Source of the DNA: Asterias rubens
Lineage: Eukaryota
Reading direction: 5' to 3'
DNA length: 63,788 nt
Assembly (NCBI RefSeq): GCF_902459465.1
Contig: NW_022985739.1
Coordinates: 1-63,788, forward strand
Position numbers and translations under genes: made by a program
Shown: positions 1 through 63,788 of the stretch, one piece after another
How positions within the stretch are numbered: the first letter of the stretch is position 1
How the letters are laid out: each line of letters opens with the position of its first letter
Notes under the pieces: generated by a model
The model's database searches: none
What the model saw: only the letters and a program-made list of their open reading frames with translations
What the model was told of the DNA's origin: nothing

Positions 1-9
1 TTTCCATAC

Positions 10-111
10 CATGCTCAATATAAACTGTTATAGTTATTCCATCCGGACAGCTAAGTATGATGTGTTGACTATCTTTCTTTTTCTTCACTAAACACTCATT
101 TACCAGGTGTC
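10..111 (-). CDS. Exon: VWD continuation; gene continues beyond the left edge (not in ORF track)
   Basis: ttttgtttcaAG / GTatgg; 102 bp, phase 1 to 1; GHLVNECLVKKKKDSQHIILSCPDGITITVYIEH, similar to the V.F..GI.V.V strand of VWD. Confidence 0.75.
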
Positions 112-283
112 CTTGAAACAAAACACAAAACATAATACATAGTTTAGTAATTGGCTAAAACCAAGGTAATGATATAACTGATTTGTTTATAAAATAAATA
201 AGTGACTGTTCATGTATTTGTGGTACTCTAAAAAGTGTTCAAAAAAGACCAATTTCAGTGTTTATTTAAATTTCACAAATGTT

Positions 284-655
284 TTAAAGGAACATTACAG
301 AATTGGTTTTGTTAACAAAACATTTTCTGGCAGTGCAAGCACTCTATGTTATCCACCATATACATAAACTGACAAACCTGTAGAAGTTTGAGATCGATTG
401 GCCATCTGGGTCACGAGAGAATAGTGAAAAACTGATTACAAATTTTGCATGACATTGATGCAAACAAAAAATGAATAAAACGCTCACTGAGCGATAAACT
501 CCAAACGCAAAGTTTAATTAATTATTTCTCATCATTTCAGGCAGAAATATTTCAAGGAATGTTTTCTATCATCATCATTAGACTGTGTAAACTTTATGTA
601 AATCTGTGATCTTCACGATTTTGTTTTCTTACCAAATTCTGTAACGTTCCTTTAA
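284..655. mobile_element. MITE with TTAA target sites (Kolobok/piggyBac-type)
   Basis: TTAA-AGGAACATTACAGAATT-GGT ... ACC-AAATTCTGTAACGTTCCT-TTAA inverted termini. Confidence 0.8.
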
Positions 656-1217
656 GCTAGAAAACAAGATAACCACAATGACTTTATGACATGTGGTTAT
701 TAATAGGGAGATTTTAGAGCTTCCTGCTTGAACTGGAAGTAAATGTCATGGTAGAGTCATTCCTCAAAACAAAATGCTGGAAGTGTTGAAAGCTACAAGA
801 CATTACAAATGTTACGACTTTACGAAATGTGGTTCAGAAGATGATTTTTTGAAGAAATAAGCTTTGAAAATGTGTATTTCATATTGTACTTACAAATTTG
901 ATAAGATACCCAATATGGTATACCAATTCGATGCATTACAGTAGTCTTCGAATGCGCAATCACGGCACAATCAGCCTGCTAGCCATGGGGTCTGATTTGT
1001 CACTTCATCATTAATTATTGTGGAGTTGGATTTAGTTTTAAAGGCCTTGAATAATTCTTATTGATTGAAAGCATTTGCTTATTTTAGGTAACTAATATAG
1101 AACTTGTTTTGAAAAGATTTTAACTAACCAAAAACACACTGGTTTTGTGCACAAATACAAAACGGGCAACCTACTTAGTTTCAACATAATCGCATCAAAA
1201 AGTGCACCTTTAATAGT

Positions 1218-2545
1218 ACAGATGATTATTATGGATGTCAACGACTAATGCAGATGATTATCATGGATTTCTACGACTAATGCAGATGATTATCATGGAT
1301 GTCTACGACTAATGCAGATGATTATCATGGATGTCTACGACTAATGCAGATGATTATCATGGATGTCTACGACTAATGCAGATGATTATTATGGATGTCT
1401 ACGACTAATGCAGATGACTATCATAGATGTCTACGACTAATGCAGATGATTATCATGGATGTCTACGACTAATGCAGATGATTATCATGGATGTCTACGA
1501 CTAATGCAGATAATTATCATGGATGTCTACGACTATGCAGATGATTATCATGGATGTCTACGACTATGCAGATAATTATCATGGATGTCTACGACTGTGC
1601 AGATGATTATTATGGATGTCTACGACTAATGCAGATAATTATTATGGATGTCTACGACTAATGCAGATAATTATCATGGATGTCTACGACTAATGCAGAT
1701 GATTACAATGGATGTCTACGACTAATGCAGATGATTATCATGGATGTCTACGACTAATGCAGATGATTATCATGGATGTCTACGACTAATGCAGATGATT
1801 ATCATGGATGTCTACGACTAATGCAGATGATTATCATGGATGTCTGCGATTAATGCAGATGATTATCATGGATGTCAACGAGTAATGCAGATGATTATCA
1901 TGGATGTCTGCGATTAATGCAGATGATTATTATGGATGTCTACAACTAATGCAGATGATTATCATGGATGTCTACAACTAATGCAGATGATTATCATGGA
2001 TGTCTACGACTAATGCAGATGATTATCATGGATGTCAACGACTAATGCAGATGATTATCATAGATGTCTACGACTAATGCAGATGATTATTATGGATGTC
2101 TACAACTAACGCAGATGATTATTATGGATGTCTACGACTAATGCAGATGATTATTATGGATGTCAACGACTAATGCAAATGATTATTATGGATGTCTACG
2201 ACTAATGCAGATGATTATCATGGATGTCTACTACTAATGCAGATGATTATCATGGATGTCTACGACTAATGCAGATGATTATTATGGATGTCTACAACTA
2301 ATGCAGATGATTATCATGGATGTCTACGACTAATGCAGATGATTATCATGGATGTCAACGACTAATGCAGATGATTATTATGGATGTCTATGACTAATGC
2401 AGATGATTATCATGGATGTCTACGACTAATGCAGATGATTATCATGGATGTCAACGACTAATGCAGATGATTATCATGGATGTCTACGACTAATGTTGGT
2501 TATTATCGTGGATGTCTACGACTAATGCAGATAATTATCATGGAT
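1218..2545. repeat. 32-bp minisatellite, about 41 copies, intronic
   Basis: Unit TAATGCAGATGATTATCATGGATGTCTACGAC; period 32 (e.g. 1281 to 1313) with recurrent variants. Confidence 0.97.
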
Positions 2546-2650
2546 GGCTAGAAGTAGCATTAAATGCACTCCAGCGATATTCCACACTGTCATGCAGGTG
2601 AAGGCATCACTTGTGGAAGCAAATATTATGACTGACAAACATGTATGTAC

Positions 2651-2738
2651 CTTGTTCTATTTGATCCTCAGTTAATATGTTGGTCTTATCAATCCTGACT
2701 ATGAAGTTTGTTCCAGTTGCATCCACTTCAAAGCCCAC
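2651..2738 (-). CDS. Exon: VWD continuation (not in ORF track)
   Basis: attttttaaAG / GTacat; 88 bp, phase 0 to 1; VGFEVDATGTNFIVRIDKTNILTEDQIEQ; phases fit both neighbours. Confidence 0.75.
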
Positions 2739-3179
2739 CTTTAAAAAATAATAAGTCAGTTTCCAAGTGTATCATGAGCAAAACAAATAATACCCTGAAT
2801 AATAATAGATAGTCAAAAAAACAAAACAAAATAATGTTTATTCTTTTTTTCTGGAGGTTTTTCCCATTTTTCCTGTGACCCCAATATCACCAAAACAAGA
2901 TTCAAGTGTCTATTTATAATGCACACCACTGTATAAGATGCAAATTAGGCCCTAAAGAGGTGCCACTTCACTGTTGGTACATCACCACACAGGTGTACTG
3001 TGTTAGAACATGACATTTGCCACAACAGATAAGTATCAAAATTTCTCAAAATAATTGTTAGCATAGAACCTTACTTGGTAACGAGTAATGGGGAGCTGTT
3101 GATAATATAGAACATTGTGAAAAAAACGACTCCCTCTGAAGTATTGTAGTTTTGAAGAAAAAAGTAATTTTCCACGAAT

Positions 3180-6170
3180 TTGATTTCTGCTGGTATCATT
3201 TATACCGATATCTCTGACCATCTTCCTCTATTTCAAACCACTCCTTTTTGTTTTCATCAAGAGCAGTCACCTGATAAAACATACACTACTAGGCCTATCA
3301 ATAGCTTCACGCTAAATGCGTTTCGGTCAGACCTTGAATGTACTGATTGGACTGGTGTTTTCCACTCGTCTGATGTGGATCTTGCCTACAATTCCTTTCT
3401 TTCTACTTTTACAGATCTCTACAATCACCACTTTCCTCTTGTTTTGAAATCTGCAGTCAAAGTTAAACAAAAACAGCCCTGGATTTCTCAAGCTATTATT
3501 ACTTCTATCAACCCAAAAAATAAACTTTACAAGCAGTTCTTACGCAATCCATCTGCAACCAATTAGCATAACTTCAAATGCTTCAGAAATCGACTAACAA
3601 CAATTATCTGAGTAGCAAAAGAGCTTATGCTCGCAAATTGGATGCCGATAAAAACAACATAAAAACACCTGCCATGAAGTCAATGACATTCTTGGCAAGA
3701 AAAGAAAGGTGGATATCCCAGAGGAAGTTACTGATGACGGACAGCAGACATTTTCTAGCCCCTGTGATGTTGAAAATTGTATTGACACTTACTTCACCAA
3801 CATTGGCTCTTCACTTTCCACTAAGTTTGGCCTCGTCTTGGTTTAGATCTAATAAGCTGTCACTCAACTCGAGCAAAACCAAAAACATGTTTTCAGCAGG
3901 ACTCGCAAAGCATACGACCATTTCACCATCAATATTAATAATACTCCAATCGAACATAGGTTCACTCAACAAAGTTCTTAGGAGTTTTAATTGATGATAG
4001 TTGACCTGGAAAGATCACATCTCCTCTGTCTCAAAAATTGTTTCTCGCAACACAGGCATTATGTCTAAGCTTTGTTCGTTTCTTCCCAAACACACACTAC
4101 TTTCTGTCTACAACACTCTTAATCTTCCCTATCTTAATTATTGTAATATTGTTTGGGCTCACTCCAGCACTAGCAAACTTCATTCTCTCTTAATCCAAAA
4201 AAGGGCTATCCATACCCATTCTATAGCCCTTTTCACACGAGAGCCGAAGACCAACGTCCCTTGTTGTGGGCGCCAGTTGTCTGTCACAAAGGTTGTTTGC
4301 GATTTCATGACCAACATTCACATGATCGCGCACATTGTGTTCCCGACGTCCCTTGTTTATGTGAGATCGCACTGTGTGTTGTTTATCAGTTCGCTGGTGC
4401 TCTGTCAGTGTCCCGTTAAGTGTCATGTATTTGCTTTAGGTTACCACCGATCATTTTCAATGTGTTTTTCAGGCATAAGAATTTTCCGGATTTTTCACCG
4501 AGTCTCTGAGTTCAGTGTGAATTTGAATAAAAAATTGGGGGATGAGCGAATGGGTTTGCGTCCACACCACACTGTCACACCATCATTAATTGCATGCATT
4601 AAAAGACGTTCAGAGTGCTTTTCGATCGGATTCATCCCTTGCTAGATGTTGACGTCGCCAGAATATGCATGTGTGGAACAATTGCAGCGAAGTACATGTA
4701 CTTTATATGTACAGCGATTGATCACAACCAAATTCTCACTACATTCCGTAATAGAGTAAAGAACAGTCCTACTTGTGTTTTGTATGTGCGGTGCGCGCAA
4801 TGTGTATGCTTTTGTTGAACATAAAAAGGAATGACTGTCAAGTCTATCTGCACACGTATGTTTACAGTTTTCGTCCCTGTTTTTGCTACAATCAAAATAA
4901 CACTCGGTGTCGTTCTGTGTTTTGCAACGTTCAGCCACTGGGATGTCGAGGAAATTGACAAACGTTAACAAGTAAACGATTTCTCAGCGTCCCAACTCCA
5001 AAGATGAATGTATCCGAAAGCATTTTGTTTGAAATTGCAAGCGGAAAAGCCAGATTCAAGGCTTTCTTGATCGGAAGCTTCTTGGTCATAGAAAAAAAAC
5101 TTTTGAGGAAAGCAATAAAATAAACTAATTTTAAATTTGTGACGCCGACACAATTTTTTCCGGATACCTGGAATAGACGACCTTTCTCCATCAGGTAATG
5201 ACAGGTACTGCTTAAAAGTTTGTGCATAAGGAAAGTAAACCCAATGGTTTGTGCATGCATGATTGTTGTGCGATCACCAGGAACCTTGGTAATATAGTGT
5301 GTGTCGTCTCACACGGGTGATCTCGGCGATTCTAAACAAGGTTGCGATTTTTGGAGGAGGTCTTGATCCCGGTTGTTTATTACGCTGGTCCATGGTGATT
5401 TCATCGCACGGATTCATTTCACACGACACACATTTGTGATTATATAACGGGAATGTAATTTCACTCCCAATGACCATGGTTTAGAAAGCTCGTGTGAAAC
5501 GGGCTTTAGTCTCATTGTCGTGACCATACATGTACTGCGCCCTTGTTTGCCAATTTGAGCACACTCACACTCTTGGATATCAACAAACTTCAAACAGGCA
5601 TTTTCTTGTTCAAATACACAAAAAATCTTCTGCCCCACACTTTCTTTAATTACTTTCCCTCTGTCAGCAACACGCACCTTTTATTTATATAACACACGCT
5701 CTAATAATGATCTCTTTATCCCTTTTCCACGCACATTTTTCTAAATGAACACTCTTCGCTATCATGGGCCCCGCCTCTGGAATTCAATTGATAGGCGTAT
5801 TCGCTGACAGTCCTCTATTGGTCGATTCAAAGCCTCCTTCAAAATACACATTGTCTCCCATTATGTAACATAATTGTGATTCTGACATTATCTTGGTTTA
5901 ACTCTTTCGTCGTGGCTGTCTTGTGCATTTGGCATTGTTTGTTTGTTTGTTTGTTGGGGTGTCGGTTGGTTTGTTTGTTGGAGGTGTTTGTTTGTTTGTT
6001 TGCTTGTTTGTCTTGTTGGGGTGTTTGTTTTTGCGTTTCGTTTATCCGCCTCGTTTTGATGTATATATGTTGTTAATATGCATTGTTTTATTATTTCTTA
6101 TTATATATTTTATTGTTTTGTAAAGGTATCCCAGCCTACAAGCTTTGCTTTAATGGGCCATAAACTTACA
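3180..6170 (+). mobile_element. Decayed, internally deleted LINE (CR1/L2 group, Crack/Daphne-like), split by a DNA-transposon insertion
   Basis: Endonuclease end ISDHLP, PWISQAI, WF..NKLSLN.SKTK, WKDHISSV...YLNYCNIVW; resumes near 5510 with APLF..L.LLDINKLQTGIFLFKY and YHGPRLWNS; most of the RT core is missing. Confidence 0.8.
4225..5505. mobile_element. Non-autonomous PIF/Harbinger-like element inserted in the LINE
   Basis: Termini AGCCCTTTTCACACGAG / CTCGTGTGAAACGGGCT (17 bp, 1 mismatch); LINE reading frame stops before and resumes after; no clean TSD seen. Confidence 0.65.
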
Positions 6171-6219
6171 CTGTTTGAAGATAATTATAGTAGAAAGCAT
6201 ACCTTAAACTATTATTTGC

Positions 6220-6350
6220 TGAGGTGCTGTAGTTTTTGAGAAATGAGTAAAACAATGTCATGAAAATTATTTTCATGACATTGTTTACTCATTTCTCAAA
6301 AACTACAGCACCTCATTTCATGACATTGTTTTACTCATTTCTCAAAAACT
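6220..6350. repeat. ~96-bp fold-back palindrome plus a duplicated right arm
   Basis: TGAGGTGCTGTAG...CATGAAAAT / ATTTTCATG...CTACAGCACCTCA, ~47-bp arms with one indel; 6316-6350 repeats part of the right arm. Confidence 0.9.
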
Positions 6351-6518
6351 AGACCCTTCAAATGTCCACAAGTTTGTTATTTTGTGCATTATGTTGAGCT
6401 AACCAAGTGAGAAGACTGGTCTTTGACAAACTACCAAAAAGTGTTCAGTGTGAAGGTCAAGCACACGCAGACATACTTCATTTTTTCCGGTATTCCACTC
6501 ACTATCACCGGCATGTCA

Positions 6519-6950
6519 ACTAGACCGCTCAGCCACAACATGCCACAAAGGCACAAGTTACATGACAGGGATTTAAATCCACACTCTGCTGCTGAAAACA
6601 CCAAAGCTTGGGTCCAGTGAACTAGACCGCTCAGCCACAACATGCCACAAAGGCACAAGTTACATGACAGGGATTTAAATCCACACTCTGCTGCTGACAA
6701 CACCAAAGCTTGGGTCCAGTGAACTAGATCGCTCAGCCACAACATGCCACAAAGGCACAAGTTACATGACAGGGATTTAAATCCACACTCTGCTGCTGAA
6801 AACACCAGAGCTTGGGTCCAGTGAACTAGATCGCTCAGCCGCAACATGCCACAAAGGCACACGTTACATGACAGGGATTTAAATCCACACTCTGCTGCTG
6901 ACAACACCAAAGCTTGGGTCCAGTGAACTAGACCGCTCAGCCGCAACATG
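6519..6950 (-). repeat. Tandem array (102-bp period, 4 units plus a partial) of a tRNA-derived SINE head
   Basis: Motif TAGAYCGCTC recurs at 6521, 6623, 6725, 6827, 6929; each unit has an A-box-like (T/C)GGCTGAGCG(G/A)T and a B-box-like GGATTTAAATCC on the minus strand. Confidence 0.85.
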
Positions 6951-8619
6951 CAAAAAATCTGGAATATTCCATTTCATAATGCAAAGCCGAGTGAAATGGA
7001 GAAGCCAAATTTCACAGAGTACATGTAAGCATAATCAGGGAAAATGCAAAAACGAAAGGCGTTTATATAAAATATTTGTTTTATATAACTCCTAGTTCAG
7101 GATAAGCAAACACCTTGTATCAACCCGGAACTATTAACTTCTAAGCTTATCTGAGTGTCAGAATTTAACCTCATGGAGACATGTGAATAGAGTATTTCCC
7201 TCCTCAGTAGCTGTGAGTTTAGTAGAAGTTTGCTGATCTCGTGAATAATCTATCAGTAGGCAGGGCCAGTAGGTAGTTGTTCAGTGTGTTTGTTATATTT
7301 AAATGCTTTGCCTTATTTAGGTCTGCTGTGGTAAGTCATCCCCCCCCCCAAAGAATTCCTTAGGGCATTATGTTCCGGTCAAGTATGACGTTTTGAATGG
7401 GTGAAATTTTGAGATATGTTGAGTACATGGGTGCGGTCAGGGAGAGTGAGTGTATGCTAGCTGTGTGTTGGATAGAGGGAGGTCATTCTAGCAGCGTCTT
7501 AGATAGAGAGAGGATGTGATCCTTGTTGATCCAGTGACAGAAAATTGCACTGGGTGTTGGTCTCTGCAAATCTATGTGATTGTGCCCCATTGCCAAAATC
7601 ACAGCAGATTTTCAGGCTGTTATATATAATTTAAGGCAAATTGGTCGGAGTGAGGAGACAACAGTACTGAGAGCTGAACTTTAAGAGCTACACTATTATG
7701 GAAACGGTAAGTACATTTTTATTGCATGCTTACTGCATTTCAAACTTTACTAAAATCAAGTGCATGATGCTATTTCTCGTTCCAAGAAGAAGTTTAGTTT
7801 TAAATCGGTGTGGTTTGGAAAATTCGAGTCATGGCTATGTTCAATGCTTATTACATTTATTCAAGAGGCATGTTCATTTAATTCTCTAGTGTTTTGGACT
7901 TTGAAAATGTTCATCAATTTGTGTGTAAGAAAGTTAATGGAAGATTCATGGAAAACTTTGAGCAGTTTATTATTCTTTTGTTGGACATATTTATTAGAAG
8001 ATTGAGGTTTACTTTTACCAACAAATAGATGGTTTTCACCCCTGGGTGTGAGTGTTAATGGAAACATAGAAGAAACGCCAGACTGAGTGTCGGCCGATGA
8101 TACAAGACGTCCCAGGTCCAATGAATTTGGTTGCTACATAAGCAGCAGAGGGCGCAACAACTTTTGAGAACTTTGTGAAGTGAACTTTGAATTTTGTGAC
8201 TGGTTTCGCAGCGACTTGAACCACAACACGTTAATTTGAGTTTACTGTGTGGGAGCTGGGATTTTCTAGCTTTAATCTTTGTGGAGTGGAAAGTGGACGC
8301 CTATAATCCGGTGGGACCGTTTCTTTACTTATTATTGTATAATCTCTAATGTGAGATATATTTATGTGGAAAGCTTAAGTGAGTGATCAATAACCTATAA
8401 TATAAAAAGTGTGTATTTATCAACGCCAGTGTCACCTCTTTTGAAGGAAGTTGTAAGTAATTTTGGGGAGTAAAATCTGCCCCAAGTTCATAGCAGAACA
8501 TTGCTTTTCCTTTGTGTGTGACAAAAACGTTTACCACAGCTTAGAACAGTGAACACTCTAGAGCTGTGGGTTTTGGGATTTCTGTAATTGTAAATATTAA
8601 GAACTGCCAAGAATTGATC

Positions 8620-10387
8620 AAGGGCATAGTTCGTGTATTATGAAAGGTGCCATATAGTCAAGGTGACTGTTAAGGGCATAGTTGATATATTATGAAAGGT
8701 GCCATATAGTCAAGGTGACTGTTAAGGGCATAGTTGGTGTATTATGAAAGGTGCCATATAGTCAAGGTGACTGTTAAGGGCATAGTTGGTGTATTATGAA
8801 AGGTGCCATATAGTCAAGGTGACTGTTAAGGGCATAGTTGGTGTATTATGAAAGGTGCCATATAGTCAAGGTGACTGTTAAGGGCATAGTTGGTGTATTA
8901 TGAAAGGTGCCATATAGTCAAGGTGACTGTTAAGGGCATAGTTGGTGTATTATGAAAGGTGCCATATAGTCAAGGTGACTGTTAAGGGCATAGTTGGTGT
9001 ATTATGAAAGGTGCCATATAGTCAAGGTGACTGTTAAGGGCATAGCTGGTGTATTATGAAAGGTGCCATATAGTCAAGGTGACTGTTAAGGGCATAGTTG
9101 GTGTATTATGAAAGGTGCCATATAGTCAAGGTGACTGTTAAGGGCATAGTTGGTGTATTATGAAAGGTGCCATATAGTCAAGGTGACTGTTAAGGGCATA
9201 GTTGGTGTATTATGAAAGGTGCCATATAGTCAAGGTGACTGTTAAGGGCATAGTTGGTGTATTATGAAAGGTGCCATATAGTCAAGGTGACTGTTAAGGG
9301 CATAGTTGGTGTATTATGAAAGGTGCCATATAGTCAAGGTGACTGTTAAGGGCATAGTTGGTGTATTATGAAAGGTGCCATATAGTCAAGGTGACTGTTA
9401 AGGGCATAGTTGGTGTATTATGAAAGGTGCCATATAGTCAAGGTGACTGTTAAGGGCATAGTTGGTGTATTATGAAAGGTGCCATATAGTCAAGGTGACT
9501 GTTAAGGGCATAGTTGGTGTATTATGAAAGGTGCCATATAGTCAAGGTGACTGTTAAGGGCATAGTTGGTGTATTATGAAAGGTGCCATATAGTCAAGGT
9601 GACTGTTAAGGGCATAGTTGGTGTATTATGAAAGGTGCCATATAGTCAAGGTGACTGTTAAGGGCATAGTTGGTGTATTATGAAAGGTGCCATATAGTCA
9701 AGGTGACTGTTAAGGGCATAGTTGGTGTATTATGAAAGGTGCCATATAGTCAAGGTGACTGTTAAGGGCATAGTTGGTGTATTATGAAAGGTGCCATATA
9801 GTCAAGGTGACTGTTAAGGGCATAGTTGGTGTATTATGAAAGGTGCCATATAGTCAAGGTGACTGTTAAGGGCATAGTTGGTGTATTATGAAAGGTGCCA
9901 TATAGTCAAGGTGACTGTTAAGGGCATAGTTGGTGTATTATGAAAGGTGCCATATAGTCAAGGTGACTGTTAAGGGCATAGTTGGTGTATTATGAAAGGT
10001 GCCATATAGTCAAGGTGACTGTTAAGGGCATAGTTGGTGTATTATGAAAGGTGCCATATAGTCAAGGTGACTGTTAAGGGCATAGTTGGTGTATTATGAA
10101 AGGTGCCATATAGTCAAGGTGACTGTTAAGGGCATAGTTGGTGTATTATGAAAGGTGCCATATAGTCAAGGTGACTGTTAAGGGCATAGTTGGTGTATTA
10201 TGAAAGGTGCCATATAGTCAAGGTGACTGTTAAGGGCATAGTTGGTGTATTATGAAAGGTGCCATATAGTCAAGGTGACTGTTAAGGGCATAGTTGGTGT
10301 ATTATGAAAGGTGCCATATAGTCAAGGTGACTGTTAAGGGCATAGTTGGTGTATTATGAAAGGTGCCATATAGTCAAGGTGACTGTT
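8620..10387. repeat. 52-bp minisatellite, 34 near-identical copies, intronic
   Basis: Unit AAGGGCATAGTTGGTGTATTATGAAAGGTGCCATATAGTCAAGGTGACTGTT; 34 x 52 = 1768 bp. Confidence 0.98.
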
Positions 10388-10839
10388 AAACTGAGATTGA
10401 TACATTATCCAGTCAAATAGTTTCCTTTAATTGAATTTAGGTTTGTGTCCGATGAAATTGGACACAGTCTGTTTTATTTAAAACCTTTCTGAATTTGAGA
10501 AGGCATTTTGGAACAGGTTATGACCAAAGTATTTAGATCATTCAATGATGTGGATTTCATTTAATAATATTGATTTGTGAGTTACATGTAGACCAAACTT
10601 AGTGAAGGTTGGAGAGAAGTGTATTTATTAAACTTGTAATTATTTATTGTAAATATGTAACTCTGTTGTCACTTGTCTGTTATTATTTGAGTTTGCCTAG
10701 ATTGTCTTTCGGTCATGGTTGCCCTGCGGGGAGCTGTGACACTAAGTGAGAGTGGCCTTTAACTACTTTAATTGTAATAAGGTCTAGGTTACAATGAGGG
10801 ATTGAGCTAAAAACTCATTAAAAATCAGTGAAGACTTAC

Positions 10840-11048
10840 ACTACTTCCGCTTTGATGATGATTCATACCAAAATAGGTGAAATAAGTAGCTTCTGCATCT
10901 GAATTGGTCACTACTTCGCCTCGTTCTGCACGAGCTGCCAATTCAAAAATTCGTGGTGAGATGGATGTCAGGCCGAACTCTCCGTTCCCATTAAAAGTGT
11001 ACTGCAAATTATCAAAGGTTGTATAGTGCGGGTCACCTACACACCATG
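10840..11048 (-). CDS. Exon: VWD start with GDPH motif
   Basis: ttttctgctttccAG / GTaagt; 209 bp, phase 1 to 0; AWCVGDPHYTTFDNLQYTFNGNGEFGLTSISPRIFELAARAERGEVVTNSDAEATYFTYFGMNHHQSGSS. Confidence 0.92.
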
Positions 11049-11684
11049 CTGGAAAGCAGAAAAAAAAAATCAAAAATTAAAAGATGCAAACATTTTTTTT
11101 AAATGAGGCAACCCTAATTATAAAAAGAAAATGGCACTCCCAGTTCAATAATGTAAATTTTGGGTTGCATAATTTGGCAGACATTGCTGACAATCGTAGT
11201 GTACATTTATGAGGTTTAAGTTTTTTCAGTTCCAAAATTGATTTAGATGTATACCGATTTTAGTTATGTTTCACTGCTAAGCTGCATACATGTACAGTAT
11301 GAGCTTGTGTGAAACGACACTCGGCATGATTACCAGGGTCCGGGGCGATGCATGCACAAACCATGAATTTTCTTTTCTCCGTGCACAAACTACACGTCAT
11401 CAGCCCAGTGGAGAAAAGTTATCCATCGAAATGATGTCAGCGGCACAAATTGAAAACTAGTTATATTGCATTTAGGGGGACATGTCCCCCCAACTTTTGG
11501 AGGGTTTGTCCCCCATGTTTTTGACAAGCTCAACTACACTGTGTCCCGCTATGGGCATCAATCCTGGGAGAAACATATGGCACCACTTTCTATAGGGTGG
11601 GGCACACTTTATCAAATATCCCCCTATACAAAATTGGCCCAAGATTGCACCACAGAGCATCTACCCCACGCCGTAAAGCTTAAC

Positions 11685-14460
11685 ACCCGAATGCTGTACA
11701 CTTTACCGATTCGTGGCATCATCCTGAAATTTAATTTGAATTAAATGACGACACTCAGCTATACATCACATATAAATCTTCTCAAGAAAACGCCAATGCA
11801 TCTATTGCAAGCATTCAAGAGATTCGACGTTGGACACAACAAAACTTCCTGAAGTTAAATGATGATAAGACAGAGTTCCTTCTATTTGGGTCACGTCAAC
11901 AGTTAACAAAGGTTTCAGTGCCAGACATTTCCATCAGTGATGCTCGGATAGCTCCCTCGCTGAAATCTCGGAACTTAGGGATTATTTTGATTCATCGATG
12001 ACACTTCAGCCACACATCAACAACATTGTTCGTCTATCATCATATCACATCAGGAATATAGGTAAGATTCTCAAGTACTTGGACAAAAGTGCCACGTAAA
12101 AGGTCATTCATGCATTTGTTACTTCTCGTCTTGACAACGGCAATGCTCTTAGCTCTACAGTCTTCCAAACAACCAGATTTACTGACTTCAACGGCTCCAA
12201 AAAAACTGCTGCCCGCATTGTGACACTGTCTAGAAAATCCTGTTCTATCACCCCCATTCTAAAACAACTACACTGGCTCCCTATCTCTCAACGAATCATC
12301 TTCAAGCTGATGCTCATTGTCCACAAAGCTCTTAATGGCAAGGCTCCCCACTATATTTCTGAACTGCTTCAAGTTTACACTCCATCAAGGAATCTTCGAT
12401 CAAATTCCATGCTTCTTCCCATTGAACCCAAGTCTCGACACACATTGGTGTATCAGGTGTCGAAAAACAACTTGCATCTCTAAATCCGACCAAAGCGTGC
12501 GAGCCAGATGAGCTACCACCTAGGCTGTTGAAAACTGTTGCACACAAACTTGCACCTTCTCTCCACCCAGGCTGTTGAAAACTGTTGCACACAAACTTGC
12601 ACCTTCTCTAACATTTTTGTTCCAACAATCAAACAACCTTGGCATTGTCCCCTCCCAATGGAAACAAACTCTTGTAACTGGTATCTACAAGAAGGGACCT
12701 AAATCACAACCATGCAACTATCGCCCAATTTCTCTTACCTGTATCTGCAGCAAGGTTATGGAACATATAATTCTCAGCCACGTCGCAAAACACATAAACA
12801 TGAACAACATCCTCATCGACTCTCAGCATGGTTTCGAGAACGCCTATCCACTGTTAGGCAACTTATCACATCCACTCATGACTGGGCTTCTACACATACA
12901 CATCGTGGCCAGACCGATGTCATACTACTTGATTTCAGCAAGGCGTTCGACAAAGTTCCACATCTACGATTGTCTGTCAAGCTTGATCACTATGGTATCA
13001 GAGGCTCTACACTAGATTGGATTCTTTCGTTTCTAGACAATCGGATCCAGGCTGTATCTGTGAATGGAACCCACTCATCATGGGGGAGGGTTTCATCTGG
13101 AGTACCCCAAGGCTTAGTCCTAGGTCCGGCTTTGTTTCTACTATATATTAACGACATTCAAGACCAGGTCCAGTCAAAGATGAGATTATTTGCTGATGAT
13201 AGCATCCTCTACCGTGAAATAGAGCAACCAGAAGATCATTCAATTCTCCAGAAAGATCTCGAGGCACTTGCTGATTGGTCATCCACCTGGTTAATGCATT
13301 TCAACATAAAGAAACTGTGCCATTCTGTCAATAACCAAGGGAAAACCCTCACAACACCAGTACATCATTTTTGGTGAAGCACTTGAAAGGGTGAGTCAGC
13401 ATGATTACCTTGGAGTAGCTATCTCACACGATCTCCGCTGGGATGCCCACTGCCAGAAGATCAGACAGAAGGCCAACCGCACATTAGGACTGCTCCGTCG
13501 CACACTTTCACCATGACATCAAGGTGTCAAGGCAAAAGCCTACCAAACGCTCGTCCGCCCACAACTTGAGTATGCTGCCCAGGTATGGAACCCATACACC
13601 CTGGATGGAGTCAACCGCCTAGAGCAGGTTCAAAGAGCTGCAGCTTGCTTTGTCTTTGGTGATTACCGCAGAACAACATCGGTCACGCCCCTTATTACTA
13701 CCTTGGGCTGGGATCCACTTCATAACAGACGACTACTTTTCCAAACGACAATGTTCCATAAAATCCATCATGGACTTGTCAATATCCAGTTTCCATCAAT
13801 TATCCAACCAGCACATTACATTGGACGTCATGACCACCCATTGAAATATACAATTCCTGAAGCATCCATTGATCTATACAAGTTCTCCTTTATCCACGCA
13901 CCGTGAAGATTTGGAACCAGTTGCCCACAGCTGCTGTCCTGGCTACATCACCCACCGCCTTCCAGGAAGCCGCCCTGCCTGCCATTAAAGTGATGAGGCT
14001 ACCGGTTGGTTCCAAGCTCCTCTAATTCTCCTAGTCAAGCTTTTTAACCTGCACCCAAGTTTTTTGTTGGATTTTGTCAACTTCTTGTGATTTTGTCTGC
14101 ACTTTGTCTATTTTCTTTCTTCACTTGCACCTTACAGCTGTGACGCCACGCTGCACCCATCCCAGTTAAGCCAAATTTGTGCTGCAAAGGGATCACACTA
14201 CTCAAGACTCAAGACAGCTCTTTTCTTCAGCTGCGCCCACATCTGGAACTCTCTACCACTTAATCTTCGATCTTGTCTTTGTACGACAAAATTCAAATCT
14301 CTTCTCAAAACTTATCTTATATCACAGGTTTTCAAGGACTAATTTTTGTTGTGTCTGTTTGTCTTTGTTTTGTTTTTGGTTTTACTGCGCCTTGAACACC
14401 CAGCAGGGTGAATATGTGCGCATTACAAGCCTTAATTGTTATTATTATTATTATTAATAA
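11685..14460 (+). mobile_element. 5'-truncated L2 LINE with (ATT)n tail, split by a second LINE (duplicate about 29090-31865)
   Basis: DDTQLY, NFLKLNDDKTEFLLFG, LHWLPISQRIIFK, then after the insertion SSAAP..WNSLP..KSLLKTYL and an ATT tail at 14435-14460. Confidence 0.85.
12451..14213 (+). mobile_element. 5'-truncated RTE-X/CR1-like LINE nested in the L2 (duplicate about 29856-31618)
   Basis: NYRPISLTCICSKVMEHII, LLDFSKAFDKVPH, GVPQG, FADD, frameshifted; ends with tcaagactcaagac; 47-bp internal tandem duplication near 12517-12610. Confidence 0.85.
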
Positions 14461-15912
14461 ATTACCAATAGCAAAAACAAATGGTGCATCAAAACTTGAA
14501 AAAGGCCTTAAATTCCAACTTCTGAAAGGTAGGCACATCATCCCTCAGAATCCCTAGATTGCACCAGAGAGCATCTATGACCTTAAATTTTCCCTGACCT
14601 CCACGCCGTAAATGTTTCGACTTCTGATGTGTCCCCCCCCCCTTTCAAGACAGATTGACGCCCATGACTCAAATAATATGTAAGATACAATTATTGTCTA
14701 CATTATTTGGGGATTTGAAAAAAGTGCAAAAATTGTTATCTTCAATGGTTGATGGCAGGATTGTTTTGGTGAAAAAAAGTATATTGATCATCTGTGACAC
14801 CAAAGTTTCTGGAGTAAAATCATCTTTAAATATTAAAATCAATCAACTGTTTTGTGGTTTTGTTTCCCAAGCAAGATTTTATGTGAAGAACTTGATTCAT
14901 TATATTTTTATTCTTCCCACTTGACAAGTACTTGACTAAAAGCTGTGAATAATTGAAGGGATAATCAGATACAGCAAAGTATGGGGATTACATTTTGAGG
15001 CTAGATTGACCTCATACAAACATGTATGTAATGTTCCCATAAATCTACAGGCTTATGTAACCTCATGCATAAGTCAAGTATAGGGTGGTGTTACCTGTTT
15101 GTCAAATGCATGATCAACTTTGAAAAAGAATATGAAGCTACAACTATAAAGACTGTGTGATTGAAATTGACACATACTTAGACACAGCTTTGTCATCTCA
15201 CAACGTTTTGAATATATTCAATCTGACCCACACCTCATGTGCAAAATTAATGACACCTCATGTGCAAAATGTAGTTCAAAGATGTCATTATTGTACTAGA
15301 GTTTGTGGGAAATATGTACATTTTCATTTGCATAGCTTTTATTAACAGCATCAGCTTCACTCTTCATTTCTATCATGCATTGTCAAACGTACCTAAGTAT
15401 TCATTACTTCCTGTCCATGTACAATGTACATGGATGTCTTACAATATGTTTGTGTTCTTTGTTCTTTTTTTTTAATAATAGGCGGGAAAAAGTATTTGAA
15501 GTGTTTATACGCAGAATCAAATAAGTCACAGCCTCTGAAAACTGTTATATTGACAAAAAGGAGCTTTGGATACACCTGATCATCAGTTGGGCGTCCACAC
15601 TGTGGTCCACAAACCCAACAAATTTGGTCAGCATGGCTTCTTTTCAATGTACAGGTGACCAGCATTACTGTACACTTGGCATAGCGTGCTTCTTTTGAAG
15701 TGGCACACCTGGCATCTTCTAAAGGTACAGGTGACACCACCATTAATGGGCAATGAAGCCCATTCATTATTTGGCACACCGTGCATCTTTTCCTTTTGGG
15801 TACACTCACACCAACCATTCTTCGGCACCAAGCCCAAATTATTTAATTAGCAAATGACAAACATCTGTGTGTACACCTGAACCATAATATAGGCACACAG
15901 ATGGGATGCAAT

Positions 15913-16215
15913 GTGTCATGGCCGAGCGGTTAAGAGTACCGGATTCAAGCCCTGGTGTTTGATCAGCAGGGTGTGGGTTCCAATCCCGGTCGTCACACAT
16001 ATGCTATATAAAATTGGGGAGGTAGTGCTTTCTGCTCTACCGGCCAGGCTTCGGACTGAGGATACCCAAGCCTACATCCGTATGGACTGTAAAAGGGGTC
16101 CCTGTTTCAGCCCTAGGAGTAGGTGGCAACCGCCTCTGGACAAAAATAATTGTAGCCCACACCTTGAAGTAGCCTTCAGGCCTTGTGTGTCTGGCGACTT
16201 GCATAGAAAAAAAAT
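15913..16215 (+). mobile_element. tRNA-derived SINE (duplicate about 33326-33630)
   Basis: GTGTCATGGCCGAGCGGTTAAG A-box, GGTTCCAATCC B-box, A-rich end. Confidence 0.7.
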
Positions 16216-16368
16216 GAAACAATTATTGGAACTAGTCATATACCGACAATGAGGTTAACCCCTCAAACAATTAAGTTGTGCAATTCCACCTTGGCACATG
16301 TAATCAGAACTGGCCCCTGTGGTAACCTCAAAGTGCTATAACACATTTTATTGTTACAATATTAGATC

Positions 16369-16640
16369 TTAAAGGCAGTGGACACTATTGGTAATACTCA
16401 AAGTAATTATTAGCATAAAACCTTACTTGGTAACCGTAATGAAGAGTATAAATGATTGTGAGAAACGGCTTCCTCTGAAGTAAAACAGTTTTTGAGAAAG
16501 AAGCAACTTCTCACTAAAATATTTTACTTTGATTTTGAGACCTTAGAATTAGAATTTTAGGTCTCGAAATCAAGCATCTGAAAGCACACAACTTGTGCAA
16601 CAAGGGCGTTAATTCTTCCATTATTCTCTCGCAATGACTG
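16369..16640. mobile_element. Truncated TTAA-type MITE, same family as 42812-43197 (further fragment at 3045-3186)
   Basis: Begins TTAAAGGCAGTGGACACTATTGGTAAT and follows the reverse complement of the 43 kb copy. Confidence 0.75.
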
Positions 16641-16702
16641 GAAATGTTTATAAACAAAACTTCAACAACTTTCAGTAAAACACATTAAACAAATCTACTC
16701 AC

Positions 16703-16822
16703 CTAGAGTTGGTGGCATGTATGTGCTACAAGACTTCTTCGGTCGTTTAATTTCATACCTTTCACAAAACTGTTGACTATAAGATGCAACGCAGCAGTAG
16801 TACCTTGGCGAAACCTCTTTTT
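16703..16822 (-). CDS. Exon (left copy): AMOP C-terminal part
   Basis: Duplicate of 34117-34236; 120 bp, phase 1 to 1, canonical AG/GT. Confidence 0.9.
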   Translation of the reverse strand, partial: KKRFRQGTTAALHLIVNSFVKGMKLNDRRSLVAHTCHQL

Positions 16823-17039
16823 CTAAACAAAAATAAGCAAGAAAAACAAATTCATTAAGAGCAATTCAGTGACTAAAAATACTAGAAATACAAACCCTTC
16901 AAAAAGAGTATAACATTATGGTTTTTAATTTTCAATGTGTTAACTTGTGTTTGAGTGCTCTATCATTGAGTACATGTTCAAGTCCATGTCCTCGGTAATG
17001 TCCTGCATCCAACTACTTGAACTGAATCCAAGTTGTAAC

Positions 17040-17975
17040 TCTAGCGAGAAAGAAAACCAAATCTCGGTCATATGAAGTGATGACCAAAACTGGCAAAATG
17101 AACCAAAGAAATCGCAGAGATCTCTGCAGCACCAAGTGGATTACAGTCCAATCAACCCGATCATTGACACCAATGTATCAAAGAAGGAAACAACCATTAA
17201 AGCGAATATAGAACTATTACAAGACGCAGGACAACCAGAACCTTTGGTCACAACAAGTTTAGGACGCACAGTGAAACAACCCTCACATCTCATTGACTTT
17301 GTAACCTACTTAAAGATACAGACTTGAGAAAAGAACAAATGTCAGAAAGTAGATTTGAAAGGCTATGTGAGACACATCATTATTTTGAAAACTGAACCCA
17401 TGGAGCTACAATATTCTATTGAATGAAAAATATTTGAATTCAATCTTCTCTACAGAATCGTTTATTTCTTGATTGGAGGAAAGATGTGATCTTGTCTAGC
17501 TACTAGGAGCAAGTTCGATCAACGACCATAGTTAACCATAGTTCGACTAACTCTGATCGAACCCGCATTAGTCAACGATAGTTAAACCCGTGTAGTCGAC
17601 TATTCGCGACCATCCACTCGAGGCTGGTCGAGCTTGGTCGCATCGTTGGTTACCAATAGCAATTTGTCATATCACAGTGTGCTGCAGGCAGAGAGGACCA
17701 GTTATTCTTAAAATAGCTGAAAAGAAGTGAGTATGGACTTTTTATGTGTTCAGGCATAGAGCTATGGTTCACGGTCATCTTTTTCTCACACGGTCGCTAG
17801 AAAACGACTAGAGTCAGTCGCACGCTTATTTCAGCGTGCATGCGCTTCGTACGTCACGAACTAACCACTAGTCGACGATTGTACTCTGATCGAACTTGCT
17901 CTAGTTCCAGATTACCACAGTCTTCATATATGTTATTATTGTTACTTGCACACTGGTGGAGTTTATGACAATACG
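17040..17975 (+). mobile_element. 3' remnant of a Gypsy-like LTR retrotransposon (integrase tail, PPT, start of 3' LTR)
   Basis: TTSLGRTVKQPSHLIDFV resembles the T.SGR.VK.P.RL.D integrase tail; polypurine GGAGGAAAGA directly followed by TGTG at 17485. Confidence 0.55.
17507..17901. mobile_element. 395-bp MITE with 15-bp TIRs and 3-bp TAG TSD (duplicate 34922-35316)
   Basis: TAG-GAGCAAGTTCGATCA ... TGATCGAACTTGCTC-TAG; a 3-bp TSD suggests PIF/Harbinger. Confidence 0.85.
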
Positions 17976-17979
17976 ATTT

Positions 17980-19765
17980 GATTAGATTATTAGATTATAG
18001 ATTATAATTCTTTATTGTCCGCATAACATATACAGATAATTGTTTTCCATTGGCAATTGGAGACATTAAAAAATTATTATTATTATTATTATAATAAACA
18101 TGTTCATAAAACCGAACAATAAAATGTAAAGCACAATACAAACCACGAAAAAATTGTTTATTGCTAAAATTACAGCGAATGATTGGAATAGATTACTGAC
18201 AATACTTACAAGTTACTTTAAAATTATACAAAACATTTGTGGTACAGTTAAAAAATAAGTAATTACCGTTTGACTAAAGAATTAAAAAGATGAATTGAAT
18301 TGGGAACAAAGGATTGTCGAAAACGAAGTGATTTTGTTTGTGGTGGATGGAGTCTAATACCAGAGCGATTAAAAACAAAGCAATTAAAAAGTGGGTGGGT
18401 CGGGTCCTTCATTGCTGTACTTAACTTGGCAACCATTTTTGTTTCAAATTCTATATCCAAGGATGGCAAGATTAAACCTATGATCCGCTGAGCATTTTTC
18501 TTTACCCTGTCAAATTTCTTCTTACTCTGCTGTGAAAGTAAACCGTATGTACATATTAAGTTAAAAGTTAAAACACTCTGTATCAAGGACTGATAAAATA
18601 AACGCAAGATAGATCGGTCTACATGAAATTTCTTCAGTTTTCTCAAAAAGTACAAACGTTGGTTAGCTTTACTGTATATCGTTTCAGTATTCCTATTCCA
18701 GTTCAGTTGATCATCCACTACAGTTCCAAGATACTTATATTCATTGACTCTTTCTACAATGCAGTTATTGATAGTGAGAGGGTCATGTGTCTCAGCACCT
18801 CGTCGAAAATCAAAAATCATCTCCTTAGTTTTCTGTACATTTATTGAGAGATAGTGACGATTACACCAGTCAATAAAATTCATGACCTCTGTTACATACT
18901 CGGTAGAGTCATTTTTCAAGTACCCAGTAATTACCGTGTCATCTGCATATTTAATGATGCTGCAATTTGAGCTGGAACATAAACAGTCACTGGTATATAA
19001 CAAAAATAACAAAGGAGAGATGACACATCCTTGAGGAACACCAGTATTGATATATTTTACATCAGAACAAACACCTCCTACTTTGACCCACTGTGGCCTA
19101 TCTCTTAAAAATCCATGTATCCATCGCACAATTTGGGGTGAGATATTCATTTGTAATAATTTCTGCGCAAGGATATGAGGTTGTATTGTGTTAAAAGCAC
19201 TGGAGAAATCAATAAACAGAGACCTGACGTATGTTCAGGGTGAGTCCAGGTGATTGTAAAGTTTGTGAAGATAGACAAGCACTGCATCGTCAACTCCCCT
19301 ACTTTGCCTGTATGCAAATTGAAGATTATCAAGAAATGGGCTAGCCTGGCTAGTGAGAAACCTTGTGATCAATCTTTCCAAGCATTTCATGATATTGGAT
19401 GTTAATGCAATCGGACGATAATCATTTAACACAGTAGCCTTCTTTTGCTTTGGCACTGGGACTATCATTGACATTTTCCAATTTTTGGGGATAGAACCTT
19501 CATCTAATGTCATTTGAAAAATTGATGTGAGTACATTGGCAAGTTGATGGCTACATGACTTTAAAATTCTGTTACTAATACCATCAGGTCCAACAGCTTT
19601 ATTTAACTTCAGACCTGAGAAGACATTCCTAACATCAGCTTCATTAACGGTAACATTGTCAGTTAGTGAAACATTTGCTAATGTCTCTGCAGTAAAATCG
19701 CGAATATCAAATCTACAGTAAAAATTGTTCAGTTCATCTGTGAAGTCCTTGATAACCCAGATAAT
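17980..19765 (-). mobile_element. 5'-truncated Rex1/Babar-type LINE RT (duplicate about 35395-37181)
   Basis: DYRPIALTS, FAYRQSRGVDDAV, LFIDFSSAFNTIQP, GVPQG, KYADD; 3' end caataaag followed by an (aatct)-like tail. Confidence 0.9.
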
Positions 19766-19859
19766 ATTTCCATGTGAGTTATTTCTATTGTTGATAGTAT
19801 TTACATTATAAACCACAAGGGAAACTGATTGGGTACATTTTATAAATGATTTTGGGTTG

Positions 19860-19925
19860 AACAAAGAAAAATTGACTAAGCGAGTGGGACTCGAACCAAC
19901 GACCTCCAGATTAACTTGGCAGTTC
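19860..19925 (-). mobile_element. tRNA-derived repeat fragment (B-box half only)
   Basis: Minus strand GGAGGTCGTTGGTTCGAGTCCCACTC; no 5' half, so not an intact tRNA. Confidence 0.5.
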
Positions 19926-20488
19926 CCTCTTTGTCAATATCTCTGTTGTCAATATCTTTGTTTGGGGTGCCAGTCAGAAACAAATACAACCGTTAACTGC
20001 CGTGTATCAAACCCAAATTATGATACAACCTGGGAAGGGGCAGCCAGGGGATATACATGTAGTCAGAGGCAAATACTATTACAAGGTCAATCATTCAAAG
20101 TGGTATGAAAACCTTTAAATATATAACTGTAAGAAGGCTTACGTTTCAAAAGTCAACCTCTTTTCTTTTTTTATTGTTAAACAATCTGCATGTTAACACA
20201 GAGACCATTGGTGATTGTCCTTGGAAGCCCGTATGTAACGTAAATGATGAGTTTAATACAATAATGAGGGTAATAACTTTATTAAATTTCCAGATCACAT
20301 TATTAGATTGTGTTTAATACTACTGACACCAGATTTCAAAGAAAGGGAATACTATCTTCCTGCTTGAATTGTTGAAGCAATGCATTCTTGCTGCCAGATT
20401 ATCAAAATTAAGATACTTTGTCAATTTGTTTGAATAAATTGCATCAAATTGTCACAGTTTGTAATACGTGTAGAACATTTTTACTTAC

Positions 20489-20674
20489 CAATCCAAGTGT
20501 TATATCTGTCCTGTAAAGTACCACTGCCAGAGGTAAAGAATGGGTTGAATGAAAAGCGCTCAGAAACAGCCCCAAAGAAAACGTCATTTGGAAACTGCAT
20601 TAATGCTTCCAAATTGTCATAGCAACATAGTAATCCTGGCGAATCACTTGCCAAGAATGTACGATAATAGCAAT
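20489..20674 (-). CDS. Exon (left copy): AMOP middle
   Basis: Duplicate of 37905-38090; 186 bp, phase 1 to 1, canonical AG/GT. Confidence 0.9.
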
Positions 20675-20979
20675 CTGTAGTGTAATAAGGAGAAAAGCAA
20701 TGTACATGTTATATAATACACTTTACTTACAATGTACCTCAATTTCAAACCATGGGCACGATTTGTATAAAACAAAAGGCTCACAGAATTCTTTTAATTA
20801 AGGGTTCTCCACTCAAAAACTTTTCTCTTAATTTATATCAACTTGCAGAAATAAAATTACATTATTGTTTTACACTTATTTAATTCTAGCATTGTTACTC
20901 CCCAATGAAAAAGTTGCTAATAACACACAAAAAACATGCTTCTTTAAGCTAAGTTTGTAAGTTTATCAGCTACTCATAC

Positions 20980-21445
20980 CTTTTGGTAATAAGGGCCAAC
21001 TAAAGGAAACAGCTTCATCAATACCCAGATCAGTCAAATTTAACAACTCGTATCTACTATCAAGCATAGCTTGATTGTGACTACATGGACAGTCATCAGT
21101 AGGCATCCAAGTTGATGGGTCTGGCTGAACAGCTTGCCATTGGTTACATTCTTGTTCAGGATTGACATAGGTATCTGAGTTGGAATCCAATCTGTATGCC
21201 CAGATACCTAACTGGTTAGTGTTACCAAGATACATGTCTGGTCTCTTATGGATGTCAATTGAGTCTTGTGGATCAGGATCATTGATGTACGTGCTTTCTC
21301 CATTAGGGCATTTGTATCCAATCACAACATCTTGAAATGGAAGCACATTAAAGTCCCAAAGCATGTGCCCAACTTCATATTGGAATATAGTGTATCCCTG
21401 GCGACCATTAGTTGCAACAGTTGCTTGAAACGTATTGGTCAAGTT
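20980..21445 (-). CDS. Exon (left copy): NIDO C-terminal part plus AMOP start
   Basis: Duplicate of 38396-38861; the ORF track gives identical 200-aa translations for both; 466 bp, phase 0 to 1. Confidence 0.9.
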
Positions 21446-21947
21446 CTGCAAATTGAAAAGAAATTCAAGTCCTTTTATATTATAAAAATAACAGTGATGC
21501 TCACCAAACTGTGTTCTTGTACCCGAGCGCTGAACCTTGACATTGATCTGTTGACTTGAACTCACCACCTTTACCTAGACCTTCAACCTTTAAATAATAA
21601 ACAATCTCAAACTTTTCCCCAAGGGAAATCCCACCCAGTATACAAGACAAGTGCAAATGGCACTTCTAACTGGAGTTCTGATACTGAAACCATTAGGCTA
21701 CAACTCACCATCATGACCTACCTCTAACCTTTTCACCTCCAAAACAACCCAAACTTTCTTTTCCCAAAGGGCAAATCCTTTGTCTGAAGTGCTCAGTACT
21801 GCTGGCTACTGTGATCCATGTACAATGTACATAATATCAGGTTTGGCAATGCCAGCAAGGGCATTGTATTTTAATGTGCAAATCTAGAAAGTGATTTTCA
21901 TGCTGGGCATGATGAATAAAGAAATGAATTGAATTGAATTGAATTGA

Positions 21948-22790
21948 AGCTGGTATTGTCTGTTTGTTTTAGGCAGCCAGTGATGGATCTGCAACTGTTG
22001 TTGAGAGCATGGTCAACTATCTTTGCATGATAAGGACCTTTCCCAGACGGGCCATCCAGGCATACTCTGCAGCAGAGTGGCAAAGAGCGTGGATACATTG
22101 GCACCCCATGATGAGTTTGTAAGTTGTTTCTGGTTCTCACTTCACCTTTTACCTTGTTTATATAGACCGTATCGAACCATTCAAAAACCTGCCCTACAAC
22201 ATGGCGTGCTTGAGCGTGTGTGTGTAAACGCTTCGGCTGCGTGCTTCATTGATGTACGCGTTTAGACGCGCATACGGTTTGCCCCACAACGGTTTGCCCT
22301 GGCGACTTTCATAGCAACAAGGGGTTATTCAATACGGCCTATATGCTGCTTGTACAAGAGCGTCTGGTCCAGGGTGACACCGAGGTATACCGGGAAGATG
22401 CAGTGGACACCATTCCACATCGGGGGACAATTTCTTCCTAGCGTCACCATGTAAGTGTAACAGGATTACCTGGGTCTCGGTAGGATTTGCCTCGAGTTGG
22501 TTGACTGTGTAATAGGTTGTGAGGCTGTCTAGGGCTGATGTGAGGGTGGCCTCAATGTTATTCCAGATGGTGCTCCGGGCTGCAATCCCAAGGTCAGCAT
22601 ACATGAAACTTCTTGCCCTTGGTTGGTCATATTGGTGTAGATGTTGAATAGCACAGGAGCAAGGACCATTCCTTGGGGCAGGCCATTCCTTTGTTTCCTC
22701 CATCTGCTGCACTTTCCATTTGGTTTAATACATAGCGCCTGTTTTCTAGTAGCTGGTGTACCAATTTGGTGCGGTGAAAGTCATTTGTCA
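21948..22790 (-). mobile_element. Vingi/Ingi-like LINE RT fragment with internal interruption (duplicate about 39362-40207)
   Basis: RNGLPQGMVLAPVLFNIYTN, RSFMYAD, NQLEANPTETQV, HAKIVDHALNNSCRSITGCLK; clade assignment from memory of the motifs. Confidence 0.7.
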
Positions 22791-23300
22791 TTTTGGCTAC
22801 ATGGATGACAATGAGGCAAAGTCACGAATCAAATGTGCCAAAATGACCATTATCTGTGCTAAATGGTCAATTGATAAGGAAATAAAAGGGTAGCGACGAG
22901 TTCTTACACGGCCGTTTAAAGCCGGCAGTGTCGAATTGCCGTGTATATATAGATTACGCACGCGCGCTTAGAAGTATATTACGCGATGTTACTAATAGCT
23001 ATGAATTGCGTTCCGCGTGATAATTTTGCGCGCCTGACACGCAGAAGCCAGCAGGTTATAAAAACCTTTCATTACCAACCGTTTAAACACCCCACGTGAC
23101 GCGCTCTCCACCAACAGGAGTAGATAAACTGTCTGGGGTATTTATGAATAATGATTTATTAACAAACTGATCAAGCTTCAGAACCATCAATGGTTTACAC
23201 ACAGATTTGTACCAGTAAGCACACAACACACAATTAACCCTCATCTCTTGAAAAAACCCTTGTTTGGGTATTTGCAAGACTGGGTTAAACAATGACTCCA

Positions 23301-23580
23301 GGTGGGTTCGAATCCTTGTGGTGACACTTGTGTCCTTGAGCAAGACACTTGACCATAAGCTTCTCTCCAGCCAGGGGTAAATGGGTACCTGTGAGGGCAG
23401 AGTTGGTTCTTGTGATTGATTAGCTTTAGTGTGCTACATGCAGCACAGGCTGTACACTCCCCAGGGAGCTGAGATGGTTTAAGGAATGATTTAAGGCCCA
23501 GTGGCAGGGGTAATAACGTTGAAGCGCCATGAGCGTCACTGCGTCATGAACCTGACCGCTATATTAGAAGCCACTATTAT
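23301..23580 (+). mobile_element. 5'-truncated SINE, same family as 47903-48260; tail is the insertion site of the 1.6 kb array (duplicate 40879-41170)
   Basis: GGTTCGAATCC, GTCCTTGAGCAAGACACTT, CCAGGGGTAAATGGGTACC core and (ATT)n tail. Confidence 0.8.
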
Positions 23581-26500
23581 CTCTGCCCGTGCAACGGCAG
23601 AGATATTGTCCTTGTGGTGGATATTCTTCTTATCTCTGCCCGTGCAACGGCAGAGATATTGTCCTTGTGGTGGATATTCTTCTTCTTCTTCTTCTTCTCC
23701 TTCTTCAGCTTGCATTTGCAAAACCGTGGCCACATATTGGGCTTGGGCTTAGGCTCCGTCAGTTATTTAGAAAACATGTGCTTTTCTAACGGGGCTTCAA
23801 ACAGGCAGACGAAGCCCAAGCCGAAGCCCAAGTGACATCCCAAGCTAAAGCCGCGGTTTCGTAAAAAACGGAACCAAAAATTCCAACCTCGTACCTAAAG
23901 CTTGTAAGCCGATCAGAATTGCAACGTAAAAATATAACGAGGTTGTTTTATTTACGTGATGAGTGAATCCTCTACGCTGCGCTGCGAGACGATCACCACC
24001 GAAGCTTTTCCCCACGTTATTGCAATGGGGGATTTTCCGGTCGCAGTGTGACCTGCACCGTGAACGTTAAAAACACTCTGCCGTGGTCTGGAGCTTATTC
24101 ACGGCATACGGGTTCGGTGAAAACCCGGAGAGCCAACGGATGTTAACCGTGCTAACCGTGTATGGTTGTTAGTTACATGAGCTTTAGTTTGAGTGAGGAA
24201 ACTTCGCAATCGTCACCGTTAATCCATAAGTCAATAGTCATTCAATAACGGAGCATTTTTATAGAAAAATTGTTTTAAATTAGCTTATTAGCTTTTACAA
24301 ATTATTCTTTTCACAGTGCATCTTAAGAAAAGGTTTTGAATGTTTTTGGAATTTATGTGAGATTCATTACCTTGCCAAATGTCTTTGCAATGAAATATGT
24401 TGTAAAACAACTGCATGATACTGTTGGTAACAGTACCAAACTTAAGTGTTTCTTAGTAAAAGTTGGACACTTGATATTAATAGTGTTATCACTTGTCCAT
24501 GTAATAATAGGCAGCTGACTTTTACCTAATCAAAAAGGCACGGTGGCCCAAAAGGACATCGCATAACTGTAAACTTGTCGGCATACGTATGCCGTGAAAA
24601 TATTTGGGAATATGTGCGCATGCTTACGTATGCGCTTGCGTATGGTGGGATTTCGTTAAGATATTCGCGAGTAACGTATGCGAATATGTTTGAGTTGTCG
24701 AAAATTTTATTATACTTTGTCGCATATGTTTAATTAAAATTTCTAATATATATCTGTGGATTTTTAGCATCCAGTCTGATCGCGACATCATACTTATTCG
24801 CGAATAATTTCTTGACACCGCATACGTATGCGCAAACATTTGCGAATAAATTTGTGACATCGCAAACGTATGCAATCAAAAAGGTACGGTGGCCCAAAAG
24901 CACATCGCATAACTGTAAACTTGTCGGCATACGTACATGTATGTCGTGAAAATATTTGGGAATATGTGCGCATGCTTACGTATGCGCTTGCGTATGGTCG
25001 GATTTCGTATTCGCGAGTAACGTATGCGAATATTGTTCTGTATCACCCCCAAAACACACACAATTTTCATTTCTCCAAGTGCAACATAAACCATGCAGAA
25101 TATTATGCTCCACCCCCCGCCGGGCAGAGATACCCGTATTTGCTCAAATACAGCTACCGTGCTTTCTAGTTATCTCTGCCCGTGCAACGGCAGAGATATT
25201 GTCCTTGTGGTGGATATTCTTCTTATCTCTGCCCGTGCAACGGCAGAGATATTGTCCTTGTGGTGGATATTCTTCTTCTTCTTCTTCTTCTTCTTCTTCT
25301 CCTTCTCCTTCTTCTTCAGCTTGCATTTGCAAAACCGTGGCCACATATTGGGCTTGGGCTTAGGCTCCGTCAGTTATTTAGAAAACATGTGCTTTTCTAA
25401 CGGGGCTTCAAACAGGCAGACGAAGCCCAAGCCGAAGCCCAAGTGACATCCCAAGCTAAAGCCGCGGTTTCGTAAAAAACGGAACCAAAAATTCCAACCT
25501 CGTACCTAAAGCTTGTAAGCCGATCAGAATTGCAACGTAAAAATATAACGAGGTTGTTTTATTTACGTGATGAGTGACTCCTCTACGCTGCGCTGCGAGA
25601 CGATCACCACCGAAGCTTTTCCCCACGTTATTGCAATGGGGGATTTTCCGGTCGCAGTGTGACCTGCACCGTGAACGTTAAAAACACTCTGCCGTGGTCT
25701 GGAGCTTATTCACGGCATACGGGTTCGGTGAAAACCCGGAGAGCCAACGGATGTTAACCGTGCTAACCGTGTATGGTTGTTAGTTACATGAGCTTTAGTT
25801 TGAGTGAGGAAACTTCGCAATCGTCACCGTTAATCCATAAGTCAATAGTCATTCAATAACGGAGCATTTTTATAGAAAAATTGTTTTAAATTAGCTTATT
25901 AGCTTTTACAAATTATTCTTTTCACAGTGCATCTTAAGAAAAGGTTTTGAATGTTTTTGGAATTTATGTGAGATTCATTACCTTGCCAAATGTCTTTGCA
26001 ATGAAATATGTTGTAACACAACTGCATGATACTGTTGGTAACAGTACCAAACTTAAGTGTTTCTTAGTAAAAGTTGGACACTTGATATTAATAGTGTTAT
26101 CACTTGTCCATGTAATAATAGGCAGCTGACTTTTACCTAATCAAAAAGGTACGGTGGCCCAAAAGGACATCGCATAACTGTAAACTTGTCGGCATACGTA
26201 TGCCGTGAAAATATTTGGGAATATGTGCGCATGCTTACGTATGCGCTTGCGTATGGTGGGATTTCGTTAAGATATTCGCGAGTAACGTATGCGAATATGT
26301 TTGAGTTGTCGAAAATTTTATTATACTTTGTCGCATATGTTTAATTAAAATTTCTAATATATATCTGTGGATTTTTAGCATCCAGTCTGATCGTGACATC
26401 ATACTTATTCGCGAATAATTTCTTGACACCGCATACGTATGCGCAAACATTTGCGAATAAATTTGTGACATCGCAAACGTATGCAATCAAAAAGGTACGG

Positions 26501-27928
26501 TGGCCCAAAAGCACATCGCATAACTGTAAACTTGTCGGCATACGTACATGTATGTCGTGAAAATATTTGGGAATATGTGCGCATGCTTACGTATGCGCTT
26601 GCGTATGGTCGGATTTCGTATTCGCGAGTAACGTATGCGAATATTGTTCTGTATCACCCCCAAAACACACACAATTTTCATTTCTCCAAGTGCAACATAA
26701 ACCATGCAGAATATTATGCTCCACCCCCCGCCGGGCAGAGATACCCGTATTTGCTCAAATACAGCTACCGTGCTTTCTAGTTCTTCTTCTTCTTCTCCTT
26801 CTTCTTCTTCTTCAGCTTGCATTTGCAAAACCGTGGCCACATATTGGGCTTGGGCTTAGGCTCCGTCAGTTATTTAGAAAACATGTGCTTTTCTAACGGG
26901 GCTTCAAACAGGCAGACGAAGCCCAAGCCGAAGCCCAAGTGACATCCCAAGCTAAAGCCGCGGTTTCGTAAAAAACGGAACCAAAAATTCCAACCTCGTA
27001 CCTAAAGCTTGTAAGCCGATCAGAATTGCAACGTAAAAATATAACGAGGTTGTTTTATTTACGTGATGAGTGAATCCTCTACGCTGCGCTGCGAGACGAT
27101 CACCACCGAAGCTTTTCCCCACGTTATTGCAATGGGGGATTTTCCGGTCGCAGTGTGACCTGCACCGTGAACGTTAAAAACACTCTGCCGTGGTCTGGAG
27201 CTTATTCACGGCATACGGGTTCGGTGAAAACCCTGAGAGCCAACGGATGTTAAGTGTGCTAACCGTGTATGGTTGTTAGTTACATGAGCTTTAGTTTGAG
27301 TGAGGAAACTTCGCAATCGTCACCGTTAATCCATAAGTCAATAGTCATTCAATAACGGAGCATTTTTATAGAAAAATTGTTTTAAATTAGCTTATTAGCT
27401 TTTACAAATTATTCTTTTCACAGTGCATCTTAAGAAAAGGTTTTGAATGTTTTTGGAATTTATGTGAGATTCATTACCTTGCCAAATGTCTTTGCAATGA
27501 AATATGTTGTAAAACAACTGCATGATACTGTTGGTAACAGTACCAAACTTAAGTGTTTCTTAGTAAAAGTTGGACACTTGATATTAATAGTGTTATCACT
27601 TGTCCATGTAATAATAGGCAGCTGACTTTTACCTAATCAAAAAGGTACGGTGACCCAAAAGGACATCGCATAACTGTAAACTTGTCGGCATACGTATGCC
27701 GTGAAAATATTTGGGAATATGTGCGCATGCTTACGTATGCGCTTGCGTATGGTGGGATTTCGTTAAGATATTCGCGAGTAACGTATGCGAATATGTTTGA
27801 GTTGTCGAAAATTTTATTATACTTTGTCGCATATGTTTAATTAAAATTTCTAATATATATCTGTGGATTTTTAGCATCCAGTCTGATCGCGACATCATAC
27901 TTATTCGCGAATAATTTCTTGACACCGC
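23578..27928 (+). mobile_element. Head-to-tail array of a ~1.6 kb non-autonomous Helentron/HINE-like element (2 full units plus 1 cut by the gap)
   Basis: Units 23578-25170, 25171-26781, 26782-gap. 5' TATCTCTGCCC with hairpin, (CTT)n, internal direct repeats, 3' inverted GGGCAGAGATA (25122, 26733), GTATTTG-ct-CAAATAC stem-loop, end CTAGT. Confidence 0.75.
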
Positions 27929-28428
27929 NNNNNNNNNNNNNNNNNNNNNNNNNNNNNNNNNNNNNNNNNNNNNNNNNNNNNNNNNNNNNNNNNNNNNNNN
28001 NNNNNNNNNNNNNNNNNNNNNNNNNNNNNNNNNNNNNNNNNNNNNNNNNNNNNNNNNNNNNNNNNNNNNNNNNNNNNNNNNNNNNNNNNNNNNNNNNNNN
28101 NNNNNNNNNNNNNNNNNNNNNNNNNNNNNNNNNNNNNNNNNNNNNNNNNNNNNNNNNNNNNNNNNNNNNNNNNNNNNNNNNNNNNNNNNNNNNNNNNNNN
28201 NNNNNNNNNNNNNNNNNNNNNNNNNNNNNNNNNNNNNNNNNNNNNNNNNNNNNNNNNNNNNNNNNNNNNNNNNNNNNNNNNNNNNNNNNNNNNNNNNNNN
28301 NNNNNNNNNNNNNNNNNNNNNNNNNNNNNNNNNNNNNNNNNNNNNNNNNNNNNNNNNNNNNNNNNNNNNNNNNNNNNNNNNNNNNNNNNNNNNNNNNNNN
28401 NNNNNNNNNNNNNNNNNNNNNNNNNNNN
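27929..28428. other. Assembly gap (500 N)
   Basis: Run of exactly 500 N; a round number suggests a scaffolding placeholder. Confidence 0.99.
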
Positions 28429-28453
28429 TAGTGCGGGTCACCTACACACCATG
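28429..28453 (-). CDS. First 25 bp of the VWD-start exon (right copy), cut off by the assembly gap
   Basis: Same acceptor and sequence as 11024-11048 (AWCVGDPH) and runs directly into the N run. Confidence 0.75.
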
Positions 28454-31400
28454 CTGGAAAGCAGAAAAAAAAAAATCAAAAAGTAAAAGATGCAAACATT
28501 TTTTTTAAATGAGGCAACCCTAATTATAAAAAGAAAATGGCACTCCCAGTTCAATAATGTAAATTTTGGGTTGCATAATTTGGCAGACATTGCTGACAAT
28601 CTAGTGTACATTTATGAGGTTTAAGTTTTTTTCAGTTCCAAAATTGATTTAGATGTATACCGATTTTAGTTATGTTTCACTGCTAAGCTGCATACATGTA
28701 CAGTATGAGCTTGTGTGAAACGACACTCGGCATGATTACCAGGGTCCGGGGCGATGCATGCACAAACCATGAATTTTCTTTTCTCCGTGCACAAACTACA
28801 CGTCATCAGCCCAGTGGAGAAAAGTTATCCATCGAAATGATGTCAGCGGCACAAATTGAAAACTAGTTATATTGCATTTAGGGGGACATGTCCCCCCAAC
28901 TTTGGAGGGTTTGTCCCCCATGTTTTTGACAAGCTCAACTACACTGTGTCCCGCTATGGGCATCAATCCTGGGAGAAACATATGGCACCACTTTCTATAG
29001 GGTGGGGCACACTTTATCAAATATCCCCCTATACAAAATTGGCCCAAGATTGCACCACAGAGCATCTACCCCACGCCGTAAAGCTTAACACCCGAATGCT
29101 GTACACTTTACCGATTCGTGGCATCATCCTGAAATTTAATTTGAATTAAATGACGACACTCAGCTATACATCACATATAAATCTTCTCAAGAAAACGCCA
29201 ATGCATCTATTGCAAGCATTCAAGAGATTCGACGTTGGACACAACAAAACTTCCTGAAGTTAAATGATGATAAGACAGAGTTCCTTCTATTTGGGTCACG
29301 TCAACAGTTAACAAAGGTTTCAGTGCCAGACATTTCCATCAGTGATGCTCGGATAGCTCCCTCGCTGAAATCTCGGAACTTAGGGATTATTTTGATTCAT
29401 CGATGACACTTCAGCCACACATCAACAACATTGTTCGTCTATCATCATATCACATCAGGAATATAGGTAAGATTCTCAAGTACTTGGACAAAAGTGCCAC
29501 TTAAAAGGTCATTCATGCATTTGTTACTTCTCGTCTTGACAACGGCAATGCTCTTAGCTCTACAGTCTTCCAAACAACCAGATTTACTGACTTCAACGGC
29601 TCCAAAAAAACTGCTGCCCGCATTGTGACACTGTCTAGAAAATCCTGTTCTATCACCCCCATTCTAAAACAACTACACTGGCTCCCTATCTCTCAACGAA
29701 TCATCTTCAAGCTGATGCTCATTGTCCACAAAGCTCTTAATGGCAAGGCTCCCCACTATATTTCTGAACTGCTTCAAGTTTACACTCCATCAAGGAATCT
29801 TCGATCAAATTCCATGCTTCTTCCCATTGAACCCAAGTCTCGACACACATTGGTGTATCAGTTGTCGAAAAACAACTTGCATCTCTAAATCCGACCAAAG
29901 CGTGCGGGCCAGATGAGCTACCACCTAGGCTGTTGAAAACTGTTGCACACAAACTTGCACCTTCTCTCCACCCAGGCTTTTGAAAACTGTTGCACACAAA
30001 CTTGCACCTTCTCTAACATTTTTGTTCCAACAATCAAACAACCTTGGCATTGTCCCCTCCCAATGGAAACAAACTCTTGTAACTGGTATCTACAAGAAGG
30101 GACCTAAATCACAACCATGCAACTATCGTCCAATTTCTCTTACCTGTATCTGCAGCAAGGTTATGGAACATATAATTCTCAGCCACGTCGCAAAACACAT
30201 AAACATGAACAACATCCTCATCGACTCTCAGCATGGTTTCGAGAACGCCTATCCACTGTTACGCAACTTATCACATCCACGCATGACTGGGCTTCTACAC
30301 ATACACATCGTGGCCAGACCGATGTCATACTACTTGATTTCAGCAAGGCGTTCGACAAAGTTCCACATCTACGATTTTCTGTCAAGCTTGATCACTATGG
30401 TATCAGAGGCTCTACACTAGATTGGATTCGTTCGTTTCTAGACAATCGGATCCAGGCTGTATCTGTGAATGGAACCCACTCATCATGGGGGAGGGTTTCA
30501 TCTGGAGTACCCCAAGGCTCAGTCCTAGGTCCGGCTTTGTTTCTACTATATATTAACGACATCTAAGACCAGGTCCAGTCAAAGATGAGATTATTTGCTG
30601 ATGATAGCATCCTCTACCGTGAAATAGAGCAACCAGAAGATCATTCAATTCTCCAGAAAGATCTCGAGGCACTTGCTGATTGGTCATCCACCTGGTTAAT
30701 GCATTTCAACATAAAGAAACTGTGCCATTCTGTCAATAACCAAGGGAAAACCCTCACAACACCAGAACATCATTTTTGGTGAAGCACTTGAAAGGGTGAG
30801 TCAGCATGATTACCTTGGAGTAGCTATCTCACACGATCTCCGCTGGGATGCCCACTGCCAGAAGATCAGACAGAAGGCCAACCGCACATTAGGACTGCTC
30901 CGTCGCACACTTTCACCATGACATCAAGGTGTCAAGGCAAAAGCCTACCAAACGCTCGTCCGCCCACAACTTGAGTATGCTGCCCAGGTATGGAACCCAT
31001 ACACCCTGGATGGAGTCAACCGCCTAGAGCAGGTTCAAAGAGCTGCAGCTTGCTTTGTCTTTGGTGATTACCGCAGAACAACATCGGTCACGCCCCTTAT
31101 TACTACCTTGGGCTGGGATCCACTTCATAACAGACGACTACTTTTCCAAACGACAATGTTCCATAAAATCCATCATGGACTTGTCAATATCCAGTTTCCA
31201 TCAATTATCCAACCAGCACATTACATTGGACGTCATGACCACCCATTGAAATATACAATTCCTGAAGCATCCATTGATCTATACAAGTTCTCCTTTATCC
31301 ACGCACCGTGAAGATTTGGAACCAGTTGCCCACAGCTGCTGTCCTGGCTACATCACCCACCGCCTTCCAGGAAGCCGCCCTGCCTGCCATTAAAGTGATG

Positions 31401-34116
31401 AGGCTACCGGTTGGTTCCAAGCTCCTCTAATTCTCCTAGTCAAGCTTTTTAACCTGCACCCACGTTTTTTGTTGGATTTTGTCAACTTCTTGTGATTTTG
31501 TCTGCACTTTGTCTATTTTCTTTCTTCACTTGCACCTTACAGCTGTGACGCCACGCTGCACCCATCCCAGTTAAGCCAAATTTGTGCTGCAAAGGGATCA
31601 CACTACTCAAGACTCAAGACAGCTCTTTTCTTCAGCTGCGCCCACATCTGGAACTCTCTACCACTTAATCTTCGATCTTGTCTTTGTACGACGAAATTCA
31701 AATCTCTTCTCAAAACTTATCTTATGTCACAGGTTTTCAAGGACTAATTTTTGTTGTGTCTGTTTGTCTTTGTTTTGTTTTTGGTTTTACTGCGCCTTGA
31801 ACACCCAGCAGGGTGAATATGTGCGCATTACAAGCCTTAATTGTTATTATTATTATTATTAATAAATTACCAATAGCAAAAACAAATGGTGCATCAAAAC
31901 TTGAAAAAGGCCTTAAATTCCAACTTCTGAAAGGTAGTCACATCATCCCTCAGAATCCCTAGATTGCACCAGAGAGCATCTATGACCTGAAATTTTCCCT
32001 GACCTCCACGCCGTAAATGTTTCGACTTCTGATGTGTCCCCCCCCCCCCCTTTCAAGACAGATTGACGCCCATGACTCAAATAATATGTAAGATACAATT
32101 ATTGTCTACATTATTTGGGGATTTGAAAAAAGTGCAAAAATTGTTATCTTCAATGGTTGATGGCAGGATTGTTTTGGTGAAAAAAAGTATATTGATCATC
32201 TGTGACACCAAAGTTTCTGGAGTAAAATCATCTTTAAATATTAAAATCAATCAACTGTTTTGTGGTTTTGTTTCCCAAGCAAGATTTTATGTGAAGAACT
32301 TGATTCATTATATTTTTATTCTTCCCACTTGACAAGTACTTGACTAAAAGCTGTGAATAATTGAAGGGATAATCAGATACAGCAAAGTATGGGGATTACA
32401 TTTTGAGGCTAGATTGACCTCATACAAACATGTATGTAATGTTCCCATAAATCTACAGGCTTATGTAACCTCATGCATAAGTCAAGTATAGGGTGGTGTT
32501 ACCTGTTTGTCAAATGCATGATCAACTTTGAAAAAGAGTATGAAGCTACAACTATGAAGACTGTGTGATTGAAATTGACACATACTTAGACACAGCTTTG
32601 TCATCTCACAACGTTTTGAATATATTCAATCTGACCCACACCTCATGTGCAAAATTAATGACACCTCATGTGCAAAATGTAGTTCAAAGATGTCATTATT
32701 GTACTAGAGTTTGTGGGAAATATGTACATTTTCATTTGCATAGCTTTTATTAACAGCATCAGCTTCACTCTTCATTTCTATCATGCATTGTCAAACGTAC
32801 CTAAGTATTCATTACTTCCTGTCCATGTACAATGTACATGTATGTCTTACAATATGTTTGTGTTCTTTGTTCTTTTTTTTTTATAATAGGCGGGAAAAAG
32901 TATTTGAAGTGTTTATACGCAGAATCAAATAAGTCACAGCCTCTGAAAACTGTTATATTGACAAAAAGGAGCTTTGGATACACCTGATCATCAGTTGGGC
33001 GTCCACACTGTGGTCCACAAACCCAACAAATTTGGTCAGCATGGCTTCTTTTCAATGTACAGGTGACCAGCATTACTGTACACTTGGCATAGCGTGCTTC
33101 TTTTGAAGTGGCACACCTGGCATCTTCTAAAGGTACAGGTGACACCACCATTAATGGGCAATGAAGCCCATATTCATTATTTGGCACACCGTGCATCTTT
33201 TCCTTTTGGGTACACTCACACCAACCGTTCTTCGGCACCAAGCCCAAATTATTTAATTAGCAAATGACAAACATCTGTGTGTACACCTGAACCATAATAA
33301 ATAGGCACACAGATGGGATGCAATGTGTCATGGCCGAGCGGTTAAGAGTACCGGATTCAAGCCCTGGTGTTTGATCAGCAGGGTGTGGGTTCCAATCCCG
33401 GTCGTCACACATATGCTATATAAAATTGGGGAGGTAGTGCTTTCTGCTCTACCGGCCAGGCTTCGGACTGAGGATACCCAAGCCTACATCCGTATGGACT
33501 GTAAAAGGGGTAACCCTGTTTCAGCCCTAGGAGTAGGTGGCAACCGCCTCTGGACAAAAATAATTGTAGCCCACACCTTGAAGTAGCCTTCAGGCCTTGT
33601 GTGTCTGGCGACTTGCATAGAAAAAAAATGAAACAATTATTGGAACTAGTCATATACCGACAATGAGGTTAACCCCTCAAACAATTAAGTTGTGCAATTC
33701 CACCTTGGCACATGTAATCAGAACTGGCCCCTGTGGTAACCTCAAAGTGCTATAACACATTTTATTGTTACAATATTAGATCTTAAAGGCAGTGGACACT
33801 ATTGGTAATACTCAAAGTAATTATTAGCATAAAACCTTACTTGGTAACCGTAATGAAGAGTATAAATGATTGTGAGAAACGGCTTCCTCTGAAGTAAAAC
33901 AGTTTTTGAGAAAGAAGCAACTTCTCACTAAAATATTTTACTTTGATTTTGAGACCTTAGAATTAGAATTTTAGGTCTCGAAATCAAGCATCTGAAAGCA
34001 CACAACTTGTGCAACAAGGGCGTTAATTCTTCCATTATTCTCTCGCAATGACTGGAAATGTTTATAAACAAAACTTCAACAACTTTCAGTAAAACACATT
34101 AAACAAATCTACTCAC

Positions 34117-34236
34117 CTAGAGTTGGTGGCATGTATGTGCTACAAGACTTCTTCGGTCGTTTAATTTCATACCTTTCACAAAACTGTTGACTATAAGATG
34201 CAACGCAGCAGTAGTACCTTGGCGAAACCTCTTTTT
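34117..34236 (-). CDS. Exon (right copy): AMOP C-terminal part (not in ORF track)
   Basis: tttgtttAG / GTgagt; 120 bp, phase 1 to 1; EKEVSPRYYCCVASYSQQFCERYEIKRPKKSCSTYMPPTL (P...CC....C..Y...RP...C..Y.PP). Confidence 0.9.
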   Translation of the reverse strand, partial: KKRFRQGTTAALHLIVNSFVKGMKLNDRRSLVAHTCHQL

Positions 34237-37200
34237 CTAAACAAAAATAAGCAAGAAAAACAAATTCATTAAGAGCAATTCAGTGACTAAAAATACTAGA
34301 AATACAAACCCTTCAAAAAGAGTATAACATTATGGTTTTTAATTTTCAATGTGTTAACTTGTGTTTGAGTGCTCTATCATTGAGTACATGTTCAAGTCCA
34401 TGTCCTCGGTAATGTCCTGCATCCAACTACTTGAACTGAATCCAAGTTGTAACTCTAGCGAGAAAGAAAACCAAATCTCGGTCATATGAAGTGATGACCA
34501 AAACTGGCAAAATGAACCAAAGAAATCGCAGAGATCTCTGCAGCACCAAGTGGATTACAGTCCAATCAACCCAATCATTGACACCAATGTATCAAAGAAG
34601 GAAACAACCATTAAAGCGAATATAGAACTATTACAAGACGCAGGACAACCAGAACCTTTGGTCACAACAAGTTTAGGACGCACAGTGAAACAACCCTCAC
34701 ATCTCATTGACTTTGTAACCTACTTAAAGATACAGACTTGAGAAAAGAACAAATGTCAGAAAGTAGATTTGAAAAGGCTATGTGAGACACATCATTATTT
34801 TGAAAACTGAACCCATGGAGCTACAATATTCTATTGAATGAAAAATATTTGAATTCAATCTTCTCTACAGAATCGTTTATTTCTTGATTGGAGGAAAGAT
34901 GTGATCTTGTCTAGCTACTAGGAGCAAGTTCGATCAACGACCATAGTTAACCATAGTTCGACTAACTCTGATCGAACCCGCATTAGTCAACGATAGTTAA
35001 ACCAGTCTAGTCGACTATTCGCGACCATCCACTCGAGGCTGGTCGAGCTTGGTCGCATCGTTGGTTACCAATAGCAATTTGTCATATCACAGTGTGCTGC
35101 AGGCAGAGAGGACCAGTTATTCTTAAAATAGCTGAAAAGAAGTGAGTATGGACTTTTTATGTGTTCAGGCATAGAGCTATGGTTCACGGTCATCTTTTTC
35201 TCACACGGTCGCTAGAAAACGACTAGAGTCAGTCGCACGCATATTTCAGCGTGCATGCGCTTCGTACGTCACGAACTAACCACTAGTCGACGATTGTACT
35301 CTGATCGAACTTGCTCTAGTTCCAGATTACCACAGTCTTCATATATGTTATTATTGTTACTTGCACACTGGTGGAGTTTATGACAATACGATTTGATTAG
35401 ATTATTAGATTATAGATTATAATTCTTTATTGTCCGCATAACATATACAGATAATTGTTTTCCATTGGCAATTGGAGACATTAAAAAATTATTATTATTA
35501 TTATTATAATAAACATGTTCATAAAACCGAACAATAAAATGTAAAGCACAATACAAAACCACGAAAAAATTGTTTATTGCTAAAATTACAGCGAATGATT
35601 GGAATAGATTACTGACAATACTTACAAGTTACTTTAAAATTATACAAAACATTTGTGGTACAGTTAAAAAATAAGTAATTACCGTTTGACTAAAGAATTA
35701 AAAAGATGAATTGAATTGGGAACAAAGGATTGTCGAAAACGAAGTGATTTTGTTTGTGGTGGATGGAGTCTAATACCAGAGCGATTAAAAACAAAGCAAT
35801 TAAAAAGTGGGTGGGTCGGGTCCTTCATTGCTGTACTTAACTTGGCAACCATTTTTGTTTCAAATTCTATATCCAAGGATGGCAAGATTAAACCTATGAT
35901 CCGCTGAGCATTTTTCTTTACCCTGTCAAATTTCTTCTTACTCTGCTGTGAAAGTAAACCGTATGTACATATTAAGTTAAAAGTTAAAACACTCTGTATC
36001 AAGGACTGATAAAATAAACGCAAGATAGATCGGTCTACATGAAATTTCTTCAGTTTTCTCAAAAAGTACAAACGTTGGTTAGCTTTACTGTATATCGTTT
36101 CAGTATTCCTATTCCAGTTCAGTTGATCATCCACTACAGTTCCAAGATACTTATATTCATTGACTCTTTCTACAATGCAGTTATTGATAGTGAGAGGGTC
36201 ATGTGTCTCAGCACCTCGTCGAAAATCAAAAATCATCTCCTTAGTTTTCTGTACATTTATTGAGAGATAGTGACGATTACACCAGTCAATAAAATTCATG
36301 ACCTCTGTTACATACTCGGTAGAGTCATTTTTCAAGTACCCAGTAATTACCGTGTCATCTGCATATTTAATGATGCTGCAATTTGAGCTGGAACATAAAC
36401 AGTCACTGGTATATAACAAAAATAACAAAGGAGAGATGACACATCCTTGAGGAACACCAGTATTGATATATTTTACATCAGAACAAACACCTCCTACTTT
36501 GACCCACTGTGGCCTATCTCTTAAAAATCCATGTATCCATCGCACAATTTGGGGTGAGATATTCATTTGTAATAATTTCTGCGCAAGGATATGAGGTTGT
36601 ATTGTGTTAAAAGCACTGGAGAAATCAATAAACAGAGACCTGACGTATGTTCGGGGTGAGTCCAGGTGATTGTAAAGTTTGTGAAGATAGACAAGCACTG
36701 CATCGTCAACTCCCCTACTTTGCCTGTATGCAAATTGAAGATTATCAAGAAATGAGCTAGCCTGGCTAGTGAGAAACCTTGTGATCAATCTTTCCAAGCA
36801 TTTCATGATATTGGATGTTAATGCAATCGGATGATAATCATTTAACACAGTAGCCTTCTTTTGCTTTGGCACTGGGACTATCATTGAAATTTTCCAATTT
36901 TTGGGGATAGAACCTTCATCTAATGTCATTTGAAAAATTGATGTGAGTACATTGGCAAGTTGATGGCTACATGACTTTAAAATTCTGTTACTAATACCAT
37001 CAGGTCCAACAGCTTTATTTAACTTCAGACCTGAGAAGACATTCCTAACATCAGCTTCATTAACGGTAACATTGTCAGTTAGTGAAACATTTGCTAATGT
37101 CTCTGCAGTAAAATCGCGAATATCAAATCAACAGTAAAAATTGTTCAGTTCATCTGTGAAGTCCTTGATAACCCAGATAATATTTCCATGTGAGTTATTT

Positions 37201-37904
37201 CTATTGTTGATAGTATTTACATTATAAACCACAAGGGAAACTGACTGGGTACATTTTATAAATGATTTTGGGTTGAACAAAGAAAAATTGACTAAGCGAG
37301 TGGGACTCGAACCAACGACCTCCAGATTAACTTGGCAGTTCCCTCTTTGTCAATATCTCTGTTGTCAATATCTTTGTTTGGGGTGCCAGTCAGAAACAAA
37401 TACAACCGTTAACTGCCGTGTATCAAACCCAAATTATGATACAACCTGGGAAGGGGCAGCCAGGGGATATACATGTAGTCAGAGGCAAATACTATTACAA
37501 GGTCAATCATTCAAAGTGGTATGAAAACCTTTAAATATATAACTGTAAGAAGGCTTACGTTTCAAAAGTCAACCTCTTTTCTTTTTTTATTGTTAAACAA
37601 TCTGCATGTTAACACAGAGACCATTGGTGATTGTCCTTGGAAGCCCGTATGTAACGTAAATGATGAGTTTAATACAATAATGAGGGTAATAACTTTATTA
37701 AATTTCCAGATCACATTATTAGATTGTGTTTAATACTACTGACACCAGATTTCAAAGAAAGGGAATACTATCTTCCTGCTTGAATTGTTGAAGCAATGCA
37801 TTCTTGCTGCCAGATTATCAAAATTAAGATACTTTGTCAATTTGTTTGAATAAATTGCATCAAATTGTCACAGTTTGTAATACGTGTAGAACATTTTTAC
37901 TTAC

Positions 37905-38090
37905 CAATCCAAGTGTTATATCTGTCCTGTAAAGTACCACTGCCAGAGGTAAAGAATGGGTTGAATGAAAAGCGCTCAGAAACAGCCCCAAAGAAAACGT
38001 CATTTGGAAACTGCATTAATGCTTCCAAATTGTCATAGCAACATAGTAATCCTGGCGAATCACTTGCCAAGAATGTACGATAATAGCAAT
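37905..38090 (-). CDS. Exon (right copy): AMOP middle (not in ORF track)
   Basis: tacAG / GTaagt; 186 bp, phase 1 to 1; DCYYRTFLASDSPGLLCCYDNLEALMQFPNDVFFGAVSERFSFNPFFTSGSGTLQDRYNTWI (AMOP CY....CCYD). Confidence 0.9.
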
Positions 38091-38395
38091 CTGTAGTGTA
38101 ATAAGGAGAAAAGCAATGTACATGTTATATAATACACTTTACTTACAATGTACCTCAATTTCAAACCATGGGCATGATTTGTATAAAACAAAAGGCTCAC
38201 AGAATTCTTTTAATTAAGGGTTCTCCACTCAAAAACTTTTCTCTTAATTTATATCAACTTGCAGAAATAAAATTACATTATTGTTTTACACTAATTTAAT
38301 TCTAGCATTGTTACTCCCCAATGAAAAAGTTGCTAATAACACACAAAAAACATGCTTCTTTAAGCTAAGTTTGTAAGTTTATCAGCTACTCATAC

Positions 38396-38861
38396 CTTTT
38401 GGTAATAAGGGCCAACTAAAGGAAACAGCTTCATCAATACCCAGATCAGTCAAATTTAACAACTCGTATCTACTATCAAGCATAGCTTGATTGTGACTAC
38501 ATGGACAGTCATCAGTAGGCATCCAAGTTGATGGGTCTGGCTGAACAGCTTGCCATTGGTTACATTCTTGTTCAGGATTGACATAGGTATCTGAGTTGGA
38601 ATCCAATCTGTATGCCCAGATACCTAACTGGTTAGTGTTACCAAGATACATGTCTGGTCTCTTATGGATGTCAATTGAGTCTTGTGGATCAGGATCATTG
38701 ATGTACGTGCTTTCTCCATTAGGGCATTTGTATCCAATCACAACATCTTGAAATGGAAGCACATTAAAGTCCCAAAGCATGTGCCCAACTTCATATTGGA
38801 ATATAGTGTATCCCTGGCGACCATTAGTTGCAACAGTTGCTTGAAACGTATTGGTCAAGTT
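38396..38861 (-). CDS. Exon (right copy): NIDO C-terminal part plus AMOP start
   Basis: tttgcAG / GTatga; 466 bp, phase 0 to 1; NLTNTFQATVATNG...GNTNQLGIWAYRLD...C..W...CPCSHNQAMLDSRY. Confidence 0.9.
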
Positions 38862-40541
38862 CTGCAAATTGAAAAGAAATTCAAGTCCTTTTATATTATA
38901 AAAATAACAGTGATGCTCACCAAACTGTGTTCTTGTACCCGAGCGCTGAACCTTGACATTGATCTGTTGACTTGAACTCACCACCTTTACCTAGACCTTC
39001 AACCTTTAAATAATAAACAATCTCAAACTTTTCCCCAAGGGAAATCCCACCCAGTATACAAGACAAGTGCAAATGGCACTTCTAACTGGAGTTCTGATAC
39101 TGAAACCATTAGGCTACAACTCACCATCATGACCTACCTCTAACCTTTTCACCTCCAAAACAACCCAAACTTTCTTTTCCCAAAGGGCAAATCCTTTGTC
39201 TGAAGTGCTCAGTACTGCTGGCTACTGTGATCCATGTACAATGTACATAATATCAGGTTTGGCAATGCCAGCAAGGGCATTGTATTTTAATGTGCAAATC
39301 TAGAAAGTGATTTTCATGCTGGGCATGATGAATAAAGAAATGAATTGAATTGAATTGAATTGAAGCTGGTATTGTCTGTTTGTTTTAGGCAGCCAGTGAT
39401 GGATCTGCAACTGTTGTTGAGAGCATGGTCAACTATCTTTGCATGAGAGGACCTTTCCCAGACGGGCCATCCAGGCATACTCTGCAGCAGAGTGGCAAAG
39501 AGCGTGGATACATTGGCACCCCATGATGAGTTTGTAAGTTGTTTCTGGTTCTCACTTCACCTTTTACCTTGTTTATATAGACCGTATCGAACCATTCAAA
39601 AACCTGCCCTACAACATGGCGTGCTTGAGCGTGTGTGTGTAAACGCTTCGGCTGCGTGCTTCATTGATGTACGCGTTTAGACGCGCATACGGTTTGCCCC
39701 ACAACGGTTTGCCCTGGCGACTTTCATAGCAACAAGGGGTTATTCAATACGGCCTATATGCTGCTTGTACAAGAGCGTCTGGTCCAGGGTGACACCGAGG
39801 TATACCGGGAAGATGCAGTGGACACCATTCCACATCGGGGGACAATTTCTTCCTAGCGTCACCATGTAAGTGTAACAGGATTACCTGGGTCTCGGTAGGA
39901 TTTGCCTCGAGTTGGTTGACTGTGTAATAGGTTGTGAGGCTGTCTAGGGCTGATGTGAGGGTGGCCTCAATGTTATTCCAGATGGTGCTCCGGGCTGCAA
40001 TCCCAAGGTCAGCATACATGAAACTTCTTGCCCTTGGTTGGTCATATTGGTGTAGATGTTGAATAGCACAGGAGCAAGGACCATTCCTTGGGGCAGGCCA
40101 TTCCTTTGTTTCCTCCATCTGCTGCACTTTCCATTTGGTTTAATAAATAAGCGCCTGTTTTCTAGTAGCTGGTGTACCAATTTGGTGCGGTGAAAGTCAT
40201 TTGTCATTTTGGCTACATGGATGACAATGAGGCAAAGTCACGAATCAAATGTGCCAAAATGACCATTATCTGTGCTAAATGGTCAATTGATAAGGAAATA
40301 AAAGGGTAGCGACGAGTTCTTACACGGCCGTTTAAAGCCGGCAGTGTCGAATTGCCGTGTATATATAGATTACGCACGCGCGCTTAGAAGTATATTACGC
40401 GATGTTACTAATAGCTATGAATTGCGTTCCGCGTGATAATTTTGCGCGCCTGACATGCAGAAGCCAGCCGGTTATAAACACCTTTCATTACCAACCGTTT
40501 AAACACCCCCACGTGACGCGCTCTCCACCAACAGGAGTAGA

Positions 40542-40868
40542 TAAACTGTCTGGGGTATTTATGAATAATGATTTATTAACAAACTGATCAAGCTTCAGAA
40601 CCATCAATGGTTTACACACAGATTTGTACCAGTAAGCACACAACACACAATTAACCCTCATCTCTTGAAAAAACCCTTGTTTGGGTATTTGCAAGACTGG
40701 GTTAAACTGTCTGGGGTATTTATGAATAATGATTTATTAACAAACTGATCAAGCTTCAGAACCATCAATGGTTTACACACAGATTTGTACCAGTAAGCAC
40801 ACAACACACAATTAACCCTCATCTCTTGAAAAAACCCTTGTTTGGGTATTTGCAAGACTGGGTTAAAC
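40542..40868. repeat. 161-bp tandem duplication present only in the right copy
   Basis: TAAACTGTCTGGGG starts at 40542 and 40703; single copy at 23125-23290. Confidence 0.95.
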
Positions 40869-41174
40869 AATGACTCCAGGTGGGTTCGAATCCTTGTGGT
40901 GACACTTGTGTCCTTGAGCAAGACACTTGACCATAAGCTTCTCTCCAGCCAGGGGTAAATGGGTACCTGTGAGGGCAGAGTTGGTTCTTGTGATTGATTA
41001 GCTTAGTGTGCTACATGCAGCACAGGCTGTACACTCCCCAGGGAGCTGAGATGGTTTAAGGAATGATTTAAGGCCCAGTGGCAGGGGTAATAACGTTGAA
41101 GCGCCATGAGCGTCACTGCGTCATGAACCTGACCGCTATATTAGAAGCCACTATTATTATTATTATTATTAACA

Positions 41175-41480
41175 TCCTCCATGGAACTTAGGATGAATCA
41201 CGCTTTTGTTTGCGCGATTTGGATGGTCGGGTTAAAGCTTGGAGAAGACCTGGGTAGCGGTATGCTTATTGTTGCATTGATAGTCACATCATTTGGAGGT
41301 GGAAGCGTGATGGTGTGGGGAGGCATATCCATGTTTGGGAAAATAAGACTTGTGGTGTTCGCTGGAAACCTGAACGGTACCAAGTACAGAGACGATATCC
41401 TACATGTCCTACAGCTGATAGCAGTCCCATACCTGCAGACTCTTGGACCCAAATTTTTGACTCCCATAAATGGCCGACCG
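41175..41480 (+). pseudogene. Tc1-like transposase fragment
   Basis: FGGGSVMVWGGIS..G...LVVF.GNLNG.KY.D.IL..AVPYLQ is the standard Tc1 DDE-domain motif. Confidence 0.8.
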
Positions 41481-42510
41481 TGTTAGTTCGCGACGTAAAA
41501 AAAAAAACGTGCAATTTTTAGTGATACTTGTGTGGATCATTATATTCTACTTTTTAAACATCTTTCTAACCATATGCATTTCATAACAAACGGTTTCAAA
41601 CGCTTTTTACAGACCAACTCGTCCGCTCCAAGGCAACGCGTTCCTTTAATTACAGAATCAATTTGTTTGTTCACACAGTGACACAAAATTGCGACTTTGT
41701 CTCATTCTCACTATGTGGCCAAGTCAAGCAATATGTCATCATTACAAATAAAGTAGCATTTTAAAGAGGAACACTTCAGCTTTGCATTGATATATAAAAC
41801 ATATATAAAGAGAGCAAAAAATAATAACAAAACTTGAACAAAAAAGTCTGCTAACTTTTTGTGAGCAGTTTATTTTTTGAAATTTGTTGCCCGGGCGCCC
41901 GACGGTTTTGCCCGGGCGCCCGACGGTTTTGTCCGGCGCTACATTTTTTTTACGGGCGCATTTGGCATTTTGAGAAATTTTGACGGACACAACAGAGTGT
42001 GAAGGACCCTGTGTGACGTCACAATACAGGCGCATTTTGTTCCCTACACATTTATGTGAATGAAATGGTTTAGTTAGAGCACACAAAGTATACTAATTGT
42101 GCGTTTTTATTTCTCACAAAATGAGTGCACAAAATAAATTTCTTGCAAATGAAATGACTTAGAGCAAAATGATTGTCATAATAATAATGAGAACTTATAA
42201 TGTATGTAGCGCCATTAACAAGACACTTAAAGACAGGTGTTAAACTTTGGGGATCAGGTTGGCCCAGTGGTTTCTTTCAAATCTGTGGTCCCAAGTTTTA
42301 GTCCAAACTTGGACCTGGAGACTTGCATTTGAATTTGTCTTCTCAGTTCCTACCTGACATGCGTGAACAAGGCATATGTCTTCAAAGTTGGGCTCTTCTT
42401 CCCACATCTAAATTTATTCATTTCTTGTTGTTTTCCTCATCACCATGACCCTCTTATTGTCATTTGCACTTTTGTATGTGTAATCCAATTTCATAGTAAC
42501 CCTTACTCAC

Positions 42511-42660
42511 ATTAGATGAAGAGCTTGAAAACACCTTATACCAAGTTATGACCAGCATCCATTCCGCACGAAAGTTTGAGACTTGTAGATCATTTATTAT
42601 TTCATCTGTTCTATTCAAAACTGCCAACTGGTTTAGATCTGCTCCAAATCTTTGATAAAC
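42511..42660 (-). CDS. Exon of NIDO-AMOP-VWD gene: NIDO middle (not in ORF track)
   Basis: ttttcttaacAG acceptor, GTgagt donor; 150 bp, phase 0 to 0; VYQRFGADLNQLAVLNRTDEIINDLQVSNFRAEWMLVITWYKVFSSSSSN (F.A.W.LV.TW..V NIDO motif). Confidence 0.9.
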
Positions 42661-42811
42661 CTGTTAAGAAAACAGCACAATGGTCAAAAGTCCATGGATT
42701 ATTAAGATTGTAATGAAATGGGAGGATGAGCAGACACATATTAAAACCCCTTTATCATGGAAGTTGATATGTGTCTTTTTAGATAATTGTTATACATTTT
42801 ACATGTTTTAT

Positions 42812-43197
42812 TTAAAGACAGTGGACACTATTGGTAATTGTCAAAGACTAGCCTTCACAGTTGGTGTATCTCATCATATGCATAAAATAACAAACCTGTG
42901 AAAATTTGAGCTCAATCGGTCATCGAAGTTGCAAGATAATAAGGAAAGAAAAAAAACCCTTGCAACACGAAGTTGTGTGCGTTTGGATGGTTGATTTCGA
43001 GACCTCAAGTTCTAAATCTGAGGTCTCAAAATAAAATTTGTGGATTATTACTTCTTTCTCGAAAACTATGGCACTGTAGAGGGAGCCATTTCTCACAATG
43101 TTTTATACCATCAACCTCTCCCCATTACTCGTCACAAAGAAAGGTTTTATGCCAATATTTATTTTGCGTAACTACCAATAGTGTCCACTGCCTTTAA
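42812..43197. mobile_element. Full-length TTAA-flanked MITE (Kolobok-type)
   Basis: TTAA-AGACAGTGGACACTATTGGTAATT ... AACTACCAATAGTGTCCACTGCCT-TTAA. Confidence 0.88.
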
Positions 43198-43998
43198 GCC
43201 GTGTTAGCATTGGACTTATTTTGGGTATAAACTAACCGAGGAAATGGGTAACTTAGCCATTTTAAATCCAGTGCAAACAGCTCAGGAAGTTTCCCAACCT
43301 GAGTGAGTAGTTTAACCGACCCAAGTCTGCCAGGTTAAATTGACCACATGTGTAGCTAGTTTTTAACCGAGCCAAAAAGTTCAGTGCAAACGCGAACTGG
43401 GTTAAAGCTGTCCCAGTAAACTAAGCCACATCCGTTCCCCGACCCGGCCGTCGCGCCACATGATTGTCGTGACAGTGCGACATTTGTTCTTTTCAAGGAA
43501 CTACATTCACCTTTCCCTGCCTTACTGTTGTTTTGCACTTTTCACACCGATAGTGTCTGCCACACCTAGATGACATGTAGCTTGACTTTCAAATTAATCT
43601 TAACAGGAAACCATTGACTTTTTGATAATTGTTTTATGACCATTGACACAAACAATTGCCACTTGCTCAAAGTAGAAGCTAATTACAGTGCATCTTGGGT
43701 AATGTGATAGTCAAAATCTTACAGATTGCTGTGCAGAAGAGTTTGTATCGCCTCCTTGAGTGCTTTGAACTTCCCGGTGAATCATGGATCAACATATCAG
43801 ATGGAGGGGTGCTTGTAAACTTGAGAAATGAGCTCCATTCAAAAACACACATTGATTCATGAGACTTGCCAAGGTCACTTTAAAAAAGTCTCAAACAGCC
43901 ATCTGCCCCCACCCTCCCACGCACAAATAAAAAGTTATCAAAAAAGTCAAAAGCCCTAATATTTTAAATTATTGCCTTTCCGTGCTAAGCTGATTGGA

Positions 43999-44412
43999 GT
44001 GTCGTGGCCGAGCAGTTTGGACCACCGAATTCAAACTCTGGTGTCAGTTTCTGATCAGCAGAGTGTCGGTTCGAATCCCACTTGTGACATTTGTTGTCCT
44101 AAAGCAAGACACTTAACCATTGCTTCATCCTTCGGATGGGACATAAAGCAGTTGGACCCGTGTTATGTAACGCATGTAAAATAACCCATTGCACTTATCG
44201 AAAAAAGAGAAGGGGTTCGCCCTGGTGTTCCTTGCTGTGGCTTCTAAATGCGCCGTAGCACCTTGTAAACCCTTATAAGGTGCTACATAATTGGGTCTCA
44301 GAACTCATAACTTTCATTTTAAAACCTCTCTTTCTGTAAAAATGTATACTTAAGCGCCTTAGGTACCTCGTTGGTAGTATGTGGACTACATAAGACTTTG
44401 ATGTTATTATTA
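43999..44412 (+). mobile_element. tRNA-derived SINE
   Basis: GTGTCGTGGCCGAGCAGT A-box, GGTTCGAATCC B-box, AGCAAGACACTTAACC, (ATT) tail. Confidence 0.8.
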
Positions 44413-44694
44413 TCAAGTAAAGCCTAGCACTTGCAACCCTTATTTTTGGCTCACCTGATTCCAGATTTTCAAATTCAATTTTATTGTTTGTTTTTTCTTT
44501 TTAAATGCTATTGAAAATCTTGAATGCGCCATACTTGAATCTTGAATGCGTTTTTATATATAACTCTATGCTGTGCGTTATGCAGTGAAAGTGCGCATTT
44601 TAGGCGACGCGGCATTAATACACGTAAATCTAACTTACCCAACATGGTGAGCGTTGCATCAGTCGCCGCGTGTGGCGCGCGTGCAAGTGTTAAA

Positions 44695-45000
44695 ATAATA
44701 ATAATAATAACCTTACTTATAAAGCGCTTTTTACAAAAGCGATACAAAGCACTAACGAAATACTATAGCAACAAAACAAAAGATAAACTACATGCTTTAC
44801 AGACAAAACAATGCAATTAACAATGATTCAATCTAGAGTAACTTAGGATAGAGGTGGGTTTTTAATAGGAAAGTCACTGTAGAGTCCTTTGTCAAGGGGA
44901 TAATCACCAGAACAGATGAATGGAGCAGTGTTTTGTATAGGCCCCAACCAGCACGAAGCTACATGTAGAAAGCCATGCACTTGGAATAGTGCATATAGAA
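44695..45000 (-). mobile_element. L2-like LINE 3' end
   Basis: ..LLKTHLY..stop, 3' UTR ending AAAAGCGCTTTATAAGTAAGG then (TTA)n. Confidence 0.55.
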
Positions 45001-45184
45001 ATGCCCGGATGGAGCAATATTGAAGCAATATTGCTCCATCCGGGAACTTTTACTGACACAATATTGCTGTCATCCGGGTACTTTTTACAAAAGCGTTCAA
45101 TACGCTGATATGTTTTTGCCTCTGGAAGCCTGATATAATATATAAAAATAAAACATATTGGTAAAAAACTCTCTTGAATAATAC

Positions 45185-45352
45185 CTGGTAATACACAGTA
45201 CTGTCACATGAAAAGTTCACATCACTGTAAAATGGCGCAACAAAAACTCTGTCGTTGAGGCTTGCACCAAAAGTAGTTCCACTAGTGGGTCGTGGGTATG
45301 CATATTTCTCCTTTTCACCATTGTACATAACAATTAGCCCATTATCAGTGAA
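45185..45352 (-). CDS. Exon of NIDO-AMOP-VWD gene: NIDO N-terminal part
   Basis: AG acceptor after pyrimidine tract, GTat donor; 168 bp, phase 0 to 0; FTDNGLIVMYNGEKEKYAYPRPTSGTTFGASLNDRVFVAPFYSDVNFSCDSTVYYQ (NG..I / APF..D..VYY pattern). Confidence 0.9.
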
Positions 45353-45743
45353 CTGTAACAAAAAAGAACAATTAGGATATGTGAAGAAAAACAAATTGTT
45401 CAACACCTTTGTTGATATTTTTGGCATTGTATTTTAAGGGCAACAGAAATGAAGCAGGATAAAACAAAATACCCAATTTCATGACTCTGCTTACCGCCAA
45501 ACTCTGTGCTACAATAGCTGTGTAGAATTCAGCATAGAATTCCTAGTAACGTAGAGTACACACGCTCACAAGCCAACATTCCCCACTAACCCGTGATTTA
45601 GGCTTGATGTAAGCACAGAATTGCCTGCTTGAGCAAGCACCGATTCTTTGCTTACAGTAAGCATGCAGAGCCATGACATTGGGCCTTGGCCTACAACAGA
45701 CAAGCATGTAGTTAATCAATTTGAATAAATACAGAAATCTTAC

Positions 45744-45886
45744 ATAGATGTTTCGTTGGAGGCGACCACAAGCAGGGAATCTATAGGGTGGTATAAAGGT
45801 AGGAGAAACCAAATTCTTCAAGGCATCAACTGAGCAATCGTCTTGAAGATTACTGTCTCCATTGTCAGATCCAAAAGGCAGAAGAT
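45744..45886 (-). CDS. Exon of NIDO-AMOP-VWD (MUC4/SUSD2/Mesh-like) gene: region preceding NIDO
   Basis: Acceptor ttgtccacAG, donor GTaaga; 143 bp, phase 1 to 0; xLLPFGSDNGDSNLQDDCSVDALKNLVSPTFIPPYRFPACGRLQRNIY, resembling the LYPYG..GD...FP start of NIDO proteins. Confidence 0.85.
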
Positions 45887-47239
45887 CTGTGGACAAGACA
45901 AACAAAAAGCCATGGGTGGGATGTTTAAAAGTCAATCAATGTTAAGGTTTCCAAGAAAACATTGGGAGCATTCAGATTTTCCACACATTTACATTAAAAT
46001 CAAAAGAATTCATCTTCACTATTAAGTGAAGAAAGTACAAGTTCTCACAACTCTCACAAGTATAGTTCTCTAACAAAAACCAGCTAGTTATGAAAGCCAC
46101 ACATTGACTGGATTTAATCGGTTGCCCACCAAACAAAAATCAGTGAAAAGGAATCTGGAGCAGAATAAAAAAGAATTCAGTATATATAATGCATCCATCA
46201 CATGTGAGATGAATTCTCAATGGCTGGAATGACAAAAAGGGACAGAAATGAAAAAGGGTGTGGAAGTCTTGAAATCCGGGAAGCAGGCCTTTACAACATC
46301 ATGAATGAAAGTCTCATCTTAGCCCAAAATTAGCTTCTTGAATTACTGATTGAAGAATAATAAGATCCCTTGCCTCTGGAGAAAGGGCTCGCTGGGTAAT
46401 AGCTAACCTCAAACCAGGAAAAGATCCATAAGAAGCCAAAAGTTTCCATCTTCTATGACGTCTATTCATCACCTGGTGACGTCATTGTGACATCATTACA
46501 GTAGTGTCTTCTACATGTTGTACTTGTGAATAATATAGTAAAGTTCGAAGACTGTCTCTGGACAATTTTTACTAGAGTATGGGTAATTGTTGAGATATGA
46601 GTTTTTTAAACCTGAAGTCATTGTCAAATTGGTTTATGAACTCTGTCAATTTTTAAGACCTCTCCGATGATGTACAAATGTATAAATTACTATGCAATTT
46701 TTAATGTAATGCACCCTTGAACAGGCTGGTCCTGGAGAGAGCGCAATAGAAAATCAATAAATCATTATTAATGTTATTATCATTTTCACCACCTTTCAAT
46801 GCGGCTGTCAAAACTATGTGGTAACTAAGATTCCCAAAACGAACATGACAAATGATTCGCAAACGTGACACAGTTTTACAGCTCAACAACAATTAAGTTT
46901 ATTTACACTAATTTAAAGAAAATCAATCATGAGTGTTACCGATATAGCACAGTATATTTGCCAACTTCAACTGTCCTACAATTTGGCTTGAAATATCTGT
47001 TCATACACTTCAATTACTTTTCGGTATCATTTCGACTTCAACAAATAAATCCAAATCTCAAATCGGCCAATAAATTTATTCACTGAAAAAAAATATTCAA
47101 AATAATTTCTCCATCAAAGTTAAACCCTTCACTCTAACTCTTTCAATGTTTAACACTGAGTTAATACGCAATTCAATATAGATACAGTTACATCAATATT
47201 CCACAAGTTATATTAACTTTCCTCAAAATAACCTGGAGG

Positions 47240-47560
47240 TTTCTCTTGTCACCGCAAAATCTTGCTTTGGTTTCACTTCCGTATACATGTAAAAGGGGCC
47301 AAGAAAAGGTTGTCACTCAGACTGCCCGGTCAACATGGGTCGCCAGTCATAGGCTCTCTCTTAACCTCGCACACGGTTCTGCCGATGTACTTCAGCGGGT
47401 TGTCTCAGACTGTTACCCGGTCTCTCCGACCATGGCCATTAGCTGGAGACGAACTCTGGAGGCTGAGCATTGCAAACGGAGGGGGTCTTCAAGAGACCGT
47501 TGGATATTAATTGCAGGCTGAATTTGGCACTGTATTTTGCCAAATCTAGAAAATCTAGGG
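47240..47560 (-). mobile_element. Possible Penelope-like GIY-YIG fragment
   Basis: With one frameshift reads C....VGETGNSLRQ...VHR, like the YVGET..SL..R...H motif. Confidence 0.3.
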
Positions 47561-47902
47561 ATATTTTCACCCAATTCACCCATTGCTACTGGTCTGTCTG
47601 CCACACACTCACATTGGGCCTCAGCTCTCTCTCTCTCTCAAAATTGCTGCCTTCTCTTGGAAGATCAATTTGTGTACTAAATAAAAATGTACTGATTCGC
47701 CAGCAAATCACTCCAACATTCCTCACTTACAATAAAACACTTCAGCACATTCCCTACATTCCTGGAACTCAAGTAAGAACAGGGGTGTTTGTGCTAGCTA
47801 AAATTAGACAAAAGATGCACACATAACTCGGAAACTGAACAGAAATTTGTGACAATCATGACATCAACTTCATAATTTACAGGAACTTGCCTATATTTGT
47901 GG

Positions 47903-48260
47903 GGTGTCGTGGCCGAGCGGATAAAGAGCTCTGGTGCTTCTGTTCATCAGAGTGTGGGTTCGAGTTCGAGTCCCGGTCTTGACACTTGTGTCTCTGAGCA
48001 AGACACTTAACTATAATTGCTTCTCTCCACCCAGGGGTAAATGGGTACCTGTGAGGGCAGAGGTAGTTCTTGTGATTGATTTAGCCGAGTAGCGCATATT
48101 AATGTTGCACCAGGCTGCATACTCCCCACCAGGGAGTTGAAATGGTTTAAGGAGCTGGTTTAAGGCCCAGTGACCAGGGGTAATAATGGGAAGTGCTTTG
48201 GGATGCCCCCGGGTGTGAAAAGCGCTATATAAAAACGGGTTGTTATTATTATTATTATTA
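47903..48260 (+). mobile_element. tRNA-derived SINE with conserved central core and L2-like tail
   Basis: A/B boxes, CTCCACCCAGGGGTAAATGGGTACC core, AAAAGCGCTATATAAAA then (ATT)n. Confidence 0.85.
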
Positions 48261-50585
48261 ACAACCTAAAAAGTTTCAACATGATCGCACCAACAAAAAG
48301 TGCACCTTAAAATGCCATGTCACGTGACCCCAATTACGTCATTGATCTGAAATTTCACTTAATATGAATGCCTGCTAGACAGCAAACGTGTGTGTAAACT
48401 TTGAAACGATAATCAAAAACTTTACACCACACACATCTTCAAAAGGTCCATTTTGAGCTTTTTCAACCTGCCGCTAGAGGGCGCTCTTGTATCGTGACGT
48501 CATCTGTGTTTATAACTGCCAACCCTTGCTAGACTATACTCTACTACAAGAGGAATGCACTACACCATATAGATTAGATAGACAGACACTAACAGTTAAC
48601 ATTGCTGAAAGGAACTTCATAACTTTTGTCACTCTTGAATTAATAGGCACTAAGTCCGGTTTGGACCCGTTATGACCGCAAGTAGAGGTCTTGTGAGATC
48701 ACGCACGCAAAATTAACTAAAGACCTAAATTTATCTCAAACAAATATTACAACAAAATTATCAAAATGTCTCGCTTTACTGCACTACAACTCTCTTCACA
48801 AACTGAGTTTTCCGATTCCAGCACCCGACGGTCAATGTCCTTTGTAGCGATGTGAAGCCAAGGAATGGCCGGGCTCAATCTGGAGATGGCAATGGATTCT
48901 GGAACTTCCCAGTAATCACCGGAATTGTGAATGAGAAGAAATATACGCCGGCTGTATTATTTGAGGTCATCCAGTTTACTCTGGGGAAAGGTCATTGGTT
49001 GTATTTCGTAGAGAAGAGCATCTTCTAATGGTTGATGGCATTATCTATTTTATCCCCAGAGTCCATTTTTACATGATTGGGAGGCCTAAACTACTTGATT
49101 GACGTCAGACTCCAGGGATTTCACTAGGGATGTTCTGAGTGGTTGGGATTTTACCAGCATGCCAACATTGGCGACGATGCGTTTCGGGGATAGAAGTTTG
49201 GTTACCAGTGTATCAGCAACTCACTGCCTCAACGATAGGGGTAAGAATGGCCGGGTGTGATAGAATCACCTTGGGTAGATTTTTTTTTAGGTCTTTCATT
49301 CTAGATACGTATTATTGATGGGATGTTTGGTAGCAGATGGAGGTGGATTTGTTCGGAGTGTGGTGCCACGTCATGTGTACTGCTGCCGCCATCTTTGTTG
49401 TTGCTGTGGGTGGGTCTTGACTTTGTTTATTTATCATCAGTCACTGGTCACTCAGATCACATTTTTGATGACCTTTGTTGTCACAACTACACTAGTTCAG
49501 TTACGATAACAAAACCCTCCTCCCGACGGGACGGGAGGAGGGTTACGTTATCGCAACTATGTCACAACAAGAACTTCCTGTAGATAAACAGTTTCTGACA
49601 TGTCTGAGGACCTATTAGGCTATGATGAACACATTACGCATTTCAGTCACTCCACAAATTATGCATTAAAACCACCATTTTAAGGGTGGTTTTGTTAGTG
49701 CATAATTTCAATTTGGGGGTGTTAAAATAACCTACCCAGCTTGTCAATAGGAAGCGCCCTCCATCAAATGGAATTGGAAAAACGATATAAAAAAGTAATC
49801 TCGAAGAGAACACTACACTTACAGCTATTTGGCCATGGATGATGTCACAGTTCCTTCAATGGGCGCAAGAATGCTCCTTTCCAGACCAAAAAAGGATGTA
49901 AGAATAAATCTTCAGCAGTTCAGTCAGCAGTGCATGCAGTGTGGTCATCAGGCGCGGCGTATCCGTCGATTTTCAGTTTTACAAACATTCTAGTTGCGAT
50001 AACGGCTACGCCGTCGGCAGGAGGGTTACGTTATCGCAACCCCTACTACAAACATTCAAGAGTCGGGCGATGCTGCATGCCGTTGCCGAATGCCTGGAAC
50101 CTTGGGTTGTTCAAAAGATTATCGACAAAATCTCAACTCGAGCCATGACTACTGATCTGATGATTTTGTTGAAGTTTGACCATAGCTCCATGTGGTTTGA
50201 CAGATAAGGTTTGACAGATCAACAAGCACGTGTAGACATTCATCCCGACGTGACCGTCGTGAGATGGATGTAGTCTGGTCCCCTGACCAAAGATTCCTTG
50301 ACGTCTCTTGTTAAAAATCTTGGGTCAGGTATCATCTAGATAGGACATTGCGCTATGTTGCGTGCATAAACACGTGGCCGAACAATGGCGGCGCAATTCC
50401 TTCAAACGGTAAATTAATGAGTCTGTCATATCAGTTGAAGTTGTAAATTGAGAATAGAAATGAGGTGAAACATGACGATCGATAGTTTGATAAATATGAA
50501 CAAGTTTCTGATTGAATGCAAATAAAGCAAATTAATGATACTTTACTTTTTTGTCAATCAAATTAATGCCCTATATTAATATGGG

Positions 50586-51438
50586 GCGCCGTCTGTCAAT
50601 TAATTGTTTAGCATTTTTAAGGCATGTTTTTACCATGGTTTATAGCAATTAGATAGAAAGTGTTGCCAAATCCTTTTTATGGTTTACATACCAGTAGTAT
50701 TTTGTGTGTGTAAGTTTATGGTTTACAAACCATGAACATGCAAAAAACATTTATAAATCATGGTTCATGAACCATAGAAATTTTACGCATCTTTAAAACA
50801 TGGTTTATAAACCAGAAAAAATGAAGCATCAAATTCATGGTTTACAAATCATGGTTTATAAACCAAGAAAATTGGGTCATCTTAAAAACATGGTTTATAA
50901 ACCATGAAAATTTAAGCATGAAAATCATGGTTTATAAACCATAAAAATAGAAGCACGAAAATCATGGTTTAAAAATTATGGTTTATAAACCATAAAAATT
51001 GAGGCATTTAAAAAACATGGTTTATAAACCATGAAAATTGAAACATGAAAATCATGGTTTACAAATCATGGTTTATAAACCATAAAAATTGAAGCATGAA
51101 AAACATGGTTTACAAATCATGGTTTATAAACCATGAAAGTTGAGGCATCTTGAAAACATGGTTTATAAACCATGAACATTGAAACGTGAAAATCATGGTA
51201 AACCATGAAATCGGAGGCATCCAAAAAAACATGGCTTGTAAACCATGAAACTGAAGCATCAAATTCATGGTTTATAAACCATGGAAATTGAGGCATCAAA
51301 TATGGTTTACAAATCATAGTTTATAAACCATAACAAAATGTGCACTCACAAATCGTGGTTTATAAACCATAACAAATGTGCACAAATCATGGTTTACAAA
51401 CCATAAAAAACGCTAAACAATTAATTGACAAACGGCAC
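50586..51438. mobile_element. TIR-bounded fold-back element filled with ATGGTTTATAAACCAT palindromes
   Basis: GCGCCGTCTGTCAATTAATTGTTTAGCATTTTT vs AAAAACGCTAAACAATTAATTGACAAACGGCAC (~33 bp, about 3 mismatches); interior is a degenerate array of a 16-bp perfect palindrome. Confidence 0.75.
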
Positions 51439-51520
51439 GTTACGTGCCGTTTGTCAGTTAATTCAACCGCCTTCCCGATAAGCGATAGTTTATACACTCG
51501 ACTCGGCGACAACGTCTCGC

Positions 51521-52642
51521 CCGGTGTGGCGGTTTCAACTTTCCGCCGTGTTCAGTTTTCCGAATGACCAAATACGGTAACATTACGTCATGCGATGCCT
51601 GCGCACAGCAAGCGAAAGTAGTCCATTTTTAGTGCCGTATTGAGTCATCCGTGTTACTCTCCGGTAGCTGTCATGGCGGCGTCCACGAGTACAACGAGCG
51701 GCGAACGCGTGGATCGTATGAGAGAATTTGGTGTGAAGACCAAGCAAATTTTCCAGTATTTATACCGAACGAGCATCAGAGAATCAGAATAATTTTTTAT
51801 TATTCTGGTTTAGTTTATTAAATTTATTTATTACCGTTTTTTATTTTATTTTATTTGTTTAGTTATTTTTTTTATTTCACTGAACTACAGTACTTGCCAG
51901 GGTACTCGCGGCGGTATTTTTGTCTGGGCCGGCTACGTCACCCGGAAAACTGAACACGCCGGAAAGCTAAAACCGATCGAACAACGTGTTGAAATGTCCG
52001 GCTACGTCACCCGGAAAACTGAACACGGCGGAAGACTGAAACCGACACACCGGTACGTATGGTTGTGTGTGTGTAAAACGGTTGCCCACTGCTGGATTTT
52101 GCATTCCGAACAAACTTCTTCGGGGCGCGTGAATAACGCCAGAGACCGGTGTGGCGGTTTCAGACTTCCGCCGTGTTCAGCTTTCCGGGTGACGTAGCCG
52201 GAAATTTCGACACGTTGCTCAAACGGTTTTAGCTTTCCGGCGTGTTCAGTTTTCTGGGTGACCTGTCAGATACCGCCGCGAGTACCCTGGCGAGTACTGT
52301 AGTTCTCTCAGCAGTGACCCCCAAATTGTTTATATTACGATTCTTTTCTGTGTAGTCACATAATCTCTTGCCCCATCTTTACATGTATTCATGGGTACAA
52401 CTTTAGGCAGGTCACACTCTGCTTGCATAAAAAACAACTCATACGATCCACGCGTTTGCCGCTAGTTGTACTCGACTCGTGGACGCCGCCATGACAGCTA
52501 CCGGAGGGTAATGGATGACTCAAAACGGCACTAAAAATGGACTACTTTCGCTTACTGTGCGCAGGCATCGCATGACGTAATGCTACCGTATTTGGTCATT
52601 CGGAAAACTGAACACAGCGGAATGTTGAAACCGCCACACCGG
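51521..52642. mobile_element. Two copies of a ~500-bp MITE in inverted orientation (51521-52053 and 52146-52642)
   Basis: Each begins CCGGTGTGGCGGTTTCA and ends TGAAACCG(A/C)CACACCGG; 51521-51722 is the inverse of 52437-52642 and 51880-52053 the inverse of 52146-52308. Confidence 0.85.
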
Positions 52643-52660
52643 TAGCTACACCGCGCTACA

Positions 52661-53215
52661 TTAGATATCTCTAAATGATTAAGAGATATCTTTAAATAAT
52701 TTAGAGATATCTCTATATTATTTAGAGATATCTCTAAATGATTAAGAGATATCTCTATATATTATTTAGCGATATCTCTAAATCATTTAGAGATATCTCT
52801 AAATGAATAAGAGATATCTCTAATTCATTTAGAGATAACTCTAAATCGGTTAGGGTTTCGTCGAATCACAAAATGCTCTGCACAATCAAGTAAGTGGAGT
52901 TGCAATGAGTGGCTGTCAAGTTACCGTTGATGACAGTCAAGTATTGCATTTTAAGTCAATGCTGATGCCAATTTCTTTCATATCGTGTCACAATGTTGTC
53001 AATACAAACATCGTATTTTAAAAAGCCCATGTTACCAACATTTTAACAACAGGTCAATGCAGTTGCCAAATAAAATATGGGGTACATACAGATATCTTTA
53101 AATGATTTAGAGATCTCTAAATCCTTTAGAGATATCGTTAAATCATTTAGAGCTATCTTTAAATGATTTAGAGATATCTCTTTATTCATTTAAAGATATC
53201 TTTAAATACATTGAA
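52661..53215. repeat. Two blocks of AGATATCTCTAAAT(C/G)ATTTAGAGATATCT palindromic low-complexity repeat flanking a ~240-bp spacer
   Basis: Blocks about 52661-52845 and 53088-53215. Confidence 0.8.
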
Positions 53216-54482
53216 GACATCGTCGATGGCACTAAACAAAAATAAAAGACGTTGCTAATGCTAAAATTAATGTTACTTTGGCTCGCCCTACAATTCAGTG
53301 CATACAAGTTGAAATGACAGAGTAGAGATGACTACCAGTTTTATACCACTACCAGTTTGAATAAAGCTCGACGTTATTTCATGTCACATCATTGAACATT
53401 GTGAGCAGCAAAGCAAATACCTACCTACTCTACCTACTACGGTGTTGTGAGGAGTTGTTCCTTTATTATTGGAGCAATTGTTTGATAAGTTATAGTATAA
53501 AGTTATTCTCCCTCCGCTGAGGATGCGGGGTGGCGCCCTTTGAAGTTTAGAGACCCCCCACCCCCCCCCCCCCCCACGCTCCTCACCGCCTGCACAATCT
53601 TCATCAGGTGAGGATGCCTAACTTTATCCGTAGTTTTAAACCTTTTATTTAATCGTTATAATGCAATGTTATTGACTCATGCTTATTTTCATTATATCCG
53701 CAAATATCCATAGATTCATATTCTGTTGTAGATTTTGGGAGTTCATTGACTAAAAAGTGTAATTTTACAGTTAGAAAACCTTTTGGGAGGTGACGCTTTA
53801 GGATATACATGTGCGTTGGTTAGCGTTATACGCTACTGTGTTGCGGTGTACACGCGCAGTCGGGTACATGTAGAAGTTAATGTTAACGTTTCTATGTATG
53901 GACGGATGTATGTACGGCAATGGCTTTTTTGGACATTGGGGGAATGGGTGTTTATTTCTGTGTGAAAATGGTGTAAGTGAAGTTGGGCGCTCAACGATGT
54001 ATATTTGTGTCTCATATCCCCATTGCCCAGTACTGCTGTGCCATTAATATATCCCAGTTAACTGACTCTAGTGTCTATTGAGATTTTAAGAGATGAATTG
54101 ATATTGAGAGGTCCTAAGTATTGTCGTACTAAAGCAGGAGTTTAATTAATGTATCTTTGTGTATTTTATCACCCGCCTGCACAATCTTCATCAGATATCA
54201 ATTGTGCAGGTTAGATCACTCAACAATTCAATAAAGGGTCAACTACATTGGCGGAGAGAAAACAGAACCTGTGTGTCGTTAAAACTTCATTTCCAGTATT
54301 TAGCAGCCGCTTTGGACCCCCACACTACATTAGTCTTCGGACCCCAACACATATCTTACAGTGTGATTCTGTTAAACACCTTCCACTTTTGTGCGCAAAT
54401 CAATTAAAAGAAAGACGCTTAACAAAGTTTTGCTAAAAGGCAATAAAATGAAGGGAGAAGGTTTTTTTAATCGACATGTTAC

Positions 54483-54627
54483 TCGATTGACCACCAGTCA
54501 TTGTCAATATTTGGAGTAAAAAAAACAGTATTTTGAGGCCAGAACTGCAGCGCGACTTAGAAGTTGGCAAGTGTTTTAGACTTTCTGTTCTTACCAGCCG
54601 ATAAAAGAGTGAACAGCGATTGAACAT
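54483..54627 (-). CDS. Candidate first coding exon (signal-peptide-like) of the NIDO-AMOP-VWD gene
   Basis: Real ATG at 54627; ends ...SGLKILFFLLQILTMTGGQS then a phase-1 GTaaca donor, which fits the phase-1 acceptor at 45886. Speculative. Confidence 0.3.
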
Positions 54628-55139
54628 TATTTCAGATTATCTTGAGTTAAGCCCCCTACTACCTATATTTAATCACAGTACACGTGAGTTGTGAAACCTT
54701 GATCCTCGAGATCAGGCAGAGACTAGAGCATTTTCTTCGTTTTCGAGTGTGGGCTTTTTAGTCCAGCTGCTAAGGCCCATATGTGGACAAATTCTGCTCA
54801 TTTTTTTAGACTAAAATACAGGATAACAGTTCAATAATTATTTAAATAGTCTTTATTCCTGCCCCTTTTGTGGGGGGAGTCACATTTTTTGAAAGTGGGG
54901 ATAATATAAAACATGCCATTCTAGCCCCTTGATTGTTGTACTGATGCATGCAAAACCGTGTATATACATTTAATTACAATATTTCTACATTTTCAGTATG
55001 CACTGAATAATTGTTTGCAGTAACAGTGTTGGGTGCTAAACAAATCGAACCAGCAGTGATGCCTTAATATTGAGTATTCTTATACAGTTTTTGCCTCTCC
55101 AAATTCCCACAAGAGCTCATTCGAACTGATGATGCGGCC

Positions 55140-55750
55140 CGACTCTACCCATCAGCCCCCAAAATGCTATACAGATATCTCAACCAGCAACACCCAAGCA
55201 TCAAGTTCACCATGTTCACCATGGGACAAGGGCAGTCTGGCAATAGCTGTCTAGATGCCTGATCCCCACCACAAAGAAACAAGACATCCCCCCTTCACCA
55301 CAGTTTCCAATGAAAAATAACCAACATTGACCGTTGTACACCAGTTCTTCTTCCATTACCCTAGCATCTCAACACACCCTCTTGTTCAAGGTTCCTACAA
55401 CTTGTGTCTCTGGTGTTCAATATATAGGACAGGATAGCCTTTGTCGGAGTTGTGAGTTGGTCTGTTGGAGTTGTGGGTTTGCCAGTCTGAGTGATTCAAC
55501 GCCGCCTTTCTGCTTTCTTTTGTCATGTCGCTCGCCTGGCTGACAACACCCCAGCTAAAAACGCTCTTTGCATCGCCAGCAAATCCAGGGGAGGCCTAGC
55601 ACCAGCTCCTGGCTGGAAAATATCCAGAGGCCGTCCAAGATCATCTTGGGGTAAACAACTGCCTGGCCTAGTGAAATCGACCACAAAGCTCTATAGGACG
55701 TGGACACAGGAGATCGGTGCGACTGACCCTTGCTGTCTCTGCAGTTGATT
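55140..55750 (+). mobile_element. Adjacent decayed retroelement fragments: Penelope-like RT (about 55140-55330) and RTE-like 3' end (about 55440-55750)
   Basis: YRYLNQQHPSIKFTM; HVARLADNTPAKNAL...WKISRGRPRSSW. Confidence 0.5.
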
Positions 55751-55789
55751 AATTGAGTCAGAGTGAAGAGAATTGGCTAGTTGGAGTGA

Positions 55790-56330
55790 CGAGTTAGTGC
55801 GGAATCGGTTCAGGAGGTACATTTTACCATTGGGAAGGTCTATCCCCGGGAACTGGATGGTGCGATCCTTTTTCATTAGGAACTTGTGCCGTCTGGACCT
55901 TGCCACTGCGTGCGCCGCTCTTCTGCTTTAGCTTTAGAGAACCATCACTGATATGGCACACTCTCTTTGGATCATCTGAATAGGGAAATTTGCCTTACTC
56001 AGGACTGGTAGCCAATCAGTCTTTGTGCAGCTAACAGCACCAGCGATGGTCCTCATGGTGCTGTTCAATTGAATATCGAGTAGGCTTGAAAGTTTCTCCA
56101 AACTGGATCACAATACTCAGCCCACAGTGGCAGATAGCTAGCGCCGATGAGCAAAGTGTTTCGGCATTTGCTACCAAGAATTTACCAGTGAGATTGTGGA
56201 TCATATTGTTTCTGGTCCCAATTTTGACAGCCACCTTCTGCAGAGGAGTTTTAAAGGCAATTGTAGGGTCACCGCAATGGTATGGACAGCTACAGTTTCA
56301 ACCAGATTAACACCACCAAGCCGCCCCAAA
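55790..56330 (-). mobile_element. Decayed Vingi-like LINE C-terminal fragment
   Basis: RNNMIHNL...AEYCDPVW, DIQLNSTMRTIAG..TDWLPVLS, PGIDLP....LLNRFRT in shifting frames. Confidence 0.6.
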
Positions 56331-56519
56331 CTTAACTATGTTTCCCATACCCAAGGTCAACCACATACCACTACTCACTTTCTTCCGTGTATGTTCCATC
56401 AAGCAGGCATAAGGCCAATATACCCTCCGCTCACAAGAAACTTCATCATAAAACGAGGGATTCTTTAACCGACCATCGAATTGACTGGAGTGCTGCAAAG
56501 CTCATCACTCTCATTCAGC

Positions 56520-57330
56520 CTTTTATCTCTGTAATCGAAAAGCCAAATGCCAACTGAACGTCTCCTGGTCTGGGGCTCTTCTTGAAAACTGTGACCCTAC
56601 AGTGTATCTAGGTGTCACCCTAGACCGCTGCCTCTCCTTTAAGACCCATGTTGCGAAGACCAAAGCCAAAGTCTGTGCAAGAAACAACACTGTCAGCAAA
56701 CTTACTGGGAACAAGATGGAGTGCCATCCCAGACACTCTTCGATCTGCAGAGTATGCGTGCCCAGTCTGGGAAAGATCTACCCACGCTAAGAAGATTGAT
56801 CCAGCCATCAATGCTACATGCCGACTCATCACTGGATGCCTCAGACCAACACCAACTGATAGCCTGTACAAACTTTCTGGTATAGCCAGACCACGAGCGA
56901 AACCCTCCATTCAGCCACACACCTGCTAAAAATAGACTCGGTCCAGGAAAAGCTTCCTCAACAAAGTCAAACCAAGTGCAGAAGCCGGGGCTCTTCGAAC
57001 TGCCATGTGACATGAGAGACTTGGTAAACTTCCACCTAGAACATCCATGGACATAAGTGCTTCGGAAGAACTCCCCCTGATGCTGACTCAGGTTGGGCTG
57101 AATAGAAGTGCCTTAACAGACTTGGAACATCAACTGGCCGGTGCAACGTGTCTCTCAAGAAGTGGGGATATCTAGAAGACGTTACCTGCATATGTAAGAC
57201 AGAGCCACAAACTATGGAGCAGGAATACAGAACTGAGGACCTTGCAGAGTACAACGATCTTGCTAGGAACTGTGTCCAGTTCTGGCTGAAACACAATATA
57301 TAGTGTGTGTGGACACGATAAGAAGAACAA
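56520..57330 (+). mobile_element. Decayed Vingi-like LINE 3' fragment
   Basis: YLGVTLDR.LSFK, EYACPVWERSTHAKKIDPAINATCRLITGCLRPTP, CLNRL..KWGY...C.C; ends GGACACGATAAGAAG. Confidence 0.7.
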
Positions 57331-58708
57331 GAAGCATTGGCACCGCGAATGCATTAGAGGACATTGAAGTTACCAGCACGACACCCTTCTTCAAAACATC
57401 AGCCTCCACCTAAGTGACATTTGGCTCCTACTCTTCCTGACCAATGGATATCGACCATCTATCCACAATACCTTTCCTAAACCCCCATTAAATTGGGTCG
57501 TACTGGTAGATTTCATTGGCCTCTCTAATGGCCTCATCAAATACCAACTCACCACTTTTCCTTTTCCCTGTACATGTTACCTATTTCAGTATTCCGACAT
57601 GTATGCTACAGCTCAGTGATCATTCCAACACATCCCAACCGAATAACTACACTGTATGAGTGGATTCATCGCCATATGTTTAACTGCAAACCTTTTTCAA
57701 AATTGCAAAAAAACTGCTAATATAAATTTTACTTATTGTTCTGGCCTGCATGGCATGGTGCCAGATCACACTGTGTGGGTATAATGGCGTGATTTGAGAG
57801 CTTGAGTTTGCCATAGCCATGGCATACATAACCGACGATTTTACAGTACATGTATGTCTGATGTCATTACTATGACAGAGTATCAGATTTTGCCGGCCCA
57901 GGACATACTTCTATTCCTGTATTGTTGATGAGATTGTTGGCTGCTTGTGCATTCTTGGCTGTATTACACATGTGTGTAATTTAGACACACCCTCGTTTAC
58001 TACTCTGGCCCCGCCCACAAAAGAGGGGATAAATAAAGAAACTATTTAAACTCATGGAAAAAATGTATTCTTTTATAGTATTTCTATTCAAAAAAAAACA
58101 ATTAAAAAACAGTAATAGTTCACTGAAGATAAAACTTTGTTTTTAAAACGCCCACTTTTAGAAATATTGAAACTCCGCCCACAAAAGGGGATTTTTTTTC
58201 ACTAATTTATGTTCTAACTTATAATTATGATTTTCAAGTTTATATTTCTGGTCCAAAGAACAAAAATTTATTCTAAGTATGATTTTGCCCAATATTTATA
58301 TCAAAGACCCCCCTTTTTATGCAAATGAGGCTCCGCCCCTAAATAGGCGAGACCCAAGGTGGGTCCCGGTCTTAAATTGTTAATTAGCCGAATACCAACC
58401 ATCATAGCAAATTTCATGCTTTTACCACAAAGTACACAATTGTTCACCTTAGCAGCTGCACTATTTGTCATAATTTGTTTAAATAGAATGGCGACATTTT
58501 TTTTAAGGCATTCCACGTCTGATCAGCTATTGAGCGAAAGGTTAATTCAGCAAATGGAGAACGCTGTTGTGCCGTCAGGTGTAACGACCTTGAGTCATTT
58601 TTAGAACGTCCTACAATATTTATTTCCTACCCACACAGAGCACGTTTCGTATTGATTTTGACTTTATGGGCAAAGTGTCCACTGTCAAAAGACCAGTATT
58701 CCCACTAA

Positions 58709-59887
58709 AGCCCTTTTCACACTACGGGTATTTCCCGGGAAATTCCCGGGAACTTTTGGTCGATCTGTTCGCACTACAAAAAAAATCCCGGGAAATAGCT
58801 TATTCCCGGGAAATAATTAACCCTCCTCAGGGGTAGGGGTAAACGAGTTAACCCCGGGGAACGGAACATAGCGCTCATTTGCATTGAGCGTTTTATGTCC
58901 GGCCCCGAATACGCACAAAATATACTTTTAAAATGCATATTTTTTTACAAAAACCATAATAACTCGAGATTGCAACAAGCGAATTTTATGGATCACTCAG
59001 TATTTTGAAGAGGAACTTACTCTTTTTCAATTCATGTACGTTGTTTAGTTCTATATAATAGGGAACCTGTTGCCCTTTTTATTTAAACAAATTGACTTTC
59101 CTTCTCGCGCGTATGGCGGGGAGTGAAAAACTATCGAAATTGCCACTACTCGTTTTACATAACTTGCCATAACTCATGAACTGCGCCGCGCACTTGCCTG
59201 GATCAAACGGCTTCTTGAAGCTGAACAGTTTATATGTCCATTCATGTAACAATTTTGATGATTGGTTAACTGTAACCTGTTGCCCTAGGACGGAACATAC
59301 TCTGTCCATAGTTTTGTAGCATAACCCTTTCCGTGTTGTGTGTGCGAGCGCGCGTTAACGTAAACATAATTATGGCCATTGACTTAGTACAGGGACAGCT
59401 CATTTTGAGAATAGGGGTGTCCATACAGGAAAGTTCTGTTTAATGGAGTCATTGCAAAAGTTGGATCTGATAATTAATTATAATAAGCTTTATCTCACGT
59501 GTTATTGTCTTAAACCACAATGACTGCGTGAAACTTCGAGTATCACAGTAATACGCAACGCCCATTCTTATGATTATTGGACTCCACCCCCGTGTCAAAG
59601 TGGTACAGCCCGTAAATGACATACATCGCGCGCGCTCTCCCCGTCGCACGCACACAGTAAGGTCGTGTCCGAAACGGCGACTTCGGCAACAGCTACGGCT
59701 AGATCGCGCGCGTCTGCTATTCTTCAACACTGGTAGACGCGCTGATCTAGACGTAGCTGTAGCCGAAGTCGTCGTTTCGGACACAGCCTAAGTGTAGTGA
59801 ATGTTTAATTTTTGATCGCTCCGTGCGTACTATGTTCCGTTATACGTTTTTCCCGGGAAAAGCAGCTAGTGAGAACGAAAGCGGGTT
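58709..59887. mobile_element. Degenerate PIF/Harbinger-like element with CCCGGGAA subterminal repeats
   Basis: TAA-AGCCCTTTTCACACTAC at left, TAGTGAGAACG..GGGTT-TAA at right; left terminus matches the 4225 element; TIR match is loose. Confidence 0.45.
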
Positions 59888-60310
59888 TAACTTATCCCAC
59901 CTTTTGCTTCCACTGTGTTGAGACGTCATTAATCTCGAAAGGTCACAGACGTCAAAAATAGCGCGCCAAATAATTCGCGCGGTAACAAAAGCCCTTTTTT
60001 TGTTTTCTCCTTCTGAAAGTGTTTACATTTAGGTACGAAAATAAAAGTGAATTACACCTGTAATTTACAAATAAATATATGAATTAAAAAATAGACTACG
60101 TGAATGGAATAGGAATAGAATAAATAGTTGACGTGAACAAGCTTCCTTCTCGTACACACGCCATGTGTGTATGGTATTTCGTATTTTACATGTACTTGGC
60201 CGTTGGTGGACTTGTGTTGTCCAGAGTCAGATTTGAGTTCTGCGATCGACATTGCTGTCTACCATCTGACAGTAAATATTTTAGTTCAATTTGTTGCTCA
60301 ATTTCTTACG

Positions 60311-60742
60311 ATGGGTAGAAGTGACCGATGGAGTGATGATGACATTTTGAAACTAGTTGCATTTTGGGCCGACGATGCAGTCCAAAAACAGCTACATTCC
60401 CGGCCATATCTCGTTCGGCCCCCCTGCCCCCTTTCAATGTTGGTTCCAATTGCTGATTGTGTTCTGAGTTGTGTTCTGAGTTACAGTCAACATTGAGCGG
60501 GGGGCGGGGGGCGGGGGACAAATGTTTTGAATGTGAATAGGAAGTGCACAGGGAATCGTTGTATACAACGTTAGGAAAGGTGGCCCAAGCATTTTGGCCG
60601 GGATTGTAGATGGGCATAGGCCTACAAGACACGGGAAAGTTTTTCTCAAGATTGGCCGACTGCCTGCGTGGTGCTGGATATGAACGGACCCCTGCCCGTT
60701 GCCGAAAAAACTGAAAACCTTGGGAAAAAAGACTATAGGTCG
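60311..60742 (+). pseudogene. Myb/SANT-like (trihelix-type) DNA-binding domain pseudogene, probably Harbinger-derived, split by a MITE
   Basis: MGRSDRWSDDDILKLVAFWADDAVQKQL | DGHRPTRHGKVFLKI-ADCLRGAGYERTPARCR-KLKTL--KDYR after removing the insertion and allowing three frameshifts. Confidence 0.7.
60395..60606. mobile_element. 212-bp MITE with TA TSD (Tc1/mariner-type)
   Basis: TA-CATTCCCGGCC ... GGCCGGGATTG-TA; removal restores CAG CTA GAT GGG. Confidence 0.8.
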
Positions 60743-61620
60743 GTAGGATACTAGTTTTGTTTTTCAAGGCCTAAATATGTTCTATTGCATAAGTGTTCTC
60801 CTGCAAACAATTTTTTTTTAGAAGAAATTAACATACATTTAAAAGTCTTTATGAAGCCATGAAAAAATGCTGGCCAATATAGGGTTAAAGCCTATTCAGT
60901 GTTCTTTCTTTGCACAATGGGAAAACAGCAATGTTGATGTTGGAAGGGAAGAATGCTTCTTTTTCTTTCTACTGCTATTGTCAGATTCTGCACAATCGAC
61001 CGTGCGGTATTTTTTCTATAAAACCTTTAATTATCTTGGCCCTAACATCATGGACATTATTATGCAATCCTTCGAAAATTCCATTCAGAAAATTACTAGG
61101 CCTTACCCCAGGGTTGATTCCCTTAACCCTGCCCCTGAGCCGGGTTAATTACTTGATTGACCTTTTACCAATACTTCCAGCAAGTGCCATGAAACCCGTC
61201 AATCGCATGACAAATTCCATCCGATTGTTATACCGCATGTCTTTAAAACACTGTCACAGCAATCGTCTTCTACTGACAAGCCATCAGCGATGTCTTCCCC
61301 GAACTGCAAGACCTCTTCTCCGCCGTAATTACACAAATATTGGTATAACAACACGCAAATACACAATTAATGTGCAGCCATTTTGGGTCGCATGTGGCAA
61401 GGATTTTGCAGCCGGCCGCGTGACATTGTGGGAACGGACTTCCGTCCACAAACATTTGTAACTTCCGCATGGGCTGACCTGTTTACCACATTTCATGGGG
61501 TTTGATCGTAAGTGTGAAACGACCGTGCATATTCCTGGGAAATAGTACTCCCGGGAATTACCAAATTGGGATAGTGAGAACGGTTGCTGGGGTGGCAGTG
61601 GGGTTAAAAACTCCGTCCAT

Positions 61621-61745
61621 TCCGTGTGGCAGTCTCAGATGTCCGGCGGGCTTAAATATCCGGCTTACCAAATACAGTAGTATTACTTCATGCCATACCT
61701 GCGCACAGCAAGCGAAAGTAGTCGATTTTAGTGCCGTGATGAGTC
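61621..61745 (+). mobile_element. Diverged relative of the 51521 MITE left end
   Basis: Shares CC(G)GTGTGGC..., ACCAAATAC and CCTGCGCACAGCAAGCGAAAGTAGTC. Confidence 0.6.
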
Positions 61746-62320
61746 GACTGTTTTGCTCGAGCTCGTATAGCCTTGATTCAAGGTGGTTGTCGTAGTGTGC
61801 CCCGGCCCGGTGCGCGGCACGATTCGGCAACGAAAACTGCACACAGTGTATACACAAACAACGTATACATTGTATGGATAATGTGCAGTTTCATTGTACA
61901 GCGAGAACAGTATAGTGTAGTCATGAGTACGGTCGTGTCTTCAACCTTGTGCGCGCTGGTGGAATTCAGTGATGAGGACTGGGATTTTTCGGCTGGCTGG
62001 AGCGCCTTGATCAAGGCTACATGCAAGCTGCCAGTTATTACACCAAACCATCTGTATAAACTTCGGCTGGTTGTTAAAGTAACGGTAAACTAAAGCTTAA
62101 AAATCATTTGTCATGGCTCAAGGGCAATGAATGTCCAAATGCGTAAACTTTTATTCAGCATGTTTTACTCAGTTTGTCCGAACTACAAAGAAAGTCGTGT
62201 GTTTGTGGAGGGGGATGGTAACAAAAGAGGTGTACATGTCGCGAGTTTTAAATTAAAAATAAATGTCCCTATCCATGTGTAAACTTTTAATTTAAGGCGT
62301 GTTTTATTCAGTTTGTCATA

Positions 62321-62524
62321 AGGGACTTTTCGTTTTCGACGACGGATGGTTCTGCGACGGTAAAGATGACATCTGGCGTCATCTGCGCATGCGTCGGCTT
62401 TGAGGACAGTCGTCCCTCAATTTCTATGACAGTACTTGGGATGAATCTTCGTTGTGCTGAAAACGACAACGTTTAGCTGAACAACCGTCGCAGAACCATC
62501 CGTCGTCGAAAACGAAAAGTCCCT
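62321..62524. mobile_element. 204-bp MITE with perfect 41-bp TIRs and ATA TSD
   Basis: AGGGACTTTTCGTTTTCGACGACGGATGGTTCTGCGACGGT and its exact reverse complement at 62484-62524; ATA on both flanks. Confidence 0.92.
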
Positions 62525-62574
62525 ATAATTTGCTTGAGGACGGATGCATGTGTCCTGAAAAAATGGAGCTGGGT

Positions 62575-63788
62575 GATAGGTGCCGTTCCCCCGTCCCCCT
62601 GCCCCTTCCTCTCCCCGTCCCACATGCTCTAATGTCTGACTCCGTTCTCCGTGATCCCATCCCATAGCAACAGTTAAATAAAAGGTGCCGTTCCCCCGTC
62701 CCCCTGTCCCTCCCCTCTCCCTGTCCCTCCCCTCTCCCTGTCCCTCCCCTCTCCCCGTCCCACGTGCTTTAAAGCCTGCCTCCGATCTCCATGATCCCAT
62801 CCCATAGCAACAGTAAAATAAAGGCGCCGTTCCCCCGTCCCCTCCCTCTCCCCGTCCACGTGCTCTAAAGCCTGCCTCCGTTCCCATAGCAACAGTTAAA
62901 TAAAAGGTGCCGTTCCCCCTCCCCCTGCCCCTTCCCTCTCCCGTCCCACGTGCTCTAAAGCCTGCCTCCGTTCTCCATGATCCCATCCCATAGCAACAGT
63001 TAAATAAAAGGTGCCGTTCCCCCATCCCCCTGCCCCTTCCCTCTCCCCGTCCCACGTGCTCTAAGGCCTGCCTCCGTTCTCCATGATCCCATCCCATAGC
63101 AACAGTTAAATAAAAGGTGCCGTTCCTCCGTCCCCTGCCCCTTCCCTCTCCCCGTCCCACGTGCTCTCCCTAAAGCCTGCCTCCATTCTCCATGATCCCA
63201 TCCCATAGCAACAGTTAAATAAAAGGTGCCGTTCCCCCATCCCCCTGCCCCTTCCCTCTCCCCGTCCCACGTGCTCTAAAGCCTGCCTCCGTTCTCCATG
63301 ATCCCATCCCATAGCAACTGTTAAATAAAAGGTGCCGTTCCCCATCCCCTGCCCTTCCCTCTCCCCGTCCCACGTGCTCTAAAGCCTGCCTCCGTTCTCC
63401 ATGATCCCATCCCATAGCAACAGTTAAATAAAAGGTGCCGTTCATCCGTCCCCTGCCCCTTCCCTCTCCCCGTCCCACGTGCTCTAAAGCCTGCCTCCGT
63501 TCTCCATGATCCCATCCCATAGCAACAGTTAATAAAAGGTGCCGTTCCCCCATCCCCTGCCCCTTCCCTCTCCCCGTCCCACGTGCTCTCCCTAAAGCCT
63601 GCCTCCATTCTCCATGATCCCATCCCATAGCAACAGTTAAATAAAAGTGCCGTTCCCCCACCCCCTGCCCCTTCCCTCTCCCCGTCCCACGTGCTCTAAA
63701 GCCTGCCTCCTTCTCCATGATCCCATCCCATAGCAACAGTTAATAAAATGTGCCGTTCCTCATCCCCCTGCCCCCCTCTCCCCGTCCC
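62575..63788. repeat. ~104-111-bp C-rich (plus) / G-rich (minus) minisatellite running off the right edge
   Basis: Unit AAAGGTGCCGTTCCCCCATCCCCCTGCCCCTTCCCTCTCCCCGTCCCACGTGCTCTAAAGCCTGCCTCCGTTCTCCATGATCCCATCCCATAGCAACAGTTAAATA; period 106 from 63005 to 63111. Confidence 0.95.

What the first reader, a model, noticed from the sequence alone, without database searches (positions are those of the whole stretch)
23578..27928. Head-to-tail array of a 1.6 kb element with full Helentron/HINE terminal architecture
Seen: each unit starts TATCTCTGCCC folded into a 10-bp hairpin (TATCTCTGCC-cgtgcaac-GGCAGAGATA), then (CTT)n and an internal ~150-bp direct repeat (24528 and 24874). It ends with the inverted motif GGGCAGAGATA, a GTATTTG-ct-CAAATAC stem-loop and CTAGT, joined with no spacer or TSD to the next unit (CTAGT|TATCTC at 25170/25171). 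Established: asymmetric sub-terminal inverted repeats, a 3' stem-loop, an internal microsatellite and T-rich targets define non-autonomous Helentrons (HINE/DINE-1 type), which can form tandem arrays by rolling-circle read-through. Inference: a young rolling-circle family caught seeding a satellite inside a gene intron. I do not recognise it as a named family, but cannot confirm novelty.
Basis: partly seen in the sequence, partly recalled or inferred. Interest (0 to 1): 0.72.

Follow-up and report, generated by a model that had tools for sequence, protein, structure and literature searches.

The report
Self-nesting Helentron element pile-up
This is a very young non-coding rolling-circle jumping element (a Helentron derivative) whose tandem-looking clusters seem to be built by new copies landing again and again in the short TTC repeat at the front of copies already there, not by runaway copying, which shows one concrete way a jumping gene can start a satellite-like repeat.

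Summary
The repeat is real. Window 23578-27928 holds two complete units (1593 and 1611 bp) and a third that lacks the 5' hairpin and is cut by a 500-N gap.

The HINE reading is well supported:
- It has an 11-nt subterminal inverted repeat, a 5' hairpin, a (TTC)n tract, internal 346-bp repeats and a 3' stem-loop 19 nt from the end.
- It inserts after a T (T also follows at 34 of 42 loci) with no target duplication.
- It shares its 5' 1478 bp and 3' 139 bp with a ~19.8 kb element at C2:141054-160865. That element encodes Rep, a PIF1 helicase and an APE-type endonuclease.

The proposed mechanism, rolling-circle read-through, is not supported:
- Of about 85 internal junctions genome-wide, only 9-10 are 3'-end|5'-end. 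About 62 are 3'-end|(TTC)n with no hairpin.
- Orphan hairpin stubs, spaced 47+3k nt, pile up at the 5' edge of arrays. All four dimers read HHEE (H = hairpin, E = 3' end), never HEHE.
- In two arrays a hairpin split after nt 29 resumes after the inner copies.
- Units in one array are no more alike than units on different chromosomes.

The arrays therefore look like nested, same-strand self-insertions at T^T. Unequal exchange has enlarged the largest ones.

This scan has noted other Helentron and HINE families on other pieces of this genome.

The parts
23578..25170 (+). Unit 1: two 53-bp 5' hairpin units, (TTC)n, body, 3' end CTAGT (1593 bp)
25171..26781 (+). Unit 2: two 5' hairpin units, a longer (TTC)n, body, 3' end (1611 bp). 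It joins unit 1 with no spacer.
26782..27928 (+). Unit 3: starts directly in (TTC)n with no 5' hairpin. It is read here as the remainder of an outer copy interrupted by the inner ones. The assembly gap cuts it.
23578..23605 (+). 5' subterminal repeat TATCTCTGCCC with its inverted partner, forming a 10-bp hairpin. Further copies lie at 23631-23658, 25171-25198 and 25224-25251.
   Evidence: DNA fold -10 kcal/mol, z = -4.4
23677..23706 (+). (TTC)n tract between hairpin and body, also at 25270-25317 and 26781-26813. Its T^T steps are the preferred landing site of new copies.
24528..25036 (+). Internal direct repeat, two copies of about 160 bp at 346-bp spacing. The same repeat lies at 26139-26647 in unit 2, and its first copy starts at 27635 in unit 3.
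   Evidence: (D4, D5, D7)
25122..25170 (+). 3' module: inverted subterminal repeat GGGCAGAGATA (25122-25132), stem-loop GTATTTG-ct-CAAATAC (25136-25151) and a 19-nt tail ending CTAGT. The same module lies at 26733-26781.
27929..28428 (.). Assembly gap of 500 N that hides the 3' end of the array. It was not filled.
11024..23577 (+). Block A, the 5' flank of the array. It is 99.5% identical to block A' at 28429-41154.
41100..41175 (+). Empty site in block A'. The same flank ...gccactat runs straight on into TATTATTATTATTATTAACATCC, so the array sits between T and T of a (TAT)n tract with no target duplication visible on the 5' side.

Best explanation
The 1.6 kb unit is a non-coding internal-deletion derivative (HINE) of a ~19.8 kb Helentron that still looks capable of activity.

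- The unit keeps the first 1478 bp and the last 139 bp of the autonomous element. It would be mobilised in trans by that element's Rep / PIF1-helicase / APE-endonuclease protein (inferred).
- Integration is strand-specific. It occurs between two T's of T-rich sequence and makes no target duplication (shown).
- Each copy carries a (TTC)n tract just behind its own 5' hairpin, plus a second good target (T^TGTCCTTGTG) inside the hairpin unit. Resident copies are therefore preferred landing sites.
- A new copy lands in the same orientation inside the 5' region of an older copy. This leaves the older copy's hairpin as a 47+3k-nt stub upstream and its hairpin-less body downstream.
- Repeating this gives a Russian-doll structure that looks like a head-to-tail array (shown from junctions, split hairpins and haplotypes).
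- Copies with several stubs seem to be re-mobilised from the outermost hairpin to the first 3' end (inferred).
- The largest arrays have been enlarged further by unequal exchange of multi-unit blocks (inferred from ~9.6 kb periodicity).
- In the window, at least three separate insertions of three different haplotypes went into the (TAT)n tail of a short interspersed repeat.
For: Identity as a HINE:
- The termini and architecture are as described.
- Solo copies L005, L009, L011, L012 and L015 have sharp ends.
- Insertions into (ATT)n at C13:9924617-9926174 and into (TTGTTA)n at C11:5195439-5197394 stay in phase, with no bases gained or lost.
- The window has an empty site at 41154/41155.
- All but 3 of about 50 unique 5' flanks end in T, and 34 of 42 unique 3' flanks start with T.
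- The two best Helitron_like_N hits in the genome lie between family termini, at C2:149256 and C6:9938656.
- The C2 element shares the unit's 5' 1478 bp and 3' 139 bp. It encodes DUF6570 + Helitron_like_N (E 1e-36) and PIF1 + Exo_endo_phos.

Nested self-insertion:
- Among 127 3' ends, about 62 are followed by (TTC)n with no hairpin. Another 20 are followed by (TCT)k + hairpin, with k = 0, 1, 2, 3, 4 in 9, 4, 4, 2 and 1 cases. Three are followed by TGTCCTTGTGG, the second half of a hairpin unit.
- 58 hairpin units are followed by (TCT)k, k = 0-5, and then another hairpin.
- Writing each array as tokens (H = hairpin unit, E = 3' end) gives: C12, C19, C22, C23 = HHEE; C1:12.5 Mb and C21 = HHHEEE; C10 = HHEHEE; C1:0.9 Mb = HHHEHHEEEE.
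- H and E counts in other arrays are C1:2.6 Mb 20/19, C13 9/8, C16 7/6, with running sums never negative. The genome-wide totals are 132 H and 130 E.
- In the C5 array a hairpin is cut after nt 29. Three inner bodies with their 3' ends (and four inner hairpin units) follow, and then the rest of that hairpin with its own body, 3' end and unique flank. The array starting at C1:12503218 shows the same pattern at its 12506855 junction.
- All nested units share one orientation, as expected because only the T-rich strand offers T^T.
- Within-array divergence is 4.37 differences per 800 bp against 3.91 between arrays (permutation p = 0.84). Only 9 of 44 array units have their nearest relative in the same array. 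Window units 1-3 match haplotypes on C1/C2/C5/C6/C8/C11, on C13/C3/C6 and on C21/C22 respectively.
Against: - Several arrays are not balanced: C2 5 H/2 E, C8 9/4, C11 6/3, C3 2/3. The 52 kb array at C6:14341491-14393326 has 11 H and 27 E. Extra processes are therefore needed, namely re-mobilisation of multi-hairpin 5' ends, unequal exchange, or assembly collapse.
- Slippage of the 53-bp unit could add some of the stubs.
- One split-hairpin stub (C11) and one remainder (C6) have no partner in their array.
- No transposition was observed. The Rep and helicase ORFs of the best copy are in different frames, which may reflect an intron or a frameshift.
- The window's own array has one true 3'-end|5'-end junction, and its 3' end is hidden in a gap.
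- Most token strings were read from coordinates in pattern-search output. Further genome sequence could not be fetched.
Confidence: 0.75

Rival explanations
1. This is the first reader's model of rolling-circle read-through or concatemer formation. The transposase fails to stop at the 3' end, or a circular intermediate is replicated for several rounds, and a multimer is inserted.
For: - Helitron-type elements use a rolling-circle or circle-intermediate mechanism, and tandem Helitron arrays have been attributed to it (Xiong et al. 2016 and Pritham & Feschotte 2007, as cited in PMC12628747 and PMC7492417).
- The junction at 25170/25171 is a precise 3'-end|5'-end join. Another 8-9 such joins exist elsewhere.
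Against: - Only 9-10 of about 85 internal junctions are of this type.
- The model does not explain hairpin-less bodies, stub piles with variable (TCT)k, or split hairpins that resume after inner copies.
- Neighbouring units are no more alike than units on other chromosomes. Window units 1 and 2 differ in haplotype and in (TTC)n length.
Confidence: 0.08
2. This is an ordinary satellite-type expansion. A single tandem dimer arose once per locus and was amplified by unequal crossing-over or replication slippage. Under this reading the 5' hairpin unit is merely an unstable 53-bp minisatellite.
For: - The C6:14.34-14.39 Mb array repeats a pattern of unit lengths about every 9.6 kb. The C1:2.60-2.64 Mb array repeats a pattern about 21 kb apart.
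- The series of (TCT)k values 3,1,2,0 occurs in two different hairpin piles of the C1:2.6 Mb array.
- Several arrays have unequal H and E counts.
Against: - It does not create CTAGT|(TTC)n junctions or split hairpins.
- It predicts that units within an array are each other's closest relatives, which is not seen.
- k values differ between arrays, so the arrays arose independently.
- It is accepted here only as a secondary process in the largest arrays.
Confidence: 0.12
3. This is an assembly artefact. Under this reading the arrays are mis-joined or collapsed copies of dispersed elements.
For: - The window scaffold is suspect. Blocks 11024-23577 and 28429-41154 are 99.5% identical and are joined across the gap at the end of the array.
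- Short contigs of the likely source sample leave the array 3 nt after the flank. None of the listed contigs bridges into it.
Against: - Nineteen loci on 15 large contigs, plus this window, show the same grammar with different details.
- Several are short (3.4-6.5 kb), have unique flanks on both sides and contain no gaps.
- Misassembly would not produce complementary split-hairpin halves.
Confidence: 0.04

Closest known systems
HINE / DINE-1 non-autonomous Helentrons (Thomas, Vadnagara & Pritham 2014, PMC4067079)
   Same: - A 5' subterminal repeat with an adjacent inverted partner.
- A microsatellite and central tandem repeats.
- A 3' subterminal repeat 38 nt from the end and a palindrome 19 nt from the end. 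The published ranges are 38-60 nt and 8-35 nt.
- Insertion at T/TT with no target duplication.
- An autonomous partner encoding Rep-helicase-endonuclease with shared ends.
   Different: - It is a different sequence family in a different host. Earlier notes of this scan call the host a starfish.
- The 5' repeat starts at the very first base.
- The unit is long (1.6 kb) and is a plain deletion derivative of its partner.
- 19 of about 44 occupied loci hold nested multi-copy clusters.
Cg_HINE elements carrying satellite-like repeats in the Pacific oyster (PMC7492417; review PMC12628747)
   Same: - The same module order: subTIR, IR and microsatellite on the left; central repeats; subTIR and palindrome on the right.
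- The elements are linked to the birth of tandem repeats.
- Loci with truncated or tandemised elements inserted into one another are reported there too.
   Different: - In the oyster it is the internal 170-bp repeats that expand. Here the whole element is what piles up.
- The junctions here can be read base by base as insertions into the element's own microsatellite.
Rolling-circle amplification of Helitrons into tandem arrays (Xiong, Dooner & Du 2016, as summarised in PMC12628747)
   Same: Tandem-looking arrays of Helitron-superfamily elements, with several 5' ends stacked before the 3' ends.
   Different: - That model gives truncated copies of a single template, typically many 5' ends and one 3' end.
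- Here the numbers of 5' and 3' ends roughly match, the inner copies are complete, the haplotypes are mixed, and interrupted copies resume after the inserts.
Double-insertion model for transposon dimers and satellites (McGurk & Barbash 2018, PMC5932611)
   Same: Strong insertion-site preference makes tandem dimers during bursts of transposition. Unequal exchange can then expand them.
   Different: - That model was described for elements that duplicate their target, with the duplication sitting in the junction. Helitrons are not mentioned in that paper.
- Here there is no duplication, and the preferred target is carried inside the element. The result is therefore nesting, not side-by-side insertion.

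Membership tests
Helentron (autonomous partner) | A protein with a Rep (HUH) domain, a PIF1-type helicase and a C-terminal APE-type endonuclease | tested here: met
   - In the C2:141054-160865 element, ORF1 (1468 aa) carries Helitron_like_N (E 1.2e-36) with an HIH motif at residue 951.
- ORF2 (742 aa) carries PIF1 (E 1.4e-25) and Exo_endo_phos (E 3.9e-6, over the cut-off).
- The two ORFs are in different frames in every copy.
HINE / DINE-1 type non-autonomous Helentron | Subterminal inverted repeats of 11-15 nt, the 3' one tens of nt from the end | tested here: met
   TATCTCTGCCC at the 5' end pairs with GGGCAGAGATA 38 nt from the 3' end.
HINE / DINE-1 type non-autonomous Helentron | A short palindrome close to the 3' end | tested here: met
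   GTATTTG-ct-CAAATAC lies 19 nt from the end. It is present in the minimum-energy fold but is not unusually stable. It is invariant in 130 copies.
HINE / DINE-1 type non-autonomous Helentron | An inverted repeat next to the 5' subTIR, a microsatellite and central repeats | tested here: met
   Hairpin with z = -4.4, (TTC)n and 346-bp-period internal repeats.
HINE / DINE-1 type non-autonomous Helentron | Insertion at T/TT in T-rich DNA without target-site duplication | tested here: met
   - There are two in-phase microsatellite insertions and one empty site.
- All but 3 of about 50 unique 5' flanks end in T. T follows the 3' end in 34 of 42 unique flanks.
HINE / DINE-1 type non-autonomous Helentron | No coding capacity, and ends shared with an autonomous Helentron | tested here: met
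   - The unit aligns to the first 1478 bp and last 139 bp of the C2 element.
- The C2 element's ORF1 starts about 5.9 kb in.
- Further autonomous-length copies lie at C6:9.90-9.95 Mb and C11:7.45-7.47 Mb.
Rolling-circle concatemer array | Uniform 3'-end|5'-end junctions and near-identical neighbouring units derived from one template | tested here: not met
   - Only 9-10 of about 85 junctions are of that type.
- Within-array divergence is not lower than between-array divergence.
Named family in Repbase/Dfam | Sequence match to a curated consensus | not testable with these tools
   No repeat library is available. A paper search for Helentron together with starfish or echinoderm terms listed nothing relevant among its top 12.

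The most novel reading that the evidence does not exclude
The microsatellite that HINE and DINE-1 elements carry behind their 5' hairpin is not a passive passenger. It acts as a built-in landing pad.

- The Helentron integration machinery homes, strand-specifically, to T^T steps next to a resident 5' hairpin.
- A family can therefore turn itself into proto-satellite arrays by serial self-nesting.
- If this is general, it would explain why HINE families are so often found at the origin of satellite DNAs in insects, molluscs and echinoderms.
Probability: 0.4. Interest if true: 0.65.

Novelty: new variant of a known kind. Interest (0 to 1): 0.5.

Why it matters
How mobile elements turn into tandem satellites is an old question. 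For Helitron-type elements the usual answer is aberrant rolling-circle replication. This family is young enough (about 0.5% divergence) that every junction can still be read.

The junctions point to a different route. The element carries its own preferred target, so copies nest into one another in a single orientation, and unequal exchange takes over afterwards.

The family also offers:
- an autonomous copy with long open reading frames and many deletion derivatives, suitable for testing Helentron target choice;
- a possible role for the unexplained 5' microsatellite of HINE and DINE-1 elements;
- a probable presence/absence difference at the window's own locus.

Tried and rejected
- I first read the letters TAGT just after the gap (28429) as the last bases of the array. 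Self-comparison showed they are simply the start of a 99.5% copy of 11024-23577, so I dropped that reading.
- I tried to fetch all 19 arrays and about 20 solo loci for a full sequence-level parse. Token strings for most arrays therefore come from the coordinates and matched strings of pattern searches. Only the C5, C21, C3, C2, C6:9.9 Mb, C11 (its 3' end beyond 7468999 not fetched) and window arrays were parsed from sequence.
- A strict 'one hairpin per 3' end' rule fails for C2, C8, C11, C3 and C6:14.3 Mb. I kept the model but added re-mobilisation of multi-hairpin ends and unequal exchange.
- Laying public contigs on the 5' junction gave only short unitigs. These cannot separate a heterozygous insertion from a true duplication.
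- ARAGORN found no tRNA-like head in the flanking short repeat.
- A simple search for a double-tyrosine Rep motif within 170 aa after the HIH motif found nothing. I did not follow this up.
- Paper searches found no description of this family or of Helentron self-nesting.
Full report
**1. What is in the window**

Positions 23578-27928 hold three copies of one element.
- Unit 1 is 23578-25170 (1593 bp) and unit 2 is 25171-26781 (1611 bp).
- Unit 3 starts at 26782 and runs into a 500-N gap at 27929.
- Units 1 and 2 each begin with two tandem copies of a 53-bp unit.
- That unit is TATCTCTGCC-cgtgcaac-GGCAGAGATA, then TTGTCCTTGTGGTGGATAT, then two TCT triplets.
- The hairpin is strong as single-stranded DNA (-10 kcal/mol, z = -4.4).
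- After it come (TTC)n, a body with two ~160-bp direct repeats at 346-bp spacing, and the 3' module.
- The 3' module is the inverted motif GGGCAGAGATA (25122-25132), a 7-bp stem-loop (25136-25151) and a 19-nt tail ending in CTAGT.
- The next junction, 26781/26782, is CTAGT|TCTTCTTC.
- Pairwise identity of the units is 99.3-99.5%.

**2. The window scaffold**

- Self-comparison shows 11024-23577 and 28429-41154 are 99.5% identical over 12.5 kb. The layout is block A, the array, the gap, then block A'.
- After the shared flank '...gccactat', block A' continues with TATTATTATTATTATTAACATCC.
- This is an empty site. The array sits between T and T of the (TAT)n tail of a very abundant short interspersed repeat (1902 first-look candidates). 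No duplication is visible on the side that can be read.
- I could not decide whether A and A' are two alleles joined by scaffolding or a true duplication. An allelic join seems likely on a 64 kb unplaced scaffold. It would make the array a heterozygous insertion.
- Public runs are held only as short contigs. Flank contigs of the probable source sample diverge 3 nt into the array, which fits the empty form. None of the listed contigs bridges into the array.
- The gap was not filled.

**3. Family census**

- The genome (417.6 Mb, 150 contigs) has 130 matches to the 3' module and 132 to the 5' hairpin, against none for the reversed controls. Earlier notes of this scan call it a starfish genome. 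I did not verify that.
- There are about 25 solo loci and 19 multi-copy loci.
- Solo copies have sharp ends.
- The copy at C13:9924617-9926174 interrupts (ATT)n exactly in phase. The copy at C11:5195439-5197394 interrupts (TTGTTA)n in phase. There is no duplication and no loss at either site.
- All but three of about 50 unique 5' flanks end in T, and 34 of 42 unique 3' flanks begin with T.
- By hand tally, 18 of 42 3' flanks have TGT at +7 to +9 and 5 more have it one base later. About 0.8 would be expected by chance.
- Several primary sites are T-rich microsatellites: (TTA)n, (TTC)n, (TTGTTA)n and (TTATTC)n.

**4. Autonomous partner**

- The two best Helitron_like_N hits in the genome lie between family termini.
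- The element at C2:141054-160865 (19.8 kb) starts with four hairpin units. It shares the unit's first 1478 bp and last 139 bp at 98.6-100% identity.
- It carries ORF1 (1468 aa: DUF6570, then Helitron_like_N with an HIH motif) and ORF2 (742 aa: PIF1 helicase, then Exo_endo_phos).
- Rep plus helicase plus APE-type endonuclease is the Helentron signature (PMC4067079).
- Further copies lie at C6:9.90-9.95 Mb (two, head to tail across a gap) and at C11:7.45-7.47 Mb. The second C6 copy and the C11 copy have several frame breaks.
- The unit is therefore a plain deletion derivative, a HINE. All published structural criteria are met (see the membership table; PMC4067079, PMC7492417).

**5. How the arrays are built**

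If arrays were read-through products or concatemers, junctions should read CTAGT|TATCTC and neighbouring units should be near-identical. Four lines of evidence go against this.

Junction types:
- About 62 internal junctions are CTAGT|(TTC)n-body.
- 20 are CTAGT-(TCT)k-hairpin, with k = 0 in only 9.
- 3 are CTAGT|TGTCCTTGTGG.
- Upstream, 58 hairpin units are followed by (TCT)k, k = 0-5, and another hairpin. This gives spacings of 47, 50, ... 62 nt.
- In (TTC)n the only T^T step recurs every 3 nt, which explains the fixed phase of both junction types.

Token strings, writing H for a hairpin unit and E for a 3' end:
- All four dimers read HHEE, never HEHE.
- The trimers read HHHEEE (twice) and HHEHEE.
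- C1:0.9 Mb reads HHHEHHEEEE.
- C1:2.6 Mb has 20 H and 19 E, C13 has 9 and 8, and C16 has 7 and 6. Running sums never go negative.
- This is the grammar of insertions nested in the interval between hairpin and body.

Split hairpins:
- In the C5 array the first hairpin is cut after nt 29.
- Three inner bodies with their 3' ends, and four inner hairpin units, follow.
- Then, after CTAGT and a 7-nt repeat of the end, the missing TGTCCTTGTGGTGGATAT resumes with its own (TTC)n, body, 3' end and unique flank.
- The array starting at C1:12503218 shows the same cut and a precise resumption at 12506855.
- That cut site fits the target tally above (T^T, TGT at +7 to +9).

Relatedness of units:
- I compared 49 body segments of 800 bp.
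- Units within an array differ at 4.37 sites on average, against 3.91 between arrays (permutation p = 0.84).
- Only 9 of 44 array units have their nearest relative in the same array.
- The three window units carry three haplotypes, each shared with other chromosomes.

Every nested unit also has the orientation of its host. This is expected if integration uses only the T-rich strand.

**6. What the model does not cover**

- Five arrays are unbalanced: C2 5/2, C8 9/4, C11 6/3, C3 2/3 and C6:14.3 Mb 11/27.
- Hairpin excess is expected if a nested copy is re-mobilised from its outermost hairpin to the first 3' end.
  - The solo copy at C14 and the C2 autonomous copy carry 2 and 4 hairpins.
  - The k series 3,1,2,0 occurs in two piles of the C1:2.6 Mb array, and the series 0,1 occurs in both C5 and C21.
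- The 3'-end excess in the 52 kb C6 array goes with a ~9.6 kb periodicity of unit lengths. The 40 kb C1 array has a ~21 kb periodicity. These point to later unequal exchange, or to assembly problems.
- This matches the two-step scheme of McGurk & Barbash (PMC5932611): insertion preference makes the seed and exchange expands it. The difference is that this element carries its target with it and makes no duplication.

**7. Strength of the homing**

- About 234 anchored (TTC)6 tracts exist in the genome. More than half of the first 100 listed belong to this family.
- Four or five host (TTC)n tracts are occupied.
- By contrast, 19 of about 44 element-bearing loci have taken at least one further copy.
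- Hairpin-adjacent tracts are thus hit roughly ten times more often or more. This suggests recognition of the resident 5' end, or local reinsertion, on top of plain microsatellite preference. This step is inference.

**8. Reading of the window array**

- One parse is as follows. An outer copy consists of the hairpin at 23578 and the body from 26782. It was entered after two TCT triplets by a one-hairpin copy (23631-25170). It was entered again at the T^T just after that copy's CTAGT by a two-hairpin copy (25171-26781).
- An equally valid parse takes unit 1 as a two-hairpin copy, followed by a nested dimer.
- Either way there were at least three insertion events. The outer body's last ~350-460 bp and 3' end lie in the gap.

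**9. Context, novelty and verdict**

- Neighbouring ORFs are reverse-transcriptase fragments and a NIDO-domain ORF at 20966-21568 on the minus strand. The 'intron' claim remains untested.
- Other Helentron and HINE families have been noted elsewhere in this genome by this scan.
- I found no paper describing this family or Helentron self-nesting. Repbase and Dfam could not be searched.
- Verdict:
  - It is a genuine, very young HINE with its autonomous Helentron.
  - The 'array' is mainly a nest of independent self-insertions, not a rolling-circle product.
  - It is a known kind of element with an informative, apparently undescribed behaviour.

Noticed in passing
window 11024-23577 and 28429-41154: The two blocks are 12.5 kb long and 99.5% identical. 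They sit on either side of the array and the 500-N gap on a 64 kb unplaced scaffold. Either two alleles were scaffolded in series (one with the array, one without) or this is a real tandem duplication.
   Followed up: partly
window 23290-23577 and 40870-41170: An abundant short interspersed repeat (1902 first-look candidates, copies 86-90% alike) ends in a (TAT)n tail. ARAGORN finds no tRNA-like part. The array is inserted in its tail.
   Followed up: partly
3' flanks of 42 loci, e.g. C6:9902704, C1:2604866, C5:1631520: There is a downstream target motif. Besides T at +1, TGT occurs at +7 to +9 in 18 of 42 flanks and at +8 to +10 in 5 more. This suggests sequence-specific target recognition at a fixed distance from the cut. 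The count is a hand tally and was not modelled.
   Followed up: partly
G000 C6:14341491-14393326 and C1:2604866-2644321: These are very large clusters (at least 27 and 19 units). Unit-length patterns repeat about every 9.6 kb and 21 kb. This is either higher-order repeat structure typical of unequal exchange or an assembly duplication. The 5' edge of the C6 cluster was not seen.
   Followed up: no
G000 C15:12.46-14.00 Mb, C92:15560, C24:828192: Nine further Helitron_like_N hits, seven of them clustered in 1.5 Mb of C15, are not flanked by this family's termini. They probably belong to other Helitron or Helentron families.
   Followed up: no
L042 4444-4507 (C2:151343-151406): The Rep ORF and the helicase/endonuclease ORF overlap by 64 nt in different frames. 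The frame change at this point is seen in every copy compared. It could be an intron, a programmed frameshift or a shared defect.
   Followed up: partly
window 20966-21568 (-) and 38382-38984 (-); 35679-36929 (-), 12712-13377 (+): A 200-aa ORF with a NIDO domain lies 2 kb upstream of the array and may be a host exon. Reverse-transcriptase ORFs of retroelements are also present. One is open in block A' (416 aa) but split in block A.
   Followed up: partly
C5:811060-811067; C8:18216555-18216560; C19:4547479-4547485: Short repeats of the element's last 5-7 nt (TTCTAGT, CTAGT or TCTAGT) follow some 3' ends directly. They may be footprints of imprecise termination or integration.
   Followed up: no
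runs X2, X3 (marine metagenomes), window 23714-24300: Contigs of about 910-920 nt from two marine metagenome runs match the element body with no differences. DNA of this animal, or a very close relative, carrying the same family is therefore present in those samples.
   Followed up: no
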